Below are positions 1-64,000 of a stretch of DNA of 64,000 nt, one piece after another. A program made the position numbers and the translations under genes. The DNA is taken from contig JAUVVB010000001.1 of assembly GCA_030604825.1 (NCBI GenBank), positions 56,702 through 120,701 of the forward strand, in the 5' to 3' direction. This DNA is from Chloroflexota bacterium (lineage in GTDB: Bacteria; Chloroflexota; Dehalococcoidia; E44-bin15). Positions within the stretch are counted from its first letter, which is position 1. Each line of letters starts with the position of its first letter. Under the pieces are notes generated by a model, which saw only the letters and a program-made list of their open reading frames with translations, had not been told where the DNA came from and did no database searches.

Positions 1-161
1 ACCTGCCCACGGTTCGGGTGATTCACGGCAAGGGAACGGGCACCCTGCGCCAGGCGGTTCGAGAGGCACTGAAGAGCCACCCCCTGGTCAAATCCTTCCG
101 CCCCGCTGAGCTGGAGGAGGGAGGCGATGGTGCCACCGTAGTGGAGCTAGCAAACCACTGA
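1..161 (+). CDS. mutS2: 3' end of endonuclease MutS2 (C-terminal Smr domain); partial, enters from upstream of window
   Basis: Frame-3 translation ...[50 protein letters not shown] matches the Smr-domain C-terminus (HGKGTGxLR ... GGxGATxV); stop TGA at 159-161. Confidence 0.55.
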
Positions 162-162
162 T

Positions 163-654
163 ATGACGAGGATTCTGGTTATCTCCGATACCCACGCCAG
201 GAGCATGAGCGAGCTTCCCCAGGAGCTGGTGGAGGCGCTAGCCGAGGGGGACTGGGTGGTTCATTGTGGGGACTTTACCAGCATCGATGTGCTGATGGGG
301 TTGCGCCAGATATCAAGGCGTTTCGTCGCGGTTTATGGCAATGTTGACCCCAGGGAGATTCGAGAGGAGCTACCCCAAAAGGCAACCTTTGAAGTGGAGG
401 GGAAGAGGATAGGGGTCATCCACCCCCCTTGGGGCGGTGCCCCCTTCGGCATAGAGGAAAGAATCGCCGGCGAGTTCTCCGACGTTGATGTCATCCTCTT
501 CGGCCACACCCACGACATCACCCAGAAGGAGATTGGCGGCGTCTTATTCCTGAACCCAGGCCAGGCCTATCCCGCCTTTCGCACCCCAGCCTCCATGGCC
601 ATCCTCACCATCGGGCAAGAAGGAATAGATGTGGAGATAAGGACGTTTGAATAG
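163..654 (+). CDS. metallophosphoesterase, MJ0936/YfcE-like phosphodiesterase
   Basis: 163-aa ORF with calcineurin-like motifs ISDTH, GDF, GNVD, GHTHD; ATG 2 bp after the mutS2 stop. Confidence 0.75.
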   Translation: MTRILVISDTHARSMSELPQELVEALAEGDWVVHCGDFTSIDVLMGLRQISRRFVAVYGNVDPREIREELPQKATFEVEGKRIGVIHPPWGGAPFGIEERIAGEFSDVDVILFGHTHDITQKEIGGVLFLNPGQAYPAFRTPASMAILTIGQEGIDVEIRTFE

Positions 655-659
655 GCTGA

Positions 660-3029
660 TCACCTCCCCGCCTCCACCCAAAGCCTTTCCCCATCAGTGG
701 TGAAGCTTATGGTTCCGTCCTCGGAGGTGAGATAGACCATTTCCTCGCCGAGCCTCTCTTTGAGCCTGTCCATGACCTCAGCGCTGGGGAGACCGAAGCG
801 GTTATCAGCGCCCACGGAGACCACCGCTACCTGTGGGGAGACGGCGGCCAAAAACTCAGGGCCGGTGGAGGTGTCCGAGCCGTGATGCCCCACCTTAAGC
901 ACTGTGCTCCTCAGCTCAAACCCCTGATCCAATAGATATTGCTCCCCATCCCCAAAGACGTCCGCCGTCAATAGGAAGCTGACATCCCCCATAGCCAGGC
1001 GCAGCACCACCCCGTTGTTATTGATATCCGAATCGGTGCCCTCAAAGAATTCCTGGGGCGGGTTTAGCACCTCTATCGTCGCCCCGCCGCCAAGTTCGAT
1101 CCGCTGCCCCGCCTGGGCCTGGGTGCGCTCGATCCCCTCCTCCTCGATGATGTCCAGCCACTCATCATATGGGTAAGCGGTGTGGGGGAAACATGGCTCC
1201 AACACCTCGCCTACCTCATAGCGACGAAGCACCTCCACCAGCCCGCTGACATGGTCAGCCTCGGGATGGGTGAGCACCACCAGGTCAATGCTCCTCTCCC
1301 AGTAGGGGAGCTCCTCTCCCAGCCTGAGCATGATCTGCTCCGGGCTTGGCCCGCCATCAACCAGGATATGATGACCTGATGGCGTGGTAATAAGGATGGC
1401 ATCCCCCTGCCCCACATCCAGGAAGCTGACGCTGAGCCTGCCCCCTGAAGGGGCTACCACTACAGCAACCCAGACAAGGATGGCAATGATCAGGAGTGGA
1501 AACAGGACCCATCTTGCAGACAACCTATGAGAGATGGAACCCAGCCCTCCAGCAGCCCTTCGGAAACCGGCCCCAATGCTCAAAAAGACCTCCTTCCTGC
1601 CCAGCCAGAGGGCTGCTCCAAAGAGGATGTAATATGCCAAGACCAGGTAGATTTCCATCCTGCCCACCGCCACCGATGAATAGGGCAGGGCGGCAAACAG
1701 CCCCACAATGCCGGTCATATATGCCAGGAAGAGCCAGCCCACCCAGCCGATTACCTGGGCCAGGGGAAGGGCAAACAGCCCGATAAGTCCCACCAGGGCT
1801 GAGATGACGATGACGGCAGGAAGCGCGGGCAGGGCAAGGAAGGTGGCGGGCAGGCCCACCAGGGAGACATATCCGAAGTAGTAGGCAACGAGGGGAAGCG
1901 TGGCCAGGATAGCTGCCAGGGTAAAGGAGAAGCTATCGACCAGGATGTTTGGCGCCCTCGCCCTTGCTCCCCACCCCTGGAATATGGGGGCCAGAAATAT
2001 GATCCCCGTCACCGCGGCGAAGCTCAATTGGAAGCTGACGCTCCACAAAATCTGGGGACTGATGGCCACCATCAGCGCCGCGGCAAAGGCAAGGGCGGTT
2101 ATCATGGTGCGCTGTCGGCCAAGATAGGCACCGAGGAGAAAAACGCTGACCATGATGGCGGCGCGCATCACCGAGGGGGACATCCCGGCAAGAATGGCAT
2201 AGAGCCACAGGGTGCTCAGCGCCACCAGGAAGTAGGTGGGCCTCCGCCTGCCAAAGACGGATACCGAGATGCTGAGCAGAATGCCAGCGATTATGGCCAG
2301 GTGAAGCCCGGAGATGGCAAGGATATGAGCCGTCCCTGACCGCTGAAAGTCCTGATACAGGGATGATGGGATATTGCCCCGCAGGCCAAGGAGGAGGGCC
2401 TGCGCCACAGCGCCCTGGGGCTCGGAAAGGGATGCCGCCAAAGATTCGGACATCCGTTCCCTGAAGGAATAGAGCCACTGAAGCGGCTTCGACCCGTGCC
2501 CGCCCTCCAGGAACTGGACATCGGGATAATAGAGCGTGGTGTAGATCCCTTGACGGGCGAGGTGTGCCCGGTAGTCGAAATCGCCAAGCTGGGGTGGCTC
2601 CTCCAGCTCACCCCTCACCCTCAGCATATCCCCGTAGTGATAAAGGGGGAACCTTGCGGTGCGCACCAGGATAACCCCAGATACCTCCTCCCATTCCCCC
2701 TCCACCCCTATCTCCCTGGCCGAGAGGTGAAAGGTGGTGGATGAATCCCTGGGCTCAGGCTCCTCATCCACCACCCCGATGACCTCCACCGTCTGCCATC
2801 TATATTGCTGGAGCTCATCCCCGGTGGGCACGGCCTGAAAGCGGAGGCCGCCGCAGAGGAAGATGGCGAGGCATAGCCCACACAGGAGGAAGGCTTGCTT
2901 CCGGCGCAAGATGAGGGCGAGGAGGAAGGCGGCGAATATAAGGGGTAAGGCGACCTCTAACGGTAGGAACAGCCGGGAGCCAAGATAGATGCCGGCAACA
3001 AAGGCGATGCTGAGATAGACCAGCGCCAT
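660..3029 (-). CDS. comEC: DNA internalization competence protein ComEC/Rec2 (polytopic membrane domain + C-terminal metallo-beta-lactamase)
   Basis: 789 aa; many TM helices in the N-terminal two-thirds; C-terminal HxHxDH-type lactamase fold (LTHPEADHVSGL, VGHHGS). Confidence 0.85.
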   Translation of the reverse strand: MALVYLSIAFVAGIYLGSRLFLPLEVALPLIFAAFLLALILRRKQAFLLCGLCLAIFLCGGLRFQAVPTGDELQQYRWQTVEVIGVVDEEPEPRDSSTTFHLSAREIGVEGEWEEVSGVILVRTARFPLYHYGDMLRVRGELEEPPQLGDFDYRAHLARQGIYTTLYYPDVQFLEGGHGSKPLQWLYSFRERMSESLAASLSEPQGAVAQALLLGLRGNIPSSLYQDFQRSGTAHILAISGLHLAIIAGILLSISVSVFGRRRPTYFLVALSTLWLYAILAGMSPSVMRAAIMVSVFLLGAYLGRQRTMITALAFAAALMVAISPQILWSVSFQLSFAAVTGIIFLAPIFQGWGARARAPNILVDSFSFTLAAILATLPLVAYYFGYVSLVGLPATFLALPALPAVIVISALVGLIGLFALPLAQVIGWVGWLFLAYMTGIVGLFAALPYSSVAVGRMEIYLVLAYYILFGAALWLGRKEVFLSIGAGFRRAAGGLGSISHRLSARWVLFPLLIIAILVWVAVVVAPSGGRLSVSFLDVGQGDAILITTPSGHHILVDGGPSPEQIMLRLGEELPYWERSIDLVVLTHPEADHVSGLVEVLRRYEVGEVLEPCFPHTAYPYDEWLDIIEEEGIERTQAQAGQRIELGGGATIEVLNPPQEFFEGTDSDINNNGVVLRLAMGDVSFLLTADVFGDGEQYLLDQGFELRSTVLKVGHHGSDTSTGPEFLAAVSPQVAVVSVGADNRFGLPSAEVMDRLKERLGEEMVYLTSEDGTISFTTDGERLWVEAGR

Positions 3030-3050
3030 TTCCCGACCTTTTTCGCCCTA

Positions 3051-3584
3051 CTACTCCACGATGATGAGGTCTTTCAGCTTGTTGTAGGTCCCCTCTCCTA
3101 TCCCCTCCACCTCCATCAGGTCCTCAACCCGGTTAAAAGGGCCATTCTGTTTGCGGTAATCCACGATCCGCTGCGCCAAAGTGGGGCCGATTCCGGGCAG
3201 GACTTCCAGCAGCCAGACATCGGCGGTATTGATATTTACCCTCTGCGGTACATCGCCCAGGCGGGGGACATGGATCAGGTCGCCGTTGCTTAAAGGGGCA
3301 GTGAGGTTTAAGGCACCCCGGTCGGCATCATTGGTAAATCCACCCGCCGCCTCCACAGCATCCCGGATGGAAAGAGAGCAGCCCTCAAGGGTATAAATGC
3401 CCGGGCTTTCCACCTCGCCGATAACGCCGAAGGTGACCTGGCAGGATGGCGCCAAGGTCACGATCTGCAGCGGCTGTTTCCCCCAGGGGTGCTTATAGAA
3501 AAGAACCACCCCTCCGCCGGCGATGACGGCGATCAGAAAAATGACGATGATTGCCTTATACCTTTCAAGCCACCCTTTCAGCAT
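3051..3584 (-). CDS. comEA: competence protein ComEA (SLBB + tandem helix-hairpin-helix DNA-binding)
   Basis: 177 aa; N-terminal TM; VNINTA...LPGIGPTLAQRIVDYRKQNGPFNRVEDLMEVEGIGEGTYNKL HhH motif; immediately upstream of comEC on the same strand. Confidence 0.8.
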   Translation of the reverse strand: MLKGWLERYKAIIVIFLIAVIAGGGVVLFYKHPWGKQPLQIVTLAPSCQVTFGVIGEVESPGIYTLEGCSLSIRDAVEAAGGFTNDADRGALNLTAPLSNGDLIHVPRLGDVPQRVNINTADVWLLEVLPGIGPTLAQRIVDYRKQNGPFNRVEDLMEVEGIGEGTYNKLKDLIIVE

Positions 3585-3797
3585 GGCCCTCTCCTTCTAG
3601 CATAAAGATGCTGGCCAAATAGGCCAGCACGAAAGCAAAAAACTTAACCTAAGCATATGGCCGGTCCTCCATCTCCGATTTCCCTTTGCCTCCATCACCT
3701 CCCCACCCAAAACCGTACGTGAGCTTAGGGTAATCCTGACCTAACAGGCGCGAGCTGCCCACAGCGGACAGGCAGCACAGTCGTGTCTAATCAGAAC

Positions 3798-4442
3798 CTA
3801 TGGAGCAGTGACTACAATGTTATCAAAGGCAACTTCAGAGAATGTGCCCGCCAACGAACTAACGCCCAAGCAGATATCGCCACCGTGTAAGCGGGCATCG
3901 GTAACCTCCACTAGCAAATGCCCGTTGACTGACAGGCTGAGGGTGCTACCCACACACTCAACACGGACTCGGTTGGTAGCGTTTCGCCCCTGCAGGATAT
4001 GAATCGAGGACGTGGGCTCAACTAAGACGTGCCGCGAGCCTTGGATCCAAGCTAATATCCCGTAGTAGCCGTCAGCACTGATGTCGAAGTCGTAGTAATT
4101 GTCATCGAGATATCGGCACACTATTTGATGCCAATTGTCATCGGTGCCTGCGACTAGTTTCGTCTCTACCTCTAGGATGAAATCTGTGAAATGCTGGTGG
4201 GCGCAGGAATAGGTGGCAAATCCGGCAGCGGTGTAGGTGGTTACATGTAGCCAGCCTCCTTCATAGGAGGCCCGCCCGTCCTCATCAGCGAAGGTATCCC
4301 ACCCGCTAGTGCTACTGCTGAAGTCATCCGAATATGGCAGTTGCGTCGGTGTCGCTTCCTCTTCTGCGCCTCCCTCACAGGCGAACGTTGATAACAGCAG
4401 CATGGCCAAAAGCGTCAATACAATGAGTTTCTTGGCTTTCAT
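3798..4442 (-). CDS. secreted/lipoprotein of unknown function (paralog family A, member 1)
   Basis: Signal peptide MKAKKLIVLTLLAMLLLSTFAC; shares the C-terminal motif AFDNIVV with ORFs 4532-5119 and 9774-10391. Confidence 0.5.
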   Translation of the reverse strand: MKAKKLIVLTLLAMLLLSTFACEGGAEEEATPTQLPYSDDFSSSTSGWDTFADEDGRASYEGGWLHVTTYTAAGFATYSCAHQHFTDFILEVETKLVAGTDDNWHQIVCRYLDDNYYDFDISADGYYGILAWIQGSRHVLVEPTSSIHILQGRNATNRVRVECVGSTLSLSVNGHLLVEVTDARLHGGDICLGVSSLAGTFSEVAFDNIVVTAP

Positions 4443-4531
4443 TCCCCGCCTCTTTTCGTTGCCAGCACTGAGGCCAGCGCATATCTTTGGCAGTTTATCT
4501 GCCTCATTCCCGCCAACCCCATGCAGCCAGC

Positions 4532-5119
4532 CTAATCCAACAGGCGGAAGCTGCCCACTACTATGTCAAAGGCGGCTTCATAGTCCTTCCAGCGCTCGGG
4601 TGCGCACTCACTGGTGATAGTCCAGGCAGTGGTGCCTGCTACTACATAAACTCGCATCACCTTGATGATGGCCCCCTCGGCTCCCTCCAAAAGGAGAAAG
4701 GTATACACGTGTTTGATTGCTGCCCTGCCGCCTATGGTCAGCCCCTCTTCAGATAGGGAATTGTATTCATCAAGCTGCGCCAACTCTTGCTTTGCTTCTC
4801 CAAAGTAGGTGCTGAGGCTCATGGGGGAGGGGAGCTCCTCGTTGGCTACCTTGAAGCTGGCCACCGTGCCCCCGCAGACAGGACATCGCCGAAAACAAAT
4901 GAGAGCCCCCTGCCATAGCTCCTGTGCCGGTTTCTCCCACTCCTCAGGGTACCAGATGGAAAAGCCATTATCCTCATCAGTGTAGACATCATACCCTGCC
5001 AGCGGGGTCGGCGTGGGTGCAGGCGTGGGCGTTGCTGCTGGGCTGCCTTCAGCGCAGCCAAAGCCCGATAGCAACAAGATGCCCAAAACCACGATTGCCA
5101 CCAAGCTCTTGGCTCTCAT
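4532..5119 (-). CDS. lipoprotein of unknown function with Pro/Thr linker (paralog family A, member 2)
   Basis: Probable start at internal Met (MRAKSLVAIVVLGILLLSGFGC); PT-repeat linker then YPEEWEK...FDIVVGSFRLLD*; the track ORF begins 20 codons earlier. Confidence 0.5.
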   Translation of the reverse strand: MRAKSLVAIVVLGILLLSGFGCAEGSPAATPTPAPTPTPLAGYDVYTDEDNGFSIWYPEEWEKPAQELWQGALICFRRCPVCGGTVASFKVANEELPSPMSLSTYFGEAKQELAQLDEYNSLSEEGLTIGGRAAIKHVYTFLLLEGAEGAIIKVMRVYVVAGTTAWTITSECAPERWKDYEAAFDIVVGSFRLLD

Positions 5120-5264
5120 CCTAACACCCCAGGTCGCCAGCACGAGGTCTGGTGCCCAATATGCTACTAGCCCTATCACCCCCTGTCAACCCGCCAGATA
5201 TGGGGCTTGTTTTTCAAAGCCAGGCTGTTTTATAATAAGGCAACATCTGGGGGAGGAGACTTGG

Positions 5265-6197
5265 ATGGAGCCTTATGCCTTTTTCAGCAAGAAACTCGTG
5301 CCCCTCTCCGAGGCCAAGATCGGCATAATGACCCACGCCTTTAACTATGGCACCGCCTGCTTCGAGGGCATCAGGGGCAACTGGAATACTGATGAGGAGC
5401 AGATATATCTCTTTCGCACCAAGGACCACTATCAAAGGCTGCTCAACAATTGCCGCATATTAAAGATCAGCATCCCCTATACCATCGATGAGCTATGTCA
5501 GCTTACGGTGGAGCTGGTGGAGAAGAACGGCTATCGGGAGGACATCTATGTTCGCCCCATAGCTTATAAGAGCTCCCACGTCGTGGGGGTAAGGCTCCAC
5601 GACCTGGAGGACGATTTCCTCATCTTCGTCACCCCCTTCGGCGACTACCTGGATGTGACCAAGGGGATAAGGTGCGGCGTCTCCTCGTGGCGCCGCATCG
5701 ACGATACCATGATCCCGCCCCGCGCCAAGATCACCGGGCTCTATGTGAATAGCGCCCTGGCAAAGACGGAGGCCATGGAGAATGGCTTCGATGAGGCTAT
5801 CATGCTCACCCATGATGGGCATGTTTCCGAGGGCAGCGGAGAGAACATCTTCCTGGTGATGGGGGGGAAGCTGGTCACCCCGCCCTCCTCCGATAACATC
5901 CTCATGGGGATCACCCGCGATACGGTGATCAAGCTGGCAAGCTGGGAGCTGGGCATCGAGACCATAGAAAGGCAGATCGACAGAAGCGAGCTCTACACCG
6001 CCGAGGAATGCTTCCTCACCGGCACGGCAGCCCATGTCACCCCGGTGCGTGAGATCGACCACCGCAAGGTGGGAAACGGCGAGGTGGGCGGGATAACCAA
6101 AAAGCTTCAGGATTTATACTTCGACGTGGTGCGGGGCAGGAGCAAGAAATACCTCGATTGGTGCACCCCTGCCTACACCAAGCGGGTTAAGGCGTAA
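5265..6197 (+). CDS. ilvE: branched-chain amino acid aminotransferase (class IV PLP aminotransferase)
   Basis: MEPYAFFSKKLVPLSEAKIGIMTHAFNYGTACFEGIRGNW...; start moved to ATG 5265 behind a GGGGGAGGAG RBS; the track ORF from 5013 is an upstream frame extension. Confidence 0.8.
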   Translation: MEPYAFFSKKLVPLSEAKIGIMTHAFNYGTACFEGIRGNWNTDEEQIYLFRTKDHYQRLLNNCRILKISIPYTIDELCQLTVELVEKNGYREDIYVRPIAYKSSHVVGVRLHDLEDDFLIFVTPFGDYLDVTKGIRCGVSSWRRIDDTMIPPRAKITGLYVNSALAKTEAMENGFDEAIMLTHDGHVSEGSGENIFLVMGGKLVTPPSSDNILMGITRDTVIKLASWELGIETIERQIDRSELYTAEECFLTGTAAHVTPVREIDHRKVGNGEVGGITKKLQDLYFDVVRGRSKKYLDWCTPAYTKRVKA

Positions 6198-6221
6198 GAA
6201 TAAGAAAAGGAGTCTGGGGGG

Positions 6222-6812
6222 ATGATCTGGAGTTCCATCCTTGTGGTTATTATGGGCTACCTTCTGGGCAGCTTTCCCACCGCCTACATCGTCGGTCGCC
6301 TGATGAGGGGGGTGGACATAAGGGAGCTGGGCGATGGCAATATGGGAGCCGCCAACACATGGCGCGAGTTGGGTGCCAGGGCAGGTATCACCGTAGGCAT
6401 AGTGGATATAGGCAAGGGGGCAGCAGCGCTCCTCATCGCCAGAGCGATAGGCGTTCCCCTTCCTGTCATCCTGCTCACCGGGCTGGCGGTGGTGGCAGGA
6501 CACAACTGGCCCATCCTCCTCAAATTCAGGGGGGGCCGGGGAGAGGCCACCACCATCGGGGTTTTGTCCACCATGCTCCCCTATGAGATGCTCATCCTTT
6601 TTGGGGTGGCCTTGATACCCTTTGCCATCACCCGTAATGTCGTCATCGCCTCCGCCTTCCTCTTTTCCCCACTGCCCCTGGTGGCCTGGTGGTTCGGGGC
6701 ACCGGGGGTGCTCATCGCCTATTGTATTGCCCTCCCCTGCCTGGTGGGCTTCACCCATTACATCACCACCAGACACGCTCCAGCCAAGCTCAAAGAAAGG
6801 GGTAATGGATAG
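6222..6812 (+). CDS. plsY: glycerol-3-phosphate acyltransferase PlsY
   Basis: 196-aa membrane protein; GSFPTAYIVGRL, GDGNMGAANTWRELG, AGHNWP motifs. Confidence 0.85.
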   Translation: MIWSSILVVIMGYLLGSFPTAYIVGRLMRGVDIRELGDGNMGAANTWRELGARAGITVGIVDIGKGAAALLIARAIGVPLPVILLTGLAVVAGHNWPILLKFRGGRGEATTIGVLSTMLPYEMLILFGVALIPFAITRNVVIASAFLFSPLPLVAWWFGAPGVLIAYCIALPCLVGFTHYITTRHAPAKLKERGNG

Positions 6813-6815
6813 AAG

Positions 6816-7223
6816 GTGGCGAGACTCCTTCTGGAGTACCTCATCCTCGCTTTCGTCTCATGCTTGGGGCTATTTCAGCTGATAGCGGTTCGGGAGGGGC
6901 TTCACGGAATATCCTTCTTCAACAGGGCCATCTGGGGGTATCTCTTCGCCGCCCTCACCATAGGCGGGTCCCTCTCCTGGTTCTTCGCCGTTGAGAATCG
7001 CCTGGTCCCCGGCCTGGTCGGTCCCCAGGTGTTCGCCCTGCTTATCGCTGCCTTCTTCCTCGCCCTGGTAATCACCCTTTCCCTCTCCTCATTGATAAAG
7101 AGGAGGAGCCTCTCCAGGCAGGACAATCCTGAGCCGGGGATCGACGCCCTGAGGAGGATGACCTACTTTCAGGCCATTGCTCACCAGCTGAGAAGGGGGA
7201 AAAAGGATGGTCTCCGCCGATAG
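6816..7223 (+). CDS. hypothetical membrane protein (3-4 TM)
   Basis: 135-aa hydrophobic ORF packed between plsY and the PAP2 gene; no recognisable motif. Confidence 0.4.
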   Translation: MARLLLEYLILAFVSCLGLFQLIAVREGLHGISFFNRAIWGYLFAALTIGGSLSWFFAVENRLVPGLVGPQVFALLIAAFFLALVITLSLSSLIKRRSLSRQDNPEPGIDALRRMTYFQAIAHQLRRGKKDGLRR

Positions 7224-7794
7224 CACCCTCTTCTTCTGGATAAATGGCCTTGCCGGAAAGGTCCCCGTCATCGATAGCATCGTGAGATTCATAGCGAATG
7301 ACTACTTTATCCCCCTGATCATGGCCCTCACAGTGCTCGCCTTATGGTTCAGCGGGCGAAATCCCGAGGAGAGGGAGCGAAACCAGAGGACGGTTTGGGC
7401 TGCCCTGATTGCCGCCGGCTTCGCCTGCCTCGCTGTGGAGATATGTAACCTCTTCTTCGACCGCCCTCGACCCTTCGAGATGTACCCCGGAGCCGTCCAA
7501 TTGCTTTTCTACCCCCCCGCCGATCCCTCCTTCCCCAGCAATATGGCAGCGGTGACCTTCGGCTTCGCCGCAGGCACATGGCTGGGAAATCGCAGGGTGG
7601 GGTGGTTCCTGCTCATCCCTGCCATCCTCGTCTGCTTCGCCCGGGTTTATGTAGGGGTGCACTTCCCCCTGGACATACTGGGAGGGGCAGTGATCGGCAT
7701 TGGGATGGGCTTTTTTGCCCTCCTCGTTCTGCGCATCGCCGAGCCCATCCCCACCCTGATTCTCAAGCTGATGAGAAGGCTTTATCTGGCCTAG
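7207..7794 (+). CDS. PAP2-family lipid phosphatase (possible undecaprenyl-PP/phosphatidylglycerophosphate phosphatase)
   Basis: 195 aa; PAP2 motifs RPRPF ... PSFPSNMAAV ... GVHFPLDILGG. Confidence 0.7.
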   Translation: MVSADSTLFFWINGLAGKVPVIDSIVRFIANDYFIPLIMALTVLALWFSGRNPEERERNQRTVWAALIAAGFACLAVEICNLFFDRPRPFEMYPGAVQLLFYPPADPSFPSNMAAVTFGFAAGTWLGNRRVGWFLLIPAILVCFARVYVGVHFPLDILGGAVIGIGMGFFALLVLRIAEPIPTLILKLMRRLYLA

Positions 7795-7879
7795 CCTTTT
7801 TCGACCTGGGGGCCTCACTTTCACCCACTCCAATTTGGTGATAGAATAGGTTTGTCATCGTTGCCAAAGGGGCCAAGGA

Positions 7880-8878
7880 TTGAAAAGGCATATCATCGAG
7901 GTCGAAAATCTGGTGAAGAGGTTCGGCGACCTGGTCGCTGTGGACGACATCAGCTTTAACGTGGAGGAGGGGGAGATCTTTGGCTTCCTCGGCCCCAACG
8001 GGGCGGGGAAAACAACCACCATCAATGTCCTCTGCACCCTGTTTAAGCCCACCTCGGGAAGGGCTCGCCTCGCTGGCTTCGATGTGGTGCGCCAGCAGAA
8101 CCAGGTGCGCCGCTCCATCGGGCTGGTTTTCCAGGACCCCAGCCTGGACCTAAGGCTCAACGCGCTTCAAAATCTCAACTTCCACGCCTACGTTTATGGT
8201 GTCCCCCGGGCGGTGAGGAAGAAAAGGATCGAGGAGGTGCTGAGGATGGTGGAGCTCTGGGATAGGCGCAGGGAGGAGGTGAGAAACTTCTCCGGGGGGA
8301 TGAGGCGCCGCCTGGAGATCGCCCGCGGACTGCTTCACTATCCCAAGGTTCTCTTCCTGGATGAGCCCACCCTGGGCCTTGACCCCCAGACCCGGCACCA
8401 CATCTGGGATTATATCCTCCATCTCAGGAAAAGGGAGAGCATCACCATCTTCCTCACCACCCATTACATGGATGAGGCCGGCGTTGCCGACCGTATTGCC
8501 ATCATCGATTATGGCAAGATCGTGGCCCTGGATACCCCTGATGCCCTGAAGAGGATGATCGGCGGCGACATCATCACCCTGAAGACGGAAAATGCTGAGG
8601 CGGCAATGGCAGAGATTCGCCACCAGTTCGGCATCGAGGCCCAAAAAGATAGCCAGGGGGTCTTCTTCGAGGTTCCCAATGGGGAGGAGTTCATCCCCCT
8701 CCTGGTGAACAACTTCAAAACCGATCTCCACAGCATCAGCATGCGCCGCCCCACCCTGGACGATGTCTTCCTCAAACTCACCGGGCGTGAGATCCGCGAG
8801 GAAGCTGGGGGAGAGGCGGCGATGAGGAGACAGTGGGCCATGTATCAGGCGCGGGATCACAGGGGAAGGTTTGGATGA
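7880..8878 (+). CDS. ABC transporter ATP-binding protein (ABC-2 exporter type)
   Basis: Walker A GPNGAGKTT, signature FSGGMRRRLEIA, Walker B LFLDEPTLGLD. Confidence 0.85.
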   Translation: MKRHIIEVENLVKRFGDLVAVDDISFNVEEGEIFGFLGPNGAGKTTTINVLCTLFKPTSGRARLAGFDVVRQQNQVRRSIGLVFQDPSLDLRLNALQNLNFHAYVYGVPRAVRKKRIEEVLRMVELWDRRREEVRNFSGGMRRRLEIARGLLHYPKVLFLDEPTLGLDPQTRHHIWDYILHLRKRESITIFLTTHYMDEAGVADRIAIIDYGKIVALDTPDALKRMIGGDIITLKTENAEAAMAEIRHQFGIEAQKDSQGVFFEVPNGEEFIPLLVNNFKTDLHSISMRRPTLDDVFLKLTGREIREEAGGEAAMRRQWAMYQARDHRGRFG

Positions 8879-9675
8879 GCAACCTGAGGGCAATATACAT
8901 CATCTGGTATCGCGACCTGCTTCGCTTCTGGCGGGATAAGGCACGACTTTTCTCCAGCTTTGTTATGCCCTTCCTGTTTCTGGTCATCTTCGGCACCGGG
9001 CTCAGCGCCAGCATGCTCCTCCTGGGAAGGGGAACCGAGGAGGCAGGCTACAACTACATCCAGTTTCTCTTCCCCGGGATTGTGGGCATGATCGTCCTCT
9101 TCACCGCCGTCATGTGGGGGGTTTCCATCGTCTGGGACCGGGAATTCGGCTTCCTCAAAGAGATCCTGGTGGCGCCTATAAGCCGCGCCGCAGTGGCCAT
9201 GGGCAAGACCCTGGGCGGCGCCACCATCGCCACCGTTCAGGGAACGGTGATGCTGGTATTTGCCCCCTTCGTTGGCGTCAGCCTATCGGTGTCCCAGGTG
9301 CTGCTGCTCATAGTGCTGATGTTCGTCTTCGCCTGCTCCATCACCGCCATGGGAATCCTCATCGCCTCCCGGATAAAGACCATGGAGGCCTTCCAGGTAG
9401 TGATGCAGCTCCTCCTTTTCCCCCTCTTCTTCCTCTCGCCGGCCCGATTCCCGGTGCAGAACCTGCCCTCCTGGCTGGGCACCTTGGTCAGAATAAACCC
9501 CGTTTCCTATGGGATCGATTCCTTTCGCCAGTCGATACTAGAGCCGACGTCGGCGAACTTCGGCATCAACCTCTTTGGTCACCCCATGTCCATTGCCGAG
9601 GACATCCTGCTGGTGGCCCTCTTTGGACTGGTTATGGTTTTGCTTGCCGTATGGTCCTTCAGCACCCAGGAGTGA
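8875..9675 (+). CDS. ABC-2 family transporter permease
   Basis: Start ATG 8875 (ATGA overlap with the ATPase stop); 6 TM helices; MSNLRAIYIIWYRDLLRFWRDK... typical ABC-2 N-terminus. Confidence 0.8.
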   Translation: MSNLRAIYIIWYRDLLRFWRDKARLFSSFVMPFLFLVIFGTGLSASMLLLGRGTEEAGYNYIQFLFPGIVGMIVLFTAVMWGVSIVWDREFGFLKEILVAPISRAAVAMGKTLGGATIATVQGTVMLVFAPFVGVSLSVSQVLLLIVLMFVFACSITAMGILIASRIKTMEAFQVVMQLLLFPLFFLSPARFPVQNLPSWLGTLVRINPVSYGIDSFRQSILEPTSANFGINLFGHPMSIAEDILLVALFGLVMVLLAVWSFSTQE

Positions 9676-9700
9676 CCTTTCGACCCGGGCGCTGCCATCA

Positions 9701-9737
9701 AGACAGAAAATGACGCCCCAAAGAGGGGCGTCATTTC
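9701..9737. terminator. bidirectional intrinsic terminator between convergent ABC permease (+) and lipoprotein (-) genes
   Basis: Perfect hairpin ATGACGCCCC-aaagag-GGGCGTCAT (9710-9734) flanked by an A-run (5') and TTT (3'); on the minus strand it is followed by TTTTCTGTCTT. Confidence 0.6.
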
Positions 9738-9773
9738 ATCCGCCCTCAGCTAAGAAAGCTGTTACGCAGCAAC

Positions 9774-10391
9774 TTAAGGCGACAGGGTGAAGCTACCGAG
9801 GATTTGGTCAAATATGTCCTGGTATTCGCTCCAGTCGGCCTCCGGGGCATAGCACTTGGCGCCCCACGCGTTTAAGCCGTCTATCACATAGACCTGCTTC
9901 AGCTTCATGGCGGTGCCATCATCGGTATAGGTATAGGTGTGGAGGATGGCATCGAGGCCGTCTACCGTGGCATCGATCCCCTCATCAAGGCCGGCGTAAT
10001 CCGGGTAGTCCGGAGGGATCGTGGTTTCCCGCGCGTAGTCGAAGATGGTCCAGACATCATAGAGCCCGGGCAGCATCGTCATGCCCACGGTGATGTAGAC
10101 ATTCTCGGCGGCTGGATCGGCAATGGCAACAAAGCTCCCCCACCTCTCCACTAGCTCCGCAGACTCCTCCCAGTCCTCGGGGTAGTCGATGGCGTAGTCA
10201 TCCGCGGTATAGGTCGCCATGGTCACCGTGGGGCCGGGGGTTGGCGTGGGTGTGGGCGTCTTGCCAGGCGTCGGCGTAGGTGTGGGCGTGGGCGTCGGTT
10301 CCTCCGCAGGCCCACCACAAGCCACCGCCCCCCCCACAAGCGCTAACAGCAGAACAATAACCAGTGCAAAGGCTAACCTCTTCACTTTCAC
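9774..10391 (-). CDS. lipoprotein of unknown function with long Pro/Thr linker (paralog family A, member 3)
   Basis: Signal MKVKRLAFALVIVLLLALVGGAVAC; (TPTP)n linker; YPEDWEES and C-terminal FDQILGSFTLSP* parallel ORF 4532-5119. Confidence 0.5.
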   Translation of the reverse strand: MKVKRLAFALVIVLLLALVGGAVACGGPAEEPTPTPTPTPTPGKTPTPTPTPGPTVTMATYTADDYAIDYPEDWEESAELVERWGSFVAIADPAAENVYITVGMTMLPGLYDVWTIFDYARETTIPPDYPDYAGLDEGIDATVDGLDAILHTYTYTDDGTAMKLKQVYVIDGLNAWGAKCYAPEADWSEYQDIFDQILGSFTLSP

Positions 10392-10520
10392 CTCCTTCTA
10401 GCTCTTGATTTAGGTAAACTGTGGAAGGATATATATTCCTCCCCCAGGCTTTTATTGACACTAACATACCTTTTCAGCTTTGTCAAGCCTTTGGGACGGC
10501 CTTGCCAGAATCGCCGGAGC

Positions 10521-11081
10521 TTACCTTCCCTGAACCAGGGAAAGGAACTCAGCGCGGGTAGCAGCCTTGCTCCGGAAAAGGCCCCGGGTGGCCGAGGTGA
10601 TGATGTTGCTCCCCGGCTTCTTCACCCCCCTGATGGTCATGCACATGTGCTCCGCCTGGATGATCACGGCAACGCCATCGGGCCTGACGGCCTCCCGAAT
10701 GGCCTCAGCGATCTGGGTGGTGAGCCTCTCCTGAAGCTGGGGGCGGCGGGAGAGGACCTCCACCACCCGCGCCAGCTTGCTGGCACCGACAACAGGCCCA
10801 TTGGGGATATAGCCAATGTGAACCACCCCGAAGAAGGGGAGGAGGTGATGCTCGCACATGGAAAAGAAGGGGATGTCCTTCAGGATCACCATCTCCTGGT
10901 GCCCCTCCTCAAAGCTTACCGCTAGTTCCTCTCTGGGGTCGAGGCCCACCCCCTCGAAGAGCTCGGCGTACATCTCGGCAATGCGCCTCGGGGTACCCAC
11001 TAAACCCTCCCTTTTGGGATCCTCACCTATGGCCTCGATTATGGAGAGCACCGCCTTTTCAATCTTTGCCTGGTCCACCAA
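10521..11081 (-). CDS. folE: GTP cyclohydrolase I
   Basis: ...[16 protein letters not shown]...[22 protein letters not shown]...; start moved to GTG/TTG at 11078/11081 behind GAAAGGAGG, which follows the stop of the upstream gene; the track ORF extends to 11135. Confidence 0.8.
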
Positions 11082-11091
11082 TGGCCTCCTT

Positions 11092-11670
11092 TCAGCGTTT
11101 ACCGTAGACCTTTCTGTCCAGGTGTCGGATGGCATCCTTTGCTGGCATGGTATAAAGCTCCGCCCCGAGGTAAAGGGCAGGGGCGACTCGTTCTAGATCG
11201 AGCGTCTGCTCCGGGGTAAAGACATCCTCGTCGAAGTGAGAGGCAACCACCTCCCCCACAAACCAGACGTGATCGCCATAGGTTTTGTGTTCCACCAACT
11301 TACACTCGTACGAGGCATAGGCATCCCGCAACAGGGGCGCCGATGTCTTCAGCGGCTTCTCCCTGGCGATGTCAAACCGGTGGAACTTGTCCACCTCCCT
11401 CCCCGAGCTGCCCCCCACCGATGCGATGAGCTCCGCCTTCTCCACGGGCACGAAGTTTATCCCAAATTCCCCGGCCTCCACTATCAGGTCATGGGTGAAC
11501 CGCTTGGGGGAGATGGCAACCCCGTAAAGGGGAGGGGTGAAGGAAAGGGGGCAGTGCCAAGCGGCCGCCATGGCATTGTCCCTGTCCCCGGCGTGAACGG
11601 TGATGATGATGGCCACCCTCGGATAGTGGTGAAAATACTCCCCTGCGCCTTCCATGCTCACTCTGGCCAT
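11092..11670 (-). CDS. flavin reductase-like domain protein (NAD(P)H-flavin oxidoreductase)
   Basis: 192 aa; [49 protein letters not shown], typical flavin_reduct fold. Confidence 0.7.
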
Positions 11671-11690
11671 ATCGACCTCCTTTTCTCACC

Positions 11691-12602
11691 TTATATGGCA
11701 ACGGACAGGGCGGAGGGCAGCACCCAGAAGCTTGCCGGCGTCTCCCCTAGAAGCTCGCCGTCAGCCTGAACCAGCAGCCTCTCCACCGAGTCAACCCTGA
11801 TGCTCTTCCCCCGGTAGAGGGCAAGCTTGGGATGGGTGATGTGGGTGCCCCGATAGACCTTGGGGAAGGTCCTCAGCACCTCCAGTTTGCCCACATCCCC
11901 AATGATGATCACATCGAGAAGTCCATCACAGAGGTCGGCATCGGGGGCGATCTTCATCCCCCCTGCAAAGTAGCGCCCATTGTTGACGATGATGGAGAAG
12001 ATCCGCCTCTCCTCCCCCACCCCATCGATCTCCACGCTCACCCCCTTGTTGCCATAACCGCCAAGGGTGCGCAGCAAGCAAATCACATAGGGCATGGTGC
12101 CCTTAATCCTCCTCAGGGAGGAACGCCTGAAGCGCTCCACCACGGCGGCATCAAAGCCCAAGCCCGCGGTATTGATGAAAAGGCGGCGCACCCTTTCATC
12201 ACCCCTCCCATACTCCACAGCGCCAAGATCAATGGTGACCTCTTTGAAGTTCGAAAACAGGCGGCAGGACTGGGTATAGTTCCCCGGGATGCCCAGGCTG
12301 CGAACGGCGTCGCCCCCCGTCCCCATGCTGATGATGCCCAACGTCGTCCTGCCCTTCCCCTCCTCATCCACCAGGCCATTTACCACCTCGTTCACCGTGC
12401 CATCGCCACCCACAGCGATCACCAGCTCATACCCCTGGACCACCGCATCCCGGGCCAGCTGGGTGGCATGCCCCACCCCCTGGGTGAACTCATGGTCAAA
12501 GGAGAGGCCCGCTTCCTGAAGCAGACTTCTGATGTGGGGCCACCTCTTACCACTGAGCCCACACCGACAGGTGGGGTTGATGATTACCTTAGCCCGAGAC
12601 AT
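11691..12602 (-). CDS. diacylglycerol kinase catalytic-domain lipid kinase (YegS/BmrU family)
   Basis: 303 aa; KVIINP..., IAVGGDGTVNEVVNGL, ...GGDAV... Confidence 0.75.
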   Translation of the reverse strand: MSRAKVIINPTCRCGLSGKRWPHIRSLLQEAGLSFDHEFTQGVGHATQLARDAVVQGYELVIAVGGDGTVNEVVNGLVDEEGKGRTTLGIISMGTGGDAVRSLGIPGNYTQSCRLFSNFKEVTIDLGAVEYGRGDERVRRLFINTAGLGFDAAVVERFRRSSLRRIKGTMPYVICLLRTLGGYGNKGVSVEIDGVGEERRIFSIIVNNGRYFAGGMKIAPDADLCDGLLDVIIIGDVGKLEVLRTFPKVYRGTHITHPKLALYRGKSIRVDSVERLLVQADGELLGETPASFWVLPSALSVAI

Positions 12603-12604
12603 CT

Positions 12605-13657
12605 CTAAACCAAGCCCAAGGATTTCTCGATGGCGGCTATATCCGCGGGGAGCTCGGCGGGGGGCTGGGCAATCTCCACCGCGGTATCGGGGTCCTTAAG
12701 CCCGGAGCCGGTGATGATGCAGACCACCTTCTTGCCCTTTAGCTCCAGGCCTTGCCTTGCCACCTTCACCAGGCCAGCCACGGAGGCAGCCGAGGCTGGC
12801 TCCCCAAAGATGCCCTCAGAACTGCCCAGAAGCCGATAGGCGGAAAGGATCTCCTCATCGCTCACCGAGTCGATGCGCCCCCCCGATTCATCCCTTGCCG
12901 CCACCGCCCCCTTCCAGCTTGCCGGATTGCCGATGCGGATCGCCGAGGCCACCGTCCTGGGCTCCTCGATGACCCTCCCCTGGACAATGGGAGCAGCCCC
13001 CTCGGCCTGAAACCCCATCATCCCGGGGGTGCTCTTTGACCGGCCTGCCCTCTGATATTCCAAAAACCCCTTCCAGTAGGCGGTGATGTTTCCCGCATTG
13101 CCCACAGGGATGAAAAGGTAGTCGGGGGCATCCCCCAGGGCATCGACGATCTCAAAGGCAGCGGTTTTCTGCCCCTCGATGCGATGGGGGTTGATGGAAT
13201 TGACCACGGTGATGGGGTACCTCTGGGTCAGGGCGCGCACCAGGCTTAGTGCATCATCGAAGGAGCCATCGATGGAGATGATCTTTGCCCCATAGGCTAG
13301 AGCCTGGGCCAGCTTTCCCAGGGCAATTCCCGCCCTGGGGACGATGACCAAGGTTTCAAGTCCAAATCTGGCCCCGTAGGCCGCCGCCGAGGCGCTGGTG
13401 TTTCCCGTGGAGGCACACATGATGGCGCGGCTTCCCCCCTCCACCGCCTTGGCCACGGCCACCACCATGCCCCGATCCTTGAACGAGCCGGTGGGGTTGC
13501 ACCCCTCTAGCTTGAAGTAGAGCTCGCCGCAGCCGATCTCCTTCTCCAGCCGCTGCGACCTCACCAGGGGCGTATCCCCCTCCCCCAGGGTGATCATCGG
13601 GGTCTTTGGGGTTATGGGGAGGAACTGACGGTATCTTAATAGAACGCCTTGTTTCAT
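12605..13657 (-). CDS. thrC: threonine synthase
   Basis: 350 aa; TPLVRSQRLEKEIG...LYFKLEGCNPTGSFKDRGMVVAVAKA (PLP-lysine motif). Confidence 0.85.
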   Translation of the reverse strand: MKQGVLLRYRQFLPITPKTPMITLGEGDTPLVRSQRLEKEIGCGELYFKLEGCNPTGSFKDRGMVVAVAKAVEGGSRAIMCASTGNTSASAAAYGARFGLETLVIVPRAGIALGKLAQALAYGAKIISIDGSFDDALSLVRALTQRYPITVVNSINPHRIEGQKTAAFEIVDALGDAPDYLFIPVGNAGNITAYWKGFLEYQRAGRSKSTPGMMGFQAEGAAPIVQGRVIEEPRTVASAIRIGNPASWKGAVAARDESGGRIDSVSDEEILSAYRLLGSSEGIFGEPASAASVAGLVKVARQGLELKGKKVVCIITGSGLKDPDTAVEIAQPPAELPADIAAIEKSLGLV

Positions 13658-13659
13658 TT

Positions 13660-14388
13660 TTACCTTTTATCGCCCGGCAACCGAATTCGATTTGGGTAAT
13701 CTTTCTTGTACCTATTGATTATCCCTCCAATTTGCCTTTTTAGTTCATCCCTTTTCGTTAATAGGAAGAATATAATCTCATTGTCGGATATATATTGGCA
13801 AATCATCTGTTTGCTCCTCAACTCATTCGACCTTCTGCTAAGGTATTCTTTATGATCCTCTCTCGGAAAATGTTGGTATATCATCAGTATTGAATCTTCA
13901 TCCATACGGTCATAAAGATATTTAACTTCGCTACGTAGAAGATGCTTCTCTTTCGAATTTTGAATTTCTAATCCAATATCAGGGTCTACAAAGACCAAAG
14001 ATTTATGCAGGAATCCTTCAGGTATATTTTTGAAATAATCGCCTCTTATCCTATTATTGAAATATTCATGACCTTTATAAATACGTATTTTAAAGCCCTT
14101 TAGTTTAAAGTATTTCTCTATCTCCGTAAAATCTCTTTTATCCCCGTCTATTTCTTTGTCTATGTATGGCTTCAGAAATTCTATTAGCTCTTCGTTCTTC
14201 GTCCCTGGCCTACCAAATTCCTTAGCCCTATCAAAATCTCTCTTATTACCATCTCTTCTTCTAGGGTCATTTTTTGTTAGCATGGGAATGAAGGTAAATC
14301 CTTGTAAGGAGCCCATCTCCTTCAAAATCCGTTGAATCAAATCATACTTAAATAAATCCCTAACATCTCCAAAATATTGGTTCTTCAT
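13660..14388 (-). CDS. AT-rich, Lys-rich hypothetical protein; divergent RlmJ/DUF519-like fold candidate with non-canonical DPDI in place of DPPY
   Basis: Likely start ATG 14388 (MKNQYFGDVRDLFKYDLIQRIL; the track start is a GTG at 14412). Three co-linear RlmJ-like motifs: YFGDVRDLFKY vs HAGNxADVLKH, SLVFVDPDIGLE vs GLILIDPPYE, ILMIYQHFP vs IYALWYP. Codon usage is very different from both neighbours. Confidence 0.45.
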   Translation of the reverse strand: MKNQYFGDVRDLFKYDLIQRILKEMGSLQGFTFIPMLTKNDPRRRDGNKRDFDRAKEFGRPGTKNEELIEFLKPYIDKEIDGDKRDFTEIEKYFKLKGFKIRIYKGHEYFNNRIRGDYFKNIPEGFLHKSLVFVDPDIGLEIQNSKEKHLLRSEVKYLYDRMDEDSILMIYQHFPREDHKEYLSRRSNELRSKQMICQYISDNEIIFFLLTKRDELKRQIGGIINRYKKDYPNRIRLPGDKR

Positions 14389-14419
14389 AACTCGTTCACA
14401 TCCCCACTGCACATGTCCT

Positions 14420-15712
14420 TTAATCCTCGACCCTGATGAAGCTGGAGATTTGCTTTACCACATCCAGCTTCTCTATCTGCTTGAGCGCCCTTTGCATCGC
14501 CTGCTCCTGGGCGGGGTAGGTCATGAGCACGATCTCGGCCACATCCGCCGAGATATCGCTTTCCTTCTGGATCACCGAGGAGATGCTTATCTGGAGGTCG
14601 CCCAGGATCCTGGAGATCTGCGCCAATACGCCGGGGCGGTCATCGGTGATCATCCTGAGATAATATCTGGTCTCGATCTCCCAGATGGGCCTTATCCTCT
14701 TTGTGGGGTCAAGCCTCAGCCTGGGGGTGATGCTCACCCCGAGGTTGATCCGCTGCGCCAGATCGATGACATCGGCAACCACAGCGCTGGAGGTGGGCAG
14801 GGCACCAGCCCCCTCCCCGTAGAAAATGACCCTCCCCACCAGGTCGCCTTCCACCTGAACCGCATTATAGACGCCATCCACCTTGGCCAGGAGGAGCTCC
14901 TCGGGGATAAAGACGGGATGGACGCGAACCTCGATGGAGCCATCCTCCTCCTTGGCGATACCAAGGAGCTTTATGGCGTAGCCCAGCTCATTGGCATATC
15001 TAAAGTCATGGGAAGAGAGGCGGGAGATCCCCTCGTGGTAAACATCCTCAGGGTGAACCTGGGCGTGGAAGGCCAGGGTGGCCAGGATGGCAAGCTTATA
15101 GGCAGCGTCGATGCCCTCAATATCGTTGGCCGGGTTGGGCTTGGCATAGCCCCGCTGTTGTGCCTCCCTCAGGGCGGAGGAGAAATCCAGCCCCTCAGCG
15201 GCCATCCTGGTGAGGATATAGTTGGTGGTGCCGTTGATGATGGCGTGAATCGCTGAGATCCGGTTGGCCAAGAGGTCCTGCTTGAAGGGGGCAATGAGGG
15301 GGATTCCCCCACCCACGCTGGCCTCATAAAGGATGTCCACCTTCTTCTCCCGGGCCAAGGAGAGGAGCTCAGGGCCATGTTTGGCGATGACCTCCTTATT
15401 GGCGGTGACCACGTGCTTCCCCCTGGCCATGGCCTCCTTTATAAGCTGAAGGGCCGGGCTCTCCCCGCCGATAACCTCGATGACGATGTCTATCTCGGGG
15501 TCATCGAGGATTTCCCGCGGGTCGGTGGTGAGCAGGCGACGCTCCACCTTAAACGGGCGTTTCTTTGAGGGGTGTCGCACCAGTATCTTTCTCAGCCTCA
15601 GCGGGCAGCCCACCTGATGGGAAAGGGCCTCCGCCCTCTCCACCAGGGCCCTGGCCACCCCACCACCAACCACCCCCAAACCCATCAGCCCGATGCCAAT
15701 GCTCTGCCTCAC
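14420..15712 (-). CDS. hom: homoserine dehydrogenase (with C-terminal ACT domain)
   Basis: 430 aa; IGIGLMGLGVVGGGVARAL NAD-binding N-terminus, EGAGALPTSSAVVADV, C-terminal ACT-like region. Confidence 0.85.
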   Translation of the reverse strand: MRQSIGIGLMGLGVVGGGVARALVERAEALSHQVGCPLRLRKILVRHPSKKRPFKVERRLLTTDPREILDDPEIDIVIEVIGGESPALQLIKEAMARGKHVVTANKEVIAKHGPELLSLAREKKVDILYEASVGGGIPLIAPFKQDLLANRISAIHAIINGTTNYILTRMAAEGLDFSSALREAQQRGYAKPNPANDIEGIDAAYKLAILATLAFHAQVHPEDVYHEGISRLSSHDFRYANELGYAIKLLGIAKEEDGSIEVRVHPVFIPEELLLAKVDGVYNAVQVEGDLVGRVIFYGEGAGALPTSSAVVADVIDLAQRINLGVSITPRLRLDPTKRIRPIWEIETRYYLRMITDDRPGVLAQISRILGDLQISISSVIQKESDISADVAEIVLMTYPAQEQAMQRALKQIEKLDVVKQISSFIRVED

Positions 15713-15721
15713 TTTATCCTC

Positions 15722-16708
15722 CTAGCTAACCCGCCCCACAGCCCACTCATGTATCCTATCCAGATCGAGGTTTGGGTTTCGTTCCACCTTTTCATCCTTT
15801 TCCTGGGCAAGCCAATTATTGAACGCCCTATCCATGAGCTGCTCCCTCAACTCCTCATCCAGCGCCCGGTTCTGCTCCCGCTCCAGCACCTTTATCACCC
15901 AGTAGCCCTGGACGGTGAGGAAGGGCTGGCTCACCTCCTCCAGCTCCAGGTTGAAGGCAACCTCATCGAACGCCTTGCCCTTGATCCCCTCTGGGATCCA
16001 GCCCAGGTCGCCCCCCTCTTCCTTGGAGGCCTCATCCAGGGAGAGTTCCTGGGCAAGGGCAGCAAAATCCTCGCCCTGCTCAAGCCTTTGCATCACCGTT
16101 GCCGCATCCTCCTCGGTGGCGACCAGGATTCCCTGAACGTGAAGCTGCAATGCCTCTTGGGGAACCTGCTCCCTTAGGTATTCATCCAGCTTTGCCTGCA
16201 AAAGCTGGTACTCAAAAAACCATCGAAAATCCTCCTCGGCGAGGCCCGAGTTGGCGACGGCCTGCTGGTAGGCCTGCTCAAACTCCTCCTCCCCCACCTC
16301 TTCATCCTCGGGGAAGAGGACGCTTCTGATCTTATCGGTGACCTCCTCATCGGAGACCTCAATTCCCAGATCCTCCACCCGCTGACTCATCAGCTCATAT
16401 TGCTCCAGCATCAGCAGGGGGTAATCCCTAGGGGTCTGGGCGGAGATACCAAGTAACTCAGCCATACGGAGATAATCTTCACCGGTAAAGCTGACAGTGC
16501 GTATAGTGCCGTTCACCGTTGAAAGCCACGCCCTTCCCGGGGCAATGCTTGATGCATAATATCCATAGCCAACGATCGCCAGGATGACAACGATGGTTAA
16601 AGCAGCCAAAGAGATGAGCATCCTTCGCCGTCGCCTCTCCCTCTGCCATCGGGCGAGGCGACGCTTGGTGACCTCTCGCCCTGGCGGCGCCTTTCCCTTC
16701 CTTGCCAA
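15722..16708 (-). CDS. membrane-anchored PpiC/parvulin-type peptidyl-prolyl isomerase (SurA/PrsA-like)
   Basis: 328 aa; Arg-rich N-terminus then TM (MLISLAALTIVVILAIVGYGYY); C-terminal parvulin domain (HVQGILVATEEDAATV...VSQPFLTVQGYWVIKV). Confidence 0.7.
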   Translation of the reverse strand: MARKGKAPPGREVTKRRLARWQRERRRRRMLISLAALTIVVILAIVGYGYYASSIAPGRAWLSTVNGTIRTVSFTGEDYLRMAELLGISAQTPRDYPLLMLEQYELMSQRVEDLGIEVSDEEVTDKIRSVLFPEDEEVGEEEFEQAYQQAVANSGLAEEDFRWFFEYQLLQAKLDEYLREQVPQEALQLHVQGILVATEEDAATVMQRLEQGEDFAALAQELSLDEASKEEGGDLGWIPEGIKGKAFDEVAFNLELEEVSQPFLTVQGYWVIKVLEREQNRALDEELREQLMDRAFNNWLAQEKDEKVERNPNLDLDRIHEWAVGRVS

Positions 16709-16776
16709 GTCAAGCTCCGTTTTCGCCCCGATGGTGGGGATTTAAACTGGCGGAGATGCACAGGGGAGCTAATCCC

Positions 16777-17079
16777 TTAGACCAACCCCCCGGTCTTGCG
16801 GATATGGGCCGGGGTAAAGGGCAATAAGGCAAGATGGCGTGCCCGCTTCACTGCCATCGCCAAAGCCCGCTGGTGCTTGGCACAGGTTCCCGTCCTGCGC
16901 CGGGGCAGGATCTTGCCCCGGTCCGAGATATAGCGACGAAGCAGCGAGGGGTCCTTGTAATCGATATCCTCCGCCTTAGCCACGCAGAAGGAACAGACCT
17001 TGCGCTTTGGGATATACCTCCTGGCTCCCTTCCTCGCCTTTGCCTTCTGGGACTTCGAAGTCACTTTCCTACGAGCCAA
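16777..17079 (-). CDS. rpsR: 30S ribosomal protein S18
   Basis: 100 aa; KVCSFC...[50 protein letters not shown]. Confidence 0.9.
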
Positions 17080-17094
17080 ATGATCTTACCTCCC

Positions 17095-17505
17095 TTAGAA
17101 GGGGAGCTCCTCCGGCTGCACTTCCTCCTCCGGCTGCACTTCCCCCTCCCCCTCCTCAGGGAGCGGGGCAGCAGCGGGGCGATCCAGGAAAATCACCCGG
17201 TTGGCCACGATCTCGTTAGTGAACCTCCTCTGCCCATCCTGCCCCTCCCAGGTACGTGTTCTAAGCCTGCCCTCGATATATGCCCGCCTTCCCTTAGCCA
17301 AGAACTGGTTGCAATTCTCCGCCAGCTTGCTCCAGGTGACAACGGTGAACCATTCCGTCTCCTGCCTTCTTTCCCCCTCAGGGGTGGTATAGGTTCGCGT
17401 GGTAGCGATACGAAAGGAGGTAACCGGATTCCCGCTGGGGGCAAATCTCATCTCGGGGTCGGTTCCCAGATTGCCAATGACCATAACCTTGTTCAAACTC
17501 GCCAT
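17095..17505 (-). CDS. ssb: single-stranded DNA-binding protein
   Basis: MASLNKVMVIGNLGTDPEMRFAPSGNPVTSFRIATTR OB-fold; acidic C-terminal tail ...EELPF. Confidence 0.9.
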   Translation of the reverse strand: MASLNKVMVIGNLGTDPEMRFAPSGNPVTSFRIATTRTYTTPEGERRQETEWFTVVTWSKLAENCNQFLAKGRRAYIEGRLRTRTWEGQDGQRRFTNEIVANRVIFLDRPAAAPLPEEGEGEVQPEEEVQPEELPF

Positions 17506-17519
17506 CTCACCCGCTCCTT

Positions 17520-17810
17520 TCAGGATTCACTTATCCTCACCAGCAAATGGCGCATAATCTCATCGGAGAGCTTCAAGCTTGCTTCCAGATCCGCGGTCAA
17601 ACCTGGCTCCATCTTGAACTGGGTCAGAACGTAATTACCTTCCATGAACTTCCCTATGGGGTAGGCAAGCTTTCTTCTACCCCATTGATTCACCTCGCTA
17701 ACGGAACCACCCCTTTCAGTTATAAGTCGATCTATCTTCTCTAAAGTGGCAGGGATCTCCTCCTCAGCGACCTCGGGGCTGATGATCAATACCAGCTCGT
17801 AGTCCCGCAA
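17520..17810 (-). CDS. rpsF: 30S ribosomal protein S6
   Basis: Start moved to TTG 17810 (MRDYELVLIISPEV) behind GGAGG; the track ORF begins 17 codons earlier; rpsF-ssb-rpsR gene order. Confidence 0.85.
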   Translation of the reverse strand: MRDYELVLIISPEVAEEEIPATLEKIDRLITERGGSVSEVNQWGRRKLAYPIGKFMEGNYVLTQFKMEPGLTADLEASLKLSDEIMRHLLVRISES

Positions 17811-17863
17811 CCAGTTGCCTCCATTTTTGGCAATTATACATGAAAAAGCCAATGGCAACAAGG

Positions 17864-19108
17864 CTAAGGGCCTAAACCAGGCACGGGGAAAGCGCTGGAG
17901 ATCTCTGCCACCTCTTGGCGCACCTCCTCATATGCCTTCTCCTCGCCGATGTTGGTGAGAACCTTCACCATGAGTGGGGCAATACGCCTCATCTCATTGG
18001 CACCAAAGCCACGGCTGGTCACCGCAGGGGTGCCCAGCCGGATGCCGCTGGCAACCTGGGGGGGGCGAGAGTCGAAGGGTATGGCATTCCTGTTGACGAT
18101 GATCCCCACCGCCTCCAGCACCTGCTCCGCCTCCTTTCCCGTCAGCCCCATCTCGGAGAGATCGACCAGGATGAGATGATTGTCCGTCCCCCCGGAGACG
18201 AGGCGAAGCCCCCCTCGCTGAAGCTCGGCGGCCAGGATGCGGGCATTCTCCACCACGGCTCGCTGATAGCTGGCAAACTCCGGCCTCATCGCCTCGCCAA
18301 AGGCAACTGCCTTCGCTGCGATGACATGCATCAGTGGACCACCCTGAACCCCGGGGAAAACCGCCTCGTCCAGGCGGGAGGAAAACTCCGCCTTTGACAA
18401 CAAAAAACCACCCCGAGGCCCTCTCAGCGTCTTATGGGTGGTAGAGGAGACGATATCGGCATGGGGAACGGGGCTGGGGTGCACCCCGGCAGCCACCAGC
18501 CCTGCCAGGTGAGCGATGTCCGCCATCAACCGGGCACCCACCAGGTCGGCGATGTGGCGAAACCGTTCAAAGTCGATGATCCGGGGATAGGCGCTGGCGC
18601 CAGCAACGATGAGCTTTGGCCTATATCTTAGCGCCAGCCTTTCGATCTCCTCATAGTCCAGCCGCTCCGTTTCCCGGCTCACCCCATAGAGGATGAAGCG
18701 ATAGAACCGCCCCGAGAAATTGACCCCGCTGCCATGGGTGAGGTGCCCACCATGGGACAGCTTCATCGCCATCACCGTATCGCCCTGATCCAAGAGGGCG
18801 AGGTATGCCGCCATGTTGGCCTGGGCACCGCTGTGGGGCTGGACATTGGCATGCTGGGCACCAAAAAGACTCTTCGCCCTCTCCCTGGCTATCTCCTCCA
18901 CCAGGTCAACCTCGCTGCAGCCCCCGTAGTAGCGATGCTGGGGGTAGCCCTCGGCGTACTTATCGGTGAGCACCGAGCCCATGGCCTCCAGAACCGCCTT
19001 GCTGGTGTAGTTCTCGGCAGCGATGAGCTCGATATTACTCCGCTGCCGCAGCTCCTCACGGCAGATCGCCTCACCAATCTCAGGATCGCTCCTATCTAAA
19101 ACACCCAT
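17864..19108 (-). CDS. glyA: serine hydroxymethyltransferase
   Basis: 414 aa; [30 protein letters not shown]; [12 protein letters not shown] (PLP-Lys). Confidence 0.9.
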
Positions 19109-19119
19109 TACGACTACCC

Positions 19120-19154
19120 CTTAAAAAGAAAGCCACGCAACCCCGTGGCGTGGC
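19120..19154 (-). terminator. intrinsic terminator (minus strand) of the upstream hypothetical gene, immediately 5' of the glyA RBS
   Basis: Minus-strand RNA GCCACGC-cacggggtt-GCGUGGC followed by UUUCUUUUUAA, then AGGGG-n8-AUG of glyA. Confidence 0.5.
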
Positions 19155-19243
19155 CCCCTTGAACCATCTCCGCTGCTCTTCCCCTACAGGCTTTGCCACC
19201 CCTATGCCCGATCCAACGATTCCCTCCCCGTTCATAGGATAGT

Positions 19244-20371
19244 CTACCTCACCATACCCCCCCTGTCAACAACCGCTATTTCGATGAGGGCCAGCAGCCC
19301 CCCCGAAACCAGGGAATGAGCGCCAAGGATCACCGGAATGGGGGCTTCAACGGCCGCCTGGGTGAATTGGCGAATAAAGGGATGAGCTATCTTCTCAGGC
19401 TGCCCCAAATCGGAATAGAAGCGATCGGAGCGGGAGGGCCGAAGTCCAAGGTGGCTGAAGATGACCCGGGAGTCGATGAAGGCAGCATGGCCCAGCTCGC
19501 CCAGGGTGTCAAAGAAGCGATGAAGCCCCACCCTCTCCAGGTAGAAGCCGAGGATGGAATGAACCTGGCTGCGGCGGTCAGCCTGCATCCCCCGCTCCTC
19601 GGCGAGGATGCGCACCCGGCAGGCAGTCCCCCCCTCCAGCTGAGACCAAACATGGCTGCCAACCCGCCCTGCCACCAACACCTCAGCATCCTCATCGCCC
19701 AAATAGCTCATCGCCACCTCCAGGCGTGAGGTATCCAGGTCCAGGCTATCCACATAGGCTGTGGTATGGTTTCCCAGATTGGGGTGAAGCTTGAGGACGA
19801 GGACATCGGTGGGGGTATCCACGTCAAACTGATAGGCGGCGGTGCGGGGAAGCAAAACCTGCCTTAACCCAGCCTGGTGTGCCAGAAGCTGGGCCAGCAG
19901 ATTATCGGTGGCAGGGAGGTCGATGGCATCTATTGCCTTGCCCGGGGTGAAGGCAACGATGTCGGCGGAATAGGGATTATTGGTAATCACCGTATCGGTT
20001 GCCCGGGAAAGCTGCTGGGCAACCGCACCCAGCTCCGGAGCGGAGAGAAGGGGAATGCTCCCCCCGCCAACGTAGAAGGGCTGCTCAATATCGTGCCTTT
20101 CGATAACCTCCCTGAGCCTCGTGCCAAAATGAAATGGGCCTTGGCTTGACTCGACCATTACCCATGGGACAAGCCCGTGGCCCATCGCTTCCCTGTCGGT
20201 AACCAGGATAATGGGTTGAAAGCTCCCCTGCGCCCGCTCTATGGTATCCCTGGCAATGGCATGCCTACATGCTGCAACCATTTCCTCCACCGGGCTGCCC
20301 CCCATGCCGCCGAGGAAAAGGATGAGGCTAGGACCTGCCATCAAACCTCCCTTGCCAGCGTGAGTCCCCAC
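19244..20371 (-). CDS. hypothetical protein (375 aa), no confident family
   Basis: Long ORF with the GC/codon usage of its neighbours; Gly-rich N-terminus LILFLGGMGGSP; lies upstream of comF in the same orientation. Confidence 0.4.
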   Translation of the reverse strand: MGTHAGKGGLMAGPSLILFLGGMGGSPVEEMVAACRHAIARDTIERAQGSFQPIILVTDREAMGHGLVPWVMVESSQGPFHFGTRLREVIERHDIEQPFYVGGGSIPLLSAPELGAVAQQLSRATDTVITNNPYSADIVAFTPGKAIDAIDLPATDNLLAQLLAHQAGLRQVLLPRTAAYQFDVDTPTDVLVLKLHPNLGNHTTAYVDSLDLDTSRLEVAMSYLGDEDAEVLVAGRVGSHVWSQLEGGTACRVRILAEERGMQADRRSQVHSILGFYLERVGLHRFFDTLGELGHAAFIDSRVIFSHLGLRPSRSDRFYSDLGQPEKIAHPFIRQFTQAAVEAPIPVILGAHSLVSGGLLALIEIAVVDRGGMVR

Positions 20372-21123
20372 ACCGAGGCGGCTCCTGCCCCCTTCAGCGC
20401 GGCGGCACAGGAGTCAAGGGTGGCACCCGAGGTGCACACATCGTCGATGAGGAGGATGTCTTTCCCCTCCAGCTCGCCGCGGCAGGAGAAGGCATTGGCA
20501 ACGTTTATCTGGCGCTCCAAAGCGCTCCTCGTTCCCGTTTGGGGTGGGGTGTTGTGCACCCGAACCAGTAGCCCCTCAGCCAGCGGCAGCGAGCAAAGCT
20601 TCGCCAGCTCCCGGGCAAGAAGGGAGGACTGATTATAGCCCCGCTGGCGCAGGCGGCGGGGATGAAGGGGTACCGAGATCAAGACATCGCCGGGAAGGGG
20701 GTTCCCAGCCAGATATTCCTCCATGAGCTGGGCCAGGGGGGCGGCCAGAGCCTTCACATTTCCGTATTTCAGGGAGTGAATTGCCTGGCGCACCGCCCCC
20801 TCAAAGCGAAATGGGGAGCGAATGCCATCGATATAAAGCGAACGCGCCTCACAGCCAGGACAGAGGGTGCCAAAAGAAAGAGGGGCACCACACCTGGCAC
20901 ATAGAAGGGGTGAAAGCCGAGGAAGGGATGATCTGCAGGAAGGGCAAAGAAAGCTTCCCCTCACCCCACAACCAACGCACCAGGGAGGAAAGAAAAGGTC
21001 AAGAACCGTCCCTTTGAGCTGATTTAGCTGGGCGACTAAGTTCACCGTAAAAAGGGGGACCTGCTTCCCCGAACGATATTGGAAAGGGCTTTTAGCGCGG
21101 CCGGGGGCTATATGATGCCCCAC
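20341..21123 (-). CDS. comF: ComF-family protein (phosphoribosyltransferase-fold competence protein ComFC)
   Basis: N-terminal zinc-finger-like CVGCG..CPSC..CARCGAPL..CPGC; C-terminal PRTase motif ILLIDDVCTSGATL; the true start may lie downstream of 21123. Confidence 0.7.
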   Translation of the reverse strand: MGHHIAPGRAKSPFQYRSGKQVPLFTVNLVAQLNQLKGTVLDLFFPPWCVGCGVRGSFLCPSCRSSLPRLSPLLCARCGAPLSFGTLCPGCEARSLYIDGIRSPFRFEGAVRQAIHSLKYGNVKALAAPLAQLMEEYLAGNPLPGDVLISVPLHPRRLRQRGYNQSSLLARELAKLCSLPLAEGLLVRVHNTPPQTGTRSALERQINVANAFSCRGELEGKDILLIDDVCTSGATLDSCAAALKGAGAASVWGLTLAREV

Positions 21124-21304
21124 TAATGATGGGCTCGTTCACATAAACATCGCCGTTCCTGATCTTTAGGTTGAAGCCACAATCGAGATTGGTACAAACC
21201 CATGCCTTGTAGTGGATGGACGCCCCTTGACTGCCGAAGTCCGACAAGGGGACTAGATCACCCACCTTGCACTTCTGGCATTTGGGAAAGCCACTGTTCT
21301 CCAA
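21092..21304 (-). CDS. small zinc-ribbon protein (70 aa)
   Basis: CxxC...CxxxxC pattern (FPKCQKCKVGD...WVCTNLDCGF); tightly packed between ligT and comF; overlaps the comF N-terminus by 32 bp, so only one of the two starts can be as annotated. Confidence 0.35.
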   Translation of the reverse strand: MENSGFPKCQKCKVGDLVPLSDFGSQGASIHYKAWVCTNLDCGFNLKIRNGDVYVNEPIISGASYSPRPR

Positions 21305-21346
21305 GAGCCACCTCCCGACCTTTAATTAACGCCTCGAAGTATACTA

Positions 21347-21949
21347 CTAAACATCGTTTTTTGGCAATAGGCTTTCCAGGGAAATCGAGGAAATTCGACT
21401 ATAAATTGCCCCTTTGGGGGTGAGGGTGCTCCGCATCAGGCTTATCTCACCCACCTCAAAGGGGAAACCCCCTTCAAACTTGGTAATGCTCACCAGCTCC
21501 CCCAGCCTCCGCCGCTCCTCGGGGGATGCCCCCTGCCTAAATCTCCCCAGGGTGAGATGGGGGGCGAAGGAGCGGGATTCCACGGGGAAGCCGAGGGGAA
21601 GCAGGACGTGATCGATGCCCTGCTTGAGGGCAGCCAGCCTTTCCACCTCTCCGGCTACCGCCACCCAAAGCACCTGGGGTCGCCTCAGATTGGGGAAGGC
21701 CCCCAGCCCCCCCAGCTCCAGGCAAAAGGGTGGTATGCCCTTCGCCGCCTGGGCCATGGCCTCCGTTATCTGGGGTGCCTTACCCCCGGCGACGTTCCCC
21801 AGAAACTTGAGGGTAAGATGAATTCCCTTGGGGTCAACCCACTTCACACAGGGATGCTGCTCCGGCCTCAATCTGCCCTGCACGGAGGAAAGGCCACCTT
21901 CCACCTCATCGGGCAGCTCAATGGCGATAAAGGCTCGAATCTGCTCCAT
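21347..21949 (-). CDS. thpR: RNA 2',3'-cyclic phosphodiesterase / 2'-5' RNA ligase (2H phosphoesterase)
   Basis: 200 aa; two H-x-T/S-x motifs (IHLTLKFLG and PHLTLGRF). Confidence 0.8.
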   Translation of the reverse strand: MEQIRAFIAIELPDEVEGGLSSVQGRLRPEQHPCVKWVDPKGIHLTLKFLGNVAGGKAPQITEAMAQAAKGIPPFCLELGGLGAFPNLRRPQVLWVAVAGEVERLAALKQGIDHVLLPLGFPVESRSFAPHLTLGRFRQGASPEERRRLGELVSITKFEGGFPFEVGEISLMRSTLTPKGAIYSRISSISLESLLPKNDV

Positions 21950-21954
21950 GATCC

Positions 21955-22794
21955 CTAAAGGCCGAGAAGCCTTGTCGCATTCCCTCCCAGGATCAAACCC
22001 TCCGCCTCCTCCTCCAGGCCAGCGGAACGAAGCTGCGACATGATCCGGCTGGGGGGAAGCAGCGGATAATCGCTGCCAAAAAGGATTTTGTCCGCACCCA
22101 ATATCTGGCTCACATATTTGAAGACCTGGGGCTGATAAAGGAAGGGGGTGGCTGCGGTATCGAAAAAGACGTTCCCGAGCGCCTGACGTACCTCAGGCAT
22201 CAAGGCATAGAAGGGCAAGCCACCACCCCAGTGGGCGCAGACGATGGGGAGTTGGGGAAACTGGGAGATGAACCTATAGAGCATATCAAGGGTTACGTTC
22301 CCCTTTCCTGGATATAGGTGCCCCACCGGCTCCGAGGAGTGGGTAAGGAGGATGAATCGGTGATGTGCTGCCGCCTCCACAATGGGCCTCATCACCACCT
22401 CATCCCCCAGATCGAACCCCTGGATATCGGGCCTCAGCTCCCCGATGCCCTTTATCCCCCCGCGGGCGCAGCGCTCCATCTCGGCGACGGCCTTCTCTCC
22501 CGCCCTGGGCTGAAGGGCACAGAAGCCTACCAGCCGATCTGGATAGCGAGATATCGCTTCCATGATATAATCATTCGTTTCCTGGCATAGCTCGTGGTCC
22601 GTCCAGCCGATGTTGAGGATGATGGAGCGGTCGATGCCCTCCCGGTCCATGCTGGCGATGAGGTCCTCAGCGGTGGCAATTTTGGCCTTGGGGTTGGAAT
22701 AGAGGTGGGCAAAGCAGGGGTCACGCCCCAGATAGTGCTCCCTGCCTTCCCTCAGCTTTGGCGGGAAAATATGGGTGTGAAAGTCCACGATCAC
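21955..22794 (-). CDS. amidohydrolase-2 family metal-dependent hydrolase
   Basis: MIVDFHTHIFPP...; TIM-barrel amidohydrolase signature (HxH at N-terminus, internal HSSEP, D near C-terminus). Confidence 0.65.
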   Translation of the reverse strand: MIVDFHTHIFPPKLREGREHYLGRDPCFAHLYSNPKAKIATAEDLIASMDREGIDRSIILNIGWTDHELCQETNDYIMEAISRYPDRLVGFCALQPRAGEKAVAEMERCARGGIKGIGELRPDIQGFDLGDEVVMRPIVEAAAHHRFILLTHSSEPVGHLYPGKGNVTLDMLYRFISQFPQLPIVCAHWGGGLPFYALMPEVRQALGNVFFDTAATPFLYQPQVFKYVSQILGADKILFGSDYPLLPPSRIMSQLRSAGLEEEAEGLILGGNATRLLGL

Positions 22795-22877
22795 GCTCCG
22801 ATTTTAGAGGACATTTGGCCCGTGGTCAATATGCCCATCTAGGCCAGCCAGACGGAGCCTCCGGGGTCAACAAATCT

Positions 22878-22907
22878 ATAGACAACAAGTAATGGTTACT
22901 GTATAAT
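22878..22907 (+). promoter_or_regulatory. candidate sigma70-type promoter for the transketolase genes
   Basis: TAGACA (22878-22883), 18-nt spacer, TATAAT (22902-22907); then GAGGAGG and a TTG start at 22934. Confidence 0.3.
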
Positions 22908-22933
22908 AACCCAACGAGGCGAGGAGGTATAGA

Positions 22934-23842
22934 TTGCCCTCAAAGAAGCGAAGGACCATTAGAGCAAATCCCTCAGCCTCGGCAGCGAAAGCTAGGGCCG
23001 AGGCTACTTCTTCTCAGGCGATAGCGAAGCCTCTCACCGTGGAGGCGTTGAAGGAAAGGGCGAAAAAACTGCGCCGCCACATCATCGCCATGACGGCAAG
23101 GGCGGGCAGCGGGCATCCCGGCGGTTCCCTTTCCTCGGCGGAGATCATAACCGCCCTCTACTTCAATTTCCTGCGCCACGACCCCAGAGACCCCCGCTGG
23201 CCTGACCGCGACCGATTTGTGTTAAGCAAGGGCCATGCGGCACCGCTGCTTTATGCCGCCCTTGCCGAAACTGGCTATTTCCCCGTGGAGGAGCTTTTGA
23301 CCCTCAGAAAGCTGGATAGCAGGATGCAGGGTCATACCGATATGACCACCACCCCAGGGGTGGAGATGTCCGCTGGCTCTCTAGGGCAGGGCTTATCCTT
23401 CAGCATCGGCATTGCCCTTGCCGCTCGCCTCGACCGCCGCGATTACCGCGTCTACGTTCTGCTGGGGGATGGGGAGTGCGATGAGGGGCAGGTCTGGGAG
23501 GCAGCGATGGCTGCCTCCCACTATAAGGTGGATAACCTGGTTGCCATCGTCGATCGCAACCAACAGCAGATCGATGGCTGGACCTATGATGTGATGGATA
23601 CCGAGCCCCTGGCCGAGAAGTGGCGCTCCTTCGGGTGGCACACCATCGAGGTCGATGGGCACGAGCTAGCCCAGATCCTGGCTGCCCTCGATGAGGCAAA
23701 GCAGGTGAAGGGAAGGCCAACGGCCATTATCGCCCATACCACCAAGGGGAAAGGGGTCAGCTTCATGGAGAATAACCCCGAGTTTCATGGCAGGGCCCCT
23801 ACCCCCGAAGAGGCGGAGAGGGCGCTTAAGGAGCTGGAGTGA
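22934..23842 (+). CDS. transketolase, N-terminal (thiamine-PP binding) subunit
   Basis: TARAGSGHPGGSLSSAEIITALYF, GDGECDEGQVWEA; split two-gene transketolase. Confidence 0.85.
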   Translation: MPSKKRRTIRANPSASAAKARAEATSSQAIAKPLTVEALKERAKKLRRHIIAMTARAGSGHPGGSLSSAEIITALYFNFLRHDPRDPRWPDRDRFVLSKGHAAPLLYAALAETGYFPVEELLTLRKLDSRMQGHTDMTTTPGVEMSAGSLGQGLSFSIGIALAARLDRRDYRVYVLLGDGECDEGQVWEAAMAASHYKVDNLVAIVDRNQQQIDGWTYDVMDTEPLAEKWRSFGWHTIEVDGHELAQILAALDEAKQVKGRPTAIIAHTTKGKGVSFMENNPEFHGRAPTPEEAERALKELE

Positions 23843-24783
23843 TGGCCCTGGAGAGGTACACCAGGGAGGCCTATGGGAATGCCCTTCTCCAGCTGGGCAG
23901 GGAGAACGAAGACATCGTGGTCCTCGATGCAGACCTCTCCCGCTCCACCATGACCCGCATTTTTGCCATGGAGTTTCCCCACCGCTTCTTCGATTGTGGC
24001 ATCGCCGAGCAGAACATGATGGGAATTGCCGCCGGCCTCGCCGCCTCGGGAAAGACCGTCTTTGCCAGCACCTTCGCCGTTTTTGCCTCCTCCCGCTGCT
24101 ATGACCAGGTTCGCATGTCCATCGCCCAGCCCCGTCAGAACGTTAAGATCGTGCCCAGCCATGGCGGAATCACCGTGGGGGAGGATGGCTTTTCCCACCA
24201 CTCCATCGAAGACCTGGCCCTGATGTGCTCCTTCCCCAACTTCACCGTTATCGTCCCCGCCGATGCCGTGGAGGCAGCCCAGGCAGTGAGAGCGGCAGCA
24301 AATACCTATGGCCCCTTCTATATCAGGCTCTGCCGCCCCAAAACGCCGCTGATCTTGGGGGAGGATTATCGCTTCATCATTGGCAAGGCAGCAACGCTGA
24401 GGGAGGGGAAGGATGTCACCATCATCGCCTGTGGCCTCATGGTGGCCAGGGCACTTCAGGCCGCCCACAACCTGATACGAGACGGAATCGATTGCCGGGT
24501 GGTTAACATGTCCACCCTCAAGCCCTTAGATGAGGATGTCATCGTCAAGGCAGCAAAGGAGACCGGCGCTATCTTGACCGCGGAGGAACACCTTCAGCAC
24601 GGCGGGCTGGGGAGCAGGGTCTCTCAAGTGGTGGCCAGGTACCATCCCGTCCCCATGTCCTTCCTCGCCATAAGGGATTTCTACTCCCCTTCAGGAAAGC
24701 CGGAGGAGCTTATGGAGCGGCACGGCCTCACCGTGGAGGGAATCGAGCAAGCGGTGCGCTCCCTCATCTCCAGGAAGCCTTAG
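23839..24783 (+). CDS. transketolase, C-terminal (pyrimidine-binding/transketolase_C) subunit
   Basis: 314 aa; REAYGNALLQLGRENEDIVVLDADLSRST...; ATGA overlap with the N-terminal subunit. Confidence 0.85.
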   Translation: MMALERYTREAYGNALLQLGRENEDIVVLDADLSRSTMTRIFAMEFPHRFFDCGIAEQNMMGIAAGLAASGKTVFASTFAVFASSRCYDQVRMSIAQPRQNVKIVPSHGGITVGEDGFSHHSIEDLALMCSFPNFTVIVPADAVEAAQAVRAAANTYGPFYIRLCRPKTPLILGEDYRFIIGKAATLREGKDVTIIACGLMVARALQAAHNLIRDGIDCRVVNMSTLKPLDEDVIVKAAKETGAILTAEEHLQHGGLGSRVSQVVARYHPVPMSFLAIRDFYSPSGKPEELMERHGLTVEGIEQAVRSLISRKP

Positions 24784-26051
24784 CCTCTGACCTGACCGCT
24801 GCCCATGATCACCCACTTATAGGTGGTGAGCTCCTTTAGCCCCATAGGGCCGCGGGCATGAAACTTCTGGGTGCTGATCCCCACCTCAGCCCCCAGCCCG
24901 AATTGACCGCCATCGGTGAAGCGGGTGCTGGCATTGACATAGACGCAGGCAGCATCCACCTCATCCAAGAAGCGCATCGCAGCGGAGTAGTCCTCGGTTA
25001 CGATGGCCTCGGAATGCCCCGAGCCGTAGCGCTGGATGTGCTCCAGCGCCTCATCCAGAGAATCAACAACCCTTATCGCCGCAACCAGTGCTAGAAATTC
25101 CTTCCCCCAATCGGAATCGGATGCTGGGGCGACCTTAAAGTTCGAAAAAGAGAGGGTCGCAAGCGCCCGCTCATCGCAGTGCATCTCCACCCCAGCCTGG
25201 GCCCACTCTCCGGCAATCATCGGCAGAAAGCGCTGGGCAACATCGCGATGAACCAGCAGGCAATCCAGGGCATTGCACACCGTGGGGCGCTGCACCTTGG
25301 CGTTGTAACAGATGGCAACCGCCTTATCCAGGTCGGCGGTGCTATCCACATAGGTGTGGCACACGCCAACCCCACTGGCAAGCACGGGCATGGTGGCATT
25401 CTCGGCGACCAGCGCCACCAGCGCCTCGCCACCACGGGGGATGATGAGGTCGATGGCGTCCTTCATCCTTAGCATCTGATTTACCAGCTCCCTAGCGGTG
25501 GACTCGATGAACTGCACCGCATCCGGGGGAACCCCCGCCTCCCCAACGGCGTCCTTTATCACCCTGACCAGGGCCCCGTTGGAGCGGAGCGCCTCCTTTC
25601 CCCCCCTGAGGATCACCGCATTCCCCGACTTGAGGCAAAGGGACGAGATGTCCACGGTGACATTGGGGCGGCTCTCATAGATGATTCCGATAACCCCCAG
25701 TGGCACCCTCCTCCGCTCAAGGTGCAGCCCATTGGGAAGCACCCTGACATCGAAGCTCTCCCCAACCGGGTCGGGGAGGGAGGCAACGGTGCCCACATCC
25801 TGAGCCATGGCCTGAAGCCCGGACGAGGTGAGGAGCAGCCTGTCGAGCATAGCATCGCCCATCCCGCTGGCCTTGGCCTCATCACAGTCGAGCTTGTTAG
25901 CTTCAAGGATCTCCCCCTCCCTGGAGACGAGGCTTTGAGCGATATTCATTAGCGCCCTGTTCTTCACCTCGGTGGGAAGGTGAGCCAGCGTTCTGGAGGC
26001 AGCCTTAGCAGCCTTTCCCTTCTTTTCGAGCTCCTCCATGGCAGATGACAT
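24780..26051 (-). CDS. proA: gamma-glutamyl phosphate reductase
   Basis: 423 aa aldehyde-dehydrogenase fold; typical ProA C-terminal region ...GLKELTTYKWVIMGSGQVR. Confidence 0.85.
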   Translation of the reverse strand: MSSAMEELEKKGKAAKAASRTLAHLPTEVKNRALMNIAQSLVSREGEILEANKLDCDEAKASGMGDAMLDRLLLTSSGLQAMAQDVGTVASLPDPVGESFDVRVLPNGLHLERRRVPLGVIGIIYESRPNVTVDISSLCLKSGNAVILRGGKEALRSNGALVRVIKDAVGEAGVPPDAVQFIESTARELVNQMLRMKDAIDLIIPRGGEALVALVAENATMPVLASGVGVCHTYVDSTADLDKAVAICYNAKVQRPTVCNALDCLLVHRDVAQRFLPMIAGEWAQAGVEMHCDERALATLSFSNFKVAPASDSDWGKEFLALVAAIRVVDSLDEALEHIQRYGSGHSEAIVTEDYSAAMRFLDEVDAACVYVNASTRFTDGGQFGLGAEVGISTQKFHARGPMGLKELTTYKWVIMGSGQVRG

Positions 26052-26055
26052 GGCA

Positions 26056-27525
26056 TTAACTCCCTTCTAACGGCAATTGCTCCTCTTTCTTAGAAACCTT
26101 GGGCGCTTTGGCATAGGGGGAGGTTGGCGACGGCATGTCAACAGCCTTACCCCGCAACAATTCCTCAATTGTCAGGATTTGAATCTTGGGATACTCTTTA
26201 TTCCAGAGCGGCGAATGATAGCTGCCAGCGCTCACCGCCTCTGTTCTCATCTCTCTGGTGGGAGGCTCCAAAGTTATGAAGACGCCCATGGCATGCCGGC
26301 TGGCGATGTCCTTTAATTCCCTGATGTCCTTCACATGAACATGGCCACTCTTTACAGAGACGACAGCCCGCTTCATACTCGGTTTGCCCGTAGCCTCGTC
26401 CCTATCTACAAAGTCAATGACGCCGTCAATCCCCTTGTCAGCACCCTTCCTGCGCTCCTCAGGGAAGGGCTTGGCCTTGATACGGCTCAGCGCCCACCAC
26501 TGGAACTGATAGCGGTCTTGCCTGGCTAAGGCTTTAGCTCCCGCTACATCCACCGGCTCACCAATAGCCTCAACCTGAATGCCACGGAAAGTGTCTTCCA
26601 GACGACTTCGCATAACGGCGATTGCCAGATGGGTGATGTCGATGCCAATCCAGCGCCTGTTTAAGCTATGCGCCGCCACAAGCGTGGTGCCACAGCCGCA
26701 AAAGGGATCAAGGACGACATCACCCTCATTGGAGCTTGCCTTGATGATACGCTCCAGTAGCGCTTCTGGCTTCTGAGTGGGATAGCCGAGGCGCTCCTTT
26801 GCGGAGGGAGGGACGAACGGGATGTGCCAAACATCATGTTCAGGGACTCCTTGTTCTCTGGTTGTCGTCACTAAATAGGGCTCTTCGCCTCGCTTAAACC
26901 TGTGTAAGATACCTTGCCGTTTTCTCTCAAGGGAACCAGCGGTGTAGGGTGTGAACTGCGTATTGAACTTATAGTTTCCAGTCTTTGTGTAGAAAAACAA
27001 AGTCTCATGTAATCTTTGAAATCTTTTGGCTTGAGCAGTCCAACGCCGATAATGCCACACAATCTCATTCTGAAAGTTCTTGACCCCAAACACCTGATCC
27101 AGCACGAGCTTAAGGTAGTGGCTGGCGGTGGGGTCGCAGTGGAGATAAAGGCAGCCTGTATCTTTCAAAACACGGTGAAGCTCCACCAGGCGGATGGTCA
27201 TCATCACGAGGTAGGCGGTAACATCGTTTCGCCCCAGGCCATCAACCATGGCATCTATTAGCTTCGCCACCTTCGGCGGCGCGGTATTAATGATCTCCTG
27301 AAAGGTGTCCTCCGCTGCCTGATCCCAGTGCCATGTATCGCTGAAAGCCTTTATCTGCGCCGCAGAAAGCTCGCCTGTCGCTTCCTTGAACAGAATGTTG
27401 TAGTGCCTCTTGCTGCTGAAAGGCGGGTCAAGATAAATCAGGTCAATGGAATTAGCCGGGATGTATTTGCGCAAAATTTCAAGATTGTCGCCATAATAGA
27501 GAACATTGATCTTTAACTCATCCAT
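26056..27525 (-). CDS. beta-class N6-adenine/N4-cytosine DNA methyltransferase fused to a C-terminal Mrr-like (PD-(D/E)xK, Mrr_cat-type) domain
   Basis: Motif IV DPPF (IDLIYLDPPFSS) precedes motif I (VVLDPFCGCGTTLVAAH), i.e. beta-class order; the C-terminal ~170 aa reads FQWWALSRI...GADKGIDGVIDF...AVVSVKSG...GVFITLEPPT...IQILTIEELLRG, co-linear with the Mrr catalytic-domain pattern (SVK in place of Q/ExK). Confidence 0.7.
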   Translation of the reverse strand: MDELKINVLYYGDNLEILRKYIPANSIDLIYLDPPFSSKRHYNILFKEATGELSAAQIKAFSDTWHWDQAAEDTFQEIINTAPPKVAKLIDAMVDGLGRNDVTAYLVMMTIRLVELHRVLKDTGCLYLHCDPTASHYLKLVLDQVFGVKNFQNEIVWHYRRWTAQAKRFQRLHETLFFYTKTGNYKFNTQFTPYTAGSLERKRQGILHRFKRGEEPYLVTTTREQGVPEHDVWHIPFVPPSAKERLGYPTQKPEALLERIIKASSNEGDVVLDPFCGCGTTLVAAHSLNRRWIGIDITHLAIAVMRSRLEDTFRGIQVEAIGEPVDVAGAKALARQDRYQFQWWALSRIKAKPFPEERRKGADKGIDGVIDFVDRDEATGKPSMKRAVVSVKSGHVHVKDIRELKDIASRHAMGVFITLEPPTREMRTEAVSAGSYHSPLWNKEYPKIQILTIEELLRGKAVDMPSPTSPYAKAPKVSKKEEQLPLEGS

Positions 27526-27536
27526 GCCGCCACCTC

Positions 27537-28685
27537 CTACAAAATGACCAAATTGTTCCGGTGCACCACCTCATCCCCGTATCCATAGCCGAGAAGGCTT
27601 TGTATCCTGTCAGAGCGAGCGCCCTTGATCACGGCGATCTCCCTTGAGCTATAGTTAGATATGCCGCAGGCAATCTGATTGCCCTCGGTGTCAACGACGT
27701 TCACCGCATCGCCGCGCTCAAAATTGCCCTCCACCTCCCTGATGCCTGCGGGAAGCAGGCTCCGGTTCTGCTCCCTCAACGCCACCACCGCCCCCTCGTC
27801 CACCACCAGCCTCCCCCTTGCCGCCAGCCCGCTGAGCATCCAGCGCTTCCTGCTCTCCATCTTGCTGGTCGCCGCCAGGAAGAGGGTGCCTATGGACTCT
27901 CCTGCCACCAGCCGAAGCAAGATGTCCCTCTCCCTGCCATCGGCGATGATCACCGAGGCTCCGGAGGCGGTGGCCAGCCTGGCCGCCTGAATCTTGGTGG
28001 CCATGCCACCGTGCCCCCGGCCCCTGGTGCCGCCAGCGAGGCGCTCAATGGCCTCATCGATCCTGTCCACCCGAGGGATGAGGGTTGCCCTTTTGACCTT
28101 GGCCGGGTCTGCGGTATAGAGCCCGGCAACATCGCCCAAAAGCACCAGCAGGTCGGCATCTACCAGATTGGTCACCATGGCGGAGAGGTTATCGTTATCG
28201 CCGAAGGTCGCCCCCTCAAGCTCGTCTACGGCCACCACATCGTTCTCATTGACGATGGGCACTACCCGGAACTCGAGGAGGGCAAGAAGGGTGTTTCTGG
28301 CGTTGAGATAGCCCAGGCGGTCGCAGAGGTCCGCCTTGGTAAGCAGGGTCTGGGCCACGGTGATGCCATGACAGCCGAAGAGCTGCTCATAGGAGTGCAT
28401 CAGGGCGTTCTGCCCCACCGCCGCCATCACCTGGCGGAAGGGGATGTCCCTGCGCTCCTTGGTGAGCCCCAGCTTTTGCCTGCCAGCGGCGATGGCCCCC
28501 GAGGAGACGATGATCACCTCACAGCCCTGCTGGTGAAGCCTCGCCAACTGACCCACCAATGTGGCCATCACCTCAAGGTCCAGGCGATCGCTGCCTGCGG
28601 TGAGCAGATTTGTGCCTAGCTTGACCACCAGCCGCCGATAAGGGGTCCCCAGCTCAGCCACCTTTACCCCCCTCCACTCCCCCAT
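27537..28685 (-). CDS. proB: glutamate 5-kinase (with C-terminal PUA domain)
   Basis: RRLVVKLGTNLLT..., amino-acid kinase fold; C-terminal PUA (DAVNVVDTEGNQIACGISNYSSREI). Confidence 0.85.
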   Translation of the reverse strand: MGEWRGVKVAELGTPYRRLVVKLGTNLLTAGSDRLDLEVMATLVGQLARLHQQGCEVIIVSSGAIAAGRQKLGLTKERRDIPFRQVMAAVGQNALMHSYEQLFGCHGITVAQTLLTKADLCDRLGYLNARNTLLALLEFRVVPIVNENDVVAVDELEGATFGDNDNLSAMVTNLVDADLLVLLGDVAGLYTADPAKVKRATLIPRVDRIDEAIERLAGGTRGRGHGGMATKIQAARLATASGASVIIADGRERDILLRLVAGESIGTLFLAATSKMESRKRWMLSGLAARGRLVVDEGAVVALREQNRSLLPAGIREVEGNFERGDAVNVVDTEGNQIACGISNYSSREIAVIKGARSDRIQSLLGYGYGDEVVHRNNLVIL

Positions 28686-29643
28686 GGGTCAAAACCGCCG
28701 TCATCCCCCGCTCTATCTTCTGCTTTGCCTCCTCCAGCAGGGCAACCCCGAAACTATACCTATCGCTCACCAGCTCCATATCCTCGCAGACCAGGGTATA
28801 GTCCAGGGTGCAAGGCTCCTCGTTGTCCTTTACCCTGAACCTGATGACGGCGATAAGGGTTCTCTGCCCCGTGGGATGCAACACCCGCTTACAATCCCAC
28901 TGGATGGAAGGCAAGCCTCCGTGAACATCATCGATCCTGAGCACGTTTCCCGGCTCCACGGTCTCGATCTCCGCATTTTCGAAGGAAGCGGAGAACTGGC
29001 TATACTTGGCAACCGCTCTCCCCTCATTGGCCACGAAAAGCCTCAGGCCAAAGCGATAGGTAGCATCCTCCACCCCTACCTCGGTGAACTCCGGGATCAG
29101 GGAGAGGGAGGGTTTTCCCTTCCGCCCAAAGAGGTCGGCAACTTCATAGTGATTCAAGGCATACTTGGTGAAGTTGACCCTGCGGTAATACTTGCCATCG
29201 CTCGCCTGGTAAGGGGGGTCAGCGCCGGGGGCAATCTCCACCAGATATACGGCCCTGGACCTGCTCACCCTCTTGGCGCCGTGAACCGGATATACCTTGA
29301 TAGTCGGCCGGGAAGAAGAGCCTATGTTGGAGAGGATTATATGCTCCACCCTTTCCGGGGTATACTTCTTGGAAACAGGGGCTATTCGCTTGGGATACAC
29401 TTTGCGATCCGGGGATTCCTTTTTTTTCGGGTTGTCCTCGACGAGCCCAATGATGATCAGCCCCCCCTCGGCATTGAGAAAGGCAGAAACCCACTGGGAT
29501 AGCTCTTCGGGCTTGTCCAAAATGTCAGCGCCCTTATACTCCAGAAAGCGGTCTTCCTCTTTTTTCATGGAGATGAGATTTCGCATATCCCTAGAGGTAA
29601 GCTCCTCCGCCTCTTTGCCAAATAACTCCTTTATGAAACCCAT
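28654..29643 (-). CDS. AlbA_2/Schlafen-like 'divergent AAA' putative DNA-binding domain protein
   Basis: N-terminus EDRFLEYKGADILDKPEELSQWVSAFLNAEGGLIIIGLVED matches the E..E.K....i.AfaN..GG.l.iGv.D signature; unknown C-terminal half; overlaps the proB start. Confidence 0.55.
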   Translation of the reverse strand: MGFIKELFGKEAEELTSRDMRNLISMKKEEDRFLEYKGADILDKPEELSQWVSAFLNAEGGLIIIGLVEDNPKKKESPDRKVYPKRIAPVSKKYTPERVEHIILSNIGSSSRPTIKVYPVHGAKRVSRSRAVYLVEIAPGADPPYQASDGKYYRRVNFTKYALNHYEVADLFGRKGKPSLSLIPEFTEVGVEDATYRFGLRLFVANEGRAVAKYSQFSASFENAEIETVEPGNVLRIDDVHGGLPSIQWDCKRVLHPTGQRTLIAVIRFRVKDNEEPCTLDYTLVCEDMELVSDRYSFGVALLEEAKQKIERGMTAVLTHGGVEGGKGG

Positions 29644-29778
29644 TACCAGCCCCCGAGATCGCTGCCATTATAGCAACAAATAGGGTGCGGGACAAGCAAG
29701 CCTCCTTGTCCCGGGAGGGGCGCTGTGCTAGAATCTTGACGGGGCTAGTCAGCAGCGGCTAGCCCTTTAGGTGTTGGG

Positions 29779-32700
29779 ATGAATTTAGCCTCGTTGCTGC
29801 CGCTAATCAATGAGATGGCGGGCTACGCTCAGCTCCTCGAGGCGCTAAAGCGCGGCAGGGGGGAGGAGCTGGTGGTGCTTCACGCCGCCAGGCCCTACCT
29901 CCTTGCCTCCCTCCATCGGGAGCTGGGCCTTCCCATGATGGTGGTCACCGCAACGCCAGAGGAGGCGAAGCAGCTTCAAGAGCAGCTCACCACCTGGCTG
30001 GGCGATGTCCAGATATTCCCCGAGCCCGACTCCCTGCCCTACGAACGACTGGCCCCCGATCCCTTCACCATCCAGCAAAGGATAAAAACCCTCTCCCTTT
30101 TCTCCCACCTGGAGCAGGGCGGGAAAGCCCCTGTGGTCATCGCCTCAGCCCATTCCCTTTGCCAAAAGACCATCCCCCCCTCACTTTTCGCCTCCCTCTC
30201 CCACCCCATCGCCCAGGGGATAAAGCTCGATATGGAGCATCTCATCGCCCGATGGCTGGGTATGGGCTATCGGTGGGAGAGCACGGTTGAGGTTCCGGGG
30301 AGCTTCAGCCGGCGCGGCGGCATCCTGGACATCTATCCCCCATCGAGCGAGCTCCCAGCCAGGATCGAGTTTTTTGGCAACCAGATAGAAAGCGTCCGCC
30401 TCTTTGACCCGGCAACCCAGCGCTCCATCAGGCCGATAAGCTCCATCGCCATCGTCCCAGCAAGCGAAGCCCTTTTCCCCAACGAGGGGATAGGGCCCGA
30501 AGATATCCTGGCTCGACTTGACCTTTCAAACTGCCAAATCGAGGTGCGGGAAAGGTTCGAGGCGGAGGTGGAGAAAATTCTCAGCGGAGAGCAGCTGGAT
30601 GGGGCGGAGTTCTATGTCCCCCTCTTCTCCGCAGCCAGCCTGCTCGAATATCTGCCACCCCAGGCCCTCCTCGTCCTGGACGAGCCGGAGCAGATCGAGG
30701 AGAAGGTAAAGGAGCTGGACGCTCAGGCCAGGGAGCTAAAGCGGGAGCAGGTGAGGCGGGGCGAGCTTCCCCGGAATTTCCCCTCCCCCTACCTTGACTG
30801 GGAAGGGCTTTTGCCCCGCATGGGTGGCATAGGGCGAAGGCTAAACCTACGGGCCTGGCAGGGATATGGGGCAGCGCTGTCGCTGCCCTTTGCCTCTGCC
30901 CCGGATTACGCCGGAAGGCTATCGGCATTCCTCGAGGATGCCCATGAGATGCTCCAAAAAAGGCGGCGGATTATCATCGTCTCCCACCAGGCGAGGAGGC
31001 TATCGGAACTCCTGGAGGAACAGGACATCATTGCCCCCCCGCTTACCCAACTGGAGAAGCCGCCTCCGCCAGGGGCCATCGCCCTAGTGGAAGGGTCGCT
31101 GGGCCGGGGGTGGGTCATGGATGGGGTCACCCTGCTCACCGATGCAGAGCTCTTCGGCTTCACCAAGAAGCGCCGCCATATGAGGCGGCGTCCGCTGCGC
31201 CAGGCGGGGTTCCTCGCCGAACTCACCGTGGGCAACTATGTGGTTCATATCGAGCATGGCATCGCCAGGTTTGCCGGGACAACCATGATGAGCATTGGAG
31301 AGGCGGAGCGGGAGTACCTGATTCTGGAATATGCTGCTGGCGACAGGCTCTATGTGCCCAGCGACCAGGTAGACAGGGTTTCTCGCTATATCGGTCCCAG
31401 CGGGGAGCCGCCATCCCTCAGCCGATTGGGCACCCAGGAATGGGCTCGAGCCAAGCAAAGGGTGATAGAGGCAACCAGAGACCTGGCCCAGGAGCTCCTT
31501 TCCCTTTACGCCGCCAGGGAGGTCATCCCCGGCTTTACCTTCTCCCCAGATACCACCTGGCAGGAGGAACTGGAGGCCTCCTTCCCCTATATGGAGACCC
31601 CAGACCAGATCCAGGCGGTTCTTCAGGTCAAGGAGGACATGGAGAGGGCAAAGCCCATGGACCGGCTGGTTTGCGGTGATGTGGGCTATGGCAAGACCGA
31701 GGTCGCCGTCCGGGCAGCCTTCAAGGCGGTGATGGACGGCGCTCAGGTGGTGGTTCTGGTGCCCACCACCGTTCTTGCCCAGCAGCACTTCGCCACCTTC
31801 AGCGAGCGCCTCGCCGCCTTCCCGGTAAAGGTTGAGGTGCTGAGCCGCTTTCGCTCCGAGAGGGAGCAGCAGGAGGTCATCGAGGGGCTGAGGAGGGGCA
31901 CCATTGATATCTGCATCGGAACCCACCGCCTGCTGCAAAGGGATGTCAGCTTCAAAAACCTGGGACTGGTGATCATCGATGAGGAGCAGCGCTTCGGGGT
32001 CATCCACAAGGAGCACCTGAAAAAGCTGAGGAGGGAGGTGGAGGTATTAACCTTGAGCGCCACCCCCATCCCCCGCACCCTGTATATGTCCCTGGCCGGG
32101 GTGCGCGATATGAGCACCATGGAAACCCCCCCAGAGGAGCGCCTGCCCATAAAGACCTATGTCTCCCCCTACGATGAGAGGCCGATCAAGGAGGCCATCC
32201 TGAGGGAGCTGGACCGGGGGGGGCAGGTCTTCTTCGTCCATAACCGGGTAAACAGCATCCGCCGGGTGGCCTCAAGGATTGCCGACCTCATCCCCGAGGC
32301 TGAGGTAGCCATCGCCCACGGCCAGATGCCCGAGGAGAAGCTGGAGCGGGTGATGCTGGATTTTGCCCAGGGGAAGATCGATATCCTGGTCACCACCACC
32401 ATCATCGAGTCGGGGCTGGATATCCCCAACGTGAACACCCTTATCGTCAACGACGCCGACAGGCTGGGGCTGGCTCAGCTATATCAGCTCAGGGGGAGGG
32501 TGGGAAGAGGCACCAACCGCGCCTATGCCTATTTCCTCTATGTCAGGGGAAAGAGCCTCACCCTTCAGGCCCAGCGGCGGCTCAGCACCATCTTCGAGGC
32601 CACGGAGCTGGGAGCCGGATTCCGCATCGCCATGAGGGACCTGGAGATCAGGGGGGCGGGCAACCTGCTGGGGGCGGAGCAAAGCGGACACATCGGCGCC

Positions 32701-33213
32701 GTGGGCTTCGAGCTTTACTGCCGCCTGCTGGCGGAGGCGGTGGAGGAACTCAAGGAAGGCGGGGTAAAGCGGGCCCTGCCCACACCGCCCCCAACCATCG
32801 ATCTGCCCCTTGCTGCCCGCATCCCCGAGGATTACGTATCCGACGTGGACACCAGGCTCGCCCTCTATCAGCGGCTGGCAAAGGCAAGCTCCCACCGGGA
32901 GGTGGAGGAGATGGGGGAGGAGCTGGTGGACAGGTTCGGGCCAATGCCGCCGCAGGTGAAAAACCTCCTTTACGCCATGAAGGTCAGAATGCTGGCCATG
33001 GATGCCGGAGTGGAGTCCATCGCCCCAGAGGAAGGACAGCTCGTGCTCAGGATGGGGGAGGGGAGAAGGGTGGGTGGCGCTCTCTTTGCCCCGGGCGATG
33101 TGGTGAAGGTGGGGATGAATCAGCTGCGGCTTGACATAAAGCGTCTGGGCAAGGAATGGCAGGAGGCGCTGATACGGGTGCTGGATAAGATGTTGGCAGC
33201 CCGGACAGGCTAA
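29779..33213 (+). CDS. mfd: transcription-repair coupling factor
   Basis: 1144 aa; superfamily-2 helicase motifs GDVGYGKTEVA, DEEQRFG, TRIG-like C-terminal region. Confidence 0.9.
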   Translation: MNLASLLPLINEMAGYAQLLEALKRGRGEELVVLHAARPYLLASLHRELGLPMMVVTATPEEAKQLQEQLTTWLGDVQIFPEPDSLPYERLAPDPFTIQQRIKTLSLFSHLEQGGKAPVVIASAHSLCQKTIPPSLFASLSHPIAQGIKLDMEHLIARWLGMGYRWESTVEVPGSFSRRGGILDIYPPSSELPARIEFFGNQIESVRLFDPATQRSIRPISSIAIVPASEALFPNEGIGPEDILARLDLSNCQIEVRERFEAEVEKILSGEQLDGAEFYVPLFSAASLLEYLPPQALLVLDEPEQIEEKVKELDAQARELKREQVRRGELPRNFPSPYLDWEGLLPRMGGIGRRLNLRAWQGYGAALSLPFASAPDYAGRLSAFLEDAHEMLQKRRRIIIVSHQARRLSELLEEQDIIAPPLTQLEKPPPPGAIALVEGSLGRGWVMDGVTLLTDAELFGFTKKRRHMRRRPLRQAGFLAELTVGNYVVHIEHGIARFAGTTMMSIGEAEREYLILEYAAGDRLYVPSDQVDRVSRYIGPSGEPPSLSRLGTQEWARAKQRVIEATRDLAQELLSLYAAREVIPGFTFSPDTTWQEELEASFPYMETPDQIQAVLQVKEDMERAKPMDRLVCGDVGYGKTEVAVRAAFKAVMDGAQVVVLVPTTVLAQQHFATFSERLAAFPVKVEVLSRFRSEREQQEVIEGLRRGTIDICIGTHRLLQRDVSFKNLGLVIIDEEQRFGVIHKEHLKKLRREVEVLTLSATPIPRTLYMSLAGVRDMSTMETPPEERLPIKTYVSPYDERPIKEAILRELDRGGQVFFVHNRVNSIRRVASRIADLIPEAEVAIAHGQMPEEKLERVMLDFAQGKIDILVTTTIIESGLDIPNVNTLIVNDADRLGLAQLYQLRGRVGRGTNRAYAYFLYVRGKSLTLQAQRRLSTIFEATELGAGFRIAMRDLEIRGAGNLLGAEQSGHIGAVGFELYCRLLAEAVEELKEGGVKRALPTPPPTIDLPLAARIPEDYVSDVDTRLALYQRLAKASSHREVEEMGEELVDRFGPMPPQVKNLLYAMKVRMLAMDAGVESIAPEEGQLVLRMGEGRRVGGALFAPGDVVKVGMNQLRLDIKRLGKEWQEALIRVLDKMLAARTG

Positions 33214-33231
33214 ATGCGGCGCCGAGCCTCA

Positions 33232-34179
33232 CTAGCCCGGCTCCCCCACTTGGAGCTCCGCCCTGTTGCCCCTCTCCGTAGCTTCGGCATCGACGGCATC
33301 GGCATCGATAACCGCTTTGAGCGCGGAGAGACTAACTTCAAGCTGTTGGTCATCGGGCTGACGGGTGGTCAGGGCCTGCAGCGCTAAGCCGGGGGCCAAC
33401 AGGGTTCGCACTATGCCGTATTTGACGTGCTCAGCGCCAAGGCGCATCAGTTCATAGCTGACCGCAGCGATGAAGGGCAGAAGGAGAAGCCGCGACAGAA
33501 AGCGTAGATACATAGGGGGACGCCCCAGGAATATAAAGGCGATGATGGCGATGACCAGGACGATGAGCAGAAAGCCGGTGCCACAGCGGGGGTGGGCGGT
33601 ACTGTATCCTTGGACATCCTTCACCTCCATGCCAGCTCCAGCCTCATAGGCATTGATCACCTTATGCTCTGCCCCGTGATAGCCAAACAGACGGCGAACA
33701 TTGGGTATCAGGCCAATGGCCCCCATGTAGGCGATAACGATGACCAGGCGGACACCACCATCCACCAGGTTGCTTACAAGGTCTGAGCCAATGTATGGGT
33801 CAACGGCCCGAGTGATTGCCAATGGGATCGCCAAGAACAAGGCGAAGCCCATGACCAAGCCGACAGCCACTGAGCCCCAAAGCATAGCCGACTTGCCCTT
33901 GATTTGCTCTTCCTCGGTGAACACTTCAGCGGAATGGAGCAGACACTGAATGCCCAGGACCAGGGTCTCCGCCAACGCCAGGATGCCGCGCACAAGAGGG
34001 ATCTGCCTAAAGGAACCGGTGAAAATAGTTGGCAGGCGTCTGGTAACCGTAGCGATCTCATCGTTGGTGCGACGAACGGCGATCGCCAGGTGCTTGCGAC
34101 CGCGCATCATCACCCCTTCAATAACCGCCTGCCCTCCGTAGTGGAATGGTCTAGCCAAAATCCTGCCCCAATTTGGCAC
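33232..34179 (-). CDS. DUF1385-family membrane-associated metal-dependent protein
   Basis: MPNWGRILARPFHYGGQAVIEGVMMRG...AEHKVINAYE; several TM helices. Confidence 0.6.
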   Translation of the reverse strand: MPNWGRILARPFHYGGQAVIEGVMMRGRKHLAIAVRRTNDEIATVTRRLPTIFTGSFRQIPLVRGILALAETLVLGIQCLLHSAEVFTEEEQIKGKSAMLWGSVAVGLVMGFALFLAIPLAITRAVDPYIGSDLVSNLVDGGVRLVIVIAYMGAIGLIPNVRRLFGYHGAEHKVINAYEAGAGMEVKDVQGYSTAHPRCGTGFLLIVLVIAIIAFIFLGRPPMYLRFLSRLLLLPFIAAVSYELMRLGAEHVKYGIVRTLLAPGLALQALTTRQPDDQQLEVSLSALKAVIDADAVDAEATERGNRAELQVGEPG

Positions 34180-34223
34180 CCTAGCACAGCCCGTTTGAAA
34201 CTGTCAAGCCTTCCGGGCACACC

Positions 34224-34985
34224 CTATCCACGAACCAAATCCAACATGCTCGGATGAACCTTTCTGTTGGAGAACAAAAGGTCGCTTGTTTCCAGTTTCC
34301 AGGGATTGCCGCCGAAATCGGTAACCTGCCCTCCTGCTTCTCGAATCAACAAAACCCCAGCAGCAACATCCCAGGGCTCGATCTTAGTGGTGAAGTAGGC
34401 TTCCCCCTTCCCCGCTGCCACCCAGGCTATTTCCAGGCCCGCCGAACCGAGTTTGCGTAGATCCATTACCCTTGGATAGACCTTGCTCAAGATGTTGCCG
34501 GTTCTGGATCGGTCCTTTTCACCACCCCCGCAATAAAGGACGTAGCTTTGGCCGAGATCAGAGACCTCCGAAACTTGAATTCTCCTTTGATTGAGATAGG
34601 CTCCTTTCCCCTTTTCCGCCAGATAGAATTCATCGATTGCCGGTGCATAGATTGCTCCTAGTAGCAGCTCGTTTCTGTGCATCAAAGCTATGCAAACCGA
34701 AAAGAAGGGATTTAAATTGGCAAAATTGCTAGTGCCATCAAGGGAGTCCACGATCCAAAGCCAATCGGCATCGCCTTTCAACAAGCCGCTCTCCTCGGTC
34801 AACAAGCTGTGGTCAGGATATTTCCCCCTGATTTCCTCAACGATCAGCTCATCAACCATTTTGTCGTACGTAGTTACCGCTTCTTTAACCGAAGTTCGAA
34901 GTTTGACCAATTCCCGGTCTTTCCCGAAATGGTCGACCAGGACATCACCCGCCTTTGTAGCCAAGTGCTGGATAAACTCCCTCAT
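34224..34985 (-). CDS. inositol monophosphatase family protein (SuhB/ImpA-like)
   Basis: WIVDSLDGTSNF and Mg-binding motifs of the IMPase fold. Confidence 0.8.
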   Translation of the reverse strand: MREFIQHLATKAGDVLVDHFGKDRELVKLRTSVKEAVTTYDKMVDELIVEEIRGKYPDHSLLTEESGLLKGDADWLWIVDSLDGTSNFANLNPFFSVCIALMHRNELLLGAIYAPAIDEFYLAEKGKGAYLNQRRIQVSEVSDLGQSYVLYCGGGEKDRSRTGNILSKVYPRVMDLRKLGSAGLEIAWVAAGKGEAYFTTKIEPWDVAAGVLLIREAGGQVTDFGGNPWKLETSDLLFSNRKVHPSMLDLVRG

Positions 34986-36136
34986 CCTTGAGACTTCCCC
35001 CTCGCATCCCCCAGCGCCTCATCAACCATGCTCGCCACGTATCTTCCTATGGCTGGAGCGCTGGTCAGGCCTGGCGATTCGATGCCGATCAAATTTACGA
35101 ACCCGGGCAGGCCTTTGTCGCTCTCGTCCCGGATCACGAAATCGGTTAAACCTGCCTCAGGCCCCTGCAATGTCGGCCTAATTCCCGCCATTTCGGGCTC
35201 AAGGTCGTCAAGTTGTATACAAGGCAAATACTTCACTACCGAGTCATAGAAGAGTTGTTTGTGCTGAGAGTCCACCGAGTAATCTATTTCATCCACATAT
35301 TGGCTGCTAGGCCCCAGTAGCATCTTCCCTTCAAGGTCCAGGGTGACATGAATGCCCAGACCTGCTCCTCTCGGCCGAGGCATGGGGTATATTAACCTTT
35401 TGACCAGCTTATTCTTGCTTCCCATGACACGGAAGTATTCCCCTTTGCAATAGTATAGCTTGTAGCCTGCCCTGACGATATCTATCCCAGCCAGCTCGGC
35501 CACCTGGTCGCAATTCAGACCAGCACAATTGACTATAACCCTGGTGGAAAAGGGGACATAGCCTGAGGCGTCTTCTACGGTGACTTGGTATTGGCTACCA
35601 AGCTTGTCGATTGCTACAACCTTAGACCTATAGCCTATCCTAGCTCCATTTTCTCTCGCCTTTGCCAGGAAGTATCCCATCAGGCCATAGACATCGATGA
35701 CACCAGCGGAGGGTACGAAAAGGGCAGCAACCGCCTTCACGTTGGGCTCCATCTCTTCGACCTCTTTTGGGGTGAGCAACCTCAAGCCCTCCACGTTGTT
35801 CTCCCTACCACTCTGTAAGAGGGTTTCCAGTTGCTCAGCCTCCGAGTTGTCTACAGCAACTACCAGCTTCCCCCTTCTTTGGCAGCCTATCCCATGCCTT
35901 TGGCACAGCGAGTAAAGGCTGGCATTTCCCTCTACGCAGGTTTTGGCCTTGAGCGACCCTTCAGGGTAAAAGACGCCGGAGTGGATAAGCTGGCTGTTTC
36001 TACTGCTCGTTTCCTGGCCGAAAGAGTCGTTCTTCTCCAGTATATAGACCTCTCTTCTGCCATCTGCAACTTGTGCAGCTACGGCCAGGCCCACAACGCC
36101 GGCACCGATTATGGTAATATCGACTGTGAGTGACAT
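34982..36136 (-). CDS. FAD-dependent oxidoreductase, L-2-hydroxyglutarate oxidase-like
   Basis: VDITIIGAGVVGLAVA Rossmann N-terminus; 384-aa DAO-family protein. Confidence 0.7.
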   Translation of the reverse strand: MSLTVDITIIGAGVVGLAVAAQVADGRREVYILEKNDSFGQETSSRNSQLIHSGVFYPEGSLKAKTCVEGNASLYSLCQRHGIGCQRRGKLVVAVDNSEAEQLETLLQSGRENNVEGLRLLTPKEVEEMEPNVKAVAALFVPSAGVIDVYGLMGYFLAKARENGARIGYRSKVVAIDKLGSQYQVTVEDASGYVPFSTRVIVNCAGLNCDQVAELAGIDIVRAGYKLYYCKGEYFRVMGSKNKLVKRLIYPMPRPRGAGLGIHVTLDLEGKMLLGPSSQYVDEIDYSVDSQHKQLFYDSVVKYLPCIQLDDLEPEMAGIRPTLQGPEAGLTDFVIRDESDKGLPGFVNLIGIESPGLTSAPAIGRYVASMVDEALGDARGKSQG

Positions 36137-36378
36137 TCTACGCTGTTTGATACTTGGTGGGGCCTAGCGACCAGCCCCCGCTGTGTGTGAACAAATCCTA
36201 CCCCTCAATGCGGATGGTATTATACCGCACTTTTCTTATCTTGTCCCTGCCAATCACATTCGAAGCTTTCAAAGGTCAAGCGTCCGGTTATCGTGCCTGG
36301 CGCTGGTCCCAATGATATAATGTTGAGGATGGAGCGCTGCCTTTCAGTTATCAAGGGGTTTGTTCTTCCCTGGGAGCG

Positions 36379-37266
36379 ATGAAGCGGACCGGCATTTTCT
36401 TCCACTATCAGGAGGGGGAGAGGCTCAGGGATTTTCCTCAGGCGCTGGACGGAATCCTGGATAAGGACAACGTCTTCCTCTATGATGCCTTCTACCCGTT
36501 TAAGCCCCCCTCTTCCTTCGACCTGGAGCCCATTCCGGCAGAGCTCCTCTATCAGCTCCATGCCCCCGAAATGGTGGAGCGGGTGAGGAGAAGCGGAGCT
36601 TTTGAAGGGGCGCTCTTTTCGGTGGCGGGGACGGTGGCGGCGGCGATCAGGATATGGAGGGGTGAAATAGATAACGCCTTCGTCTTTACCGGATACGGGG
36701 ACCATCATGCGGGCAGCAATTTCTTCGGCGGGGGTTGCTACTTCAACGGCGCCGCCATAGCCATCGCTCAACTGCGGCAGCGCTTCGGGGCCAAGCGATT
36801 CGCCATCGTAGATACCGACCCCCACCACGGCAATGGCACCTGGGAGATCTTTGAAGCCGACCATGATGTCCTCTATGTCTGCTTCTGCTCCGGCCAATTC
36901 GTGGAGAAGAACAACAAGGTGAACGTTCAGGTTCCGTGGCGAGTCAGCGATGAGGAATATCTGAGGCTGGTCAGGGAAGGCTTTCCCCACCGGGCAAAGG
37001 CGTTTCAGCCGGAGGCCATTTTCTGGAATTGGGGCTATGACGGGACCCGCGGGGAATATGGAGACATCGGGCTCTCACCCGACATCCACGTACGCTTGGC
37101 GAGGGAGATCAGGGAAGTGGCCAACGAGGTATGCCAGGGCAGGCTCATCGTCGTCCTGTGCGGGGGGAGCCGCAGAGACCTAGCCCACCGCCTTATTCCC
37201 CGAGTAATTCGGGTGCTCGCCGGTCAGGAGCGGGCAACGGGGGAAGGGGACGGTGTGAGCCGCTAG
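36379..37266 (+). CDS. histone deacetylase-superfamily amidohydrolase (AcuC/acetylpolyamine amidohydrolase-like)
   Basis: IVDTDPHHGNGT, ...FWNWGYDGTRGEYGDIGLS; HDAC zinc-ligand pattern. Confidence 0.7.
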   Translation: MKRTGIFFHYQEGERLRDFPQALDGILDKDNVFLYDAFYPFKPPSSFDLEPIPAELLYQLHAPEMVERVRRSGAFEGALFSVAGTVAAAIRIWRGEIDNAFVFTGYGDHHAGSNFFGGGCYFNGAAIAIAQLRQRFGAKRFAIVDTDPHHGNGTWEIFEADHDVLYVCFCSGQFVEKNNKVNVQVPWRVSDEEYLRLVREGFPHRAKAFQPEAIFWNWGYDGTRGEYGDIGLSPDIHVRLAREIREVANEVCQGRLIVVLCGGSRRDLAHRLIPRVIRVLAGQERATGEGDGVSR

Positions 37267-37521
37267 AAGTCAACGGCCTATAGGCCTGAAATATCTGATA
37301 TCGAATATATTGCCCTCCCTTTCCTCCTTGAAAACGGCTTCCACGCGCATTCCAATTTGCACCTGTTCGGGGTCAACCTCGCCCAACAGGTGAGCCATCC
37401 CGGTATCTGCCCCATCTTTTGGCAGCATTTTAGCAAGGTTTGGGTTAATGACGCAACCGCGGCGGGGTGAACCAGATCAAGGAGAAACCGCTTGACATGC
37501 TACACAATCTTGTCTTTCGTG

Positions 37522-38409
37522 CTATAACCTTTCTATCAATAGGGGCAATAGGCTTAATCCCCCGAGCAGGATGCACAACTTCCAAAAACGCATTTTGGTG
37601 GCAATCCTCAGTAGTGCGCCAATGGTCAGAATGCCAAAGAGGAAAGCAGCTAGAATAGCGCTTATAGCTACCAGGTTGAAACTCACCCCGTCAATTAACC
37701 CCAACCCTATTTCCGCCGCTAGCACCACCGGGATGCTCATCAGAAAGCTCACCCTTATTGCTTTCCTTGCATCATATCCCCTGAACAATAAAATAGACAC
37801 GGTTAGACCGGATCTGCTCAGTCCAGGGAACACGGAGAATGCTTGAACCACGCCGAGCAGGACAGCATCTTTTATTCCCGGCATCGTTTTCAACCCCGAA
37901 TATCTGGACGCATATTTTTGTACCATTCCCGTGATTATCAAGAACCCCCCTATGATTGCCATTACCATGCCCGCAGGGATTCCCTTTTCGCTTAAACCGA
38001 AAATCATCAACGGGGCTCCCACCGCCCCGGTTAACATCGTTGAGACTATTAAGAAGGTAATCAACGCATTCCTCTCTGACCCGCTAGCGGCTCCCAGGTC
38101 CCTTATGTACTGTGGCAGATGGCGTGACAGATCGGCGATGTCCCTTCTAAAATAAATCAGGGCGGCAAACAATGTTCCCGTGTGTAGCCACAAGGAGATT
38201 CCAATAGCCTCAGCTATCGGCTGTTGGAAGAAATGCAGCAGAATAAGCGTATTGATGCCCTGGCTGCTTATCGGCAACCACTCAGTTATCCCCTGGACCG
38301 CCCCCAAAATTATGCCTTGAAAGAAAGTCCTCACTTTCCCGCCTTCGCCGTCCTCGCCAATTACACTTTCCTTGATGAGTGTAACCGTGTCAGGTTGTAA
38401 TAAGGTCAA
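37522..38409 (-). CDS. uppP: undecaprenyl-diphosphatase
   Basis: GITEWLPISSQG..., 8 TM helices; TTG start as given by the track; the true start may be GTG at 38334 (VRTFFQGIILGAVQGITEWLP). Confidence 0.85.
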   Translation of the reverse strand: MTLLQPDTVTLIKESVIGEDGEGGKVRTFFQGIILGAVQGITEWLPISSQGINTLILLHFFQQPIAEAIGISLWLHTGTLFAALIYFRRDIADLSRHLPQYIRDLGAASGSERNALITFLIVSTMLTGAVGAPLMIFGLSEKGIPAGMVMAIIGGFLIITGMVQKYASRYSGLKTMPGIKDAVLLGVVQAFSVFPGLSRSGLTVSILLFRGYDARKAIRVSFLMSIPVVLAAEIGLGLIDGVSFNLVAISAILAAFLFGILTIGALLRIATKMRFWKLCILLGGLSLLPLLIERL

Positions 38410-38543
38410 AATTGGGTTATATGATGGTTAGAACGCGCACAGTTCGTCCCACCCCAGGGGCAGAGCGCCTTTCAGCCTCTCTATCCGTTTACGTAGATTA
38501 TTAACCCTTTTTCCCCATCGTTTCCCTTAGTTGTGGGTCGAGG

Positions 38544-38584
38544 TTCTAACCAAATTCTAACCTCGCCTTAACCTAATTCTAACC
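38544..38584 (-). promoter_or_regulatory. array of four 11-bp-phased direct repeats GGTTAGA(A/T) (read on the gene strand) upstream of uppP
   Basis: Plus strand shows TTCTAACC at 38544, 38555, 38577 and CCTTAACC at 38566, exactly 11 bp apart; an extra inverted copy lies at 38443-38450. Confidence 0.55.
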
Positions 38585-38864
38585 ATGGTAGTTGGGCCCG
38601 GTTTATGAGCTGAGGGGGCTGCTCCTATTTAAGGGGCTTAACCTGGGAAGGGCGATGGTCATCGTTTCCAATGTGGCTATTCTGGCTACAGCATGCATAG
38701 CTGATCGGCCGCTAGTCGCAGCTAGGCCTTAGTGACTGCGGGGTCAAGGTCAGTGCGGGGTGGATGCCGCTAGATTTACCTGCCTCAACCTGGGAGCTTT
38801 TCAGCAGCCCAGCGCAAGAACGCAAAGAAGCAACAGTATTGCGGGAACCAGCAGCCCGCCGCTC

Positions 38865-41021
38865 TTATGTCGCCTTCCTCCTGATCACCACAAAGCTCGT
38901 TAAGGCTACAACTAGCACCACACCGGCTACTCCACCAATAACGCCCCAGGGCACTCCAGAGCTGTCATCTGTTGGCGTTGGAGTAGGAGTTGGCGTAAGC
39001 GTAGGAGCTGGCATTGGTGTTGGCGTGGGCGCAGGTGTAGGTGTAGGCGTGGACGCTGGTGGCGTAGGTGTAGGTGTGGACGCTGCTCCTCCGCCACCAC
39101 TGGCAGGCATCGGCGTGGGTGTTAGTGTTGGGGTCGGGGTCGGGGTAGAACCACCACCGGCGGGTGTTGGTTTTGGGATCGGGGTAGAACCACCGAATTC
39201 GAAGGCACCGATGTCTGGGGCAGAGCCTTGATATGGCCAGGGGGAGTTCGCGTCGTTGAAGCCGGGGAGGACTATGCCTTTACCTATGCAAGGGGAGGTC
39301 AATTGTAAGCTCAGGTCACCATTAGCTAGGTCGACGAACTGGCTGTCGGCTGAGATTCCATGTTTCTCATAACCAGTAGCTGCTCGAAATTCCCCAAAGG
39401 TGGTATATGCGTCAGCTACGCCTGTTTGCCATTTCGCAAATCTGGTTGAAGATCTAGTATATAAGTTGTCGTAATCATAGTCACAGTAGCTCCACTCCGG
39501 GTCAGTATCGCCATTTTCTATAACATACCCGCCAACTTGAACAAGATTATTACGAGAAACTACGTTATTTAACTTGGCATTATTTCCGAAATGGCCTATT
39601 CCCCTCGAATTGCGGGAGGTGTAGATAGTGTTGTGGTATAGATAGATAGTTCCGGTGGAACTATTGCCCATCTTGAGACCGGCGTCAGCAAAATCGACGA
39701 AGACGTTGCGAAAGACATAGTATGGCCCAACCGTAACTGGAGCCAAACCCAGACCCATGTAGCCCATAGAGTCGGACCAGGAATTCTTGTAGAAATTAGC
39801 CCATATCGCCACATTGACATTGTCGCCTTCTATCTCCAACCCATCATCCCATGGACCTTCGATATAGTTATCATGGATGAATATGTCCTTGTAGCTGTTG
39901 CCCCCTATACCGTCCTTGAATCCCTTGCCAATGATGGTGTTATTACGGATCACAATTACCGAATTGCCAGGTTTGCCTTGATTCCAGAAGAACACCCCGA
40001 ACCTTTGGGCGCGTTTCTCACCTGTGTAGGTGATATGATTCCTCTGGATGAGGATATCGTGGCAGGGGTGTCCTCCGTCTATACCGTCCCTTATCAACAC
40101 TCCGGAGCAAGCCCATTGATTCCCAGGGTCGATCATAATGTTATCTTCGATAATGATGTTGTTGGTATCATAATCAAGCAGAATATTGCGGCCGTCACCG
40201 GTGCTAAAAGGATCCCTAAGCTCCAATCCTTTAATCCTGATATAGCTGGAGCTGGCGATAAGGATGTTGTGGCCTCGACTCTTCTGGCCATCTATTACTG
40301 CCTTGTCATCTAAGCTATAGCTCTGAAGGGTAATGTAGTTGTTCTCGGCCCCCGATCTTCCATTGATAATTACTTCCTCGTTGTAGATTCCTGGCATTAT
40401 CAGGACTTTATCTCCCGCCTGCACTATATCCACAGCATGCTGGATTGTGCTGAAGGGTTCGGCTTCAGTTCCAGGATTTGAGTCGTCTCCATCAATAGCT
40501 ACATAATAGGTATTTCCATTAGATGGTGGATTGTCATTTCTCGTCCTGATTGTTGCTGTGACCGGACTACCGGAGACACCGTCAGGGTCGGTATAGGTAA
40601 CCCTTACTTCGTATTCGGTATCAGGCTCAAGCCAGAAGATAATGCCTCGCCATTGATACTTGAAGGCGTTATCCAAATATAGCGTCTGGTGCAGGTCGCC
40701 GTCATAATATGGCACCTGCTCCCTTCTATCCACAGTGAACGGTGTTACTTGTTTCCATACTGGGGAGCCGACCTCACTGTACTCCAAGGTGGCCTGGTTA
40801 TTTCCGTTATCATCTCCGCTGAAGTTAGAATACACGGAAATACCTTCAAAGGCTGGGACCAGGGACAGGGTGCCTACAGTGGTTGACTTCCCCTGAGCCA
40901 GGGCTGGGGAAGCCATGCCAGCCATCAGCAGTGAGGCTAGAGCTAGGGCTACCAATACGATGTAAAGCACTTTCCTTTCATGCTTCATCTTCATGGCCAA
41001 GGGTCGAGAAATCACAACCAT
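38865..41021 (-). CDS. cell-surface protein: signal peptide, right-handed parallel beta-helix (pectate-lyase/NosD-like) domain, Pro/Thr-rich linker, C-terminal TM anchor
   Basis: 718 aa; MKMKHERKVLYIVLVALALASLLMAGMASPALA signal; beta-helix repeats rich in N/G/I; (TPTP)n; C-terminus WGVIGGVAGVVLVVALTSFVVIRRKAT. Confidence 0.7.
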   Translation of the reverse strand: MVVISRPLAMKMKHERKVLYIVLVALALASLLMAGMASPALAQGKSTTVGTLSLVPAFEGISVYSNFSGDDNGNNQATLEYSEVGSPVWKQVTPFTVDRREQVPYYDGDLHQTLYLDNAFKYQWRGIIFWLEPDTEYEVRVTYTDPDGVSGSPVTATIRTRNDNPPSNGNTYYVAIDGDDSNPGTEAEPFSTIQHAVDIVQAGDKVLIMPGIYNEEVIINGRSGAENNYITLQSYSLDDKAVIDGQKSRGHNILIASSSYIRIKGLELRDPFSTGDGRNILLDYDTNNIIIEDNIMIDPGNQWACSGVLIRDGIDGGHPCHDILIQRNHITYTGEKRAQRFGVFFWNQGKPGNSVIVIRNNTIIGKGFKDGIGGNSYKDIFIHDNYIEGPWDDGLEIEGDNVNVAIWANFYKNSWSDSMGYMGLGLAPVTVGPYYVFRNVFVDFADAGLKMGNSSTGTIYLYHNTIYTSRNSRGIGHFGNNAKLNNVVSRNNLVQVGGYVIENGDTDPEWSYCDYDYDNLYTRSSTRFAKWQTGVADAYTTFGEFRAATGYEKHGISADSQFVDLANGDLSLQLTSPCIGKGIVLPGFNDANSPWPYQGSAPDIGAFEFGGSTPIPKPTPAGGGSTPTPTPTLTPTPMPASGGGGAASTPTPTPPASTPTPTPAPTPTPMPAPTLTPTPTPTPTDDSSGVPWGVIGGVAGVVLVVALTSFVVIRRKAT
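38950..39190. repeat. low-complexity GGTGTxGGCGTxGG tandem repeats encoding the Pro/Thr linker of the surface protein
   Basis: Repeated ggtgtaggtgtaggcgtggacgct-type units; a similar tract lies at 10200-10330 in the lipoprotein gene. Confidence 0.5.
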
Positions 41022-41500
41022 GTCTTAACCGAATACTTACGGTCACTCCTGTAGATAATTTACAGCAATATACGATATCATACAATAGTCCATGACTGCA
41101 TATTATATCGTCGCCATAGCTACCAGCAATTATGCTGTTTAATCAAACAGGTCAATACTTATTTGGTACCCTTTTGACCTAGGCGGAGTAGACAGGAAGT
41201 ACTAGGAGTGGAGCTGGTCAGCTCATGGGAAAAGGCAGGTGAAAATAATAACTCAGGGAGGCCAACAAACCCTTTGACCTCAAGAAGAAACGTTGGGGAT
41301 GATGTCATCGCCTCAGCCATACCTTGCTCGCTTCCTGCATTATCGCCACATAAGCCCGCTAGCGGCCCCAGCTACGTCATCAAGCATAAGCTTGACAAAA
41401 ACAGAAAGAAGGATTAAGGCAATGCCCCGCGTGTAATATTCCTACCTCGCCCGGCGGTGGGTTCGTTCTAACGGAGGAAACTGGATCCAATTCGAGAGGG

Positions 41501-42631
41501 TTACAAAGTTCTTTCATTACCTCTGAGAGTGGCCATTACGTTTTTGGCAATCTCAGCGCCTACTTTTTCCCATGAGTACTTTTCGAGAACAAGACGTCTA
41601 CCATTTTCTCCCAGAGCCTGGCATTTCTCCGCATTCCCTATTAGCTCGACTAATACCTCCGATAGATGTTCCACATCGCCACACTTCACAAGGTGCCCAG
41701 TTTCTCCCTCTAAAACCAAATCAGGTATTCCCTCAACGTCTGTAGCAACGACGGGAAGTCCATGAGCAAATGCCTCTAAGCATACGATTGGAAAAGAAGG
41801 ATCTAGCTTGGTTGGAAGACAGAACACGGAAGCCCTTTCATAGTAATGATTGAGCCTTTCGAGGGGAACTCGACCAACTACATCGCAACTGGGAATATTC
41901 AATTTAGGTGAGCATCCCACAACGGTGAGTCGAGCGGTAGGATGAGCTTTTAGAACCCGTTTGAATGCTTCTACCAGCTCCGGTCCACCCTTCCTTTCCC
42001 AATCCATCCCCACAAACAAGATGTTCTTATTTTCGTATTTTCCTTTATCCACTTCGATGTTTGTTCCTATATTGCTACCTGAGTGCACACAAATAACTTT
42101 ATCTGAAGGACAAGAATAGTCTTCTATAATAGACCTTGATATATTACTACTCCTGGTAAAGTTAAGTGTGGCATTGTGATAAATGGTTCTCTCCAGTTCA
42201 ATCCAGCGCGGGCTATACAGGTCTTTTTTCTCAAAATCTGGATAAGATAGATTTGCCAGGTGAGTGTGGTCAGTATAGACATAGTGCGGCAAGCCTTCTT
42301 TACTTCCATCATATAATGATTGAAATTGAAAGGAAAACCGGTACTCATCTTGCGAAAGGAGGTTGGACACCAAGGTTTTTATTCTTCTAAATATATATGT
42401 CGTTCTCCAAAAACATTCGCTGATTTTTTTCCTGCCCAGCAGTATTTCCGAGCCATACTCTTTCAAAATAAAGAACATGTTTACCAGGATTACAGTTTTT
42501 TTGCTTCTAATTAAATCCCCAACATGTATTACATCAATGTCCCAATCGGGAAAGTGCTCTATTAGCGTTTGCATAACACTGCCCTTCGAGGGGTGAGCCC
42601 CCCGTGTTATGAAAGCAAATTTTCTTGCCAT
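41501..42631 (-). CDS. glycosyltransferase family 4 (GT-B, RfaB/WcaL-like); AT-rich
   Basis: 376 aa; C-terminal GT4 region CLPTKLDPSFPIVCLEAFAHGLPVVATDVEGIPDLV (E-x7-E); markedly lower GC than the flanks. Confidence 0.75.
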   Translation of the reverse strand: MARKFAFITRGAHPSKGSVMQTLIEHFPDWDIDVIHVGDLIRSKKTVILVNMFFILKEYGSEILLGRKKISECFWRTTYIFRRIKTLVSNLLSQDEYRFSFQFQSLYDGSKEGLPHYVYTDHTHLANLSYPDFEKKDLYSPRWIELERTIYHNATLNFTRSSNISRSIIEDYSCPSDKVICVHSGSNIGTNIEVDKGKYENKNILFVGMDWERKGGPELVEAFKRVLKAHPTARLTVVGCSPKLNIPSCDVVGRVPLERLNHYYERASVFCLPTKLDPSFPIVCLEAFAHGLPVVATDVEGIPDLVLEGETGHLVKCGDVEHLSEVLVELIGNAEKCQALGENGRRLVLEKYSWEKVGAEIAKNVMATLRGNERTL

Positions 42632-42660
42632 AGAGGACCTCCTTGAGAAACCCTGCCTTC

Positions 42661-42760
42661 ATCCATTGTGCCTGAGAGTAGTCTCTATGTTTTTAACTAT
42701 CTCAGCGCCTACTTTTTCCCAGTGTAGACTTGCCAGGTGAGTACGGTCAGTATAGAAAGC
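42661..42760 (-). pseudogene. ~100-bp remnant of a second GT4 paralog (internal fragment joined directly to the last ~20 codons)
   Basis: 42661-42720 is about 85% identical to 41515-41575 (...WEKVGAEI(V/A)KN...); 42731-42758 matches 42254-42281 (YTD(R/H)THLA); the intervening ~700 bp of the gene is absent. Confidence 0.55.
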
Positions 42761-43946
42761 CTTCAGTCCATAAACCAGTTATATGCCAGTTGCGTATATC
42801 AAAGATTTGCTCGTACTTACCCCCTGTTAGGTCTTTTACAGTAAAATTCCAAGATCCACTCGTTTTTTCATCGACTGAGAAACCAAATTGATGCAACTGG
42901 TCAAATACATCTTGAGCTAGAGAATCCCTTGGATTCCCCAAGAACCGAAACCGTCCCGCTTTTTTGGCGTAATCTTTGAGTATTGCATACAACAAAAGAG
43001 ATGTTGCATATCTGTCTTCCGAGAGAATGTCTGAAATGGATGCAAACCCCTGAAACAATACAACAAACGCATATGCCCGTAATTTACCACCTTGGTAAAC
43101 TTGATACTCATCGTATTTAAGGAATGGATGTTCTCGAACTCTCCACCTAAGATATTTTTGATCATATTTTAGAGATACAATATTGTTATGTTTTGACTTT
43201 ACCCTTTCATAAAGTTCTTTCAACGAACGTTCGTCTATCTCCCCTTTTTTGATTTCATATCCTGCTTGTTTTTGAATTTGAGGAATGGTTCTGCTATTTC
43301 TTATTCTCATAAAGGAAGATTGTGTAATTAACTTTCCTACAGAACCAATTCGACGCCAAAGCGGGGTTGTGGTTCCGTAGGGATTGGTTCGTAGCCTTGA
43401 AACTATATCAGCCCAAATGTTGCCAGGTCGCAGCCACACTTGAATGTCTGGGTAAAGAGTATATCCAAGTTTTTGAGGCACTTTTACTAAAGGTCCGAGA
43501 CCCCATAAGAATTGAATTCCACGGTCAATGGAATGTTTTTCTACATATCCCGCTAACTCTAGCAAAAGAGTGGTTCCTCTATAAGGTGGCAGTATTAACA
43601 GGCTTTCATTTTTTCCGGACAGGACACACTCAGTCCCAACCTCCATATAAATAGGGATCATGGCTCTTGTTGCGATTAATTTGTCACCATCTTTTGCAAA
43701 TGCGAATACTGCCTTCCCGGGCATGCATGTTTCATACTCCCATAGCCAATCTTCGGGTCTTCTTCTTGTTCCATAATGGGAGTTGTGAAAATCGACCATA
43801 TCCAAAGCATCTCTTAATGTGGCCAATCCAAATTCAATTCTTCGTTGTTCAGGCTCTGAACCGGGAAAGTCTTCTATTTGTGTTTGCATAGCGCTGGTTT
43901 TTGTGGGGTGAGAACCCCATGTTATGAAAGCAAATCTTACACTCAT
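42747..43946 (-). CDS. chimeric ORF: first ~27 codons (plus upstream leader) of a GT4 paralog fused in frame to an AT-rich acyltransferase-like (FemAB/GNAT-fold?) body
   Basis: N-terminus MSVRFAFITWGSHPTKTSAMQTQIEDFP parallels MARKFAFITRGAHPSKGSVMQTLIEHFP of ORF 41501-42631 (~85 bp of DNA homology including the 5' leader); the rest is unrelated; the last 4 codons plus stop lie in GT-derived remnant sequence. Confidence 0.5.
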   Translation of the reverse strand: MSVRFAFITWGSHPTKTSAMQTQIEDFPGSEPEQRRIEFGLATLRDALDMVDFHNSHYGTRRRPEDWLWEYETCMPGKAVFAFAKDGDKLIATRAMIPIYMEVGTECVLSGKNESLLILPPYRGTTLLLELAGYVEKHSIDRGIQFLWGLGPLVKVPQKLGYTLYPDIQVWLRPGNIWADIVSRLRTNPYGTTTPLWRRIGSVGKLITQSSFMRIRNSRTIPQIQKQAGYEIKKGEIDERSLKELYERVKSKHNNIVSLKYDQKYLRWRVREHPFLKYDEYQVYQGGKLRAYAFVVLFQGFASISDILSEDRYATSLLLYAILKDYAKKAGRFRFLGNPRDSLAQDVFDQLHQFGFSVDEKTSGSWNFTVKDLTGGKYEQIFDIRNWHITGLWTEGFLY

Positions 43947-43997
43947 ACAGCACCTCCCTAAGGAATTTCGCCTACTTTGAAGTACGCCTCCTTAACT

Positions 43998-44918
43998 TCA
44001 AAGTAGAGGTTTTTTTAGACCGTACACTATGCCCTTGTTTCTACGGGCTTCAAATCCGTCCCTGTTTAGCCAAGAAACAATGGTCCTGTAAGTTTCTTTC
44101 TCTCCCGCTTTATGATATGTTGCGATTGCCAATTTTACATCGTTGTCCTTCAAGGTTTCCTTCATCCCTTTGTATGCCTCGATCTCCGCACCTTCGACGA
44201 TCATTTTTATGAAATCAACCTTGTTTACACCCAATTCCCTCAATATATTATCCAATGTATCTACTTCGACCTCCATAAATCTACCCCTGCAACGTACGAA
44301 ACTATGCCCTGATGTATTCTCTTTGATAAAAAGCTTTAGCCTGTCCTTTCTGCTCCAAACGCCCTTCGGAACTATCACCACATTGTTTAGCCCGTTTGCC
44401 CGAATATTTCTTTCCAAGACCCTTAAATTATCCATCTCAGGCTCTATTGCAACGACCATGCCCCCATCCCCCACAGTTTTTGCTGCTCTCACCGTAAACG
44501 TCCCTATGTGTGCCCCTACATCTACAACGATGTCACCCTTTTTGACCTTATAATACTTTTGGTATATCTCGTCCCTATACTGCTGCACTAACTGGCGCCA
44601 AAGGGTTCCAAAGTATTCAATTGTCACTATTTTAGTGAGTATGTGCTGATTTCCATACCTAGAGCGAATTCTAGTAGAAAAGTCAAGTATGCTGTCTTGT
44701 TTTTCCCCGTCTGGCTGAGCATAAAACTTAACGCCATCGTTAAGCTCCACGCGCAAGGATCCGTCTTCTAGCTCTTCTACCTGAGTTATAATTTTACTTA
44801 AGGCATCTAGAGGATTATAATACCTGAAAAGAAGGCTTCTCAGAAAATCTTTAAATCTACCTTCAGGGAGTATACTACTAATTGCCTTTCTTCCCCATTC
44901 TATCAATGTATGCGTCAT
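43998..44918 (-). CDS. FkbM-family methyltransferase
   Basis: DIVVDVGAHIGTFTVRAAK SAM-binding motif, 306 aa; AT-rich. Confidence 0.7.
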   Translation of the reverse strand: MTHTLIEWGRKAISSILPEGRFKDFLRSLLFRYYNPLDALSKIITQVEELEDGSLRVELNDGVKFYAQPDGEKQDSILDFSTRIRSRYGNQHILTKIVTIEYFGTLWRQLVQQYRDEIYQKYYKVKKGDIVVDVGAHIGTFTVRAAKTVGDGGMVVAIEPEMDNLRVLERNIRANGLNNVVIVPKGVWSRKDRLKLFIKENTSGHSFVRCRGRFMEVEVDTLDNILRELGVNKVDFIKMIVEGAEIEAYKGMKETLKDNDVKLAIATYHKAGEKETYRTIVSWLNRDGFEARRNKGIVYGLKKPLL

Positions 44919-45020
44919 TTATACACCTCCACAATTACCCTTTTGCCCCAAGCCTCTGAGAGCGGCAGGTGGCCCCCTGGTTCTCCCGGTAAATATATTT
45001 GACCCGGGTATCTGCAAAGC

Positions 45021-46562
45021 TCATTTGGTTTCCTCATGCGGTGTCTCGATGACGGGTGGGCCTTGCCTCCAAACCAAAGGCACTTTAGCCATAACCAACT
45101 TTGCATATGGCTTGACCATCTCCAGAGCAAGTTCAATCATTTCATTGAGGGCTTCGGTTCTGGCCGCCTTCAATGTTATGAAGTAGATGACAGCACCTAA
45201 CAACACTGAACTGACCAGGAGCCCAACATCAGGTAAAGTGAACAAGCTTGCTGCCGCATAGCGAAAGGCAAGCAGGGTCACGGCCATCACTACAGCGCCA
45301 AAGGCGGCGGGGCGCAGTGAGGCCAGGTAATCTCTCATCCTCAAACCGATAAGTCGGTTGGCAAATATCTGGCGAGTGAGCCACATGATAGCAGCAACCC
45401 CTGAAACACCCAGGGCAACACCTACTGTTCCGAATCTGACTCCAATGAGCAGGCACGGAACCAGAAGGGCAACTGTTACTAGACTTAGTTTCAGCTCAAT
45501 ATCAGGCCTCCCCTTGGACCGCAAAACAGGTCCAACCGTTACGCTGATCGAGGCAATAGCGGCCATGATACAGAGTATCTGCATGGGCAGGATAGCCGCA
45601 GTCCATTTTTGACCAAAAACTACCTTAACCAATTCAGGGGCGACTATAGCTAGCCCAACGAATAAGGGGAGGACAATTAGACAGAGATATGTCACGCTCT
45701 TCGTGAATCCGCGGCGCAACCGCTCATCTTCATCCTGAACTATTGAGAAAGCAGGAAAAGCTACTCTGCCCACAGTCATCCACAGCCCCGTTGCCACGAA
45801 GCCTGCTGTTCTATGCCCCAAGTTGTAGAACCCCAGGGCTGCCGGCATTAAGAATATTCCGATGATCAGGTAGTCTAATCTCTCGGTCAGATACTGAACG
45901 ACCCTGCTTCCGGTCAAGTTGGAGCCAAACCCCCACAAATCCCTCAGGCTTTTGAGGCTGAACATAATAGACGGGTGCCAACGGCATAGAGCCCACCTCA
46001 GGATGGCAAGGGCAAGGTGGCTTGCCAGGTTGCCCAGGACAAGGCTCCAGACCCCAAAGCCGGCAAATGCCAGGGGCACCGCTACAGCCAGGTAAGTAAC
46101 TCCCTGTCCAATTTCACCGATTGAGAACCTGAAAAACTGTAACCTCTTCCGCAACAGGCTGCTGTGGACAGACCTCAGGGGAGCAATGACGAAGGCTAGA
46201 GAGGAAACCGCCAATATCGGACCGACGAGCTCGTTTCCGAAGAAATCTGCCACAAAGGGAGAGATAGCCACCGTCACAGTGCAGAAGACAAGGCCAAAGG
46301 CCAACCCGGTCCAAAAGGCTGTTGAAAGATGACTGGCGGTTACCTCTTTTCGCTGGATGATAGCTTCGCCAAAGCCCAGATCGCCCATTCGCAGCACTAG
46401 CTCGGTGACGATGATCGCCATGGCGACGATGCCAAAATCCTCCGGGAAGAGCAGCCGGGCCAGAACGATCATGCTTATGAAGCGCAGGCCTTGCCCCAGG
46501 ACCTGGGAGACTCCAAACCAAGTCACCCCGCGCACTGCTGACCTAGTTAGCGCACCGCTCAT
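45021..46562 (-). CDS. wzx: polysaccharide biosynthesis protein / Wzx-type flippase (MOP superfamily)
   Basis: 513 aa, ~12-14 TM; N-terminus AVRGVTWFGVSQVLGQGLRFISMIVLARLL typical of O-unit flippases. Confidence 0.75.
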   Translation of the reverse strand: MSGALTRSAVRGVTWFGVSQVLGQGLRFISMIVLARLLFPEDFGIVAMAIIVTELVLRMGDLGFGEAIIQRKEVTASHLSTAFWTGLAFGLVFCTVTVAISPFVADFFGNELVGPILAVSSLAFVIAPLRSVHSSLLRKRLQFFRFSIGEIGQGVTYLAVAVPLAFAGFGVWSLVLGNLASHLALAILRWALCRWHPSIMFSLKSLRDLWGFGSNLTGSRVVQYLTERLDYLIIGIFLMPAALGFYNLGHRTAGFVATGLWMTVGRVAFPAFSIVQDEDERLRRGFTKSVTYLCLIVLPLFVGLAIVAPELVKVVFGQKWTAAILPMQILCIMAAIASISVTVGPVLRSKGRPDIELKLSLVTVALLVPCLLIGVRFGTVGVALGVSGVAAIMWLTRQIFANRLIGLRMRDYLASLRPAAFGAVVMAVTLLAFRYAAASLFTLPDVGLLVSSVLLGAVIYFITLKAARTEALNEMIELALEMVKPYAKLVMAKVPLVWRQGPPVIETPHEETK

Positions 46563-46617
46563 TTAATCAGCCCACCTCGTCTGGCTTATGGCAATGGTTC
46601 CGGCTATCATCCATGCT

Positions 46618-47775
46618 CTACCCAACAGTGAGGCCCTCCCTCTGCCTCAGAGTCTCCTCATATAGTGATTGATATTGGTGTACCATCCTTTCCAGGCTGA
46701 ATTGGGTGACAACCCTCTCCTTGGCTCTTTGGCCCATGGCCTCGGCTGTGTCTGGATCCTGGAGTAGTGCGATGATGGCCTGTGCCAGCGGCTCAGCATC
46801 CCCCCGGGGAACCAGGAAGCCAGTTTCGCCGTGGCGCACCAGCTCCCGGTTGCCTCCCACATCCGTGGCCACCACCGGTTTTCCCAGCGCCATGGCCTCG
46901 AGCAGGGAGTTAGAACAGCCCTCGGTCTCTGAGGTCAGAGCAGCTATGTCGAAGGCTGAAAGGTAGGTGCCCACATCTCGTTGCTCACCAAAAAAGACCG
47001 CTTTTGAAGCCAGACCCAGCTCCTGGGTCATGTCTTCCAGATGGCTGCGCAAGGGTCCGTCTCCCACTAGAGCAAATCTTGTATCTGGCATAACCTGGTT
47101 GATCAACGCTGCCGCCTGGAGGAAGATAGCGTGGCCTTTAACCGGAAACAAACGGGCCATCATGCCCACTACCCTGCCGTGGGGAGGCAGATCGAGCCTC
47201 CGCCTGACCTGTTCCACGCCCTCGTCATCGGCGGTCAGGCGACTCAGGTTGATCCCGTTATAGATCACCCTTATGCGGGAAGGTTTGATGCCTCGTTGGA
47301 CAAGATATTCCTGTCCCGCATGGCTGTTAGGAACAGCCCAGTCAGCAAAGCGGGTGAGGAAATCCTCAGCCTTGAGGTAGATACGATAGCCAAGGTGATC
47401 ATTCCTTTTTCCGGGGCCGGATCTTTCGGTCACAATCTTCACCGGCGTGCGTCGCAGGAGCGCTGGCAGAAGGCCGAAAAGGGTAGCCGGGGTGAGGAAA
47501 GGTTGAACTATATCGATCTTCATCTTGCGGAGGATGCCCAAGACCTTAAACAGGCAGAGAAGATCGTATTTCCCCTTGCGTTCTAGGGAAATGACCTCGA
47601 CGTCGGGCACTTGCTTGAATTCCCGTTCCAGAGGGCCCCCGGGGTGAAGGGTGAGGACAACGGGCTTGAATCGTTTCTTGTCCAGGCCCTTGACCAGTTC
47701 CAGGAGCTGACGCTGTGCTCCGTCCATTGCTAGGTCAGTTATGGGGAAAAGCACCGTTATGCGCTCATTCATCAA
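46618..47775 (-). CDS. glycosyltransferase family 4
   Basis: 385 aa; EGCSNSLLEAMALGKPVVATDVGGNRELV. Confidence 0.8.
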   Translation of the reverse strand: MMNERITVLFPITDLAMDGAQRQLLELVKGLDKKRFKPVVLTLHPGGPLEREFKQVPDVEVISLERKGKYDLLCLFKVLGILRKMKIDIVQPFLTPATLFGLLPALLRRTPVKIVTERSGPGKRNDHLGYRIYLKAEDFLTRFADWAVPNSHAGQEYLVQRGIKPSRIRVIYNGINLSRLTADDEGVEQVRRRLDLPPHGRVVGMMARLFPVKGHAIFLQAAALINQVMPDTRFALVGDGPLRSHLEDMTQELGLASKAVFFGEQRDVGTYLSAFDIAALTSETEGCSNSLLEAMALGKPVVATDVGGNRELVRHGETGFLVPRGDAEPLAQAIIALLQDPDTAEAMGQRAKERVVTQFSLERMVHQYQSLYEETLRQREGLTVG

Positions 47776-47794
47776 CCCACCTCACCCCAATACC

Positions 47795-49267
47795 TCAGCT
47801 CTGACTTGCCCTCTTTGCTTTCGGGCCTTGGCTTTGAAGCACCAGTTTAGCGGTGGCCAGCGAGAAGCCGGCCAGTATCCAGAAGAGGGGCATAGTGACC
47901 ATCAGGTTATGATAGAAAGCATTTACCGCGTAAGCTATCAGGGCAGCAGCCAGGCCTACGGACAACCCTTTGATGAAACGTGTAGTCGACGCCCGGTAGG
48001 AGTCAAGGAGGTTGCGTAAGACGACGACATAAAGCCAGAGATAGGCTACCAGGGCCAGCGTTCCATAGCATATCCACATCATTAAGAAATCATTGTGGGG
48101 CGGCTCGCTCCCCAGAGTGCTGTAGCCCCAGTATCTCTCCTCCTCCCATGCCAAGAGGGACGGATCAACATCGGAGGCGTATTCCGGAGAGACGACCCTG
48201 AATCTGTCCCCGCCAATCCCCAACACCGGGTTCTCGATGGCCATGGAAATGCCCGACTGCCACAATATCTGCCGCGAAACAGAGCTTTCCTCTTGTGTAC
48301 CTGCTGGCCTGCCCCCAAGATATTGGCCCCCCAGCATTCCAGTTGCTGCAATGAGGCCAATTCCCAGCAATAAAACGGCAAAAATGATCTCGCCCCTGAT
48401 TCGCGTTTTCAAGAACAGAGCCAGTGCCACCAGCCCCAAGATCAGACCGAAGAGAGCTGAACGTGTATAGGTGAAGTACAAAGCCAATCCTATCAGCACC
48501 GCCGATGATCCTAGTAGCCATCTGGTGCCGGTGTTCACCCCCTTCACTAGAAAGACGCCGAGCAGCGCCGGAAGTGCCACCGAGAGGGTAAATGCCAGCT
48601 CAAGCTCGGTCTCACCCATCCCCGGCACCCTGCCTACCCCTTCCCGAGGGAGCTGGAGAAATCCGGGAATGAGGGTGTTTTGGTCCATACCGAGGAACTG
48701 GTAATGTTGCATCAAGCCGATAATGGCTGAGGCGGCCAAGCCAATAAAGGCCACTCCGCACAGTATCTTCAGGTCCTTCGAGTTCCTGACAACTGCTGGC
48801 AAAAAGATAATGATCAACAGGCCAACCAACATGTTTCGGAAATCTCTAAAGATGAAGTCGAGTCCCGTGTTAGCTATGTTGGCGATCACGCTTACTCCCA
48901 GCAATATGACAGCCGGGATCAGGACTCGCCGTGCCATTGGTCCCAGCTCGACCTGCTTTTGAGCAAAGGAGCGCCACAGGACGAGCCCAATCAGTATCAG
49001 CAACAAAAGACGAAGGCTGATTGTGAGGTCAAAGGGGGTGGTGACCATGTAGCTGGTGGCAGTCAACTGGCTGACCAAGAAGGCGGCCATGGCCCACACC
49101 GGCCTTCTCAGGCCGAGAAGGAACAAGGCAGCCACGGCCAGAAGCGCAGCCGTCAGCGGGCTGATCGGGATGAAGCTCCATATGAGCACTACTCCCAAGA
49201 CAGCCAGGACAATGGCTTGGGTGCGGTTCAACAGCCCTGGTCTTTGAGCTGCGGCTTCCATCTCCAT
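47795..49267 (-). CDS. wzy: O-antigen ligase/polymerase-like membrane protein (Wzy/WaaL family)
   Basis: 490 aa, ~11 TM with a large extracytoplasmic loop; sits between GT genes in a wzx/wzz locus. Confidence 0.65.
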   Translation of the reverse strand: MEMEAAAQRPGLLNRTQAIVLAVLGVVLIWSFIPISPLTAALLAVAALFLLGLRRPVWAMAAFLVSQLTATSYMVTTPFDLTISLRLLLLILIGLVLWRSFAQKQVELGPMARRVLIPAVILLGVSVIANIANTGLDFIFRDFRNMLVGLLIIIFLPAVVRNSKDLKILCGVAFIGLAASAIIGLMQHYQFLGMDQNTLIPGFLQLPREGVGRVPGMGETELELAFTLSVALPALLGVFLVKGVNTGTRWLLGSSAVLIGLALYFTYTRSALFGLILGLVALALFLKTRIRGEIIFAVLLLGIGLIAATGMLGGQYLGGRPAGTQEESSVSRQILWQSGISMAIENPVLGIGGDRFRVVSPEYASDVDPSLLAWEEERYWGYSTLGSEPPHNDFLMMWICYGTLALVAYLWLYVVVLRNLLDSYRASTTRFIKGLSVGLAAALIAYAVNAFYHNLMVTMPLFWILAGFSLATAKLVLQSQGPKAKRASQS

Positions 49268-49270
49268 CTC

Positions 49271-50422
49271 CTAGGCCAACAATTCCTCATAGACCTTCAG
49301 GTACTCATGCTTCATTACTTGCCACTGGCAGTTGCGGTAGAAGGCCTGACCATGGGAGGCCAGGGAAGCCCTCTTTTCTGGCCTGCTATAGAGCTCCAGA
49401 ATCCGGGCGGCCAAGTCCTTTTCGTCGTCGGGCTGGTAGTAGAGGACGTAGTCATCATCGAAGGTGGCCTTGAGGCTAGGCAGGGCGCTGACTACCGAGG
49501 GCTTACCTAGGGCAAAGTAATCAAATAGTTTATTGGGTAGGCCCACGTCATCGATCATGGGAACTATTCCTATATCCGCTTGGGCGATGAAATAAGGGAC
49601 GCTCTCAAGGGAGACCCAGCCGGTGAAGCAGATATGCTCATCCACTCCCAAATCGCGAGCCAGCTTCTCCAGCTCCGGGCGGTAATCCCCATCCCCCACC
49701 ACGTCCACCCTCAGCTCGGGGATGTCCTTGAGCAGCAGAGGCATAGCCCTTATCAGCGTTTGCACCCCATATCTCTTGAGGATGGTGCCGTGCGTTATCA
49801 GGCGGAAGTGGCCATCACTCGTCGGGGCAGGGGCAACGATGTTGAAGAGCTCATCATCGGGTACATTCAGCACCACGGTGAGCTTCTCGCTGGGGACACC
49901 ATGGCCTTCCAGCACTCGCTTATAGGGAATGCCGTCGGCGACGATTACCCGGTGGGCATAGCCAGCACTGACCCTCTCCAACAGGCGCAGCAGCCTGGCG
50001 CCTATATGATTGGGGCCTGTCTTGAAGGTGGAGGCGAAGAGCTCGGGCATGTTCTCATACATGTAGAGGATGACCTTCGTGCCCAGGAGCCTGGGGAATA
50101 GGGTGATGAAGACAAGAAAGTCAGGCATGGTATCCACTTCTATCACATCGTATCTCTTCTTCAACGAAAGCCAGGCCAGCTTCAGAGAAGAGAGGAGGAA
50201 GAAGGCAATGTATTCCAAAACGTACCAGAGAGCGTTGCCGCGGCGAAATCCCAAGGGGAGGCGATGCAAGTTTACCCCCCGAATTGTCTCCTGCCCCTTC
50301 TCGCCTTTCTTTCTGAGGCAAAGGACATCCACCTCATAGCCTTGGCTGACCAGAGCCTCAGCATTCCTCACCACATTCTTGTTAGGCCAGTACTTCTGTC
50401 TAATAATGCATACTCTCTTCAC
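49271..50422 (-). CDS. glycosyltransferase family 4
   Basis: 383 aa GT-B; ...VVSALPSLKATFDDDYVLYYQP C-terminal domain. Confidence 0.75.
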   Translation of the reverse strand: MKRVCIIRQKYWPNKNVVRNAEALVSQGYEVDVLCLRKKGEKGQETIRGVNLHRLPLGFRRGNALWYVLEYIAFFLLSSLKLAWLSLKKRYDVIEVDTMPDFLVFITLFPRLLGTKVILYMYENMPELFASTFKTGPNHIGARLLRLLERVSAGYAHRVIVADGIPYKRVLEGHGVPSEKLTVVLNVPDDELFNIVAPAPTSDGHFRLITHGTILKRYGVQTLIRAMPLLLKDIPELRVDVVGDGDYRPELEKLARDLGVDEHICFTGWVSLESVPYFIAQADIGIVPMIDDVGLPNKLFDYFALGKPSVVSALPSLKATFDDDYVLYYQPDDEKDLAARILELYSRPEKRASLASHGQAFYRNCQWQVMKHEYLKVYEELLA

Positions 50423-50431
50423 GAGCCCTCC

Positions 50432-51412
50432 TCAGGCTTTTTGCCAGAACCACAATCGGCCCAGCCCTCGCCTCCTCTTCTCTTGAAGCAGTTCCTCATA
50501 GAGGGAGATGATCCTTCGGCTGATGGCTCCGATCTCGACGTGGCCTATCCCGTCCCTGCCATCGGTCCTTCTTCCCCTCTTAAGCGCCAGTTCAAGCTTG
50601 CCAGCTACGTCCTGTGGGTCCTGGGAACAGAGGTAACAGCCCTCGGTGCCTCCGATAACCTGGGGCACATCCCCCGCCGGGACCGACACGATTGGCAGGT
50701 TACAAGCCATAGCTTCTTTGATAACCATGGGCGAGCCCTCACCATCTGATACCAGCAGCAATACGTCGCAAGCACTCATGTATTTCGGAACCGCAGAAAG
50801 CGGCTTCCCCCCTACCAGGACTAGCTCCACATCGGGGTCCCTTTCCCGAAGGAGGTCCACCGATTTCTGCACGATGTCGAACCTCTTGATCGGTCTCCAG
50901 TATTCCCCCGCCCACAGAACCAGCTTCCTGTCCTGGGGGAGATTCAGCTCTTCTCTCGCCTGTTGCCGGGGCATCGGCTTAAACAGATCAAAGTCGATGC
51001 CGCAGGGGATGACCTCGAGTTTGTTATTTTCCATTTTCTCCTTCATCTCTGGAGATACCACTATCGCCCGGTCCATTAGCGGGGTGACTAGCCGGCAAAT
51101 GGGAGCTTGCCAACCGGCAAATACCTGGGAGCCATGGTGGGTAAGCAACACCGGGTAGAGGAATTGCGCCCTGGCAATTATCCCGGAAAACACGTAGTGG
51201 GCATGGATCAGGTCATAGCGGTGGGTCAAAAGCCATGCCCAGAGCCGGGGAAAGGCCCATAGATAGTTGAGGGTGTTTTTTACCCCATCAACAAAGAATA
51301 CATCTACCTGCACCCCCTCCTTCCTCAGGGATTCTACCTGTTCCTTAACAAAGGTGCCGAACCAAGGCTTCCTTTCCGTGGGATACATGTTAGTGAGGAC
51401 CAAAACCTTCAT
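50432..51412 (-). CDS. glycosyltransferase family 4
   Basis: Start taken at internal Met (MKVLVLTNMYP), avoiding overlap with the epimerase; GSPMVIKEAMACNLPIVSVPAGDVPQVI. Confidence 0.75.
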   Translation of the reverse strand: MKVLVLTNMYPTERKPWFGTFVKEQVESLRKEGVQVDVFFVDGVKNTLNYLWAFPRLWAWLLTHRYDLIHAHYVFSGIIARAQFLYPVLLTHHGSQVFAGWQAPICRLVTPLMDRAIVVSPEMKEKMENNKLEVIPCGIDFDLFKPMPRQQAREELNLPQDRKLVLWAGEYWRPIKRFDIVQKSVDLLRERDPDVELVLVGGKPLSAVPKYMSACDVLLLVSDGEGSPMVIKEAMACNLPIVSVPAGDVPQVIGGTEGCYLCSQDPQDVAGKLELALKRGRRTDGRDGIGHVEIGAISRRIISLYEELLQEKRRRGLGRLWFWQKA

Positions 51413-51416
51413 CCCG

Positions 51417-52376
51417 TCACCTCCTATTCTCCCGATACCAGCGGACAAAGAGGGGTATGCCCTCCTCTATGCTTACCTTAGGCTCGTAGCCGAGAAGGGC
51501 CTGGGCCTTGGAGATATCAGCCAGGGTGACGGGCACCTCCCCAGATTGTGGTGCCAGGTTCCTGGTCCTGGCCTTCTTGCCCAGGGCTTCTTCGATCAGC
51601 TCGAGGAGATATCTGAGATCCACGGCCTCTCCCCTACCTAGGTTAAAAATGTGGAAGCCTTTTTCCTGTCGGACGAGGGCAGCCTCAAAACCAGCTATGA
51701 TGTCGTCAACATAGGTGTAGTCCCTTTTGGCGGTGCCATCGCCAAAGAGGGTAACCTCCTCCCCCTGATCTACCATTTTGACAAAGCGATGGATGGCCAT
51801 CTCCGGTCTCTGGCGAGGCCCGTACACCGTGAACAATCTGAACACCACAAGGGGCAAGGGGTAAAGGTAGCTATAGGTGCGGCAGAAGAGCTCCGCCGCT
51901 GCCTTGGAGGCGGCATAGGGCGAGATAGGGTAACTCACCTTGGCGTCCTCGTTGAACGGAGCCTTTCCATTGAGGCCGTAGACAGATGACGAGGAGGCGA
52001 AGAGGAACTGCTTGACCCCGGAGGCTCGGCAGGCCTCTAGCAGGTTTATTGTCCCCTTTATATTGACATCTTGGTACAGGAGTGGCTGCTCTAGGGAGGG
52101 CCTGACCCCGGCGCGAGCCGCAAGATGCACCACCGCGCCGATGCCGTTCTCCGAGAAAACATGGCCTAAGAGGAGAGCATCCCGGATGTCCCCCTCTACT
52201 AGCAGGAAGCCATCTTTTTCTCGCAGGGCATGGATATTCTTCCACTTGATGGCCGGGGAGTAAGAATCATCGAAGTTGTCCAACCCCACCACCTGGTACC
52301 CCAGACAGAGCAGCCGCTCCACTAGGTGGGAGCCGATAAAGCCGGCGGCACCGGTGACCAAGACTGCTTTTTTCAC
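51417..52376 (-). CDS. NAD-dependent epimerase/dehydratase (UDP-sugar 4-epimerase-like SDR)
   Basis: VLVTGAAGFIGSHLVERLL Rossmann N-terminus; catalytic YAASK. Confidence 0.8.
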   Translation of the reverse strand: MKKAVLVTGAAGFIGSHLVERLLCLGYQVVGLDNFDDSYSPAIKWKNIHALREKDGFLLVEGDIRDALLLGHVFSENGIGAVVHLAARAGVRPSLEQPLLYQDVNIKGTINLLEACRASGVKQFLFASSSSVYGLNGKAPFNEDAKVSYPISPYAASKAAAELFCRTYSYLYPLPLVVFRLFTVYGPRQRPEMAIHRFVKMVDQGEEVTLFGDGTAKRDYTYVDDIIAGFEAALVRQEKGFHIFNLGRGEAVDLRYLLELIEEALGKKARTRNLAPQSGEVPVTLADISKAQALLGYEPKVSIEEGIPLFVRWYRENRR

Positions 52377-53353
52377 GTCTCCTTCCCCTGTTCCTCTGTC
52401 CCCTCCTCGTCCTCTTCCTTCTCCTTTAGTCTGGGTGTAGTGGCTGGTGACGGGCGAGCGTACCTGCTCAGGCCTTTGAAGTTCAACCCCACCCAGGCAA
52501 AACCTACGCCAAACACAGCCCCCATTATCAGGGCGTTTCGACCCCTTATCTTGTCCGGGGGCACCAAAGTTGGAGCTGAGGGGTCTCCGATGATAAGGCG
52601 ACCGAGCACCTCCGGCTCGACGGGATCGGCGGTGGACAACGATACCAGTTGGGCGGACAAGGTATCGAGTTCTCTTTGTAGCGCCCTGACCCTAGCATCG
52701 GTCATGACATAGGCTACGTCCAGCTCGAGCAGGTCGGCGTCCACGAGCCCGTCAACCCCGGTTTGCGTCGCCAGGTCAGCGAGCTCGTTTCTGGCTTCAA
52801 CCAGGTCGGCACTGACGCTGCCGAACCTCGCCTTCACGTACTGGTACTCTTTCTGCTGCAGATCGCGTTCTTCCGCCGTCAAATAATCCTGGAAGACCTG
52901 CGGTGCGATGCCAGCGAGAAAGAAAGCCTCGCCCTCGCTGGGGCTGGTCATCCTCACAGAGACAAGGGGGTTGTCGCTTGAGTATTCGTATCTAACTCTC
53001 ATCATTTCCTCCAGCTCCTGGAGGGTGTGAGAATACCGGGGGGCCAGAACCTCCACCTCATGGCTGAAGAACTCAAGGAAAGAAGAGGTGCCCATCTTGG
53101 CGGCGTAGTACTCTCCTTCATATTGGAGGCTTTTCACACTCCTGTAATACGAGCCGGGGGGCATGAGTTCGAGGGTCACTGTGCTTTCGTAGAGGTCAGG
53201 CGGGCTATTGAAGTGAATGGGTGGCCATCCCATTTCGGCTTCGGCATTTATAGGGCTGATGTGCCAATAGCCCAGGCCCAACAGACCCCCCACGATAAGC
53301 CCCAGCAACAAAATCAAAATCGAGCGGCGGCTGAAAAACGGAACCATGTTCAC
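52373..53353 (-). CDS. wzz: polysaccharide chain-length determinant (Wzz/PCP) protein
   Basis: N- and C-terminal TM helices (ILILLLGLIVGGLLGL...; ALIMGAVFGVGFAWVGL) flanking a coiled-coil periplasmic region. Confidence 0.7.
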   Translation of the reverse strand: MNMVPFFSRRSILILLLGLIVGGLLGLGYWHISPINAEAEMGWPPIHFNSPPDLYESTVTLELMPPGSYYRSVKSLQYEGEYYAAKMGTSSFLEFFSHEVEVLAPRYSHTLQELEEMMRVRYEYSSDNPLVSVRMTSPSEGEAFFLAGIAPQVFQDYLTAEERDLQQKEYQYVKARFGSVSADLVEARNELADLATQTGVDGLVDADLLELDVAYVMTDARVRALQRELDTLSAQLVSLSTADPVEPEVLGRLIIGDPSAPTLVPPDKIRGRNALIMGAVFGVGFAWVGLNFKGLSRYARPSPATTPRLKEKEEDEEGTEEQGKET

Positions 53354-53360
53354 TACCTCC

Positions 53361-54488
53361 TCACACTTCTAGTTTACTTGCCTCCAGACCGAACTCGGAA
53401 AAGTCCCGAAAGCAGTCACAGACATAGCCTATTTCCTCGGCGGTGAGCTCAGGGTACATGGGAAGGGAGAGTATCTCCCCGCTAACCTCCTCGGTGACGG
53501 GCAAAAAGGCATCGTTGCCGCAATAGCCTCGGCAGGCCTCCTGCAAATGGATGGGGATAGGGTAATGTATTCCTGTGGCTACGCCTTTGGCTTCCAGCCA
53601 GGCGCGAAGCTGGTCACGGTTTGGGGTTCTGATGACATAGAGATGGTAGACATGCTTGGCCCAGGGCATCTGCTGTGGTTTGGTCACCGATGAGGGCAGG
53701 CCTGCCTCATAGGCCTGGGCAAGGCTGCGCCGCCTTTCGTTCCACTCATCCAGGTGGGGGAGCTTTACCCTGAGCACAGCAGCCTGGATCTCGTCAAGGC
53801 GGCCATTAACCCCCAACAGATGGTGATGATATTTGGCATCCTGGCCATGGTCTCGCAGCATCTTGGACTTCCTGGCTATATCGGGGTCGGAGGTTACCAT
53901 CATTCCTGCCTCGCCATAGGCCCCCAGGTTCTTGGTGAAATAGAAGCTGAAACATCCGACATCCCCCAGGGAACCGGTGCGGCACCCTTGGCATTCAGCA
54001 CCATGGGCCTGACAGGCATCCTCGATAACCTTGAGGTTGTAAGTTCGGGCCAGCTCCAAGATGGGCCCCATGTCGGCGGGGTGCCCATATAGATGGACGG
54101 GGAGGATGGCCCTGGTCCTGGCGGTGATCCTACTTTCTATCTGGGAGGGGTCCATGTTATAAGTGTGGGGGTCGATGTCGACGAAGACGGGCCTGGCCCC
54201 CACCAGGGCTATGGCTTCGACGGTGGCAAAGAAGGTATGGGAAACAGTGATCACCTCATCCCCTGGCCCCACCCCACAGGCGCGCAGGGCTAGGTGCAGG
54301 GCTTCGGTCCCCGAGCCCACGCCGATGGCAAATTCGGTGCCACAGTAGCGGGCGAACTCGGCCTCCAACGCCTGAACATTCTGGCCCAGGAAGAGCTGCA
54401 TTCCTTCCAGAGCCTCACCTATCCCAGCCAGAACCTCTGCTCTAATGGCCTGATACTGTTTCTTTAGGTCAACGAAGGGTATAAACAT
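53361..54488 (-). CDS. DegT/DnrJ/EryC1/StrS PLP-dependent sugar aminotransferase (WbpE-like)
   Basis: 375 aa; CFSFYFTKNLGAYGEAGMMV (PLP-Lys region). Confidence 0.8.
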   Translation of the reverse strand: MFIPFVDLKKQYQAIRAEVLAGIGEALEGMQLFLGQNVQALEAEFARYCGTEFAIGVGSGTEALHLALRACGVGPGDEVITVSHTFFATVEAIALVGARPVFVDIDPHTYNMDPSQIESRITARTRAILPVHLYGHPADMGPILELARTYNLKVIEDACQAHGAECQGCRTGSLGDVGCFSFYFTKNLGAYGEAGMMVTSDPDIARKSKMLRDHGQDAKYHHHLLGVNGRLDEIQAAVLRVKLPHLDEWNERRRSLAQAYEAGLPSSVTKPQQMPWAKHVYHLYVIRTPNRDQLRAWLEAKGVATGIHYPIPIHLQEACRGYCGNDAFLPVTEEVSGEILSLPMYPELTAEEIGYVCDCFRDFSEFGLEASKLEV

Positions 54489-55140
54489 CTTTTAACCTCT
54501 CTATGAGATGGCTGTAGGGCTTGTCCCTAAGGCCGTTGGTACAAACCAAGTCCTCTATCCTGCCCCTGACCTGAGCCGGGTTGCCGTAGGCCACTGCCCC
54601 AGGCGGGATGTCTTCGGTGACCACGCTTCCGGCGCCAATCAGGGCATATTCTCCTATAGTGACTCGAGGGAGCACGCAAACATTGATGCCGATCTGAGCC
54701 CCCCTTTTGATAAGGGGACCTCTCATGCACTCCGCGGCATCGGGGCACCCGGGGTGAAGATCATTAGCTAGGATAACGCCAGGCCCTAAAAAGGCATCGT
54801 CCTCGATAGTGGTGAACTGAGTGATATAGACATTGTGATGGATCTTGACGTTATTCCCTATCCTGCAGCCGTAGTCGATGGTGGAGTTGCTCCAGATGCG
54901 GAGGTTATCTCCGACGAGGTTTTGCTCCCTGATGACCACATTGTGGCCGGTTTCCAGATTGCAGCCGATGCAGCTGCCGCCATAGATAACGGTGCCACTC
55001 CGAATACGGGCGCTGGGCCCGATGATGAGCAGGTGGTCGTCGCCCTGGGCCGGAGGGTAGCCGAGAACCACCCCCAAATCGATCACCGCACCTTCCCCTA
55101 ACCGTACCGCAGAGCTATTTTGCCTTTGACCTTTCATCAA
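54469..55140 (-). CDS. hexapeptide-repeat sugar N-acetyltransferase (WbpD/PglD-like)
   Basis: Left-handed beta-helix repeats (IGNNVKIHHNVYI..., IGINVCVLPRVTIGEYALIGAGSVV). Confidence 0.75.
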   Translation of the reverse strand: MMKGQRQNSSAVRLGEGAVIDLGVVLGYPPAQGDDHLLIIGPSARIRSGTVIYGGSCIGCNLETGHNVVIREQNLVGDNLRIWSNSTIDYGCRIGNNVKIHHNVYITQFTTIEDDAFLGPGVILANDLHPGCPDAAECMRGPLIKRGAQIGINVCVLPRVTIGEYALIGAGSVVTEDIPPGAVAYGNPAQVRGRIEDLVCTNGLRDKPYSHLIERLKDVYTLR

Positions 55141-56198
55141 CGTTTCCCCTGAATAAGCTTTGCTGAACAGCCCTCAGCAATAGCCATAGTCGAGGGCAGC
55201 TTCTCTCGCCGGCCTCCGTTCAAAAGGGACCTATTTGCTGCTTCTAGGATATTGACTATCTTGAGCCCCGCCCAGCCATCGCTCCTGGGCCTCTTGCCTT
55301 CAGTTATGCACTGCAAGAAGTGGCTGCACTCCAACTTCAAAGGCTCGGCATTGGAAATGAAGGGGATGGTCACATCGCCGTGGCGATAACTGGGGGGCCA
55401 GGCGGCGAACTTATCAGCGTTGGCGGGAATGGCTACTCCCTTATCGTAGATGCGTATCTTTTCCGCCTCCGACACGTCGTCATAGATCACCATCTTCTTG
55501 CTGCCGACGATGGTGATCTGGCGCACCTTACAGGGGTCAAGCCAGCTCACGTGCAAATGGGCCAGGGCCTCGCCGGGGAATCTGAGCTCCAGATAGGCCA
55601 CATCGTAAACAGCGGCGTCGATATGGCCCCCTCCCCTGGCGCTTACTGTGATGGGTTCCCCATCCAGCAGGGCAACCACGATACAGATGTCGTGGGGGGC
55701 CAGGTCCCAGAGGACATTGACGTCAGGACGGAACAGGCCCAGATTGAGCCGGGCAGCATCGATATAGTAGATCTCTCCCAGCTCCCCGCTCTTCACCAGT
55801 TGCCGCAGGAAGTCCACGGCTGGATGATATTCATAGGTATGCCCTACCATCAGCACCCGGTTTCGCTTCTCGGCCAGCTCAATGAGCTCCACCGCCTCCC
55901 GGCTGCTGGCAGTTATGGGCTTTTCCACCAGGACATGCTTATCGTGGAGCAGTGCCTCCCTGGTCAGACGATAGTGGGAGCAGACCGGGGTGGCTACTAC
56001 CACGGCGTCCACATCGCCCTTAAGCAGGTCCCCGAAGTCGGAGGTAGTCACCACATAGGGATATTGCCTTCGGACCTGTTCGAGCCTGTCCTGCTCGAGG
56101 TCACAGACCATGGTCACGTTTGCCCCCGCCAGCTCGTGAAAATTCCTGACGTGCTTCGGCCCCCAATAGCCGCAACCGACGATGCCCACATTAACCAT
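55137..56198 (-). CDS. Gfo/Idh/MocA-family UDP-sugar oxidoreductase (WbpB-like)
   Basis: VNVGIVGCGYWGPKHVRNF N-terminal Rossmann fold; 353 aa. Confidence 0.75.
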   Translation of the reverse strand: MVNVGIVGCGYWGPKHVRNFHELAGANVTMVCDLEQDRLEQVRRQYPYVVTTSDFGDLLKGDVDAVVVATPVCSHYRLTREALLHDKHVLVEKPITASSREAVELIELAEKRNRVLMVGHTYEYHPAVDFLRQLVKSGELGEIYYIDAARLNLGLFRPDVNVLWDLAPHDICIVVALLDGEPITVSARGGGHIDAAVYDVAYLELRFPGEALAHLHVSWLDPCKVRQITIVGSKKMVIYDDVSEAEKIRIYDKGVAIPANADKFAAWPPSYRHGDVTIPFISNAEPLKLECSHFLQCITEGKRPRSDGWAGLKIVNILEAANRSLLNGGRREKLPSTMAIAEGCSAKLIQGKR

Positions 56199-56889
56199 CT
56201 CGCATCTCCTTTAGCTCTCGGTAGCTGCCGTCCCTCCCCAGGACGGTGCCCACGGTTAGCAACATGATTTTGCCGTCCAGAAGCGGCGACTGCCTCTCTA
56301 CGTAGTCGATATCGAGGCGCACCATTTGGTCAAAGGAAAGGCCAGCCCGCCCACATACCTGCCATAGCCCCGTGATGCCCGGTTTGACTGAAAACCTCTT
56401 TTTGTGCCAATCTTCATACAGCTCCACAGCGAAGGGAATATCCGGTCTGGGGCCGACAAAGGACATCTCTCCCTTCAGCATGTTGAAAAGCTGGGGAAGC
56501 TCATCTAGGTTGGTCTTGCGCAGCAAAGCACCCACTCGGGTCACCCGCGGATCATCAGCGACCTTATACACCGGCCGCCCTTGGCGGTCTACTCCATAGG
56601 GGACACCTTGGGTGATAAGCCTCCTCAAATATGCCTTGTAATCGCTGTCGTCGTTATTCACATGCATGGTCCGGAATTTGTAAGCGGTGAATCTGCGACC
56701 GTCCTTCCCCACCCGCTCCTGGGCGAATATCGGACTTCCAGGCGAATCGACCCTGATCCCGATTGCTAGTAGAGCCAGGAGCGGGGATAAAACCACTATG
56801 CCCAGCACCGCCAGCAAACGGTCAAAGACACCCTTCCAGCAGGAATAGGCAAATAGGCGGCGAACTCCTTTGCCCTCTAGGATGGCCAT
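56191..56889 (-). CDS. undecaprenyl-phosphate sugar phosphotransferase (initiating bacterial sugar transferase, PglC/WbaP C-terminal type)
   Basis: N-terminal TM then [15 protein letters not shown]...GPRP...[22 protein letters not shown]-like motifs. Confidence 0.8.
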   Translation of the reverse strand: [232 protein letters not shown]

Positions 56890-57022
56890 ATGTTCAGACT
56901 CCCCTTTCGGTCCACTAGGGCTGCTACCGCCAGGGCATCCACCAGGTGGCTGCCAATGAATCCGGCCCCGCCGGTAACCAAGATCTTCTTTCCCGCTAGT
57001 TTCATCGCTTTTACTCGCTGGC

Positions 57023-58405
57023 TTAGCTTTGAATCGACTCTACCGCTTCCAATTCTAGCTGGATTTTGTGCTTGACCAACGCTGCCTTTGGCTGCTTACG
57101 GCTGATCTCTCCACGGCCCACACCCTCGTATATGAACCCTGCTTTAATCATCTGCTCGGGGTCATAGAGGTTGCGACCATCAATGAGGATGGGGCAGTTC
57201 ATCGAAGAACTGATCCTTCTCATATCTAGCTCTTTGAACTCATCCCACTCGGTAACCAGTATGAGGGCGTCGCTGCCCTCGGCTACTTCATAAGCGTCAG
57301 CACAATAGGTCACCGTGGGCATGAGTTTAGCTGCAGTCTTCATCGCTACCGGGTCGTAGGCTTTTATTCGGCAGCCTTGCTCCTGGAGGAGAGAAATGAC
57401 CGACAGTGATGAGGCCTCGCGCATATCGTCCGAATTGGGCTTGAAAGAAAGCCCCAGGATGCCGACGGTCTTGCCTTTTGTCGAGCCGAGCAGCTTTTGA
57501 AGCTTTGCCACCACCATTCGAGGTTGGCGAAGGTTGACCCTGAGCACTGAGCGAATCAGTGGGGCAGAGACCCCCCGGCTTGCCGCCATATAGATTAGAC
57601 CCCTTACATCCTTGGGCAAACAGCTACCACCCCATCCCAAACCCGCCCCCAGATAGCCGTCACCACATCGAGGTTCCATACCAACTACCCTGGCCACATC
57701 CACAACGTTGACTCCCAACTTGTCGCAAAGTAAGGCAATTTCATTGATAAAGCTGATCCTGGCAGCAAGGAAGGCATTTGACGCATACTTAGACAACTCC
57801 GCGGTCCGAGCATCGCACAGGATAATGGGGCAACCCAATGGCTCATAGAGCTGGGCCACGGCCTGAGCAGCGTTCACATCTGCTGAACCCACAACCACCC
57901 GGATGGGATGGAGGAAGTCGAAGACCGCCAAGCCCTCCCGTAAGAACTCGGGATTGGATACTACAGCAAAATTGTGGTTGCTCCGCTTGTAGCGGGCAAT
58001 TATTCCAGCCACAAGGTCAGCAGTGCCTACCGGCACCGTACTCTTGTTGACCACAATGATGGGTCCGTTGGCTGCCTCGGCGATGCCCCTGGCCGCTGAG
58101 CGTACCCATCTCAGGTCAGGTCTTCCGTTTCTGGTCGATGGTGTGCCCACAGCAATAAAGACGAATTCACTACCGTCTAACCCTTGTTCATAGTCGCTGG
58201 TCAGGCGTAACCTTCCCCCTGCCCAGTGGCGTTGCCAAAGCTCAGGCAGGTCTGGCTCGTGAACCGGCAACACCCCCTGCTCCAGGGCATTTAACCTCTC
58301 ACCATCGATCTCCAACAGGGTTACCCGATGGCCGAGTTCAGCGAAACAGGCCGCTGTGACCAGGCCTACGTATCCTGCTCCGATAACGCTGATACTTTTC
58401 ACCAT
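57023..58405 (-). CDS. UDP-N-acetyl-D-glucosamine/mannosamine 6-dehydrogenase (WbpA/WecC family)
   Basis: Start moved to ATG 58405 (MVKSISVIGAGYVGL) behind GGAGGT; catalytic GGSCLPKD; the track ORF extends 20 codons upstream and would overlap the next gene. Confidence 0.8.
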   Translation of the reverse strand: MVKSISVIGAGYVGLVTAACFAELGHRVTLLEIDGERLNALEQGVLPVHEPDLPELWQRHWAGGRLRLTSDYEQGLDGSEFVFIAVGTPSTRNGRPDLRWVRSAARGIAEAANGPIIVVNKSTVPVGTADLVAGIIARYKRSNHNFAVVSNPEFLREGLAVFDFLHPIRVVVGSADVNAAQAVAQLYEPLGCPIILCDARTAELSKYASNAFLAARISFINEIALLCDKLGVNVVDVARVVGMEPRCGDGYLGAGLGWGGSCLPKDVRGLIYMAASRGVSAPLIRSVLRVNLRQPRMVVAKLQKLLGSTKGKTVGILGLSFKPNSDDMREASSLSVISLLQEQGCRIKAYDPVAMKTAAKLMPTVTYCADAYEVAEGSDALILVTEWDEFKELDMRRISSSMNCPILIDGRNLYDPEQMIKAGFIYEGVGRGEISRKQPKAALVKHKIQLELEAVESIQS

Positions 58406-58434
58406 CTCTATACCTCCAACATAGCCTGCCCAAG

Positions 58435-61020
58435 TTATTCGACGGAAAGCTTTCCCCTCCTCCACGCCTGGAGGAAGATGCTCACCACTTGGGGATCGAA
58501 GCGCCGCCCCGAATCAGCAGCAATCTCCTTTACCGCCGCCTCCGGGTCTAACGCCCCCAGAGGCGACCGCCCCGAGGTCATGGCATCAAAGGCATCGGCG
58601 ATAGCTAGAATCTTCGCTCCCAATGGAATCTCCCCACCCTTTAGGCCGGAGGGGTAACCGGTGCCGTCATATCTCTCATACATGTGCGAGGCGAGCGACA
58701 AGGCCGGCGCCAGAAAGTCAACCCGTGACAGCGCCTCTTCCATAGCGGCCAGGCGTTCTCTCAGCCTAGCCCACCGCTCAGCAGTGAGCCGCCTCCTCCC
58801 ATCAAGCACCTCCTGAGAAGCTGAAGCAAGGCCCAGATCCTTAAGCAAGGCGGCATAGTGGAGTGCCTGCCGTTCACCTCCGAGTAGCTTGAGGTCGGTA
58901 GCGATCGCCGGAGCATACCTTGACACCCGTCGGCCGCTATCCAAGTCAAAGAGATACCTCGCCCGTACCGACTTGGCGATCTCCCCGGTGAGGACCAGCA
59001 TAGCCTCCAAGGCGGCAAGCTGCTCGACCTCCTGCTCGAGGATGCGGTCTTGCTGCCTTTCCAGATCGCTACTGAGGTCGTCCGCCAGGAGCAAAGCGCG
59101 ATTACAGAGCACTTCGAGCTCTCGCACCCTGCAGTCGATGGTCTCTAGCCTTTCAACCAAGGCCGATGACACTTGCTCTCCGGTCGACGACAGCAGATAG
59201 CGAATATCCTTGAGCTCGGCCCGCGCCGCCTGGCCACTCCTCTCGTGCTCAGATTGCAGGCGGTTGATTCGCTCCACCCCGCTCCGCCACCTTTTGGGGA
59301 CAAAGACGGTGAAAACTGTCCCTTCCTCTTGCCCGCTTTTAACCTCAACCTTGCCCCCCAAGCCCTGCACCAATACCATGGCTAGGTGGAGAGCGTTTCT
59401 TCGGCCACCACCGATCATGCCCTCCCCTTGAGCCCGAAAGAGCATTGCCAGTTCGGGTGGGGGGATGTGGCGATTGCGGTTGATGATCTCCACGGCGATA
59501 AAGCCCTCCCTCGCCTCGGAGACGCTCACCAGCAGCCGGTCGCCAGGCGCACTTGACTCAACTTCGCTTCTCAATAGATAGAATAGACCCTGAGTAAGAC
59601 TCCTTTCATCCACTATCAGCTGGCTGATGTCCTCAGCCCCTTGGGTATCAACCTCCACCCCCCTCTCCTCAGCCAGTCCCTGCACCAGCTCCATAACCTG
59701 GTCAAGGGTCTTTTTGAGGTCCACCTCATCCAAAGTGGTCCCAACTGCACCCCCCTCGACCCATTCCAGGCTCTCGAGTTCCTTGAGGGTGCCCAGGAGT
59801 TGCCCGGTGCTCTCTTTAATCGATTCCAAGCTGCTCACCTGCTGGGAGTCCAAATTCTCAACCCGGCCCCTGAGTAGTGAGTCCACACAACCCCTTATCC
59901 CGTTGATCGGCGCTTCCACTTCCCTGGCCACAAAGGTGATCCACGCCAACGCCCCCTGCATCGCCCTCAGCTCTTCTCGATATGAGGATGGTATACCTTT
60001 GGGGGCGAGGGGCGGTTGTGCCCCAATATCGTTCTGTCGCTGGTCAAAGCGATAGTTATTACCGGGAAGGCGCTTGATATAATCTAGTAGCTCGGCAGCT
60101 ATCTCGTTGGCCTGCAGATAACTGTCGATTCTCCGCCTCTCGTTGGTAACCACCGCGATGGAAAGGGTCATGATCGGCCACTGCTCCCGCTGACCCAATC
60201 GGCCATCGTATTCGATGTAGCCCCGCTGTAAGTCCTTGGGGTGGTACAGGGTCCTGATACGGCTATCGAACGCGGCGATAATCCGCTGACAGAGAGTTTG
60301 CGCCCTTTGGGGCGTGGTGATAACTACGAAATCATCGCCATCCCGGTGTCCCACCAAATCATCTGGATTGCCAAACAGGCGCGCCGCCTCACGCAGTATC
60401 TCAGCCAGAAGCCGGATTGCGCGGTCACCTTGAGCGAAGCCATACACATCGTTGAAAGCCTTGAGAGAATCCATGTCCACATACATGACAGCCAAGGGCT
60501 TATTCTGTCCGATCAAGGCATTGATCTCGGTATTTATCTGGGGGCTGCTCGGCAACCCGCTCAGCCGATTTACGTTTTTCTCCTGCTCTGCTCGTCTTAA
60601 GTGGGCTTCTACCAAAGCCACGACCTCAGCAGGGGCGAAGGGTTTGGTGATATAATCCTCAGCCCCCACAGCTATGCCTGCTATGATATCCTTGCTCTCC
60701 ACCTTAGCACTGATCATTATCACCGGGATCTGGCTGGTCTGTCGGCTCTGCTTTAGGCGCCAGCAAACGTCAAGGCCGTCCAGATCGGGAAGCACTACAT
60801 CGAGCAGGATCAAATCCGGCCTCTCGCTAGAGGCCTTAGCCAAAGCCTGGATCCCATTCACCGCTGAGAGAACCTCGAAATTGGCATGCCGCAAGTTTGC
60901 CTCCAAGATTTGAATTACCCCTGGGTCATCATCGACCACCAGGATAGTCCTTCCCGTTCGGTTTATGGCGCCGCCCGTCATACCAATGCCTCTTTGACTT
61001 CTTCCCCGCCAAACCCCCAT
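58435..61020 (-). CDS. multidomain signalling protein: REC - degenerate GGDEF - degenerate HisKA/HATPase-like core - coiled coil - degenerate HD-GYP
   Basis: REC intact (DD, LILLDVVLPDLDG, MISAK, YITKPF). GGDEF region YVDMDSLKAFNDVYGFAQGD...GHRDGDDFVV (DGDDF instead of GGEEF). Middle AREVEAPINGIRG (no His) and HATPase-like blocks. C-terminus ALLKDLG...SHMYERYDGTGYPSGL...ADAFDAMTSGR (KD instead of HD). Confidence 0.7.
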   Translation of the reverse strand: MGVWRGRSQRGIGMTGGAINRTGRTILVVDDDPGVIQILEANLRHANFEVLSAVNGIQALAKASSERPDLILLDVVLPDLDGLDVCWRLKQSRQTSQIPVIMISAKVESKDIIAGIAVGAEDYITKPFAPAEVVALVEAHLRRAEQEKNVNRLSGLPSSPQINTEINALIGQNKPLAVMYVDMDSLKAFNDVYGFAQGDRAIRLLAEILREAARLFGNPDDLVGHRDGDDFVVITTPQRAQTLCQRIIAAFDSRIRTLYHPKDLQRGYIEYDGRLGQREQWPIMTLSIAVVTNERRRIDSYLQANEIAAELLDYIKRLPGNNYRFDQRQNDIGAQPPLAPKGIPSSYREELRAMQGALAWITFVAREVEAPINGIRGCVDSLLRGRVENLDSQQVSSLESIKESTGQLLGTLKELESLEWVEGGAVGTTLDEVDLKKTLDQVMELVQGLAEERGVEVDTQGAEDISQLIVDERSLTQGLFYLLRSEVESSAPGDRLLVSVSEAREGFIAVEIINRNRHIPPPELAMLFRAQGEGMIGGGRRNALHLAMVLVQGLGGKVEVKSGQEEGTVFTVFVPKRWRSGVERINRLQSEHERSGQAARAELKDIRYLLSSTGEQVSSALVERLETIDCRVRELEVLCNRALLLADDLSSDLERQQDRILEQEVEQLAALEAMLVLTGEIAKSVRARYLFDLDSGRRVSRYAPAIATDLKLLGGERQALHYAALLKDLGLASASQEVLDGRRRLTAERWARLRERLAAMEEALSRVDFLAPALSLASHMYERYDGTGYPSGLKGGEIPLGAKILAIADAFDAMTSGRSPLGALDPEAAVKEIAADSGRRFDPQVVSIFLQAWRRGKLSVE

Positions 61021-61057
61021 GCCAACTTTGTTGGCTTTGTTAGTCTAACAGAGACGT

Positions 61058-61098
61058 GTTAGAACGGAGTTGGAGCTTGGTCAGAAAAACGTTAGAAT
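61058..61098 (+). promoter_or_regulatory. two GTTAGAA boxes 33 bp apart (plus an inverted TCTAAC at 61044) near the 5' end of the divergent signalling gene
   Basis: GTTAGAAC at 61058-61065, GTTAGAAT at 61091-61098. Confidence 0.4.
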
Positions 61099-61192
61099 TT
61101 GGGACTTCAGTACTAGAGGGCAGGATTCAGCAGGGTGACCTGCTTGACAAATCAAAACGGTACCACATGCAGCGACACTCCATGACGAGGTT

Positions 61193-61256
61193 GGTTAGAG
61201 CAGGTTAGAAAGAGGTTAGAAAAAGGTTACAACCTTTAGAATTTAACGGTTAGAAT
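61193..61256 (+). promoter_or_regulatory. array of 5-6 direct repeats GGTTAGA(A/G) phased at 10-11 bp, upstream of the OmpR-type response regulator gene
   Basis: GGTTAGAG 61193, GGTTAGAA 61203, GGTTAGAA 61214, GGTTACAA 61225, TTAGAA 61236, GGTTAGAA 61249; same 7+4 architecture as 38544-38584. Confidence 0.55.
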
Positions 61257-61299
61257 TTAGGGATTCATAACAAGTTTATCCGATTTTGGATAGTGGGGA

Positions 61300-61328
61300 T
61301 TGACAAATACGAATTCGGTATCTATGAT
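61300..61328 (+). promoter_or_regulatory. candidate sigma70-type promoter of the response-regulator/histidine-kinase operon
   Basis: TTGACA (61300-61305), 17-nt spacer, TATGAT (61323-61328); lies 44 bp downstream of the repeat array and 185 bp upstream of the ATG. Confidence 0.45.
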
Positions 61329-61513
61329 TTGTTGTGCATTGCCAGTGTAAAGTTAGTGCATTGATTTCACTTTCTGCTGGCTGCTTTCGTACACGTCGCT
61401 GAGACGTGTCCTTCCTACCAGGGTGGCCTACGGCAGTTAATCCCCAGGGCCCTCTGCCTATGTGAAAGGCGCCTCCGCATCAACGAGGACGTTAGCACGT
61501 CTAGCGTCTTACC

Positions 61514-62233
61514 TTGGCTGCAGCAATACCGAGAGGGATTGATACTATGAAGGAGAAGATCCTGGTGATCGACGATGACCCCGAGCTTTTGGGCTTGGCT
61601 CAGAACTGGCTGCAAAATGCCGGATACGAGGCGCTCATCGCAGAAGACGGGATTGAGGGGCTTCGTCAGGTGTATAGCGCTCGTCCCCATCTAGTGCTCC
61701 TGGATATCCGCATGGCGCGCATGGATGGTTGGGAGGTCTGTCGCCGCATTCGGGAGATGTGCGACATGCCCATCATCATGGTAAGCGTGAACGGGGAAAA
61801 AGCCGATTTGCTCCGGGCATTCAACCTTGGTGTCGATGACTACGTTACCAAACCCTTTCACTTCCCGGAGTTGATAGCCCGGGTGCAAGCTGTTCTGCGC
61901 CGGTCCAGTGCCAGTTGGCCACAGGATAATAACAGCACCTTCCACAACGAGGAAATAGATATAGATTGGCGAAGCCGCCAGGTGTGGGTTCGAGGGCAGC
62001 GAGTGGCGGTTTCGCCCACGGAGTTCCGGCTGTTGTCTTGCTTGATTGAGAACCGGGGCTGGATTGTTACCCATGATGAGCTGTTGCGGAAGGTGTGGGG
62101 GCCGAACTACTTCGGCGAGAGAAGCTACGTCAAGCTATACATTAGATACTTGCGCCAGAAAATAGAGAGAGACCCTAGCAACCCGGAGTGGATCTTAACC
62201 GAAAGGGGTGTAGGATACCGATTCTCGACCTAG
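61514..62233 (+). CDS. OmpR/PhoB-family response regulator (REC + winged-helix)
   Basis: ILVIDDDPELL, LVLLDIRMARMDG, IIMVSVNG, DYVTKPF; C-terminal winged helix (...YVKLYIRYLRQKIE...RGVGYRF). Confidence 0.85.
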   Translation: MAAAIPRGIDTMKEKILVIDDDPELLGLAQNWLQNAGYEALIAEDGIEGLRQVYSARPHLVLLDIRMARMDGWEVCRRIREMCDMPIIMVSVNGEKADLLRAFNLGVDDYVTKPFHFPELIARVQAVLRRSSASWPQDNNSTFHNEEIDIDWRSRQVWVRGQRVAVSPTEFRLLSCLIENRGWIVTHDELLRKVWGPNYFGERSYVKLYIRYLRQKIERDPSNPEWILTERGVGYRFST

Positions 62234-62267
62234 CGACATTGCGGGATGGCCTGTAGCCCGGAGAAGA

Positions 62268-64000
62268 ATGGTAAGGCAAGCATCATCTAATCGGGCGCCC
62301 AAAGTTGGTAGTGGGGCTGACTCGGGGCAGGAGGTGGGGTTGAAAGGGGTTGACTTTGCTCGGCTTCGGGCAGAGCGGACACCCTCAGAGGAGATGCCTC
62401 CGTCTGGTTACCCACCGGACATGTTGGGGCGGCAACTAACCCTCCTCAAGGTGATCAGCAGCCAGCTGGTCGGCGATCCCTCAGCGGAGGAGCTGGCGCA
62501 GGCGGCGTTTCTGCTGAGATATGTGATTCCGGGGATCGATAAGTGCTTCCTGCTCCTTTTCAATCCTATGGAGCAGCTCCTTCTCCCAGAGGCTGCGGCT
62601 CATTTCTCCCCCGAATTCGTTTCCGCCTTGATCCAGGCTGAGCGGAGAACGCGTCTTCTGACCGCAGCCGCCGAGCAAGCAAACCAATCGCTGGTAATCG
62701 ATCTTCCCAGTACCCGGCGGTTCGGCCCTTTATGGAGATTGGCCCGAGGGGAGGGTATAGAGTCTCTGTGGTTGATTCCACTGCGTGACAGGGATGGCAG
62801 TCTGTTAGGCTCAATCGTATTCGCCTCCTGCCAAGCCTTCTCCCCTACCAGCCATGCTTTGGCCCTGGCGACGCTCCTAGCTGACTGGATGGCAGTGGCG
62901 CTTGAGAAGGCGGAGACCCGACGAGATAGCGAAAGGTTCAAAGCTGCTTTCGACAGCGCTGGCGATGCCATGATGATCGTTGACGGCGACCGGAGGATAG
63001 TCGCCTTCAACCATGCCTCAGAGAAGTTAACCGGGTGGCAGGGAGAGCAGGCTGTGGGGCAGCATTGCTGGGAGATCTACCTTTGTGGTAACGGCAGCAC
63101 CGCGGGGCAGAGGGGCTATCCCTGCCCGATGGCAGGTAAGCAGGAATGCACCTTCACCAGCAGGGAGGGGAAAGAGGTCGCTGTGTCCATGAGCCACGCA
63201 CCATTGTCCTCCCCACCATATCATGAAGAAGGACACCAGATCGTCATTGTGCGCCACATCCCCCTTCAAAAACAGAGGAGGGGCACCAAGCCGGATGTCA
63301 TTGCCGCGGTGTCTCACGAGTTGCTCTCTCCTCTCACCTTGATCAAGGGGTATGCTGCCACCTTGTTACAACTTGGTGAAACCATCACCGAGGAGCAGAG
63401 GAGACAGTATTTTCGAGGCATTGAATCCGCTACCAGCCGACTAACTCGGTTAGCGGAGAACTTGGTAAATGTCTCCCGTCTCGAGGCTGGCCACCTCGAC
63501 CTCGCCGTCGAACCCACTTCCCTACCCGGGCTGCTACGGAAGAGCGTGACTGAAGTGCAGGGCCAGACCACTCAGCATGTAGTTAAACTCTTCCTGCCTC
63601 GCTCCTTGCCCCTGGTTTATGTTGACCGCCAGAAGATCGAGCAGGTGATAATGAATCTTCTAGTCAACGCGGTGAAATACTCGCCGCACGGGGGTGATAT
63701 CGAGGTTTCGGTAAAGCAGGTCCGGGATGAAGAGGAGCTGGTGGCAATTTGGGGAGAGGCATCTTGGGTAAAGCCCCCCTGCTTGATTGTGGCGGTTAGG
63801 GATTCGGGGGTGGGCATACCTGAGGATGAGCTGGAGCGGGTTTTTGAGAAGTATTACCGCGTGGACAACAGATTGATTCGCGCTACCTCAGGAGCAGGCC
63901 TAGGCCTTTATATTTGTAAGGTTATCGTGGAGGCCCACGGCGGTCATATCTGGGCGAGAAGCAAGGTGGGGGAGGGCAGCACCTTCAGCTTTTCCCTGCC
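62268..64000 (+). CDS. sensor histidine kinase (GAF-like + PAS + HisKA + HATPase_c), 3'-partial, runs off window end
   Basis: Open frame (codon phase 0) from ATG 62268 to the window end, so absent from the ORF track; H-box AAVSHELLSPLTLIKGY, N-box NLLVNAVKYSPHGG, G1 VRDSGVGIPEDE, G2 GAGLGLYICK; PAS segment carries a Cys cluster. Confidence 0.8.
   Translation, partial: MVRQASSNRAPKVGSGADSGQEVGLKGVDFARLRAERTPSEEMPPSGYPPDMLGRQLTLLKVISSQLVGDPSAEELAQAAFLLRYVIPGIDKCFLLLFNPMEQLLLPEAAAHFSPEFVSALIQAERRTRLLTAAAEQANQSLVIDLPSTRRFGPLWRLARGEGIESLWLIPLRDRDGSLLGSIVFASCQAFSPTSHALALATLLADWMAVALEKAETRRDSERFKAAFDSAGDAMMIVDGDRRIVAFNHASEKLTGWQGEQAVGQHCWEIYLCGNGSTAGQRGYPCPMAGKQECTFTSREGKEVAVSMSHAPLSSPPYHEEGHQIVIVRHIPLQKQRRGTKPDVIAAVSHELLSPLTLIKGYAATLLQLGETITEEQRRQYFRGIESATSRLTRLAENLVNVSRLEAGHLDLAVEPTSLPGLLRKSVTEVQGQTTQHVVKLFLPRSLPLVYVDRQKIEQVIMNLLVNAVKYSPHGGDIEVSVKQVRDEEELVAIWGEASWVKPPCLIVAVRDSGVGIPEDELERVFEKYYRVDNRLIRATSGAGLGLYICKVIVEAHGGHIWARSKVGEGSTFSFSL

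What the first reader, a model, noticed from the sequence alone, without database searches (positions are those of the whole stretch)
13660..14412. AT-rich RlmJ/DUF519-like gene with a broken DPPY motif wedged inside the hom-thrC operon
A 242-250-aa Lys-rich ORF sits between homoserine dehydrogenase and threonine synthase on the same strand, with gaps of only about 31 bp and 2 bp. Its nucleotide composition is far more AT-rich than either flank (for example aaatatttctctatctccgtaaaatctcttttatcc), the classic signature of recent horizontal acquisition. Three co-linear motifs recall the RlmJ (23S rRNA m6A2030 methyltransferase / DUF519) fold: N-terminal YFGDVRDLFKYDLI (compare HAGNhADVLKH), central SLVFVDPDIGLE (compare GLILIDPPYE), and ILMIYQHFP about 36 residues later (compare IYALWYP). 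The methyl-transfer tetrad DPPY is DPDI here, so it may bind nucleic acid or SAM without methylating, or it may be a different enzyme on the same scaffold. A foreign gene inserted precisely into an essential biosynthetic operon, guaranteeing expression, is unusual and could be a selfish or defence-related passenger.
Basis: partly seen in the sequence, partly recalled or inferred. Interest (0 to 1): 0.7.

Follow-up and report, generated by a model that had tools for sequence, protein, structure and literature searches.

The report
Mobile RlmJ-like gene inside hom–thrC operon
A foreign-looking, AT-rich gene wedged between two threonine-pathway genes of a Dehalococcoidia bacterium belongs to a large, unnamed protein family that has the fold of the rRNA methyltransferase RlmJ but a rebuilt active site. 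It behaves as a horizontally exchanged passenger occupying a variable slot in an essential operon, and its biochemical function is still unknown.

Summary
A 242-aa CDS (13660-14388, minus strand; true start ATG 14388) lies 31 nt after hom and 2 nt before thrC. Its GC is 0.35 and GC3 0.37, against 0.60-0.62 and 0.78 in the flanks, which is 4.3 SD below the window mean.

A weak but colinear profile alignment keeps RlmJ's D15-K18...D164-P165 network and its stacking aromatic. DPPY is an invariant DPD-x-G, and the AdoMet ribose-binding segment appears deleted.

The hom-thrC junction is polymorphic in syntenic relatives: empty in three, family gene in five, glyoxalase plus methyltransferase or its remnant in two. 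One pair shows hom 71% but gene 88% nucleotide identity, switching at the hom stop codon, so lateral exchange has occurred. Related copies sit between leuC and leuD and beside HicAB or MNT-HEPN modules.

There is no fixed partner, and the family is almost absent from sampled phages and plasmids. Verdict: a real, selected, mobile accessory gene; a new variant on a known fold.

The parts
13660..14388 (-). CDS of the RlmJ-fold family protein (242 aa; ATG 14388, TAA 13660-13662). The upstream GTG at 14412 is probably not the start.
   Evidence: It is 100% identical to database protein P0001. The N-terminus MKNQYFGD is conserved from residue 1 across 46 diverse members. AF2 model pLDDT 86, pTM 0.88.
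14389..14419 (-). 31-nt hom-to-gene spacer. Its proximal ~21 nt (CAGTGGGGATGTGAACGAGTT) is shared by all hom-context copies. No strong Shine-Dalgarno and no terminator.
14335..14376 (-). Residues 5-18 (YFGDVRDLFKYDLI), the motif-X-like N-terminal segment. G7, D8, D11 and K14 are invariant or near-invariant and are paired by HHalign with RlmJ G11, N12, D15 and K18.
   Evidence: RlmJ residue roles come from PMC3814359.
13972..13986 (-). Residues 135-139 (DPDIG), the motif-IV position. D135-P136-D137-x-G139 is invariant in the whole family and replaces the D164-P-P-Y of RlmJ. The loop that follows (139-145) is the only low-confidence part of the model.
13864..13881 (-). Residues 170-175 (IYQHFP), the motif-VI position. 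Q172 is invariant. Y171 is paired with RlmJ W195, the base-stacking residue.
13658..13671 (-). The last codons of the gene plus the 2-nt gap (GAT AAA AGG TAA AA), lying immediately before the thrC ATG. The ...GDK[RNSI] tail is specific to hom-context copies and supplies the purine-rich region upstream of thrC (inferred translational coupling).
14420..15712 (-). hom (homoserine dehydrogenase), the upstream operon gene.
   Evidence: Pfam Homoserine_dh, NAD_binding_3 and ACT.
12605..13657 (-). thrC (threonine synthase, PLP enzyme), the downstream operon gene.
   Evidence: Pfam PALP. Synteny with L008, L171 and L178.

Best explanation
This is an intact accessory gene under purifying selection, belonging to a large uncharacterised family that shares the fold of RlmJ-type N6-adenine methyltransferases and probably descends from them. 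It is a single-gene passenger that has entered a permissive, polymorphic slot between hom and thrC in one Dehalococcoidia clade. It has no promoter or terminator of its own there, so it is most likely transcribed by read-through from hom (inferred), and its 3' end provides the ribosome-binding region for thrC (inferred). It is exchanged laterally among lineages, including across the bacteria/archaea divide. Mechanistically, the protein keeps the part of the RlmJ/Dam active site that grips and activates the exocyclic amine of a flipped-out base: the D11-K14 pair, D135-P136 and an aromatic residue at the stacking position. It has replaced PPY with an invariant D-x-G and lacks a recognisable AdoMet adenosine/ribose site. 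I therefore infer a stand-alone nucleic-acid (base-directed) enzyme or binder that does not perform canonical AdoMet methyl transfer. The cluster of four invariant Asp residues suggests a bound cation or metal. Shown: fold, conservation pattern, mobility, slot polymorphism. Inferred: co-transcription, substrate class, loss of methyl transfer.

For: Residue pairing: HHalign against an 11-sequence RlmJ profile is colinear over 219 columns, E 0.005. Functional roles of the RlmJ residues are from PMC3814359. The family invariants are D8, D11, T38, D135, P136, D137, G139 and Q172.

Selection: the gene is intact in hundreds of copies, with dN/dS 0.23-0.59.

Accessory and mobile: the slot is empty in L170, L171 and L174, holds other cargo in L172 and L173, and holds the family gene in the window, L178, L008, L045 and L089. 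These states are interleaved on the Hom tree. Window vs L089: hom 71% and gene 88% nucleotide identity, with a sharp switch at the hom stop. The close subfamily has GC 0.27-0.37 in hosts of 0.41-0.60. A Methanophagales copy is 72-73% identical to the window's.

Other operon insertions: leuC-gene-leuD.

Stand-alone: no recurrent partner among 150 non-redundant neighbours.

Expression context: no terminator-like site between hom, the gene and thrC. The protein is basic, pI 9.4.
Against: Sequence homology to RlmJ is not significant by the usual standards: no PF04378 hit and HHalign probability 7%. The residue equivalences therefore rest on a weak alignment plus fold similarity. I could not inspect model coordinates, so the proposed loss of the AdoMet pocket and the clustering of the Asp residues are not verified in 3D. 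No direct evidence shows that the substrate is nucleic acid. The nuclease-like fusion partners are sub-threshold (E 0.03-0.15), and the fusion model failed (pLDDT 36). In Methanoregula and Methanolinea the family matches host GC and is syntenic, so it can also be an ordinary resident gene. No transcript data exist.
Confidence: 0.5

Rival explanations
1. It is still an active AdoMet-dependent methyltransferase (rRNA, tRNA or DNA adenine, or another amine) with an unusual motif IV, that is, a divergent functional analogue of RlmJ or an orphan DNA methyltransferase.
For: RlmJ is the best structural match and every other match is an AdoMet enzyme. The D-K...D-P network essential for RlmJ catalysis is retained. 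A target universal to bacteria and archaea, such as rRNA or DNA, would explain function after cross-domain transfer.
Against: There is no glycine-rich motif I and no conserved acidic residue after a beta-2 strand. The profile alignment has a 33-residue gap over RlmJ alphaA-beta2(E118)-alphaB, and the AF2 model has one strand fewer between beta-1 and beta-4. The second Pro and the aromatic residue of (D/N)PP(Y/F/W) are replaced family-wide. No MTase Pfam or NCBIfam model is hit by any of 46 members.
Confidence: 0.2
2. It is a toxin-like or anti-phage effector (a single-gene defence or addiction element) whose retention in the operon is enforced by its own activity.
For: HicB-HicA lies directly upstream in two unrelated host groups. 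HicB-like genes lie downstream in six loci, and MNT-HEPN follows the gene in Methanoperedens. It lies in defence-like surroundings in Methanoculleus (Cas1 fragment, ScoMcrA-like) and on an Azospirillum plasmid. dN/dS is relatively high, up to 0.59. Codon usage is poorly adapted, which would keep expression low. Rare fusions carry PD-(D/E)xK-like tails.
Against: There is no PADLOC match for 46 members. There is no obligatory partner or antitoxin. The window copy has no adjacent TA gene. The family is almost absent from phages, viral contigs and plasmids. Stable syntenic residence in Methanoregula and Methanolinea is atypical for defence genes.
Confidence: 0.18
3. It is a self-propagating (homing-like) gene that directs its own copying into specific junctions of conserved operons.
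For: The pattern resembles free-standing homing endonuclease genes. It is an intergenic insertion between conserved essential genes (hom|thrC, leuC|leuD). It is patchy among close relatives. Its composition is distinct. There is a sharp identity switch at the junction with no co-converted flank. No transposase, integrase, TSD or TIR is present.
Against: The protein has no known nuclease or recombinase domain. The same slot also holds unrelated cargo (glyoxalase plus MTase), which points to a generally permissive site. Divergence tracks the flanks in three genomes. Only one clear lateral event was documented.
Confidence: 0.05
4. It is a missing threonine-pathway enzyme, for example a non-orthologous homoserine kinase, given its position between hom and thrC.
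For: Its position is exactly where thrB often sits. Other family members lie next to ahcY-metK and leu genes.
Against: It is absent from three syntenic relatives that have the same operon. It has foreign composition. It has no kinase fold. Dehalococcoides fills the ThrB gap with HomK, according to bioRxiv 10.1101/2024.10.14.618325. The family occurs in many unrelated contexts.
Confidence: 0.02
5. It is an integron-type gene cassette inserted at a secondary site, or a decaying remnant with no function.
For: It is a promoterless single ORF in operon orientation. A GTTRRRY-like heptamer lies about 30 nt upstream in 4 of 13 related loci.
Against: No RYYYAAC...GTTRRRY attC pair lies downstream in any of 13 loci. 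No integrase is nearby. The ORF is intact with dN/dS below 1 and strictly invariant residues, so it is not decaying.
Confidence: 0.03

Closest known systems
RlmJ (YhiR; Pfam PF04378), the 23S rRNA m6A2030 methyltransferase, and its Legionella homolog LPL1258 (PDB 2oo3)
   Different: There is no match to the family HMM. DPPY is replaced by an invariant DPD-x-G. Y4 and H6 of RlmJ have no clear counterpart. Motif I (DTHAGAG) is replaced by (I/V)PMLT. The segment carrying the AdoMet ribose ligand E118 appears deleted. The taxonomic range differs (anaerobic archaea and Dehalococcoidia, against Proteobacteria). It is mobile and AT-rich instead of a core housekeeping gene.
DNA N6-adenine methyltransferases with (D/N)PP(Y/F/W), such as T4 Dam, EcoDam and M.TaqI, including orphan MTases on mobile elements
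   Same: They share the catalytic architecture (motif-X Lys/Thr positioning the motif-IV Asp/Asn) and the lifestyle of a stand-alone, horizontally transferred gene.
   Different: The PPY part and the AdoMet motifs are not conserved. No target-recognition domain is identifiable. No match to any MTase model.
Spermidine synthase and other aminopropyltransferases
   Different: Aminopropyltransferases keep a glycine-rich motif I and the ribose-binding acidic residue, and they have an N-terminal beta-hairpin domain. None of this is seen here.
Free-standing homing endonuclease genes of T-even phages (seg and mob genes), as a behavioural analogy only
   Same: Single genes of deviant composition are inserted between conserved essential genes. 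They are patchy among close relatives, with sharp boundaries.
   Different: There is no nuclease domain. The host is a cellular chromosome. The same slot also carries unrelated cargo. Homing has not been demonstrated.

Membership tests
RlmJ family (PF04378 / DUF519) | Significant match to the family profile | tested here: not met
   No Pfam hit at E<=1 for the protein. PF04378 is not among the families listed for the 39 close members (E<=10, 25 of 27 families shown) or the 46 diverse members (E<=1). No NCBIfam hit. hmmsearch of PDB sequences does not retrieve RlmJ.
RlmJ family (PF04378 / DUF519) | [quoted passage not shown] | tested here: met
RlmJ family (PF04378 / DUF519) | Motif IV 164-DPP(Y/F)-167 | tested here: not met
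   The family-wide invariant is D135-P136-D137-x-G139.
RlmJ family (PF04378 / DUF519) | Motif X catalytic network (D15 positions K18; K18 contacts D164) | tested here: met
   D11 is invariant and K14 is conserved in >=90% of members. HHalign pairs them with D15 and K18, and pairs D135 with D164. The alignment itself is weak (E 0.005). Y4 and H6 have no secure equivalents.
RlmJ family (PF04378 / DUF519) | AdoMet ligands H42 (motif I), S100, E118 (motif II), D143/F145 (motif III) | tested here: not met
   Only F119~F145 is conserved. There is no conserved His or Gly-rich loop after beta-1. A 33-residue gap covers the E118 segment. Position 117 (~D143) is variable. This was not checked on 3D coordinates.
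RlmJ family (PF04378 / DUF519) | m6A2030 methylation of 23S rRNA helix 72 | not testable with these tools
   Requires biochemistry.
Known anti-phage defence or toxin-antitoxin systems | Match to a defence-protein model, or a fixed partner gene | tested here: not met
   PADLOC gave only chance-level hits. Among 150 non-redundant immediate neighbours no family recurs more than 3 times; HicA, HicB/UPF0150, MNT and XRE-HTH are the commonest.
Integron gene cassette | attC site (RYYYAAC ... GTTRRRY imperfect palindrome) at the 3' end | tested here: not met
   No such pair within 220 nt downstream in 13 related loci. Nothing fits in the window either, where the gap to thrC is 2 nt.
Free-standing homing endonuclease gene | Recognised nuclease domain (LAGLIDADG, GIY-YIG, HNH, His-Cys, PD-(D/E)xK, EDxHD) | tested here: not met
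   No Pfam domain. The fold is a methyltransferase fold.
Free-standing homing endonuclease gene | Presence/absence polymorphism at one precise intergenic site, with gene history uncoupled from the flanks | tested here: met
   However, the site also holds unrelated cargo, and three genomes look vertical.
Homoserine kinase (ThrB / HomK / ThrH analogues) | Kinase or phosphotransferase fold, and presence wherever the pathway is present | tested here: not met
   The fold is an MTase fold. The gene is absent from L170, L171 and L174, which have the same operon.

The most novel reading that the evidence does not exclude
The family is a previously unrecognised kind of self-propagating chromosomal gene. 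In this reading, an RlmJ-derived, base-flipping protein recognises junctions inside highly conserved biosynthetic operons (hom|thrC, leuC|leuD) and promotes its own copying into empty alleles. That would explain the precise, scar-free single-gene insertions, the patchy distribution among close relatives, the sharp identity switch at the hom stop codon, the cross-domain spread, and the persistent AT-richness.
Probability: 0.05. Interest if true: 0.9.

Novelty: new variant of a known kind. Interest (0 to 1): 0.55.

Why it matters
Three reasons. First, it defines a sizeable protein family (about 2,200 clusters at 50% identity) with no Pfam, NCBIfam or PDB assignment. The family appears to have converted an m6A-methyltransferase scaffold to other chemistry. 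The invariant DPD-x-G together with the retained Asp-Lys pair is a concrete, testable active-site hypothesis. Second, it documents single genes being slotted, without scars, into essential amino-acid operons of Dehalococcoidia. There they gain expression and even supply the downstream gene's ribosome-binding site, and the slot's content turns over between close relatives. Third, near-identical versions move between Bacteria and methanogenic or ANME Archaea in anoxic sediments without any recognisable vehicle. The gene also stays AT-rich in 56-60% GC hosts despite apparently long residence. That puzzle bears on how amelioration and codon selection act on transferred genes.

Tried and rejected
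(1) Integron cassette: I searched 13 loci for attC core-site pairs and found none.

(2) Transposon or integrase insertion: no TSD or TIR around the gene. Only one integrase was found among 150 neighbours.

(3) Missing homoserine kinase: rejected on patchy distribution and fold.

(4) Functional link to the KTI12/AAA_33 kinase plus PHP phosphoesterase. This context is confined to one Dehalococcoidia group, where those genes precede ahcY-metK. The single fusion protein P0039 could arise from a 1-nt change at an overlapping stop/start, so I did not rely on it.

(5) PD-(D/E)xK fusion partners: only sub-threshold Pfam hits for P0260 and none for P0268 or P0324. The single-sequence AF2 model of P0260 was unusable (pLDDT 36).

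(6) Carriage by viruses or plasmids: 2 weak hits in IMG/VR, 0 in phages, 1 distant hit in plasmids.

(7) Sequence-level proof of RlmJ homology. Single-sequence HHalign was insignificant, and global mode misaligned. Local profile-profile mode gave a colinear alignment at E 0.005, which is suggestive only.

(8) The afdb50 fold library was unavailable.

(9) My first reading of the NJ tree, that hom-context copies arose by independent insertions, was weakened by later evidence. Those copies share a leader and a GDK tail, and nucleotide identities are congruent with the flanks for the window, L178 and L008.

Full report
**1. The observation**

The ORF is real. Alignment with homologs shows that the family's N-terminus, MKNQYFGD, is conserved from its first residue. 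The CDS therefore starts at ATG 14388, not at the upstream GTG 14412, and runs 13660-14388 on the minus strand, encoding 242 aa. There are 31 nt after the hom stop codon and 2 nt before the thrC ATG.

- Gene composition: GC 0.348, GC3 0.366.
- Flank composition: hom 0.598/0.789 and thrC 0.624/0.781.
- Deviation: 4.3 SD below the mean of same-size windows over the 64 kb.
- Codon adaptation to the neighbouring genes: 0.40, against 0.61-0.71 for those genes.
- The quoted AT-rich string is at 14108-14143 with one mismatch.

No terminator-like site separates hom, the gene and thrC. The promoter-like matches inside the gene are what AT-rich DNA gives by composition. Co-transcription with the operon is therefore inferred, not shown.

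**2. What the protein is**

It matches nothing in Pfam, NCBIfam, PADLOC or PDB sequences. PHROGs gave only two weak partial hits, which I take to be chance. It is not an orphan, however.

- 643 relatives were found in the word-indexed database.
- An exhaustive HMM scan of 1.84 billion representatives found 2,220 clusters at E<=1e-3 and 195 at E<=1e-30.
- None of 46 diverse members hits any Pfam family.
- Named sources are Dehalococcoidia and methanogenic or ANME archaea: Methanophagales, Methanoperedens, Methanosarcina, Methanoculleus, Methanoregula and Methanolinea.
- More distant members (24-30% identity) occur in Acidobacteriota, Gemmatimonadota, Proteobacteria and others.

Across this breadth only D8, D11, T38, D135, P136, D137, G139 and Q172 are invariant. 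G7, K14, Y15, G47, R115, F119 and E154 are conserved in at least 90% of members.

**3. Fold and relation to RlmJ**

An AlphaFold2 model built on 39 homologs is confident (pLDDT 86, pTM 0.88). The only disordered stretch is the loop 139-145, directly after DPD.

- Foldseek agrees (RlmJ E 1.2e-5, TM 0.44).
- The viral structure library adds only generic methyltransferase-fold hits.

At sequence level the link is weak. I then assembled an 11-member RlmJ profile from divergent homologs on large replicons. With it, HHalign gives one colinear alignment over 219 columns (family 3-239, RlmJ 6-276), with E 0.005 and probability 7%.

I read this alignment against the RlmJ structure paper (PMC3814359). 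It pairs D11 with D15, K14 with K18, D135-P136 with D164-P165, Y171 with the base-stacking W195, and F119 with F145. The AdoMet contacts fare differently.

- The motif I His has no conserved counterpart.
- A 33-residue gap covers alphaA-beta2-alphaB, which includes the ribose ligand E118.
- The AF2 model correspondingly shows only one strand between beta-1 and beta-4.

My reading is that this is a remote RlmJ relative. It kept the apparatus for holding a flipped base's amino group, but it rebuilt motif IV into an acidic D-P-D-x-G loop and lost or remodelled the AdoMet adenosine site. This is an inference. I could not examine the model's coordinates.

**4. Genomic behaviour: the hom-thrC slot**

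A graded series of Hom relatives all share the synteny SHMT-S6-SSB-S18-rotamase-hom-[X]-thrC.

| Locus | Hom identity to window | Content of X |
|---|---|---|
| L170 | 83% | nothing |
| L171 | 82% | nothing (2-nt gap) |
| L174 | 70% | nothing (8-nt gap) |
| L172 | 76% | glyoxalase plus a UbiE-type methyltransferase |
| L173 | 75% | 59-aa remnant of that glyoxalase |
| window, L178, L008, L045, L089 | 100, 85, 76, 75, 67% | the family gene |

On a Hom tree these states are interleaved. L045 (family gene) and L173 (glyoxalase remnant) have 92% identical Hom proteins. The gene is therefore accessory, and the slot turns over.

All hom-context copies share the proximal leader CAGTGCGGATGTGAACGAGTT. 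They also share a C-terminal GDK[RNSI] tail whose codons sit just before the thrC ATG. This argues for one original insertion.

Nucleotide identities are congruent with the flanks in two comparisons, which is consistent with vertical descent:

| Comparison | hom | gene | thrC |
|---|---|---|---|
| window vs L178 | 82% | 84% | 84% |
| window vs L008 | 76% | 77% | 79% |

The window/L089 pair is discordant. hom is 71% identical, while the gene is 88% identical. Identity jumps at the hom stop codon, and the gene's dS is only 0.24. The window's closest protein relatives also carry non-hom-type tails: P0002 at 85%, and a Methanophagales protein at 72-73%. So lateral exchange is superimposed on vertical descent.

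dN/dS of 0.23-0.59 indicates purifying, though not strong, selection. No direct or inverted repeats bracket the insert.

**5. Other contexts**

- In Dehalococcoidales the gene lies between leuC and leuD, inside leuA-leuC-X-leuD-leuB.
- In another Dehalococcoidia group it lies between an APH-like gene and a KTI12/AAA_33 kinase-PHP-ahcY-metK block, usually preceded by hicB-hicA.
- In Methanoperedens the arrangement is ppsA-X-MNT-HEPN.
- In Methanoculleus it is hicB-hicA-X, in a defence-like region.
- In Methanoregula it follows a 2-oxoacid:ferredoxin oxidoreductase operon.

The close subfamily is AT-rich everywhere (0.27-0.37 in hosts of 0.41-0.60). The Methanoregula and Methanolinea copies match host GC and are syntenic within their genera. 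The family therefore includes long-resident members as well as a mobile branch.

Among 150 non-redundant immediate neighbours no family recurs more than three times. The commonest are HicA, HicB/UPF0150, XRE-HTH and MNT. Copies outside the hom context share a leader of about 65 nt with a GGCGAAC-N5-GTTCGTC palindrome, a TATATA stretch and a GGAGG. This is plausibly their own promoter, operator and RBS, and it is missing in the window. The family is essentially absent from IMG/VR, phage and plasmid collections.

**6. Mechanism and rivals**

Best-supported account, confidence about 0.5 for the whole statement (higher for the genomic part, lower for the biochemical part):
- The gene is a stand-alone, basic (pI 9.4), RlmJ-derived protein.
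- It binds a nucleobase or nucleotide in its cleft but does not carry out canonical AdoMet methyl transfer.
- It is carried as a promoterless passenger, expressed from the hom operon and coupled to thrC.

Rivals:

| Rival | Confidence |
|---|---|
| Still-active methyltransferase with an odd motif IV | 0.2 |
| Toxin or defence effector | 0.18 |
| Homing-like self-propagating gene | 0.05 |
| Missing homoserine kinase | 0.02 |
| Integron cassette or pseudogene | 0.03 |

The homoserine kinase idea is refuted by the empty slots, by the fold, and by the published HomK solution for Dehalococcoides. The integron cassette is refuted by the absence of attC, and the pseudogene by the evidence of selection.

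Fusion proteins were examined: a P-loop kinase, an ESCO-type acetyltransferase, a thiolase fragment, and three tails with PD-(D/E)xK-like motifs. They are too rare or too weakly supported to decide between these accounts.

**7. What remains unexplained**

If the gene has resided in the window, L178 and L008 lineages since they split (hom dS 1.1), its GC3 should have drifted toward 0.78. Instead it is 0.37-0.38 in each, and its dS is about half that of hom. Either selection holds synonymous sites AT-rich, or copies are repeatedly overwritten from an AT-rich pool. It is also unresolved whether the empty junctions are ancestral or the result of precise deletions.

**8. Verdict**

'Recent' is not.
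- The family is uncharacterised and its active site is a new variant on a known scaffold.
- Its habit of sitting inside essential operons in a polymorphic slot is unusual.
- The function is unproven.
- Interest 0.55.

Noticed in passing
window 38865-46562: A second AT-rich island (minimum GC 0.387 for a 729-nt window near 42.6 kb). It encodes what looks like a surface-glycan cluster: a 718-aa beta-helix surface protein with a Pro/Thr-rich linker and a membrane anchor, a glycosyltransferase, a 399-aa unknown protein, an FkbM-type methyltransferase and a flippase-like membrane protein. The annotation is by eye only.
   Followed up: partly
L172:4814-5911 and L173:4815-4994: In two syntenic relatives the hom-thrC slot holds different cargo. 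L172 has a glyoxalase-fold gene plus a UbiE-type class-I methyltransferase, at near-host GC (0.51-0.55). L173 has a 59-aa truncated remnant of that glyoxalase.
   Followed up: partly
L018, L029, L031, L040 (family gene at about 6001-6680 in L018, L029 and L040; 943-1623 in L031): In Dehalococcoidales the same family sits between leuC and leuD, inside leuA-leuC-X-leuD-leuB. This is a second essential amino-acid operon carrying this passenger. In L040 two small opposite-strand ORFs lie between the gene and leuD, and a HicB-like match falls in that interval.
   Followed up: partly
window 11691-12602 (-): The DAGK_cat/YegS-type lipid kinase gene just downstream of thrC is present in the window, L171 and L172. 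It is absent from L008, L173 and L174, which otherwise share the synteny. This is a second presence/absence polymorphism in the same operon neighbourhood.
   Followed up: no
L004:7930-8000; also L090, L092, L094, L097, L098, L091, L096 upstream of the family gene: A conserved leader of about 65 nt with the palindrome GGCGAAC-N5-GTTCGTC, a TATATA stretch and a GGAGG. It travels with the gene into unrelated contexts and is possibly a promoter, operator and RBS. It is absent from the window copy.
   Followed up: partly
L010:6867-6941: In the Methanophagales locus a tRNA-Met gene lies 156 nt downstream of the family gene. tRNA genes are common integration sites.
   Followed up: partly
P0320 (348 aa; protein only): A family member is fused in frame to the C-terminal half of a thiolase (Thiolase_C, E 7e-49). 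Either the gene has inserted into and split a thiolase gene, or this is a gene-calling or assembly artefact.
   Followed up: no
L037:6701-7780, L041:10047-11714, L043:4916-5962, L063:5349-6464, L064:4591-5706: A short adenylosuccinate-synthetase-like (PurA-like) gene lies within a few kb of the family gene in five loci assigned to five different phyla (Saccharibacteria, Bacteroidales, Nanoarchaeota, Actinomycetota, Gemmatimonadaceae). This could be a cross-phylum association or coincidence.
   Followed up: no
L177:6016-6690 (Azospirillum ramasamyi plasmid NZ_CP029836.1): This is the only plasmid-borne (distant, 22% identity) family member found. It sits among DUF3644, sce7726-family, ImmA/IrrE and sigma-factor genes, an accessory or defence-like neighbourhood.
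   Followed up: no
window 10521-11135 and 11092-11670 (-): The listed GTP cyclohydrolase I ORF (204 aa) overlaps the flavin reductase ORF by 44 nt. Orthologs in L008, L171, L173 and L174 are 186 aa, so the true start is probably about 18 codons downstream.
   Followed up: no

What the first reader, a model, noticed from the sequence alone, without database searches (positions are those of the whole stretch)
26056..29643. Methyltransferase-Mrr fusion inserted between proB and proA, with an AlbA_2/Schlafen-type gene overlapping the proB start
The universally adjacent proB-proA pair is interrupted by a 489-aa beta-class (DPPF before FCGCGTT) DNA methyltransferase. Its C-terminal 170 aa is co-linear with the Mrr restriction-endonuclease catalytic-domain pattern (FQWWALSRI / GADKGIDGVIDF / AVVSVKSG / GVFITLEP / IQILTIEELL), although the catalytic Q/E-x-K is S-V-K. 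No cognate restriction-endonuclease gene is adjacent. Immediately upstream, overlapping the proB start by about 32 bp, is a 329-aa protein whose N-terminus is an AlbA_2 ('divergent AAA', Schlafen-like) DNA-binding domain with an unknown C-terminal half. Both extra genes are on the proBA strand with negligible intergenic space (4-11 bp), so they would be co-transcribed with proline biosynthesis. This could be an orphan or epigenetic methyltransferase using a dead Mrr fold as a targeting module, or half of a split restriction/defence system.
Basis: partly seen in the sequence, partly recalled or inferred. Interest (0 to 1): 0.65.

Follow-up and report, generated by a model that had tools for sequence, protein, structure and literature searches.

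The report
Mobile methyltransferase-nuclease gene in proBA hotspot
A one-gene DNA adenine methyltransferase cassette with a nuclease-like tail, from a very large mobile family, sits in the proline operon at a site where related bacteria carry many different defence genes, so the case is ordinary although the family itself is uncharacterised.

Summary
On the minus strand the order is AlbA_2 (28654-29643), proB, a 489-aa methyltransferase (26056-27525), then proA, with 11-bp and 4-bp spacers.

The methyltransferase is a beta-class DPPF enzyme. Its C-terminal domain models confidently as an Mrr/FokI-like PD-(D/E)XK nuclease fold.

It is not unusual. At least 8000 close homologues share the architecture across many phyla, plasmids and phages, and no partner gene is conserved next to them.

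The position is a recurrent hotspot. Of 59 related Dehalococcoidia proB-proA loci, 10 carry this methyltransferase, 2 carry remnants, 25 carry other cargo (ThaI and MvaI/BcnI restriction genes, AbiJ-like, DUF3800, others) and 21 are uninterrupted. All seven closest relatives lack it, and it is a sharp low-GC island here.

"Dead Mrr" is unproven. D363, D367 and K392 are invariant family-wide. The fourth position is Q in about 80% of members and S here, and S recurs sporadically.

The AlbA_2 gene is independent of the methyltransferase. It overlaps proB by 8 bp in relatives that lack the methyltransferase.

Most likely this is a mobile, self-contained restriction-modification-type cassette that now acts at least as an m6A methyltransferase. 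Interest is low to moderate.

The parts
26056..27525 (-). 489-aa methyltransferase-nuclease fusion gene: beta-class DNA methyltransferase plus a C-terminal Mrr/FokI-like domain
   Evidence: ORF. Pfam N6_N4_Mtase 3e-51, NA-iREase1 4e-9 and Mrr_cat 9e-5. At least 8000 homologues, and the best 120 all share the architecture. GC 0.519 against 0.61-0.63 in the flanks.
26629..27447 (-). Methyltransferase domain (residues 27-299). Motif IV DPPF is at 27418-27429 and motif I FCGCGTT is at 26683-26703. The target-recognition region lies between them (about residues 151-245).
   Evidence: DPPF is invariant in 95 of 96 family members. PDB sequence matches are to beta-class m6A/m4C methyltransferases. The target-recognition region shows only 36% mean identity, against 65-72% for the catalytic and SAM-binding parts.
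26131..26574 (-). C-terminal PD-(D/E)XK (Mrr/FokI-like) domain, residues 318-465. Signature residues D363, D367, S390 and K392 lie within 26350-26439.
27526..27539 (-). proB stop codon (TAG) and 11-bp spacer carrying the Shine-Dalgarno sequence (TAGGAGGTGGCGGC) used by the methyltransferase
   Evidence: It resembles the TAAGGAGGAAGT proB-proA spacer of relatives that lack the methyltransferase.
26052..26067 (-). End of the methyltransferase gene (GAAGGGAGTTAA) and 4-bp spacer, which supply the Shine-Dalgarno sequence for proA
   Evidence: The same arrangement is seen in L003.
27537..28661 (-). proB (glutamate 5-kinase). The probable start is GTG 28661; the longest ORF starts at 28685.
   Evidence: TIGR01027 3e-130. 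Start and overlap. Relatives have proteins of 374-375 aa with an 8-bp overlap.
24780..26051 (-). proA (glutamate-5-semialdehyde dehydrogenase)
   Evidence: NF001221 6.5e-186.
28654..29643 (-). 329-aa AlbA_2/Schlafen-like protein. The AlbA_2 domain is at 29155-29556 and an Ig-like beta-sandwich is at 28750-29106. It is a lineage-specific first gene of the operon and is independent of the methyltransferase.
   Evidence: Pfam hit. Only 38 homologues found. Same position and 8-bp overlap with proB in L167, L171 and L087, which lack the methyltransferase. Model pLDDT 88; the N-terminal half matches DIP2311 and Schlafens, and the C-terminal half matches beta-sandwich domains.
29667..29695 (-). Promoter-like site (TTGTCC-17-TATAAT with TG) upstream of the AlbA_2 gene; candidate operon promoter
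   Evidence: This is a consensus match only. No other minus-strand promoter-like site lies between here and proA.

Best explanation
The 489-aa gene is an intact copy of a very common, horizontally mobile one-gene cassette: a beta-class N6-adenine DNA methyltransferase fused to a C-terminal Mrr/FokI-like PD-(D/E)XK domain.

**Location and origin**
- It occupies the proB-proA spacer, which is 12-21 bp long in the uninterrupted closest relatives.
- In a clade of Dehalococcoidia this spacer is a recurrent hotspot for co-oriented cargo: restriction-modification systems, Abi-like genes, DUF3800, toxin-like genes, and even metabolic genes.
- In this lineage the gene was gained, or uniquely kept, after the split from the nearest relatives, which have AlbA_2-proB-proA with nothing in between.
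- It reuses the old Shine-Dalgarno spacer after proB, and its own 3' end supplies a new Shine-Dalgarno sequence for proA. It is therefore read through from the operon promoter without breaking proline biosynthesis.

**Shown**
- The architecture and the motifs.
- The nuclease fold of the C-terminal domain (a confident AlphaFold2 model matched to solved nuclease structures).
- The size and spread of the family.
- The hotspot, and absence from the closest relatives.
- The GC discontinuity.
- The independence of the AlbA_2 gene.

**Inferred**
- The enzyme makes m6A at a short specific motif.
- The family is a self-contained restriction-modification-type (defence or selfish) module. The methyltransferase body recognises the site, and the C-terminal domain is the cleavage module.
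- In this copy, and in about 20% of the family, the Q-to-S change at the QxK position weakens or removes cleavage. The gene then behaves mainly as a solitary methyltransferase.

The AlbA_2 protein is an unrelated, lineage-specific leader gene of the operon.
For: **Architecture and motifs:**

**Family size and uniform architecture:** (4155 clusters at 50% identity with E <= 1e-3; the domain is always C-terminal). Full-length copies occur on plasmids and in temperate phages.

**No conserved neighbour** in 74 loci from other phyla or other contexts. Tandem arrays of paralogues occur in L017 and L023.

**Nuclease fold:**

**Signature residues:** D363, D367 and K392 are invariant, Q390 is the majority state, and S-bearing members keep the other three. 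The motif fits the Mrr (D/E)...(D/E/Q)xK pattern (PMC2938202).

**Target-recognition region:** 36% mean identity against 65-72% for the catalytic parts, as expected for diversifying specificity.

**Hotspot:**
- 59 loci anchored on proA, so not selected for carrying the methyltransferase: 10 full copies, 2 remnants, 25 with other cargo, 21 empty.
- Cargo includes ThaI and MvaI/BcnI endonucleases, AbiJ_NTD4, DUF3800, NarE-like and GIY-YIG genes.
- About 90% of cargo ORFs are co-oriented with proBA.

**Turnover:**
- Methyltransferase identity tracks proA identity only weakly (Spearman rho 0.36, against 0.75 for proB versus proA).
- All seven relatives with proA identity of 78% or more lack it.
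- Methyltransferase GC is 0.52 and GC3 is 0.61, against 0.61-0.63 and 0.75-0.80 in the flanks, with sharp borders.

**Decay series:** L102 has lost exactly the C-terminal domain while keeping the methyltransferase part, and L135 keeps only a 137-aa stub.

**Junctions:**

**AlbA_2 independence:**
Against: - No member of the family could be tied to a demonstrated activity. Neither methylation nor cleavage is shown for any homologue found here.
- The best Pfam match of the tail is a family named as an inactive endonuclease (NA-iREase1).
- The helix position that often carries a catalytic glutamate is Q in most members.
- In MspJI the Q-to-A change at the position equivalent to S390 abolishes cleavage. 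This copy may therefore never cleave.
- Temperate phages carry solitary copies. That also fits a purely protective or epigenetic methyltransferase whose tail only binds DNA.
- Known single-chain restriction-modification enzymes have an N-terminal nuclease and a gamma-class methyltransferase (own knowledge). There is no precedent for this domain order.
- Gain in this lineage cannot be separated from loss in the sister lineages with the data at hand.
Confidence: 0.55

Rival explanations
1. Solitary (orphan or epigenetic) methyltransferase. The C-terminal nuclease-fold domain is non-catalytic across the whole family and serves as an extra DNA-binding or targeting module, much as the C-terminal domain of CcrM does. 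The gene only methylates.
For: - The strongest Pfam hit is to an endonuclease family described as inactive.
- Position 390 is S here, and Q-to-A at the equivalent MspJI residue abolishes cleavage.
- The N-terminal helix carries Q rather than E in 85/96 members.
- Solitary copies sit in the lysogeny regions of temperate phages.
- No restriction gene is adjacent.
Against: - Endonuclease-fold domains that have become binding modules normally lose their metal-binding residues. Here D363, D367 and K392 are invariant in more than 200 sequences, including every S-bearing member.
- The majority motif D-x22-QVK is the active Mrr/MspJI type.
- Patchy presence among close relatives, a strongly diverged target-recognition region, and residence in a hotspot full of restriction and abortive-infection genes all look like defence turnover, not a conserved regulator.
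- L102 dispenses with the domain yet keeps the methyltransferase part.
Confidence: 0.3
2. Half of a split restriction or defence system. Its partner would be the neighbouring AlbA_2/Schlafen-like protein or a gene elsewhere in the genome.
For: The AlbA_2 gene lies in the same putative transcription unit. Schlafen-type domains can be nucleases in eukaryotes (structures listed).
Against: - The AlbA_2 gene occupies the same position in L087, L167 and L171, which have no methyltransferase.
- Methyltransferase-bearing relatives (L001, L003, L008, L015 and others) have no AlbA_2 homologue nearby.
- A 52%-identical AlbA_2 homologue sits in an unrelated context.
- No recurring neighbour of the methyltransferase family was found in 74 loci.
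- PADLOC finds nothing for the AlbA_2 protein.
Confidence: 0.07
3. An ancestral, vertically inherited component of the proBA operon in this clade, with a physiological role tied to proline biosynthesis.
For: The same gene family sits between proB and proA in at least 17 contigs from several Dehalococcoidia species. It is tightly packed and co-oriented.
Against: - Present in only 10 of 59 proA-anchored loci, and absent from all seven closest relatives.
- Weak congruence with proA (rho 0.36).
- Foreign GC in this genome.
- The same gap holds unrelated cargo in other relatives.
- The family is spread over many phyla, phages and plasmids with no link to proBA.
Confidence: 0.03

Closest known systems
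Beta-class N6-adenine/N4-cytosine DNA methyltransferases (Pfam PF01555), such as M.MboIIA, M.RsrI, CcrM, E. coli YhdJ and Type III Mod subunits
   Same: Motif IV (DPPF) precedes motif I (FxGxG), with the target-recognition region between them. The Pfam match is full length. The best solved relatives are these enzymes, and PADLOC Type II and Type III methyltransferase models score strongly.
   Different: None of the solved beta-class methyltransferases that matched the query aligned beyond the methyltransferase domain, so none appears to carry a C-terminal PD-(D/E)XK domain. The protein scores far below the equivalog cut-offs for YhdJ-type and CcrM models, so it is not an orthologue of either.
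Mrr-type PD-(D/E)XK cleavage domains: Mrr_cat, the catalytic domains of MspJI and AspBHI, the nuclease of Type ISP LlaBIII, and the FokI and BspD6I cleavage modules
   Different: Here the domain is fused behind a methyltransferase rather than to an SRA-like reader, a helicase or a Type IIS recognition domain. This copy has S where MspJI needs Q. No cleavage has been shown.
Single-chain restriction-modification enzymes (Type IIG/IIC such as MmeI and BpuSI; Type ISP)
   Same: One polypeptide joins a PD-(D/E)XK domain to an adenine methyltransferase with its own target-recognition region. It moves as a single gene with no partner.
   Different: Characterised examples have the nuclease at the N-terminus and a gamma-class methyltransferase (own knowledge; BpuSI abstract). 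Here the order is reversed and the methyltransferase is beta-class. Activity is untested.
Variable defence or restriction-modification hotspots flanked by conserved core genes, including insertion of restriction-modification genes into operon-like clusters
   Same: A fixed chromosomal gap between two core genes holds different restriction-modification, Abi-like and toxin-like genes in different strains, with empty sites and decayed remnants. No integrase or tRNA gene is present.
   Different: The hotspot lies inside a two-gene biosynthetic operon, in a spacer of about 12 bp. Nearly all cargo is co-oriented, so proA stays expressed. This is a detail of placement, not a new principle.
Prokaryotic AlbA_2/Schlafen-like proteins (PF04326), such as DIP2311
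   Same: The N-terminal domain matches in sequence and in fold.
   Different: The usual C-terminal ATPase-like and winged-helix parts are missing. This protein has an Ig-like beta-sandwich instead and belongs to a small family of 38 sequences.

Membership tests
Beta-class amino DNA methyltransferase (PF01555 N6_N4_Mtase) | Pfam score above the gathering threshold over the full domain | tested here: met
   174.8 bits against a cut-off of 26.7; profile positions 1-213 of 221.
Beta-class amino DNA methyltransferase (PF01555 N6_N4_Mtase) | Permuted motif order: catalytic motif IV (D/S)PP(Y/F) lies N-terminal to the AdoMet-binding motif I FxGxG | tested here: met
   DPPF at residues 33-36 and FCGCGTT at 275-281. 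DPPF is present in 95/96 relatives. By established knowledge, D rather than S in motif IV points to N6-adenine.
Beta-class amino DNA methyltransferase (PF01555 N6_N4_Mtase) | Transfers methyl groups to DNA at a defined motif | not testable with these tools
   Needs a methylome or an expression assay.
Mrr-type PD-(D/E)XK endonuclease domain (PF04471 Mrr_cat) | Restriction-endonuclease-like alpha/beta fold | tested here: met
Mrr-type PD-(D/E)XK endonuclease domain (PF04471 Mrr_cat) | Catalytic signature (D/E)...(D/E/Q)xK | tested here: not met
   D363, D367 and K392 are present, but the middle position is S390, not D, E or Q. The family majority (Q in 79/96 and 95/120) does meet the signature. 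Motif definition and the lethal MspJI Q355A mutation come from PMC2938202.
Mrr-type PD-(D/E)XK endonuclease domain (PF04471 Mrr_cat) | Cleaves DNA | not testable with these tools
   No biochemical data were found for any family member (literature searches).
NA-iREase1 (PF22722, NACHT-associated inactive restriction endonuclease) | Pfam score above the gathering threshold | tested here: met
   36.8 bits against a cut-off of 27; residues 354-457.
NA-iREase1 (PF22722, NACHT-associated inactive restriction endonuclease) | Association with NACHT NTPases and loss of catalytic residues | tested here: not met
   The domain is fused to a methyltransferase in all the top hits. D363, D367 and K392 are invariant.
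Single-chain restriction-modification enzyme (Type IIG/IIC) | Nuclease and methyltransferase domains in one polypeptide, with no separate partner genes | tested here: met
   Architecture. No conserved neighbour in 74 loci.
Single-chain restriction-modification enzyme (Type IIG/IIC) | N-terminal PD-ExK nuclease followed by a gamma-class methyltransferase and a target-recognition domain, as in the characterised members | tested here: not met
   The nuclease-like domain is C-terminal and the methyltransferase is beta-class.
Single-chain restriction-modification enzyme (Type IIG/IIC) | Cuts unmodified DNA near its recognition site | not testable with these tools
   Needs enzyme assays.
Classical Type II restriction-modification pair | Cognate endonuclease gene adjacent to the methyltransferase | tested here: not met
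   The only neighbours are proB and proA, and the flanks match those of relatives without the methyltransferase.
Conserved housekeeping orphan methyltransferase (Dam/CcrM type) | Present throughout a clade, vertically inherited, with conserved specificity region | tested here: not met
   Present in 10 of 59 related loci and in none of the 7 closest. Spearman rho 0.36 with proA. Target-recognition region 36% identical. Below the CcrM and YhdJ equivalog cut-offs.
AlbA_2/Schlafen-like domain (PF04326) | Pfam score above the threshold, and a matching fold | tested here: met
   45 bits against a cut-off of 25.3. Foldseek hits DIP2311, SLFN12, SLFN13 and SLFN11 at E 3e-5 to 3e-4.

The most novel reading that the evidence does not exclude
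The family this gene belongs to has thousands of 50%-identity clusters across bacteria, archaea, plasmids and phages. It could be an unrecognised class of single-polypeptide restriction-modification enzyme: a beta-class adenine methyltransferase that carries its own Mrr/FokI-like cleavage module at the C-terminus. This is the reverse domain order, and a different methyltransferase class, from known Type IIG enzymes. Being a single gene would explain three observations:
- it never has a conserved partner;
- it can slip into a 12-bp operon spacer;
- decayed copies lose the tail first (as in L102).

The recurrent Q-to-S variants, including this one, would then be attenuated or methylation-only derivatives.
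Probability: 0.3. Interest if true: 0.6.

Novelty: new member of a known kind. Interest (0 to 1): 0.3.

Why it matters
For this locus alone, little is at stake. It is one more copy of an abundant, automatically annotated "site-specific DNA-methyltransferase", sitting where mobile restriction-type genes commonly land.

Two wider points are worth recording:
- **An operon-internal hotspot.** A biosynthetic operon (proBA) in a Dehalococcoidia clade tolerates an internal, co-oriented cargo hotspot with restriction, abortive-infection and toxin-like genes. This is a neat example of how defence genes borrow the transcription of housekeeping genes.
- **An uncharacterised family.** I found no experimental characterisation of this methyltransferase-plus-nuclease-fold family, although it has thousands of members and an almost fully conserved nuclease signature. 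If it cleaves DNA it would be a new architecture of one-chain restriction enzyme, with possible use as a tool. If not, it is a clear case of a nuclease fold reused as a DNA-binding module.

Tried and rejected
- **Exact look-up of the methyltransferase on public contigs.** The organism is inferred to be a Dehalococcoidia MAG from the best hits.
- **Sequence or profile search of the C-terminal domain against PDB sequences.** Nothing significant. Only structure comparison worked.
- **Search for a conserved partner gene next to family members in other phyla.** None found. The largest cluster was paralogous methyltransferases.
- **Test for homology among the extra genes beside the methyltransferase in syntenic loci.** They are unrelated to one another, so there is no hidden cognate endonuclease family.
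- **Test for a recombination footprint.** I asked whether the flanks next to the methyltransferase resemble methyltransferase-bearing relatives more than empty-site relatives. They do not. Identity is flat at about 85% to the empty-site relatives, and the GC drop is confined to the gene. The route of entry stays unknown.
- **tRNA scan.** No tRNA gene in the window.
- **Terminator scan.** At chance level, so it gives no evidence for or against read-through.
- **Literature searches.** Searches for the domain pair, for NA-iREase1 and for Dehalococcoidia methylomes found no characterised member.
- **Attempt to document the Cfr10I-type S-x-K active-site precedent.** Nothing found in the library. 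It remains my own recollection only and is not used as evidence.
- **Rejected ideas.** AlbA_2 as a partner of the methyltransferase, an ancestral operon component, and a CcrM/Dam-like regulator. Reasons are given under the rival explanations.

Full report
**1. What is there**

- proA, 24780-26051
- a 489-aa ORF, 26056-27525
- proB, 27537-28685
- a 329-aa ORF, 28654-29643

mfd runs divergently from 29779. proB and proA match their equivalog models (TIGR01027 3e-130; NF001221 6.5e-186).

The 489-aa protein has these Pfam matches:
- N6_N4_Mtase: 3e-51, residues 27-299.
- NA-iREase1: 4e-9, 36.8 bits against a cut-off of 27, residues 354-457.
- Mrr_cat: 9e-5, 23 bits against a cut-off of 21.

DPPF (residues 33-36) precedes FCGCGTT (275-281), which is the beta-class order. 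The solved relatives are beta-class m6A/m4C enzymes. The 329-aa protein has SLFN_AlbA_2 at residues 30-163.

The spacers are 11 bp and 4 bp. The quoted 32-bp overlap with proB is probably 8 bp. A GTG at 28661 follows GGAGTGGAGG and gives a 374-aa proB. This matches the relatives' gene calls on record, which also overlap by 8 bp.

The methyltransferase gene is a sharp low-GC island: GC 0.52 and GC3 0.61, against 0.61-0.63 and 0.75-0.80 in proB and proA. One promoter-like site lies upstream of the AlbA_2 gene, and none lies inside the four-gene block on that strand. That fits co-transcription but does not prove it.

**2. The fusion is the normal form of a very large family**

A search of 5.8 billion proteins hit the ceiling of 8000 candidates, all with E <= 1e-5. 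The best 120 (58-78% identity, full length) all carry the methyltransferase plus the NA-iREase1/Mrr_cat tail.

A profile of the tail alone finds 4155 clusters (50% identity) at E <= 1e-3 and 383 at E <= 1e-30. The domain is always at the C-terminal end. The short hits are fragments that begin inside the last methyltransferase helix.

Species-level genomes with full-length relatives span these groups:
- Chloroflexota
- ANME-1 and other archaea
- Poribacteria
- Desulfobacterota
- Ignavibacteria
- Acidobacteria
- other phyla

Full-length copies also occur on plasmids and in temperate phages. Marinitoga phage MPV1 carries one beside its CI-like repressor, and Streptomyces phages carry one beside the integrase.

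No neighbouring gene family recurs beside the methyltransferase in 74 loci outside the proBA context. The only repeated neighbour is a paralogous copy, with three in tandem in L017 and L023.

**3. The site is a hotspot**

Two close homologues (74-75% identity) were first seen between proB and proA, next to mfd, in other Dehalococcoidia MAGs, each with different extra genes. Among species genomes the arrangement recurs in L007, L008, L012, L013 and L015, but in no other phylum.

For a sample not selected for carrying the methyltransferase, I fetched 80 metagenome loci through proA alone. Of these, 59 contain both the end of proB and the start of proA:

| Content of the proB-proA gap | Loci |
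|---|---|
| Full-length methyltransferase of this family | 10 |
| Remnant of this family | 2 |
| A different methyltransferase with an MvaI/BcnI endonuclease | 1 |
| Uninterrupted (gap under 150 bp, typically 12-20 bp with a Shine-Dalgarno sequence) | 21 |
| Other content, 0.25-2.7 kb | 25 |

The other cargo includes:
- a ThaI endonuclease
- an AbiJ N-terminal domain protein
- DUF3800 proteins
- a DUF6978 plus DUF1828 pair
- a NarE-like ADP-ribosyltransferase
- a GIY-YIG protein
- a 222-aa protein with a PD...EVK motif
- a conserved ORF of about 90 aa (22 loci)
- metabolic genes (glutamate dehydrogenase, DUF169)

About 90% of these ORFs point the same way as proBA.

All seven relatives with proA identity of 78% or more lack the methyltransferase. 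The closest ones (L087/L167 and L171; proA 88-89%) read mfd | AlbA_2-proB-proA | transketolase, exactly as the window does minus the methyltransferase.

Methyltransferase identity tracks proA identity only weakly (Spearman 0.36, against 0.75 for proB versus proA). Some pairs have proA 86-87% identical but methyltransferases only 59-60% identical. Alleles are therefore exchanged or replaced at this site.

I found no recombination footprint in the flanks and no tRNA gene in the window. How the gene entered is open.

The junctions show how the operon survives. The methyltransferase uses a spacer like the original one (TAGGAGGTGGCGGC-ATG, compared with TAAGGAGGAAGT-ATG in empty sites). Its last codons (GAAGGGAGTTAA) supply a new Shine-Dalgarno sequence for proA. 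L003 has the same arrangement.

**4. The C-terminal domain**

An AlphaFold2 model of residues 318-480 (15-sequence alignment) has a mean pLDDT of 83.5.
- Foldseek places it with the catalytic domains of AspBHI and MspJI (E 1.6e-4 and 4e-4).

It is therefore a genuine Mrr/FokI-like PD-(D/E)XK fold.

Across 96 relatives from loci and 120 from the protein search:
- D363, D367 and K392 are invariant.
- Position 390 is Q in 79/96 and 95/120 sequences, and S in the rest, including the window copy.
- The S state is scattered over the family (archaea, Nitrospirae, Acidobacteria, a Streptomyces phage).
- S-bearing members still keep D363, D367 and K392 without exception, and their tails are as conserved as those of Q-bearing members (55% against 59% mean identity).

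The majority motif, D-x22-QVK, is the Mrr-type signature (D/E)...(D/E/Q)xK. In MspJI both D334A and Q355A abolish cleavage (PMC2938202).

Two conclusions follow. The family tail looks like a working active site rather than a degenerate one. The window copy departs from it at a position known to matter in one relative. Whether S390 disables the domain cannot be decided here.

One relative (L102) has lost exactly this domain while keeping a full methyltransferase part. Another (L135) is reduced to a 137-aa stub.

**5. What it most likely does**

The methyltransferase part is intact, and DPPF points to N6-adenine by established knowledge of motif IV.

Four features are the marks of restriction-modification-type turnover, not of a conserved regulator such as Dam or CcrM:
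- the target-recognition region is far more diverged (36% mean identity) than the catalytic (65%) and AdoMet-binding (72%) parts;
- the gene comes and goes among close relatives;
- it lives on phages and plasmids;
- it shares its chromosomal slot with bona fide restriction systems.

The protein also scores far below the CcrM and YhdJ equivalog cut-offs.

No partner gene is ever conserved beside it, and the tail keeps a nuclease signature. The most economical reading is a self-contained, one-gene restriction-modification-type module. In this copy the cleavage half may be weakened, which would leave at least a solitary m6A methyltransferase transcribed with proBA. I put 0.55 on this overall picture. 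The mobile-cassette-in-a-hotspot part is well supported. The cleavage part is inference.

**6. The AlbA_2 gene**

This gene belongs to a small family of 38 sequences, conserved over the full length.
- In the three closest relatives it sits in the same place, overlapping proB by 8 bp, with no methyltransferase present.
- A 52%-identical homologue lies in an unrelated context.
- Methyltransferase-bearing relatives lack it.
- It diverges faster than its neighbours: 61-67% identity, against 84-89% for proB and proA.
- The model (pLDDT 88) shows an AlbA_2/Schlafen-like N-terminal half (matches to DIP2311 and to SLFN12, SLFN13 and SLFN11). Residues 180-298 form an Ig-like beta-sandwich.
- PADLOC and NCBIfam give nothing for it.

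It is a separate, lineage-specific leader gene of the operon. It is not part of a system with the methyltransferase, and its function remains unknown.

**7. Verdict**

It overstates the rarity of the fusion and the deadness of the tail, and it wrongly links the AlbA_2 gene to the methyltransferase.

The gene is a new member of a known, abundant kind. The points worth keeping are the operon-internal cargo hotspot and the fact that this large methyltransferase-nuclease-fold family appears to be uncharacterised.

Noticed in passing
L106 4379-6022; L120 5371-6872; L122 551-1399; L007 1752-2210; L140 3824-4267 (all in the proB-proA gaps of relatives): The same gap holds a ThaI endonuclease with a 306-aa neighbour, an MvaI/BcnI endonuclease with a methyltransferase fragment, an AbiJ_NTD4 protein, a NarE-like ADP-ribosyltransferase, and a GIY-YIG protein just upstream of the methyltransferase. 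Together they form a small defence and toxin islet inside a biosynthetic operon.
   Followed up: partly
L001 6789-7061, L102 3666-3932, and 20 further loci (cluster 0): A conserved ORF of about 90 aa (MK/SxGKLY...), with no Pfam match, follows proB directly in 22 related loci, with or without the methyltransferase. The window lacks it.
   Followed up: no
L102 4014-5021; L135 3910-4323: Decay states of the hotspot methyltransferase. In L102 the protein stops exactly where the nuclease-fold domain would begin (...EVIGE*), leaving a methyltransferase-only gene. In L135 only a 137-aa N-terminal stub remains.
   Followed up: partly
L017 8059-13497; L023 2-6347: Three paralogous methyltransferase-nuclease-fold genes (40-52% identity to the query) lie in tandem in a Desulfococcaceae MAG and in an unclassified MAG.
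   Followed up: no
L172 2716-4272 (Marinitoga phage MPV1); L173 2974-4617 (Streptomyces phage Hippo): Full-length family members occur in temperate phages, beside the CI-like repressor or the serine integrase. MPV1 has QVK at the signature position, and Hippo has SVK like the window copy.
   Followed up: partly
mfd-proB intergenic region in relatives (for example L114, L137, L158, L015); window 28654-29778: The gap between mfd and proB also varies, from about 0.1 to 2.9 kb among relatives. In the window lineage it holds the AlbA_2 gene. In L167 a reverse-transcriptase (RVT_1) gene lies beside mfd. This may be a second variable spot.
   Followed up: no
window 27525-26056, residues about 195-240: The target-recognition region of the window methyltransferase is the short form. 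Homologues fall into two length classes, about 480-500 and 535-550 aa, and the alignment has a variable insertion block of up to 66 columns after residue 201.
   Followed up: no
window 34250-36000: A second stretch of lower GC (0.49-0.53, against about 0.61 in the surroundings) covers two minus-strand ORFs (34224-34985 and 34982-36136). It was not examined.
   Followed up: no
window 29667-29734: A back-to-back pair of promoter-like sites, both TTGTCC-17-TA(T/G)AAT with a TG extension, lies in the 135-bp gap between the AlbA_2 gene and the divergently transcribed mfd.
   Followed up: no

What the first reader, a model, noticed from the sequence alone, without database searches (positions are those of the whole stretch)
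38410..38600. The same 11-bp-phased GGTTAGA boxes precede uppP, suggesting an envelope-stress-type regulon
Four repeats lie exactly 11 bp apart on the plus strand: TTCTAACC, TTCTAACC, CCTTAACC, TTCTAACC at 38544/38555/38566/38577. This is the reverse complement of the 61.2-kb array, so they point towards uppP. They sit 135-175 bp upstream of uppP (undecaprenyl-pyrophosphate phosphatase), and one inverted copy lies at 38443. The flanking unit GGTTAGAATTTGG is identical at both loci. Two-component control of UppP/BcrC-type phosphatases is the hallmark of cell-envelope stress responses such as Bce/Lia-type bacitracin responses. The co-occurrence suggests the adjacent two-component system controls lipid-carrier recycling and perhaps the neighbouring surface-glycan locus, which starts 280 bp away.
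Basis: partly seen in the sequence, partly recalled or inferred. Interest (0 to 1): 0.7.

Follow-up and report, generated by a model that had tools for sequence, protein, structure and literature searches.

The report
Response-regulator binding arrays upstream of uppP
The repeated GGTTAGAA boxes in front of the lipid-carrier recycling gene uppP are most likely docking sites for the nearby OmpR/PhoB-type response regulator, which seems to co-control uppP, its own operon and a surface-sugar gene cluster in a group of uncultured Chloroflexi; this is a sound but ordinary kind of gene switch, not a bacitracin-type stress system.

Summary
The boxes are real. All seven exact GGTTAGAA octamers in the 64 kb lie in two loci: upstream of uppP, and between the response-regulator (RR) operon and the head of a 23-kb glycan gene cluster.

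A second, convergent four-box array (38393-38433) lies next to uppP. It is followed after exactly 9 nt by a -10-like hexamer and has no -35. The same layout occurs at 11 of 12 gene-proximal arrays in seven related loci, which resembles a PhoB-type promoter. The flagged array (38544-38584) lacks this layout and is best read as an upstream auxiliary site.

- **Conservation:** both arrays are kept with uppP in the closest relative, in a different gene neighbourhood. An RR orthologue of 64% identity sits directly beside a different uppP that carries its own array. Five uppP orthologues at 66-75% identity have none.
- **The RR:** it is a generic OmpR/PhoB-family protein with a nearly invariant recognition helix.
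- **The kinase:** it is cytoplasmic (GAF/PAS, no membrane segments), and no BceAB or LiaF partner is present.

Verdict: an RR-uppP-glycan regulon is supported, and a Bce/Lia-type envelope-stress system is not. This is a new member of a known kind, of moderate-to-low interest.

The parts
38544..38584 (-). Distal four-box array (the finding): GGTTAGAAttaGGTTAAGGcgaGGTTAGAAtttGGTTAGAA. It points towards uppP, 210-250 bp upstream of the GTG start, and is read here as an upstream auxiliary RR-binding array.
   Evidence: Sequence. Enrichment. TRF period 11. It is 38/41 identical in the L008 orthologous locus. No -10-like hexamer follows it in either direction.
38393..38433 (+). Proximal four-box array, convergent with the distal one: GGTTGTAAtaaGGTCAAAAttgGGTTATATgatGGTTAGAA. 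On the uppP coding strand it reads TTCTAACC...TTACAACC and abuts the predicted promoter.
   Evidence: It is conserved in L008 (GGTTGGAAcaaGGTCAAAAttgGGTTATATaatGGTTAGAA). A TAnnnT hexamer follows after 9 nt.
38378..38383 (-). Predicted -10 hexamer of uppP (TACACT; TATACT in L008), 9 nt after the last proximal box. There is no -35 match 17 bp upstream. A second candidate -10 is TGTAAT at 38360-38365 (TATAAT in L008).
   Evidence: This is a prediction only. The generic sigma-70 scan found no full promoter here.
37522..38334 (-). uppP (BacA-family undecaprenyl-diphosphate phosphatase), 270 aa from GTG 38334. It is the last gene of the minus-strand run that starts at 61020.
   Evidence: Pfam BacA 153.7 bits. 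The 270-aa form equals P0121, and most homologues are about 270 aa. It scores below NCBIfam equivalog cut-offs, so it is divergent, with 46-51% identity to archaeal homologues.
61057..61097 (+). Four-box array proximal to the divergent minus-strand promoter at the head of the glycan cluster: TGTTAGAAcggAGTTGGAGcttGGTCAGAAaaaCGTTAGAA.
   Evidence: It is identical in L003 and differs at one spacer base in L006. Equivalent arrays exist in L182, L183 and L193. TAGACT follows after 9 nt.
61042..61047 (-). Predicted -10 (TAGACT) of the REC-GGDEF / glycan-cluster promoter.
   Evidence: AGTCTA is invariant in the three-way alignment. The offset-9 geometry is shown.
61193..61255 (+). Five-to-six-box array (GGTTAGAG, GGTTAGAA x2, GGTTACAA, degenerate CTTTAGAA, GGTTAGAA), 45 bp upstream of the RR promoter's -35. 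The copy number varies between relatives.
61300..61328 (+). Near-consensus sigma-70 promoter of the RR-HK operon (TTGACA-17-TATGAT).
   Evidence: 11 of 12 matches. TTGAC(A/T), a 17-18 bp spacer and TAnnnT are kept in L003, L006, L182, L183 and L193.
61547..62233 (+). OmpR/PhoB-family response regulator (REC + winged-helix Trans_reg_C), the proposed binder of the boxes.
   Evidence: Pfam. Closest solved structures are KdpE, RpaA, MtrA, RegX3 and PhoP. It scores below every NCBIfam equivalog cut-off. The recognition helix is nearly invariant in orthologues of 64-100% identity.
62268..64000 (+). Cognate histidine kinase (runs off the window): GAF-PAS-HisKA-HATPase, with no transmembrane segment and a Cys-rich PAS stretch.
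   Evidence: Orthologues are also soluble.
58435..60981 (-). REC-GGDEF-HisKA-HATPase-HD-GYP multidomain protein, first gene behind the 61057-61097 array. The longest ORF starts at 61020; the likely start is the ATG at 60981.
   Evidence: Pfam. The L003 orthologue is 849 aa against 861 for the longest ORF.
41501..58465 (-). Und-P-dependent Wzx/Wzy-type glycan cluster. It encodes a UDP-sugar dehydrogenase, Bac_transf initiating transferase, GFO/Idh/MocA oxidoreductase, hexapeptide acetyltransferase, DegT aminotransferase, epimerase, GT4 glycosyltransferases, a Wzy_C protein, a Wzx flippase and an FkbM methyltransferase. The beta-helix surface protein (38865-41021) and uppP follow it.

Best explanation
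The GGTTAGAA boxes are most likely binding half-sites for the OmpR/PhoB-family response regulator encoded at 61547-62233.

**Binding (inferred).** Phosphorylated RR dimers would bind head-to-tail to pairs of boxes spaced 11 bp apart, so a four-box array would hold two dimers.

**Architecture (shown in sequence).** Each regulated promoter region has two arrays. The gene-proximal array reads TTCTAACC on the coding strand. It ends exactly 9 nt before a TAnnnT -10 hexamer and occupies the place of a missing -35. This is the pho-box layout, so the RR probably acts as an activator that recruits RNA polymerase. A second array lies 64-150 bp further upstream.

**At uppP.** The proximal array is 38393-38433. 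It probably adds cooperative binding, raises local RR concentration, or loops to the proximal array.

**Regulon.** In this lineage it comprises three units:
- the RR-HK operon (autoregulation);
- the divergent REC-GGDEF gene with the Und-P-dependent Wzx/Wzy glycan cluster behind it;
- uppP, which regenerates the Und-P carrier that the cluster consumes.

In relatives it also includes a polysaccharide-deacetylase operon.

**Signal (unknown).** It is sensed in the cytoplasm by a soluble GAF/PAS kinase with a Cys-rich PAS, possibly redox or a metabolite, rather than at the membrane.

**Shown versus inferred.** Shown: the sequence architecture, its conservation and the gene linkage. Inferred: RR binding, activation and the role of the distal array.
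For: 1. **Non-random, phased boxes.** They are restricted to two regulatory regions in 64 kb.
2. **The nearby regulator fits.** It has REC + Trans_reg_C domains. From established knowledge, this family binds direct repeats with a 10-11 bp period (PhoB pho box, WalR, KdpE). RpaB, one of its nearest named relatives, binds 8-nt direct repeats (G/T)TTACA(T/A)(T/A) (PMC6525291), close to GGTTAGAA / GGTTACAA.
3. **Arrays track the RR gene.** They lie upstream of it in every orthologous locus examined, at 88, 82, 74, 69, 67 and 64% identity. Its recognition helix [ST][YF]VKLY[IV]RYLR[QK]KIE is nearly invariant.
4. **Fixed promoter geometry.** 11 of 12 gene-proximal arrays, in at least four independent promoter classes, have TAnnnT exactly 9 nt after the last box. 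The background frequency is 1.1% per position. None of 9 distal arrays has it.
5. **uppP module conserved.** Both arrays are kept with uppP in L008/L009. The distal array is 38/41 identical, although the upstream neighbour differs: a divergent deacetylase operon there, the 3' end of a beta-helix gene here. The spacing between the arrays differs by a net 43 bp, about 4 helical turns.
6. **Independent linkage.** In Dehalococcoidaceae MAG contig L118 a different-subfamily uppP (BacA 271.6 bits) lies immediately upstream of the 64%-identical RR-HK. It has a three-box array 61-90 bp from its start in the same orientation as the window's proximal array. Its score is 23.9 against a best of 21.2 in 60 shuffles.
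7. **Biological coherence.** The RR-HK pair sits beside an Und-P-dependent glycan cluster in the five orthologous loci fetched with 10-kb flanks. The window's arrays bracket that cluster.
Against: - There is no experimental evidence. The RR-box link rests on co-localisation and family analogy.
- Five uppP orthologues at 66-75% identity (L010, L012, L190, L191, L192) have no arrays. uppP is therefore a lineage-specific regulon member. I could not check whether those genomes carry the RR.
- Tandem GGTTAGAA arrays also occur in unrelated phyla (Lachnospiraceae, Desulfovibrio, Balneolaceae), so the motif alone is not diagnostic.
- The flagged distal array has no recognisable promoter geometry, and its orientation relative to the proximal array is convergent at uppP but direct at the RR locus. 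Its role is the weakest part of the model.
- Two alternative -10 hexamers exist upstream of uppP: TACACT at 38378-38383 and TGTAAT at 38360-38365. The generic sigma-70 scan found no promoter there.
- The L118 uppP array fits the 9-nt rule only if a degenerate fourth box is assumed.
Confidence: 0.68

Rival explanations
1. The boxes are operator sites for some other transcription factor encoded elsewhere in the genome. Their proximity to the RR operon would then reflect that factor regulating the two-component system, not autoregulation.
For: No binding data exist. Only 64 kb of the genome is visible. Similar GGTTAGAA arrays occur in phyla that lack this RR, so other proteins can evidently use such repeats.
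Against: The RR is the only DNA-binding protein that co-occurs with the arrays in all seven loci. The head-to-tail 11-bp period and the replacement of the -35 are signatures of the OmpR/PhoB family. The half-site resembles those of the RR's nearest characterised relatives (PMC6525291).
Confidence: 0.12
2. Only the proximal array (38393-38433) regulates uppP. The flagged distal array (38544-38584) would be a leftover of, or belongs to, a divergent promoter. In L008 a deacetylase operon with its own same-orientation array lies 52 bp beyond it. In this window the distal array would have little or no function.
For: In L008 the distal array has the same orientation as the deacetylase-proximal array 5700-5740. 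That mirrors the direct-orientation pair at the RR locus. In the window nothing is transcribed away from it, and no -10 follows it.
Against: The array is 38/41 identical between the window and L008, although sequence immediately upstream of it is not alignable and the neighbouring gene differs. A relic would be expected to decay. The 43-bp net indel between the arrays roughly preserves helical phase. Every regulated region examined has a second array.
Confidence: 0.15
3. The system would be a Bce/Lia-type cell-envelope stress module that senses lipid-II-cycle inhibitors such as bacitracin at the membrane and induces uppP as a resistance determinant.
For: uppP/bacA confers bacitracin tolerance in many bacteria (established knowledge). 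BceR is also an OmpR-family RR. Co-regulation with envelope glycan genes is compatible with an envelope-related response.
Against: - The kinase and all four orthologues read have no transmembrane segments and carry cytoplasmic GAF/PAS modules.
- No BceAB-type transporter (intramembrane-sensing kinase plus a permease with a large extracytoplasmic loop, PMC3023708) and no LiaF lies beside the system in any locus.
- LiaR is NarL-type, whereas this RR is OmpR-type.
- In B. subtilis bcrC is ECF-sigma controlled (PMC5723303).
Confidence: 0.04
4. The arrays are non-regulatory repeats. They could be a mobile repeat or MITE family (the convergent arrays would be terminal inverted repeats), or slippage-generated microsatellite-like DNA.
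For: The uppP arrays are convergent, like TIRs, with a variable 67-110 bp interior. The copy number of the 61.2-kb array varies between relatives. Near-identical arrays sit next to different genes in L008 and L183.
Against: - Only two loci occur in 64 kb, both intergenic and upstream of genes.
- Positions are syntenic across relatives.
- There is a fixed 9-nt distance to a -10 hexamer.
- Box cores are conserved while spacers vary.
- Matches in viral contigs are about the number I estimated for chance (48).
- No Rfam family matches.
Confidence: 0.04

Closest known systems
PhoB and the pho box (E. coli Pho regulon)
   Same: An OmpR/PhoB-family RR. The half-sites are direct repeats on an 11-bp period. 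The array sits a fixed ~10 bp upstream of the -10 and replaces the -35. The regulator's own operon is autoregulated. The cognate kinase scores best against PnpS/PhoR-type models, though below their cut-offs.
   Different: The half-site is GGTTAGAA, not CTGTCAT. The RR scores far below the PhoB equivalog cut-off (172.8 against 296.2 bits). The kinase is soluble with GAF and PAS domains. The targets are glycan and lipid-carrier genes, not phosphate genes. There is a second, upstream four-to-six-box array.
OmpR at ompF/ompC (tandem F1-F3 / C1-C3 sites plus distal F4)
   Same: Several tandem RR sites fill the -40 to -100 region, and an additional distal site lies further upstream and is thought to act by looping (established knowledge). 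This matches the proximal-plus-distal array architecture seen here.
   Different: The motif and regulon differ. Here the proximal array reaches to -22 and replaces the -35. The RR is not an OmpR equivalog (140 against 331 bits).
RpaB and the HLR1 motif (cyanobacteria)
   Same: It is among the best NCBIfam matches of the RR (188.8 bits). HLR1 is a pair of 8-nt direct repeats (G/T)TTACA(T/A)(T/A) (PMC6525291), which resembles GGTTAGAA / GGTTACAA. Its effect depends on position (activator or repressor).
   Different: The HLR1 period is 10 bp with two repeats, whereas here it is 11 bp with four to six boxes. The score is below the RpaB cut-off of 330. The phylum differs and the regulon is unrelated (light acclimation).
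WalR/YycF-WalK and MtrA-MtrB (cell-wall homeostasis two-component systems)
   Same: They are the best (YycF, 196.5 bits) and second-best (MtrA, 190 bits) NCBIfam RR matches. The WalK model also matches the kinase core (179.4 bits). They bind hexamer direct repeats on an 11-bp period (established knowledge). They control cell-envelope biogenesis genes.
   Different: All scores are well below the cut-offs (340, 300 and 725). WalK and MtrB are membrane kinases, whereas this one is soluble. The targets here are a Wzx/Wzy glycan cluster and uppP, not autolysins or divisome genes.
BceRS-BceAB, LiaFSR and sigma-M control of bcrC (Firmicutes bacitracin response)
   Same: The functional theme is shared: the supply of Und-P carrier is adjusted transcriptionally through a Und-PP phosphatase gene.
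   Different: There is no intramembrane-sensing kinase, no BceAB and no LiaF, and the RR is not NarL-type. In B. subtilis bcrC is controlled by ECF sigma factors, not a two-component system (PMC5723303).

Membership tests
OmpR/PhoB-family response-regulator operator (direct-repeat array) | A regulator with a REC domain and a winged-helix Trans_reg_C domain is encoded at the locus. | tested here: met
   Pfam Response_reg 97.2 bits and Trans_reg_C 87.9 bits. PDB relatives are KdpE, MtrA, RegX3 and PhoP.
OmpR/PhoB-family response-regulator operator (direct-repeat array) | The half-sites are head-to-tail direct repeats with a period of about 10-11 bp. | tested here: met
   Spacing is exactly 11 bp at 38544-38584 and 38393-38433, and 10-11 bp at the 61-kb arrays.
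OmpR/PhoB-family response-regulator operator (direct-repeat array) | The sites co-occur with the regulator across orthologues (autoregulatory sites upstream of its own operon). | tested here: met
   Arrays are present upstream of the RR in L003, L006, L182, L183, L193 and L118, at 88-64% identity. The recognition helix is conserved.
OmpR/PhoB-family response-regulator operator (direct-repeat array) | The phosphorylated RR binds the boxes physically and sequence-specifically. | not testable with these tools
   This needs EMSA, footprinting or DAP-seq with purified protein.
Pho-box-type (class II) promoter | The array lies at a fixed short distance upstream of the -10 and replaces the -35 hexamer. 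| tested here: met
   This holds for the proximal arrays only. 11 of 12 have TAnnnT at an offset of exactly 9 nt, against a background of 1.1%, and no -35 lies 17 bp upstream. It does not hold for the flagged distal array 38544-38584, or for any of the 9 distal arrays. Start sites are not mapped.
BceRS-BceAB-type antimicrobial-peptide sensing module | An intramembrane-sensing histidine kinase (two TM helices, no sensor domain) is paired with a BceAB ABC transporter that has a large extracytoplasmic loop (PMC3023708). | tested here: not met
   The kinase has no TM segment and carries GAF and PAS domains. No FtsX/BceB-type permease lies next to the system in the window or in six related loci. 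Only a Wzm/Wzt-like ABC2 pair is seen, in L182.
LiaFSR-type envelope-stress system | A NarL/FixJ-type RR (GerE HTH) is found with LiaS and the membrane protein LiaF. | tested here: not met
   The RR output domain is Trans_reg_C. No LiaF-like gene is adjacent.
Named RR equivalogs (WalR/YycF, MtrA, RpaB, PhoB, KdpE, CseB, BaeR, CpxR) | The score reaches the curated NCBIfam equivalog cut-off. | tested here: not met
   The best match is YycF at 196.5 against 340 bits. Others are MtrA 190/300, RpaB 188.8/330, PhoB 172.8/296.2 and KdpE 163.1/325. The JGI 'KdpE' labels on homologues therefore look like over-annotation.
BacA/UppP undecaprenyl-diphosphate phosphatase | A full-length match to the BacA family model. 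| tested here: met
   PF02673 at 153.7 bits, covering profile positions 2-255 of 257. The protein is below the NCBIfam equivalog cut-offs (143.5/354), so it is a divergent, archaeal-like member. Its activity is not tested.
Mobile repeat / MITE family | Many dispersed copies bounded by terminal inverted repeats and target-site duplications, with presence/absence polymorphism. | tested here: not met
   Only two loci occur in 64 kb. Positions are syntenic in relatives. Viral-contig matches are about the number I estimated for chance. The complete source genome was not available.

The most novel reading that the evidence does not exclude
This would be the cis-regulatory code of a soluble, possibly redox-sensing (Cys-rich PAS/GAF), two-component system that is widespread in uncultured Chloroflexi. 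The system would act as the master switch for Und-P-dependent surface-glycan or glycoprotein biogenesis. It would couple the glycan cluster, a deacetylase / ATP-grasp / PS-decarboxylase operon, a c-di-GMP-type REC-GGDEF-HD-GYP partner and lipid-carrier recycling (uppP). It would do so through a distinctive bipartite promoter: a four-box array replacing the -35, plus a phased upstream array. That would give the first testable regulon for envelope biogenesis in a lineage with no genetic system.
Probability: 0.4. Interest if true: 0.5.

Novelty: new member of a known kind. Interest (0 to 1): 0.36.

Why it matters
Regulation in uncultured Chloroflexi (Dehalococcoidia-like MAGs) is almost uncharted. 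This work yields a well-defined motif (GGTTAGAA on an 11-bp period), a fixed promoter geometry and a conserved regulator. Together they give a regulon that can be predicted genome-wide from sequence and tested with purified protein alone.

The biology is sensible rather than surprising. A cell that switches on a Wzx/Wzy-type glycan pathway also needs more Und-PP phosphatase to recycle the carrier. The finding also corrects automatic 'KdpE' annotations of this regulator family. It does not reveal a new mechanism.

Tried and rejected
- **Generic sigma-70/terminator scan of 38200-39000.** It found no promoter. The geometry was found only by comparing arrays across loci.
- **My first -10 guess (AATAAT at about 38497-38502).** I rejected it because it lies in a 46-bp segment that is absent from L008.
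- **Genome-collection scan for GGTTAGAAN3GGTTAGAA.** Twelve of the 120 were Chloroflexi, and the source genome was not recovered. It mainly showed that similar tandem arrays exist in unrelated phyla. It did yield L118.
- **Viral-contig scan.** It gave 48 hits, close to the roughly 46 I estimated for chance from an assumed collection size, so nothing points to a phage or mobile origin.
- **Rfam.** The gathering search of the whole window and the E-value searches of both intergenic regions found no RNA family. No tRNA genes were found.
- **Consensus folding of the RR 5' leader across six loci.** No shared structure was found.
- **Full-text search for the motif.** It returned only primers and unrelated hits.
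- **Search for further arrays inside the glycan cluster or elsewhere in the window.** None was found, only isolated single boxes.
Full report
**Observation**

TTCTAACC lies at 38544, 38555 and 38577, and CCTTAACC at 38566, exactly 11 bp apart on the + strand. TRF reports a period of 11.

On the - strand the boxes read GGTTAGAA. This is the strand of uppP (37522-38409 as the longest ORF; Pfam BacA 153.7 bits), so the boxes point towards the gene.

All seven exact GGTTAGAA octamers in the window lie either here or at 61.2 kb. The expectation is 1.18, and none of 100 shuffles reached seven. A position-weight scan for chains of boxes spaced 10-12 bp finds four arrays in the window, against 0.05 expected.

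Three details need correcting:
- Gene callers and about 120 homologues use a 270-aa UppP that starts at GTG 38334. The boxes are therefore 210-250 bp from the start codon.
- The inverted copy is at 38426-38433, not 38443.
- The exact 13-mer GGTTAGAATTTGG occurs only at the uppP locus. The two copies at 61 kb each differ by one base.

The inverted copy is the innermost box of a second four-box array on the + strand, also phased at 11 bp: 38393-38433, GGTTGTAAtaaGGTCAAAAttgGGTTATATgatGGTTAGAA. The uppP upstream region therefore carries two convergent arrays 110 bp apart.

The 61-kb intergenic region likewise has two arrays. One has four boxes at 61057-61097. The other has five to six boxes at 61193-61255.

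**Gene context**

- The RR (61547-62233, +) has REC and Trans_reg_C domains.
- Its kinase (62268 to the window end) is GAF-PAS-HisKA-HATPase with no transmembrane segment.
- A REC-GGDEF-HisKA-HATPase-HD-GYP protein is transcribed divergently from the RR.
- Every gene from there down to uppP is on the - strand. They encode a UDP-sugar dehydrogenase, the Bac_transf initiating transferase, WbpB/D/E-like sugar-modifying enzymes, GT4 transferases, a Wzy_C protein, a Wzx flippase, a methyltransferase, a PT-rich beta-helix surface protein, and finally uppP.
- The two regulatory regions thus bracket a 23-kb Und-P-dependent glycan cluster.
- By the source names of its homologues, the organism is an uncultured Chloroflexi bacterium.

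**Comparative evidence at the RR locus**

I examined RR orthologues of 88% (L003-L005), 82% (L006/L007), 74% (L182), 69% (L183), 67% (L193/L194) and 64% identity (L118).

- The five fetched with 10-kb flanks keep the RR-HK pair beside a glycan cluster of the same type. L118 shows none in its 7.6 kb, but there uppP itself adjoins the RR.
- All of them carry box arrays upstream of the RR.
- The 61057-61097 array is identical in L003 and differs at one spacer base in L006. The other array varies in copy number.
- The RR recognition helix is nearly invariant across this range. This fits a conserved DNA motif.

**Comparative evidence at uppP**

The closest orthologue (87% identity, L008/L009) comes from the same samples as L006/L007. 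It keeps both arrays; the distal one is 38/41 identical. Its upstream neighbour is different: a divergent polysaccharide-deacetylase operon rather than the beta-helix gene. Homology ends just upstream of the distal array. The module 'distal array, proximal array, uppP' has therefore moved as a unit. The gap between the arrays differs by a net 43 bp, roughly four helical turns.

Independent support comes from a Dehalococcoidaceae MAG contig (L118). There a uppP of a different subfamily (BacA 271.6 bits) lies directly upstream of the 64%-identical RR-HK. A three-box array sits 61-90 bp from its start, oriented like the window's proximal array. Its score exceeds all 60 shuffles.

Against this, five uppP orthologues at 66-75% identity (L010, L012, L190, L191, L192) have no arrays. 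There uppP follows a small membrane-protein gene or has a different promoter of its own. uppP is a lineage-specific target.

**Promoter geometry**

Consider each gene-proximal array on the coding strand of the gene it faces. After the last box come exactly 9 nt and then a TAnnnT hexamer:

| Promoter | Locus | Hexamer |
|---|---|---|
| uppP | window | TACACT |
| uppP | L008 | TATACT |
| Glycan head | window, L003, L006, L182 | TAGACT |
| Glycan head | L183 | TACAAT |
| Glycan head | L193 | TATTCT |
| Deacetylase operon | L193 | TAAAGT |
| Epimerase side | L183 | TATTAT |
| ScmC side | L008 | TAGAAT |

- Eleven of 12 proximal arrays fit at offset 9, and essentially none at other offsets. The one exception is the L008 deacetylase-operon array, which has TATACC at offset 9 and so lacks the final T. 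The background frequency is 1.1% per position.
- No -35 consensus lies 17 bp upstream, because the boxes occupy that space.
- From established knowledge, this is the pho-box arrangement. It argues for activation by recruitment of RNA polymerase.
- None of nine distal arrays shows it, including the flagged 38544-38584 and the array at 61193-61255.
- The RR operon itself has a near-consensus TTGACA-17-TATGAT promoter. It lies 45 bp downstream of the 61193-61255 array and is conserved in relatives.

**Interpretation**

The best model is a regulon of this OmpR/PhoB-family RR. It comprises the RR's own operon, the divergent REC-GGDEF gene with the glycan cluster, uppP, and in relatives a deacetylase operon. 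Each promoter would have a core four-box array and an upstream auxiliary array. The flagged array is the auxiliary one.

The architecture, its conservation and the gene linkage are shown. Binding, activation and any looping are inferred.

**Comparison with known systems**

- The RR reaches no NCBIfam equivalog cut-off. Its nearest models are YycF/WalR, MtrA, RpaB, PhoB and KdpE. Its nearest solved structures are KdpE, RpaA, MtrA and RegX3.
- The RpaB HLR1 half-site, (G/T)TTACA(T/A)(T/A) (PMC6525291), resembles GGTTAGAA / GGTTACAA.
- The Bce/Lia frame fails on its defining features. The kinase is soluble here and in four orthologues. There is no BceAB-type transporter (definition in PMC3023708) and no LiaF. 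The RR is not NarL-type.
- In B. subtilis bcrC is under ECF sigma control, not Bce or Lia (PMC5723303).

**Rivals and caveats**

- A different, unseen transcription factor cannot be excluded without binding data.
- The distal array could be a partner of the divergent deacetylase promoter seen in L008, and non-functional here. Its near-perfect conservation in a changed neighbourhood argues against that.
- A mobile-repeat origin is unlikely. There are only two loci, they are syntenic, and they have fixed promoter geometry. Matches in viral contigs are about the number I estimated for chance.
- Tandem GGTTAGAA arrays in unrelated phyla show that the motif alone is not specific.

**Verdict**

The regulon idea is supported and can be sharpened. 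The envelope-stress (Bce/Lia) label is not supported. This is a new member of a well-known kind of system, and its value lies in giving a testable regulon for an uncultured lineage.

Noticed in passing
window 61334-61409 (RR 5' leader): Downstream of the RR promoter there is a second kind of 11-bp repeat: GTGCATTG at 61334 and 61356, and GTGTAAAG at 61345. L006 expands it to five copies. There is also a hairpin, ACACGTC(61391-61397)...GACGTGT(61403-61409), which keeps pairing in L006 through a compensatory C>T / G>A change. It is not conserved beyond the closest relatives, and no Rfam family matches.
   Followed up: partly
L143, L115, L074, L157, L065 (Lachnospiraceae and other Firmicutes); L178, L128, L122, L071 (Desulfovibrio); L126, L156 (Balneolaceae, Chitinophagaceae): Unrelated phyla carry their own tandem GGTTAGAA arrays. 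In Lachnospiraceae the form is TTGACA..GGTTAGAATGGTTAGAATGTGGTTAGAAT just before a start codon. In Desulfovibrio it is TTGAC-N5-GGTTAGAAATAGGTTAGAAAAAT. In Balneolaceae there are six direct plus two inverted copies. These are probably operators of other regulators, and TAGAAT inside the box may double as a -10.
   Followed up: no
L119 4480, L164 2845, L112 2866 (Anaerolineae MAGs): A conserved element, GATATTAACACAG...GGTTAGAATGCGGTTAGAAAGCGTAGG, recurs in two Anaerolineae genomes (L119, L164), and L112 shares part of it. Its neighbouring genes were not examined.
   Followed up: no
window 38865-41021 (-) and 47795-49267 (-): The gene just upstream of uppP encodes a 718-aa beta-helix (Pel9A-like) protein. 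It has an N-terminal signal or anchor, a long Pro/Thr-rich linker and a C-terminal TM helix. The cluster also encodes a Wzy_C-family protein. That family includes O-oligosaccharyltransferases (my knowledge), so the PT-rich surface protein could be the glycosylation target.
   Followed up: no
window 42000-46000: GC content drops to 0.40-0.47, against about 0.57 in the flanks. The dip covers the Wzx flippase, an FkbM methyltransferase and a 399-aa protein with no Pfam hit. This looks like a horizontally exchanged, serotype-like variable part of the glycan cluster.
   Followed up: no
window 58435-61020 (-): This gene encodes an unusual 848-861-aa fusion: REC, GGDEF, HisKA, HATPase_c and HD-GYP. 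It is conserved divergently from the RR in L003 and L193, and is replaced by REC-only proteins in L006 and L183. It may link the system to c-di-GMP signalling.
   Followed up: no
window 63000-63170 (HK PAS domain); L182, L183 HKs: The PAS region carries a conserved Cys-rich stretch: HCWEIYLCGNGSTAGQRGYPCPMAGKQEC. The start of the motif, CWEV/CWDV followed by a further Cys, is kept in orthologues. This hints at metal, Fe-S or redox sensing.
   Followed up: no
L008 5700-5740 and 11917-11957; L193 20035-20075; L183 14490-14530: Further four-box arrays with the same 9-nt/-10 geometry lie in front of three gene sets. One is a Polysacc_deac_1 / ATP-grasp / (methyltransferase) / PS-decarboxylase operon (L008, L193). 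One is an epimerase / UDP-sugar-dehydrogenase pair (L183). One is a ScmC-PqqD-radical-SAM/SPASM cluster (L008). These are likely additional regulon members in relatives.
   Followed up: partly
window 38487-38532: A 46-bp segment (CCACAACTAAGGGAAACGATGGGGAAAAAGGGTTAATAATCTACGT) between the two uppP arrays is absent from L008. The flanking about 90 bp down to the proximal array is roughly 88% identical. The function of that conserved spacer block is unknown.
   Followed up: no
window 26056-29643 (-): A DNA methylase fused to an inactive-restriction-endonuclease-like domain (NA-iREase1) lies two genes from a Schlafen/AlbA_2 protein; an amino-acid-kinase/PUA gene (27537-28685) lies between them. 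This may be a small defence or restriction-modification islet, unrelated to the finding.
   Followed up: no
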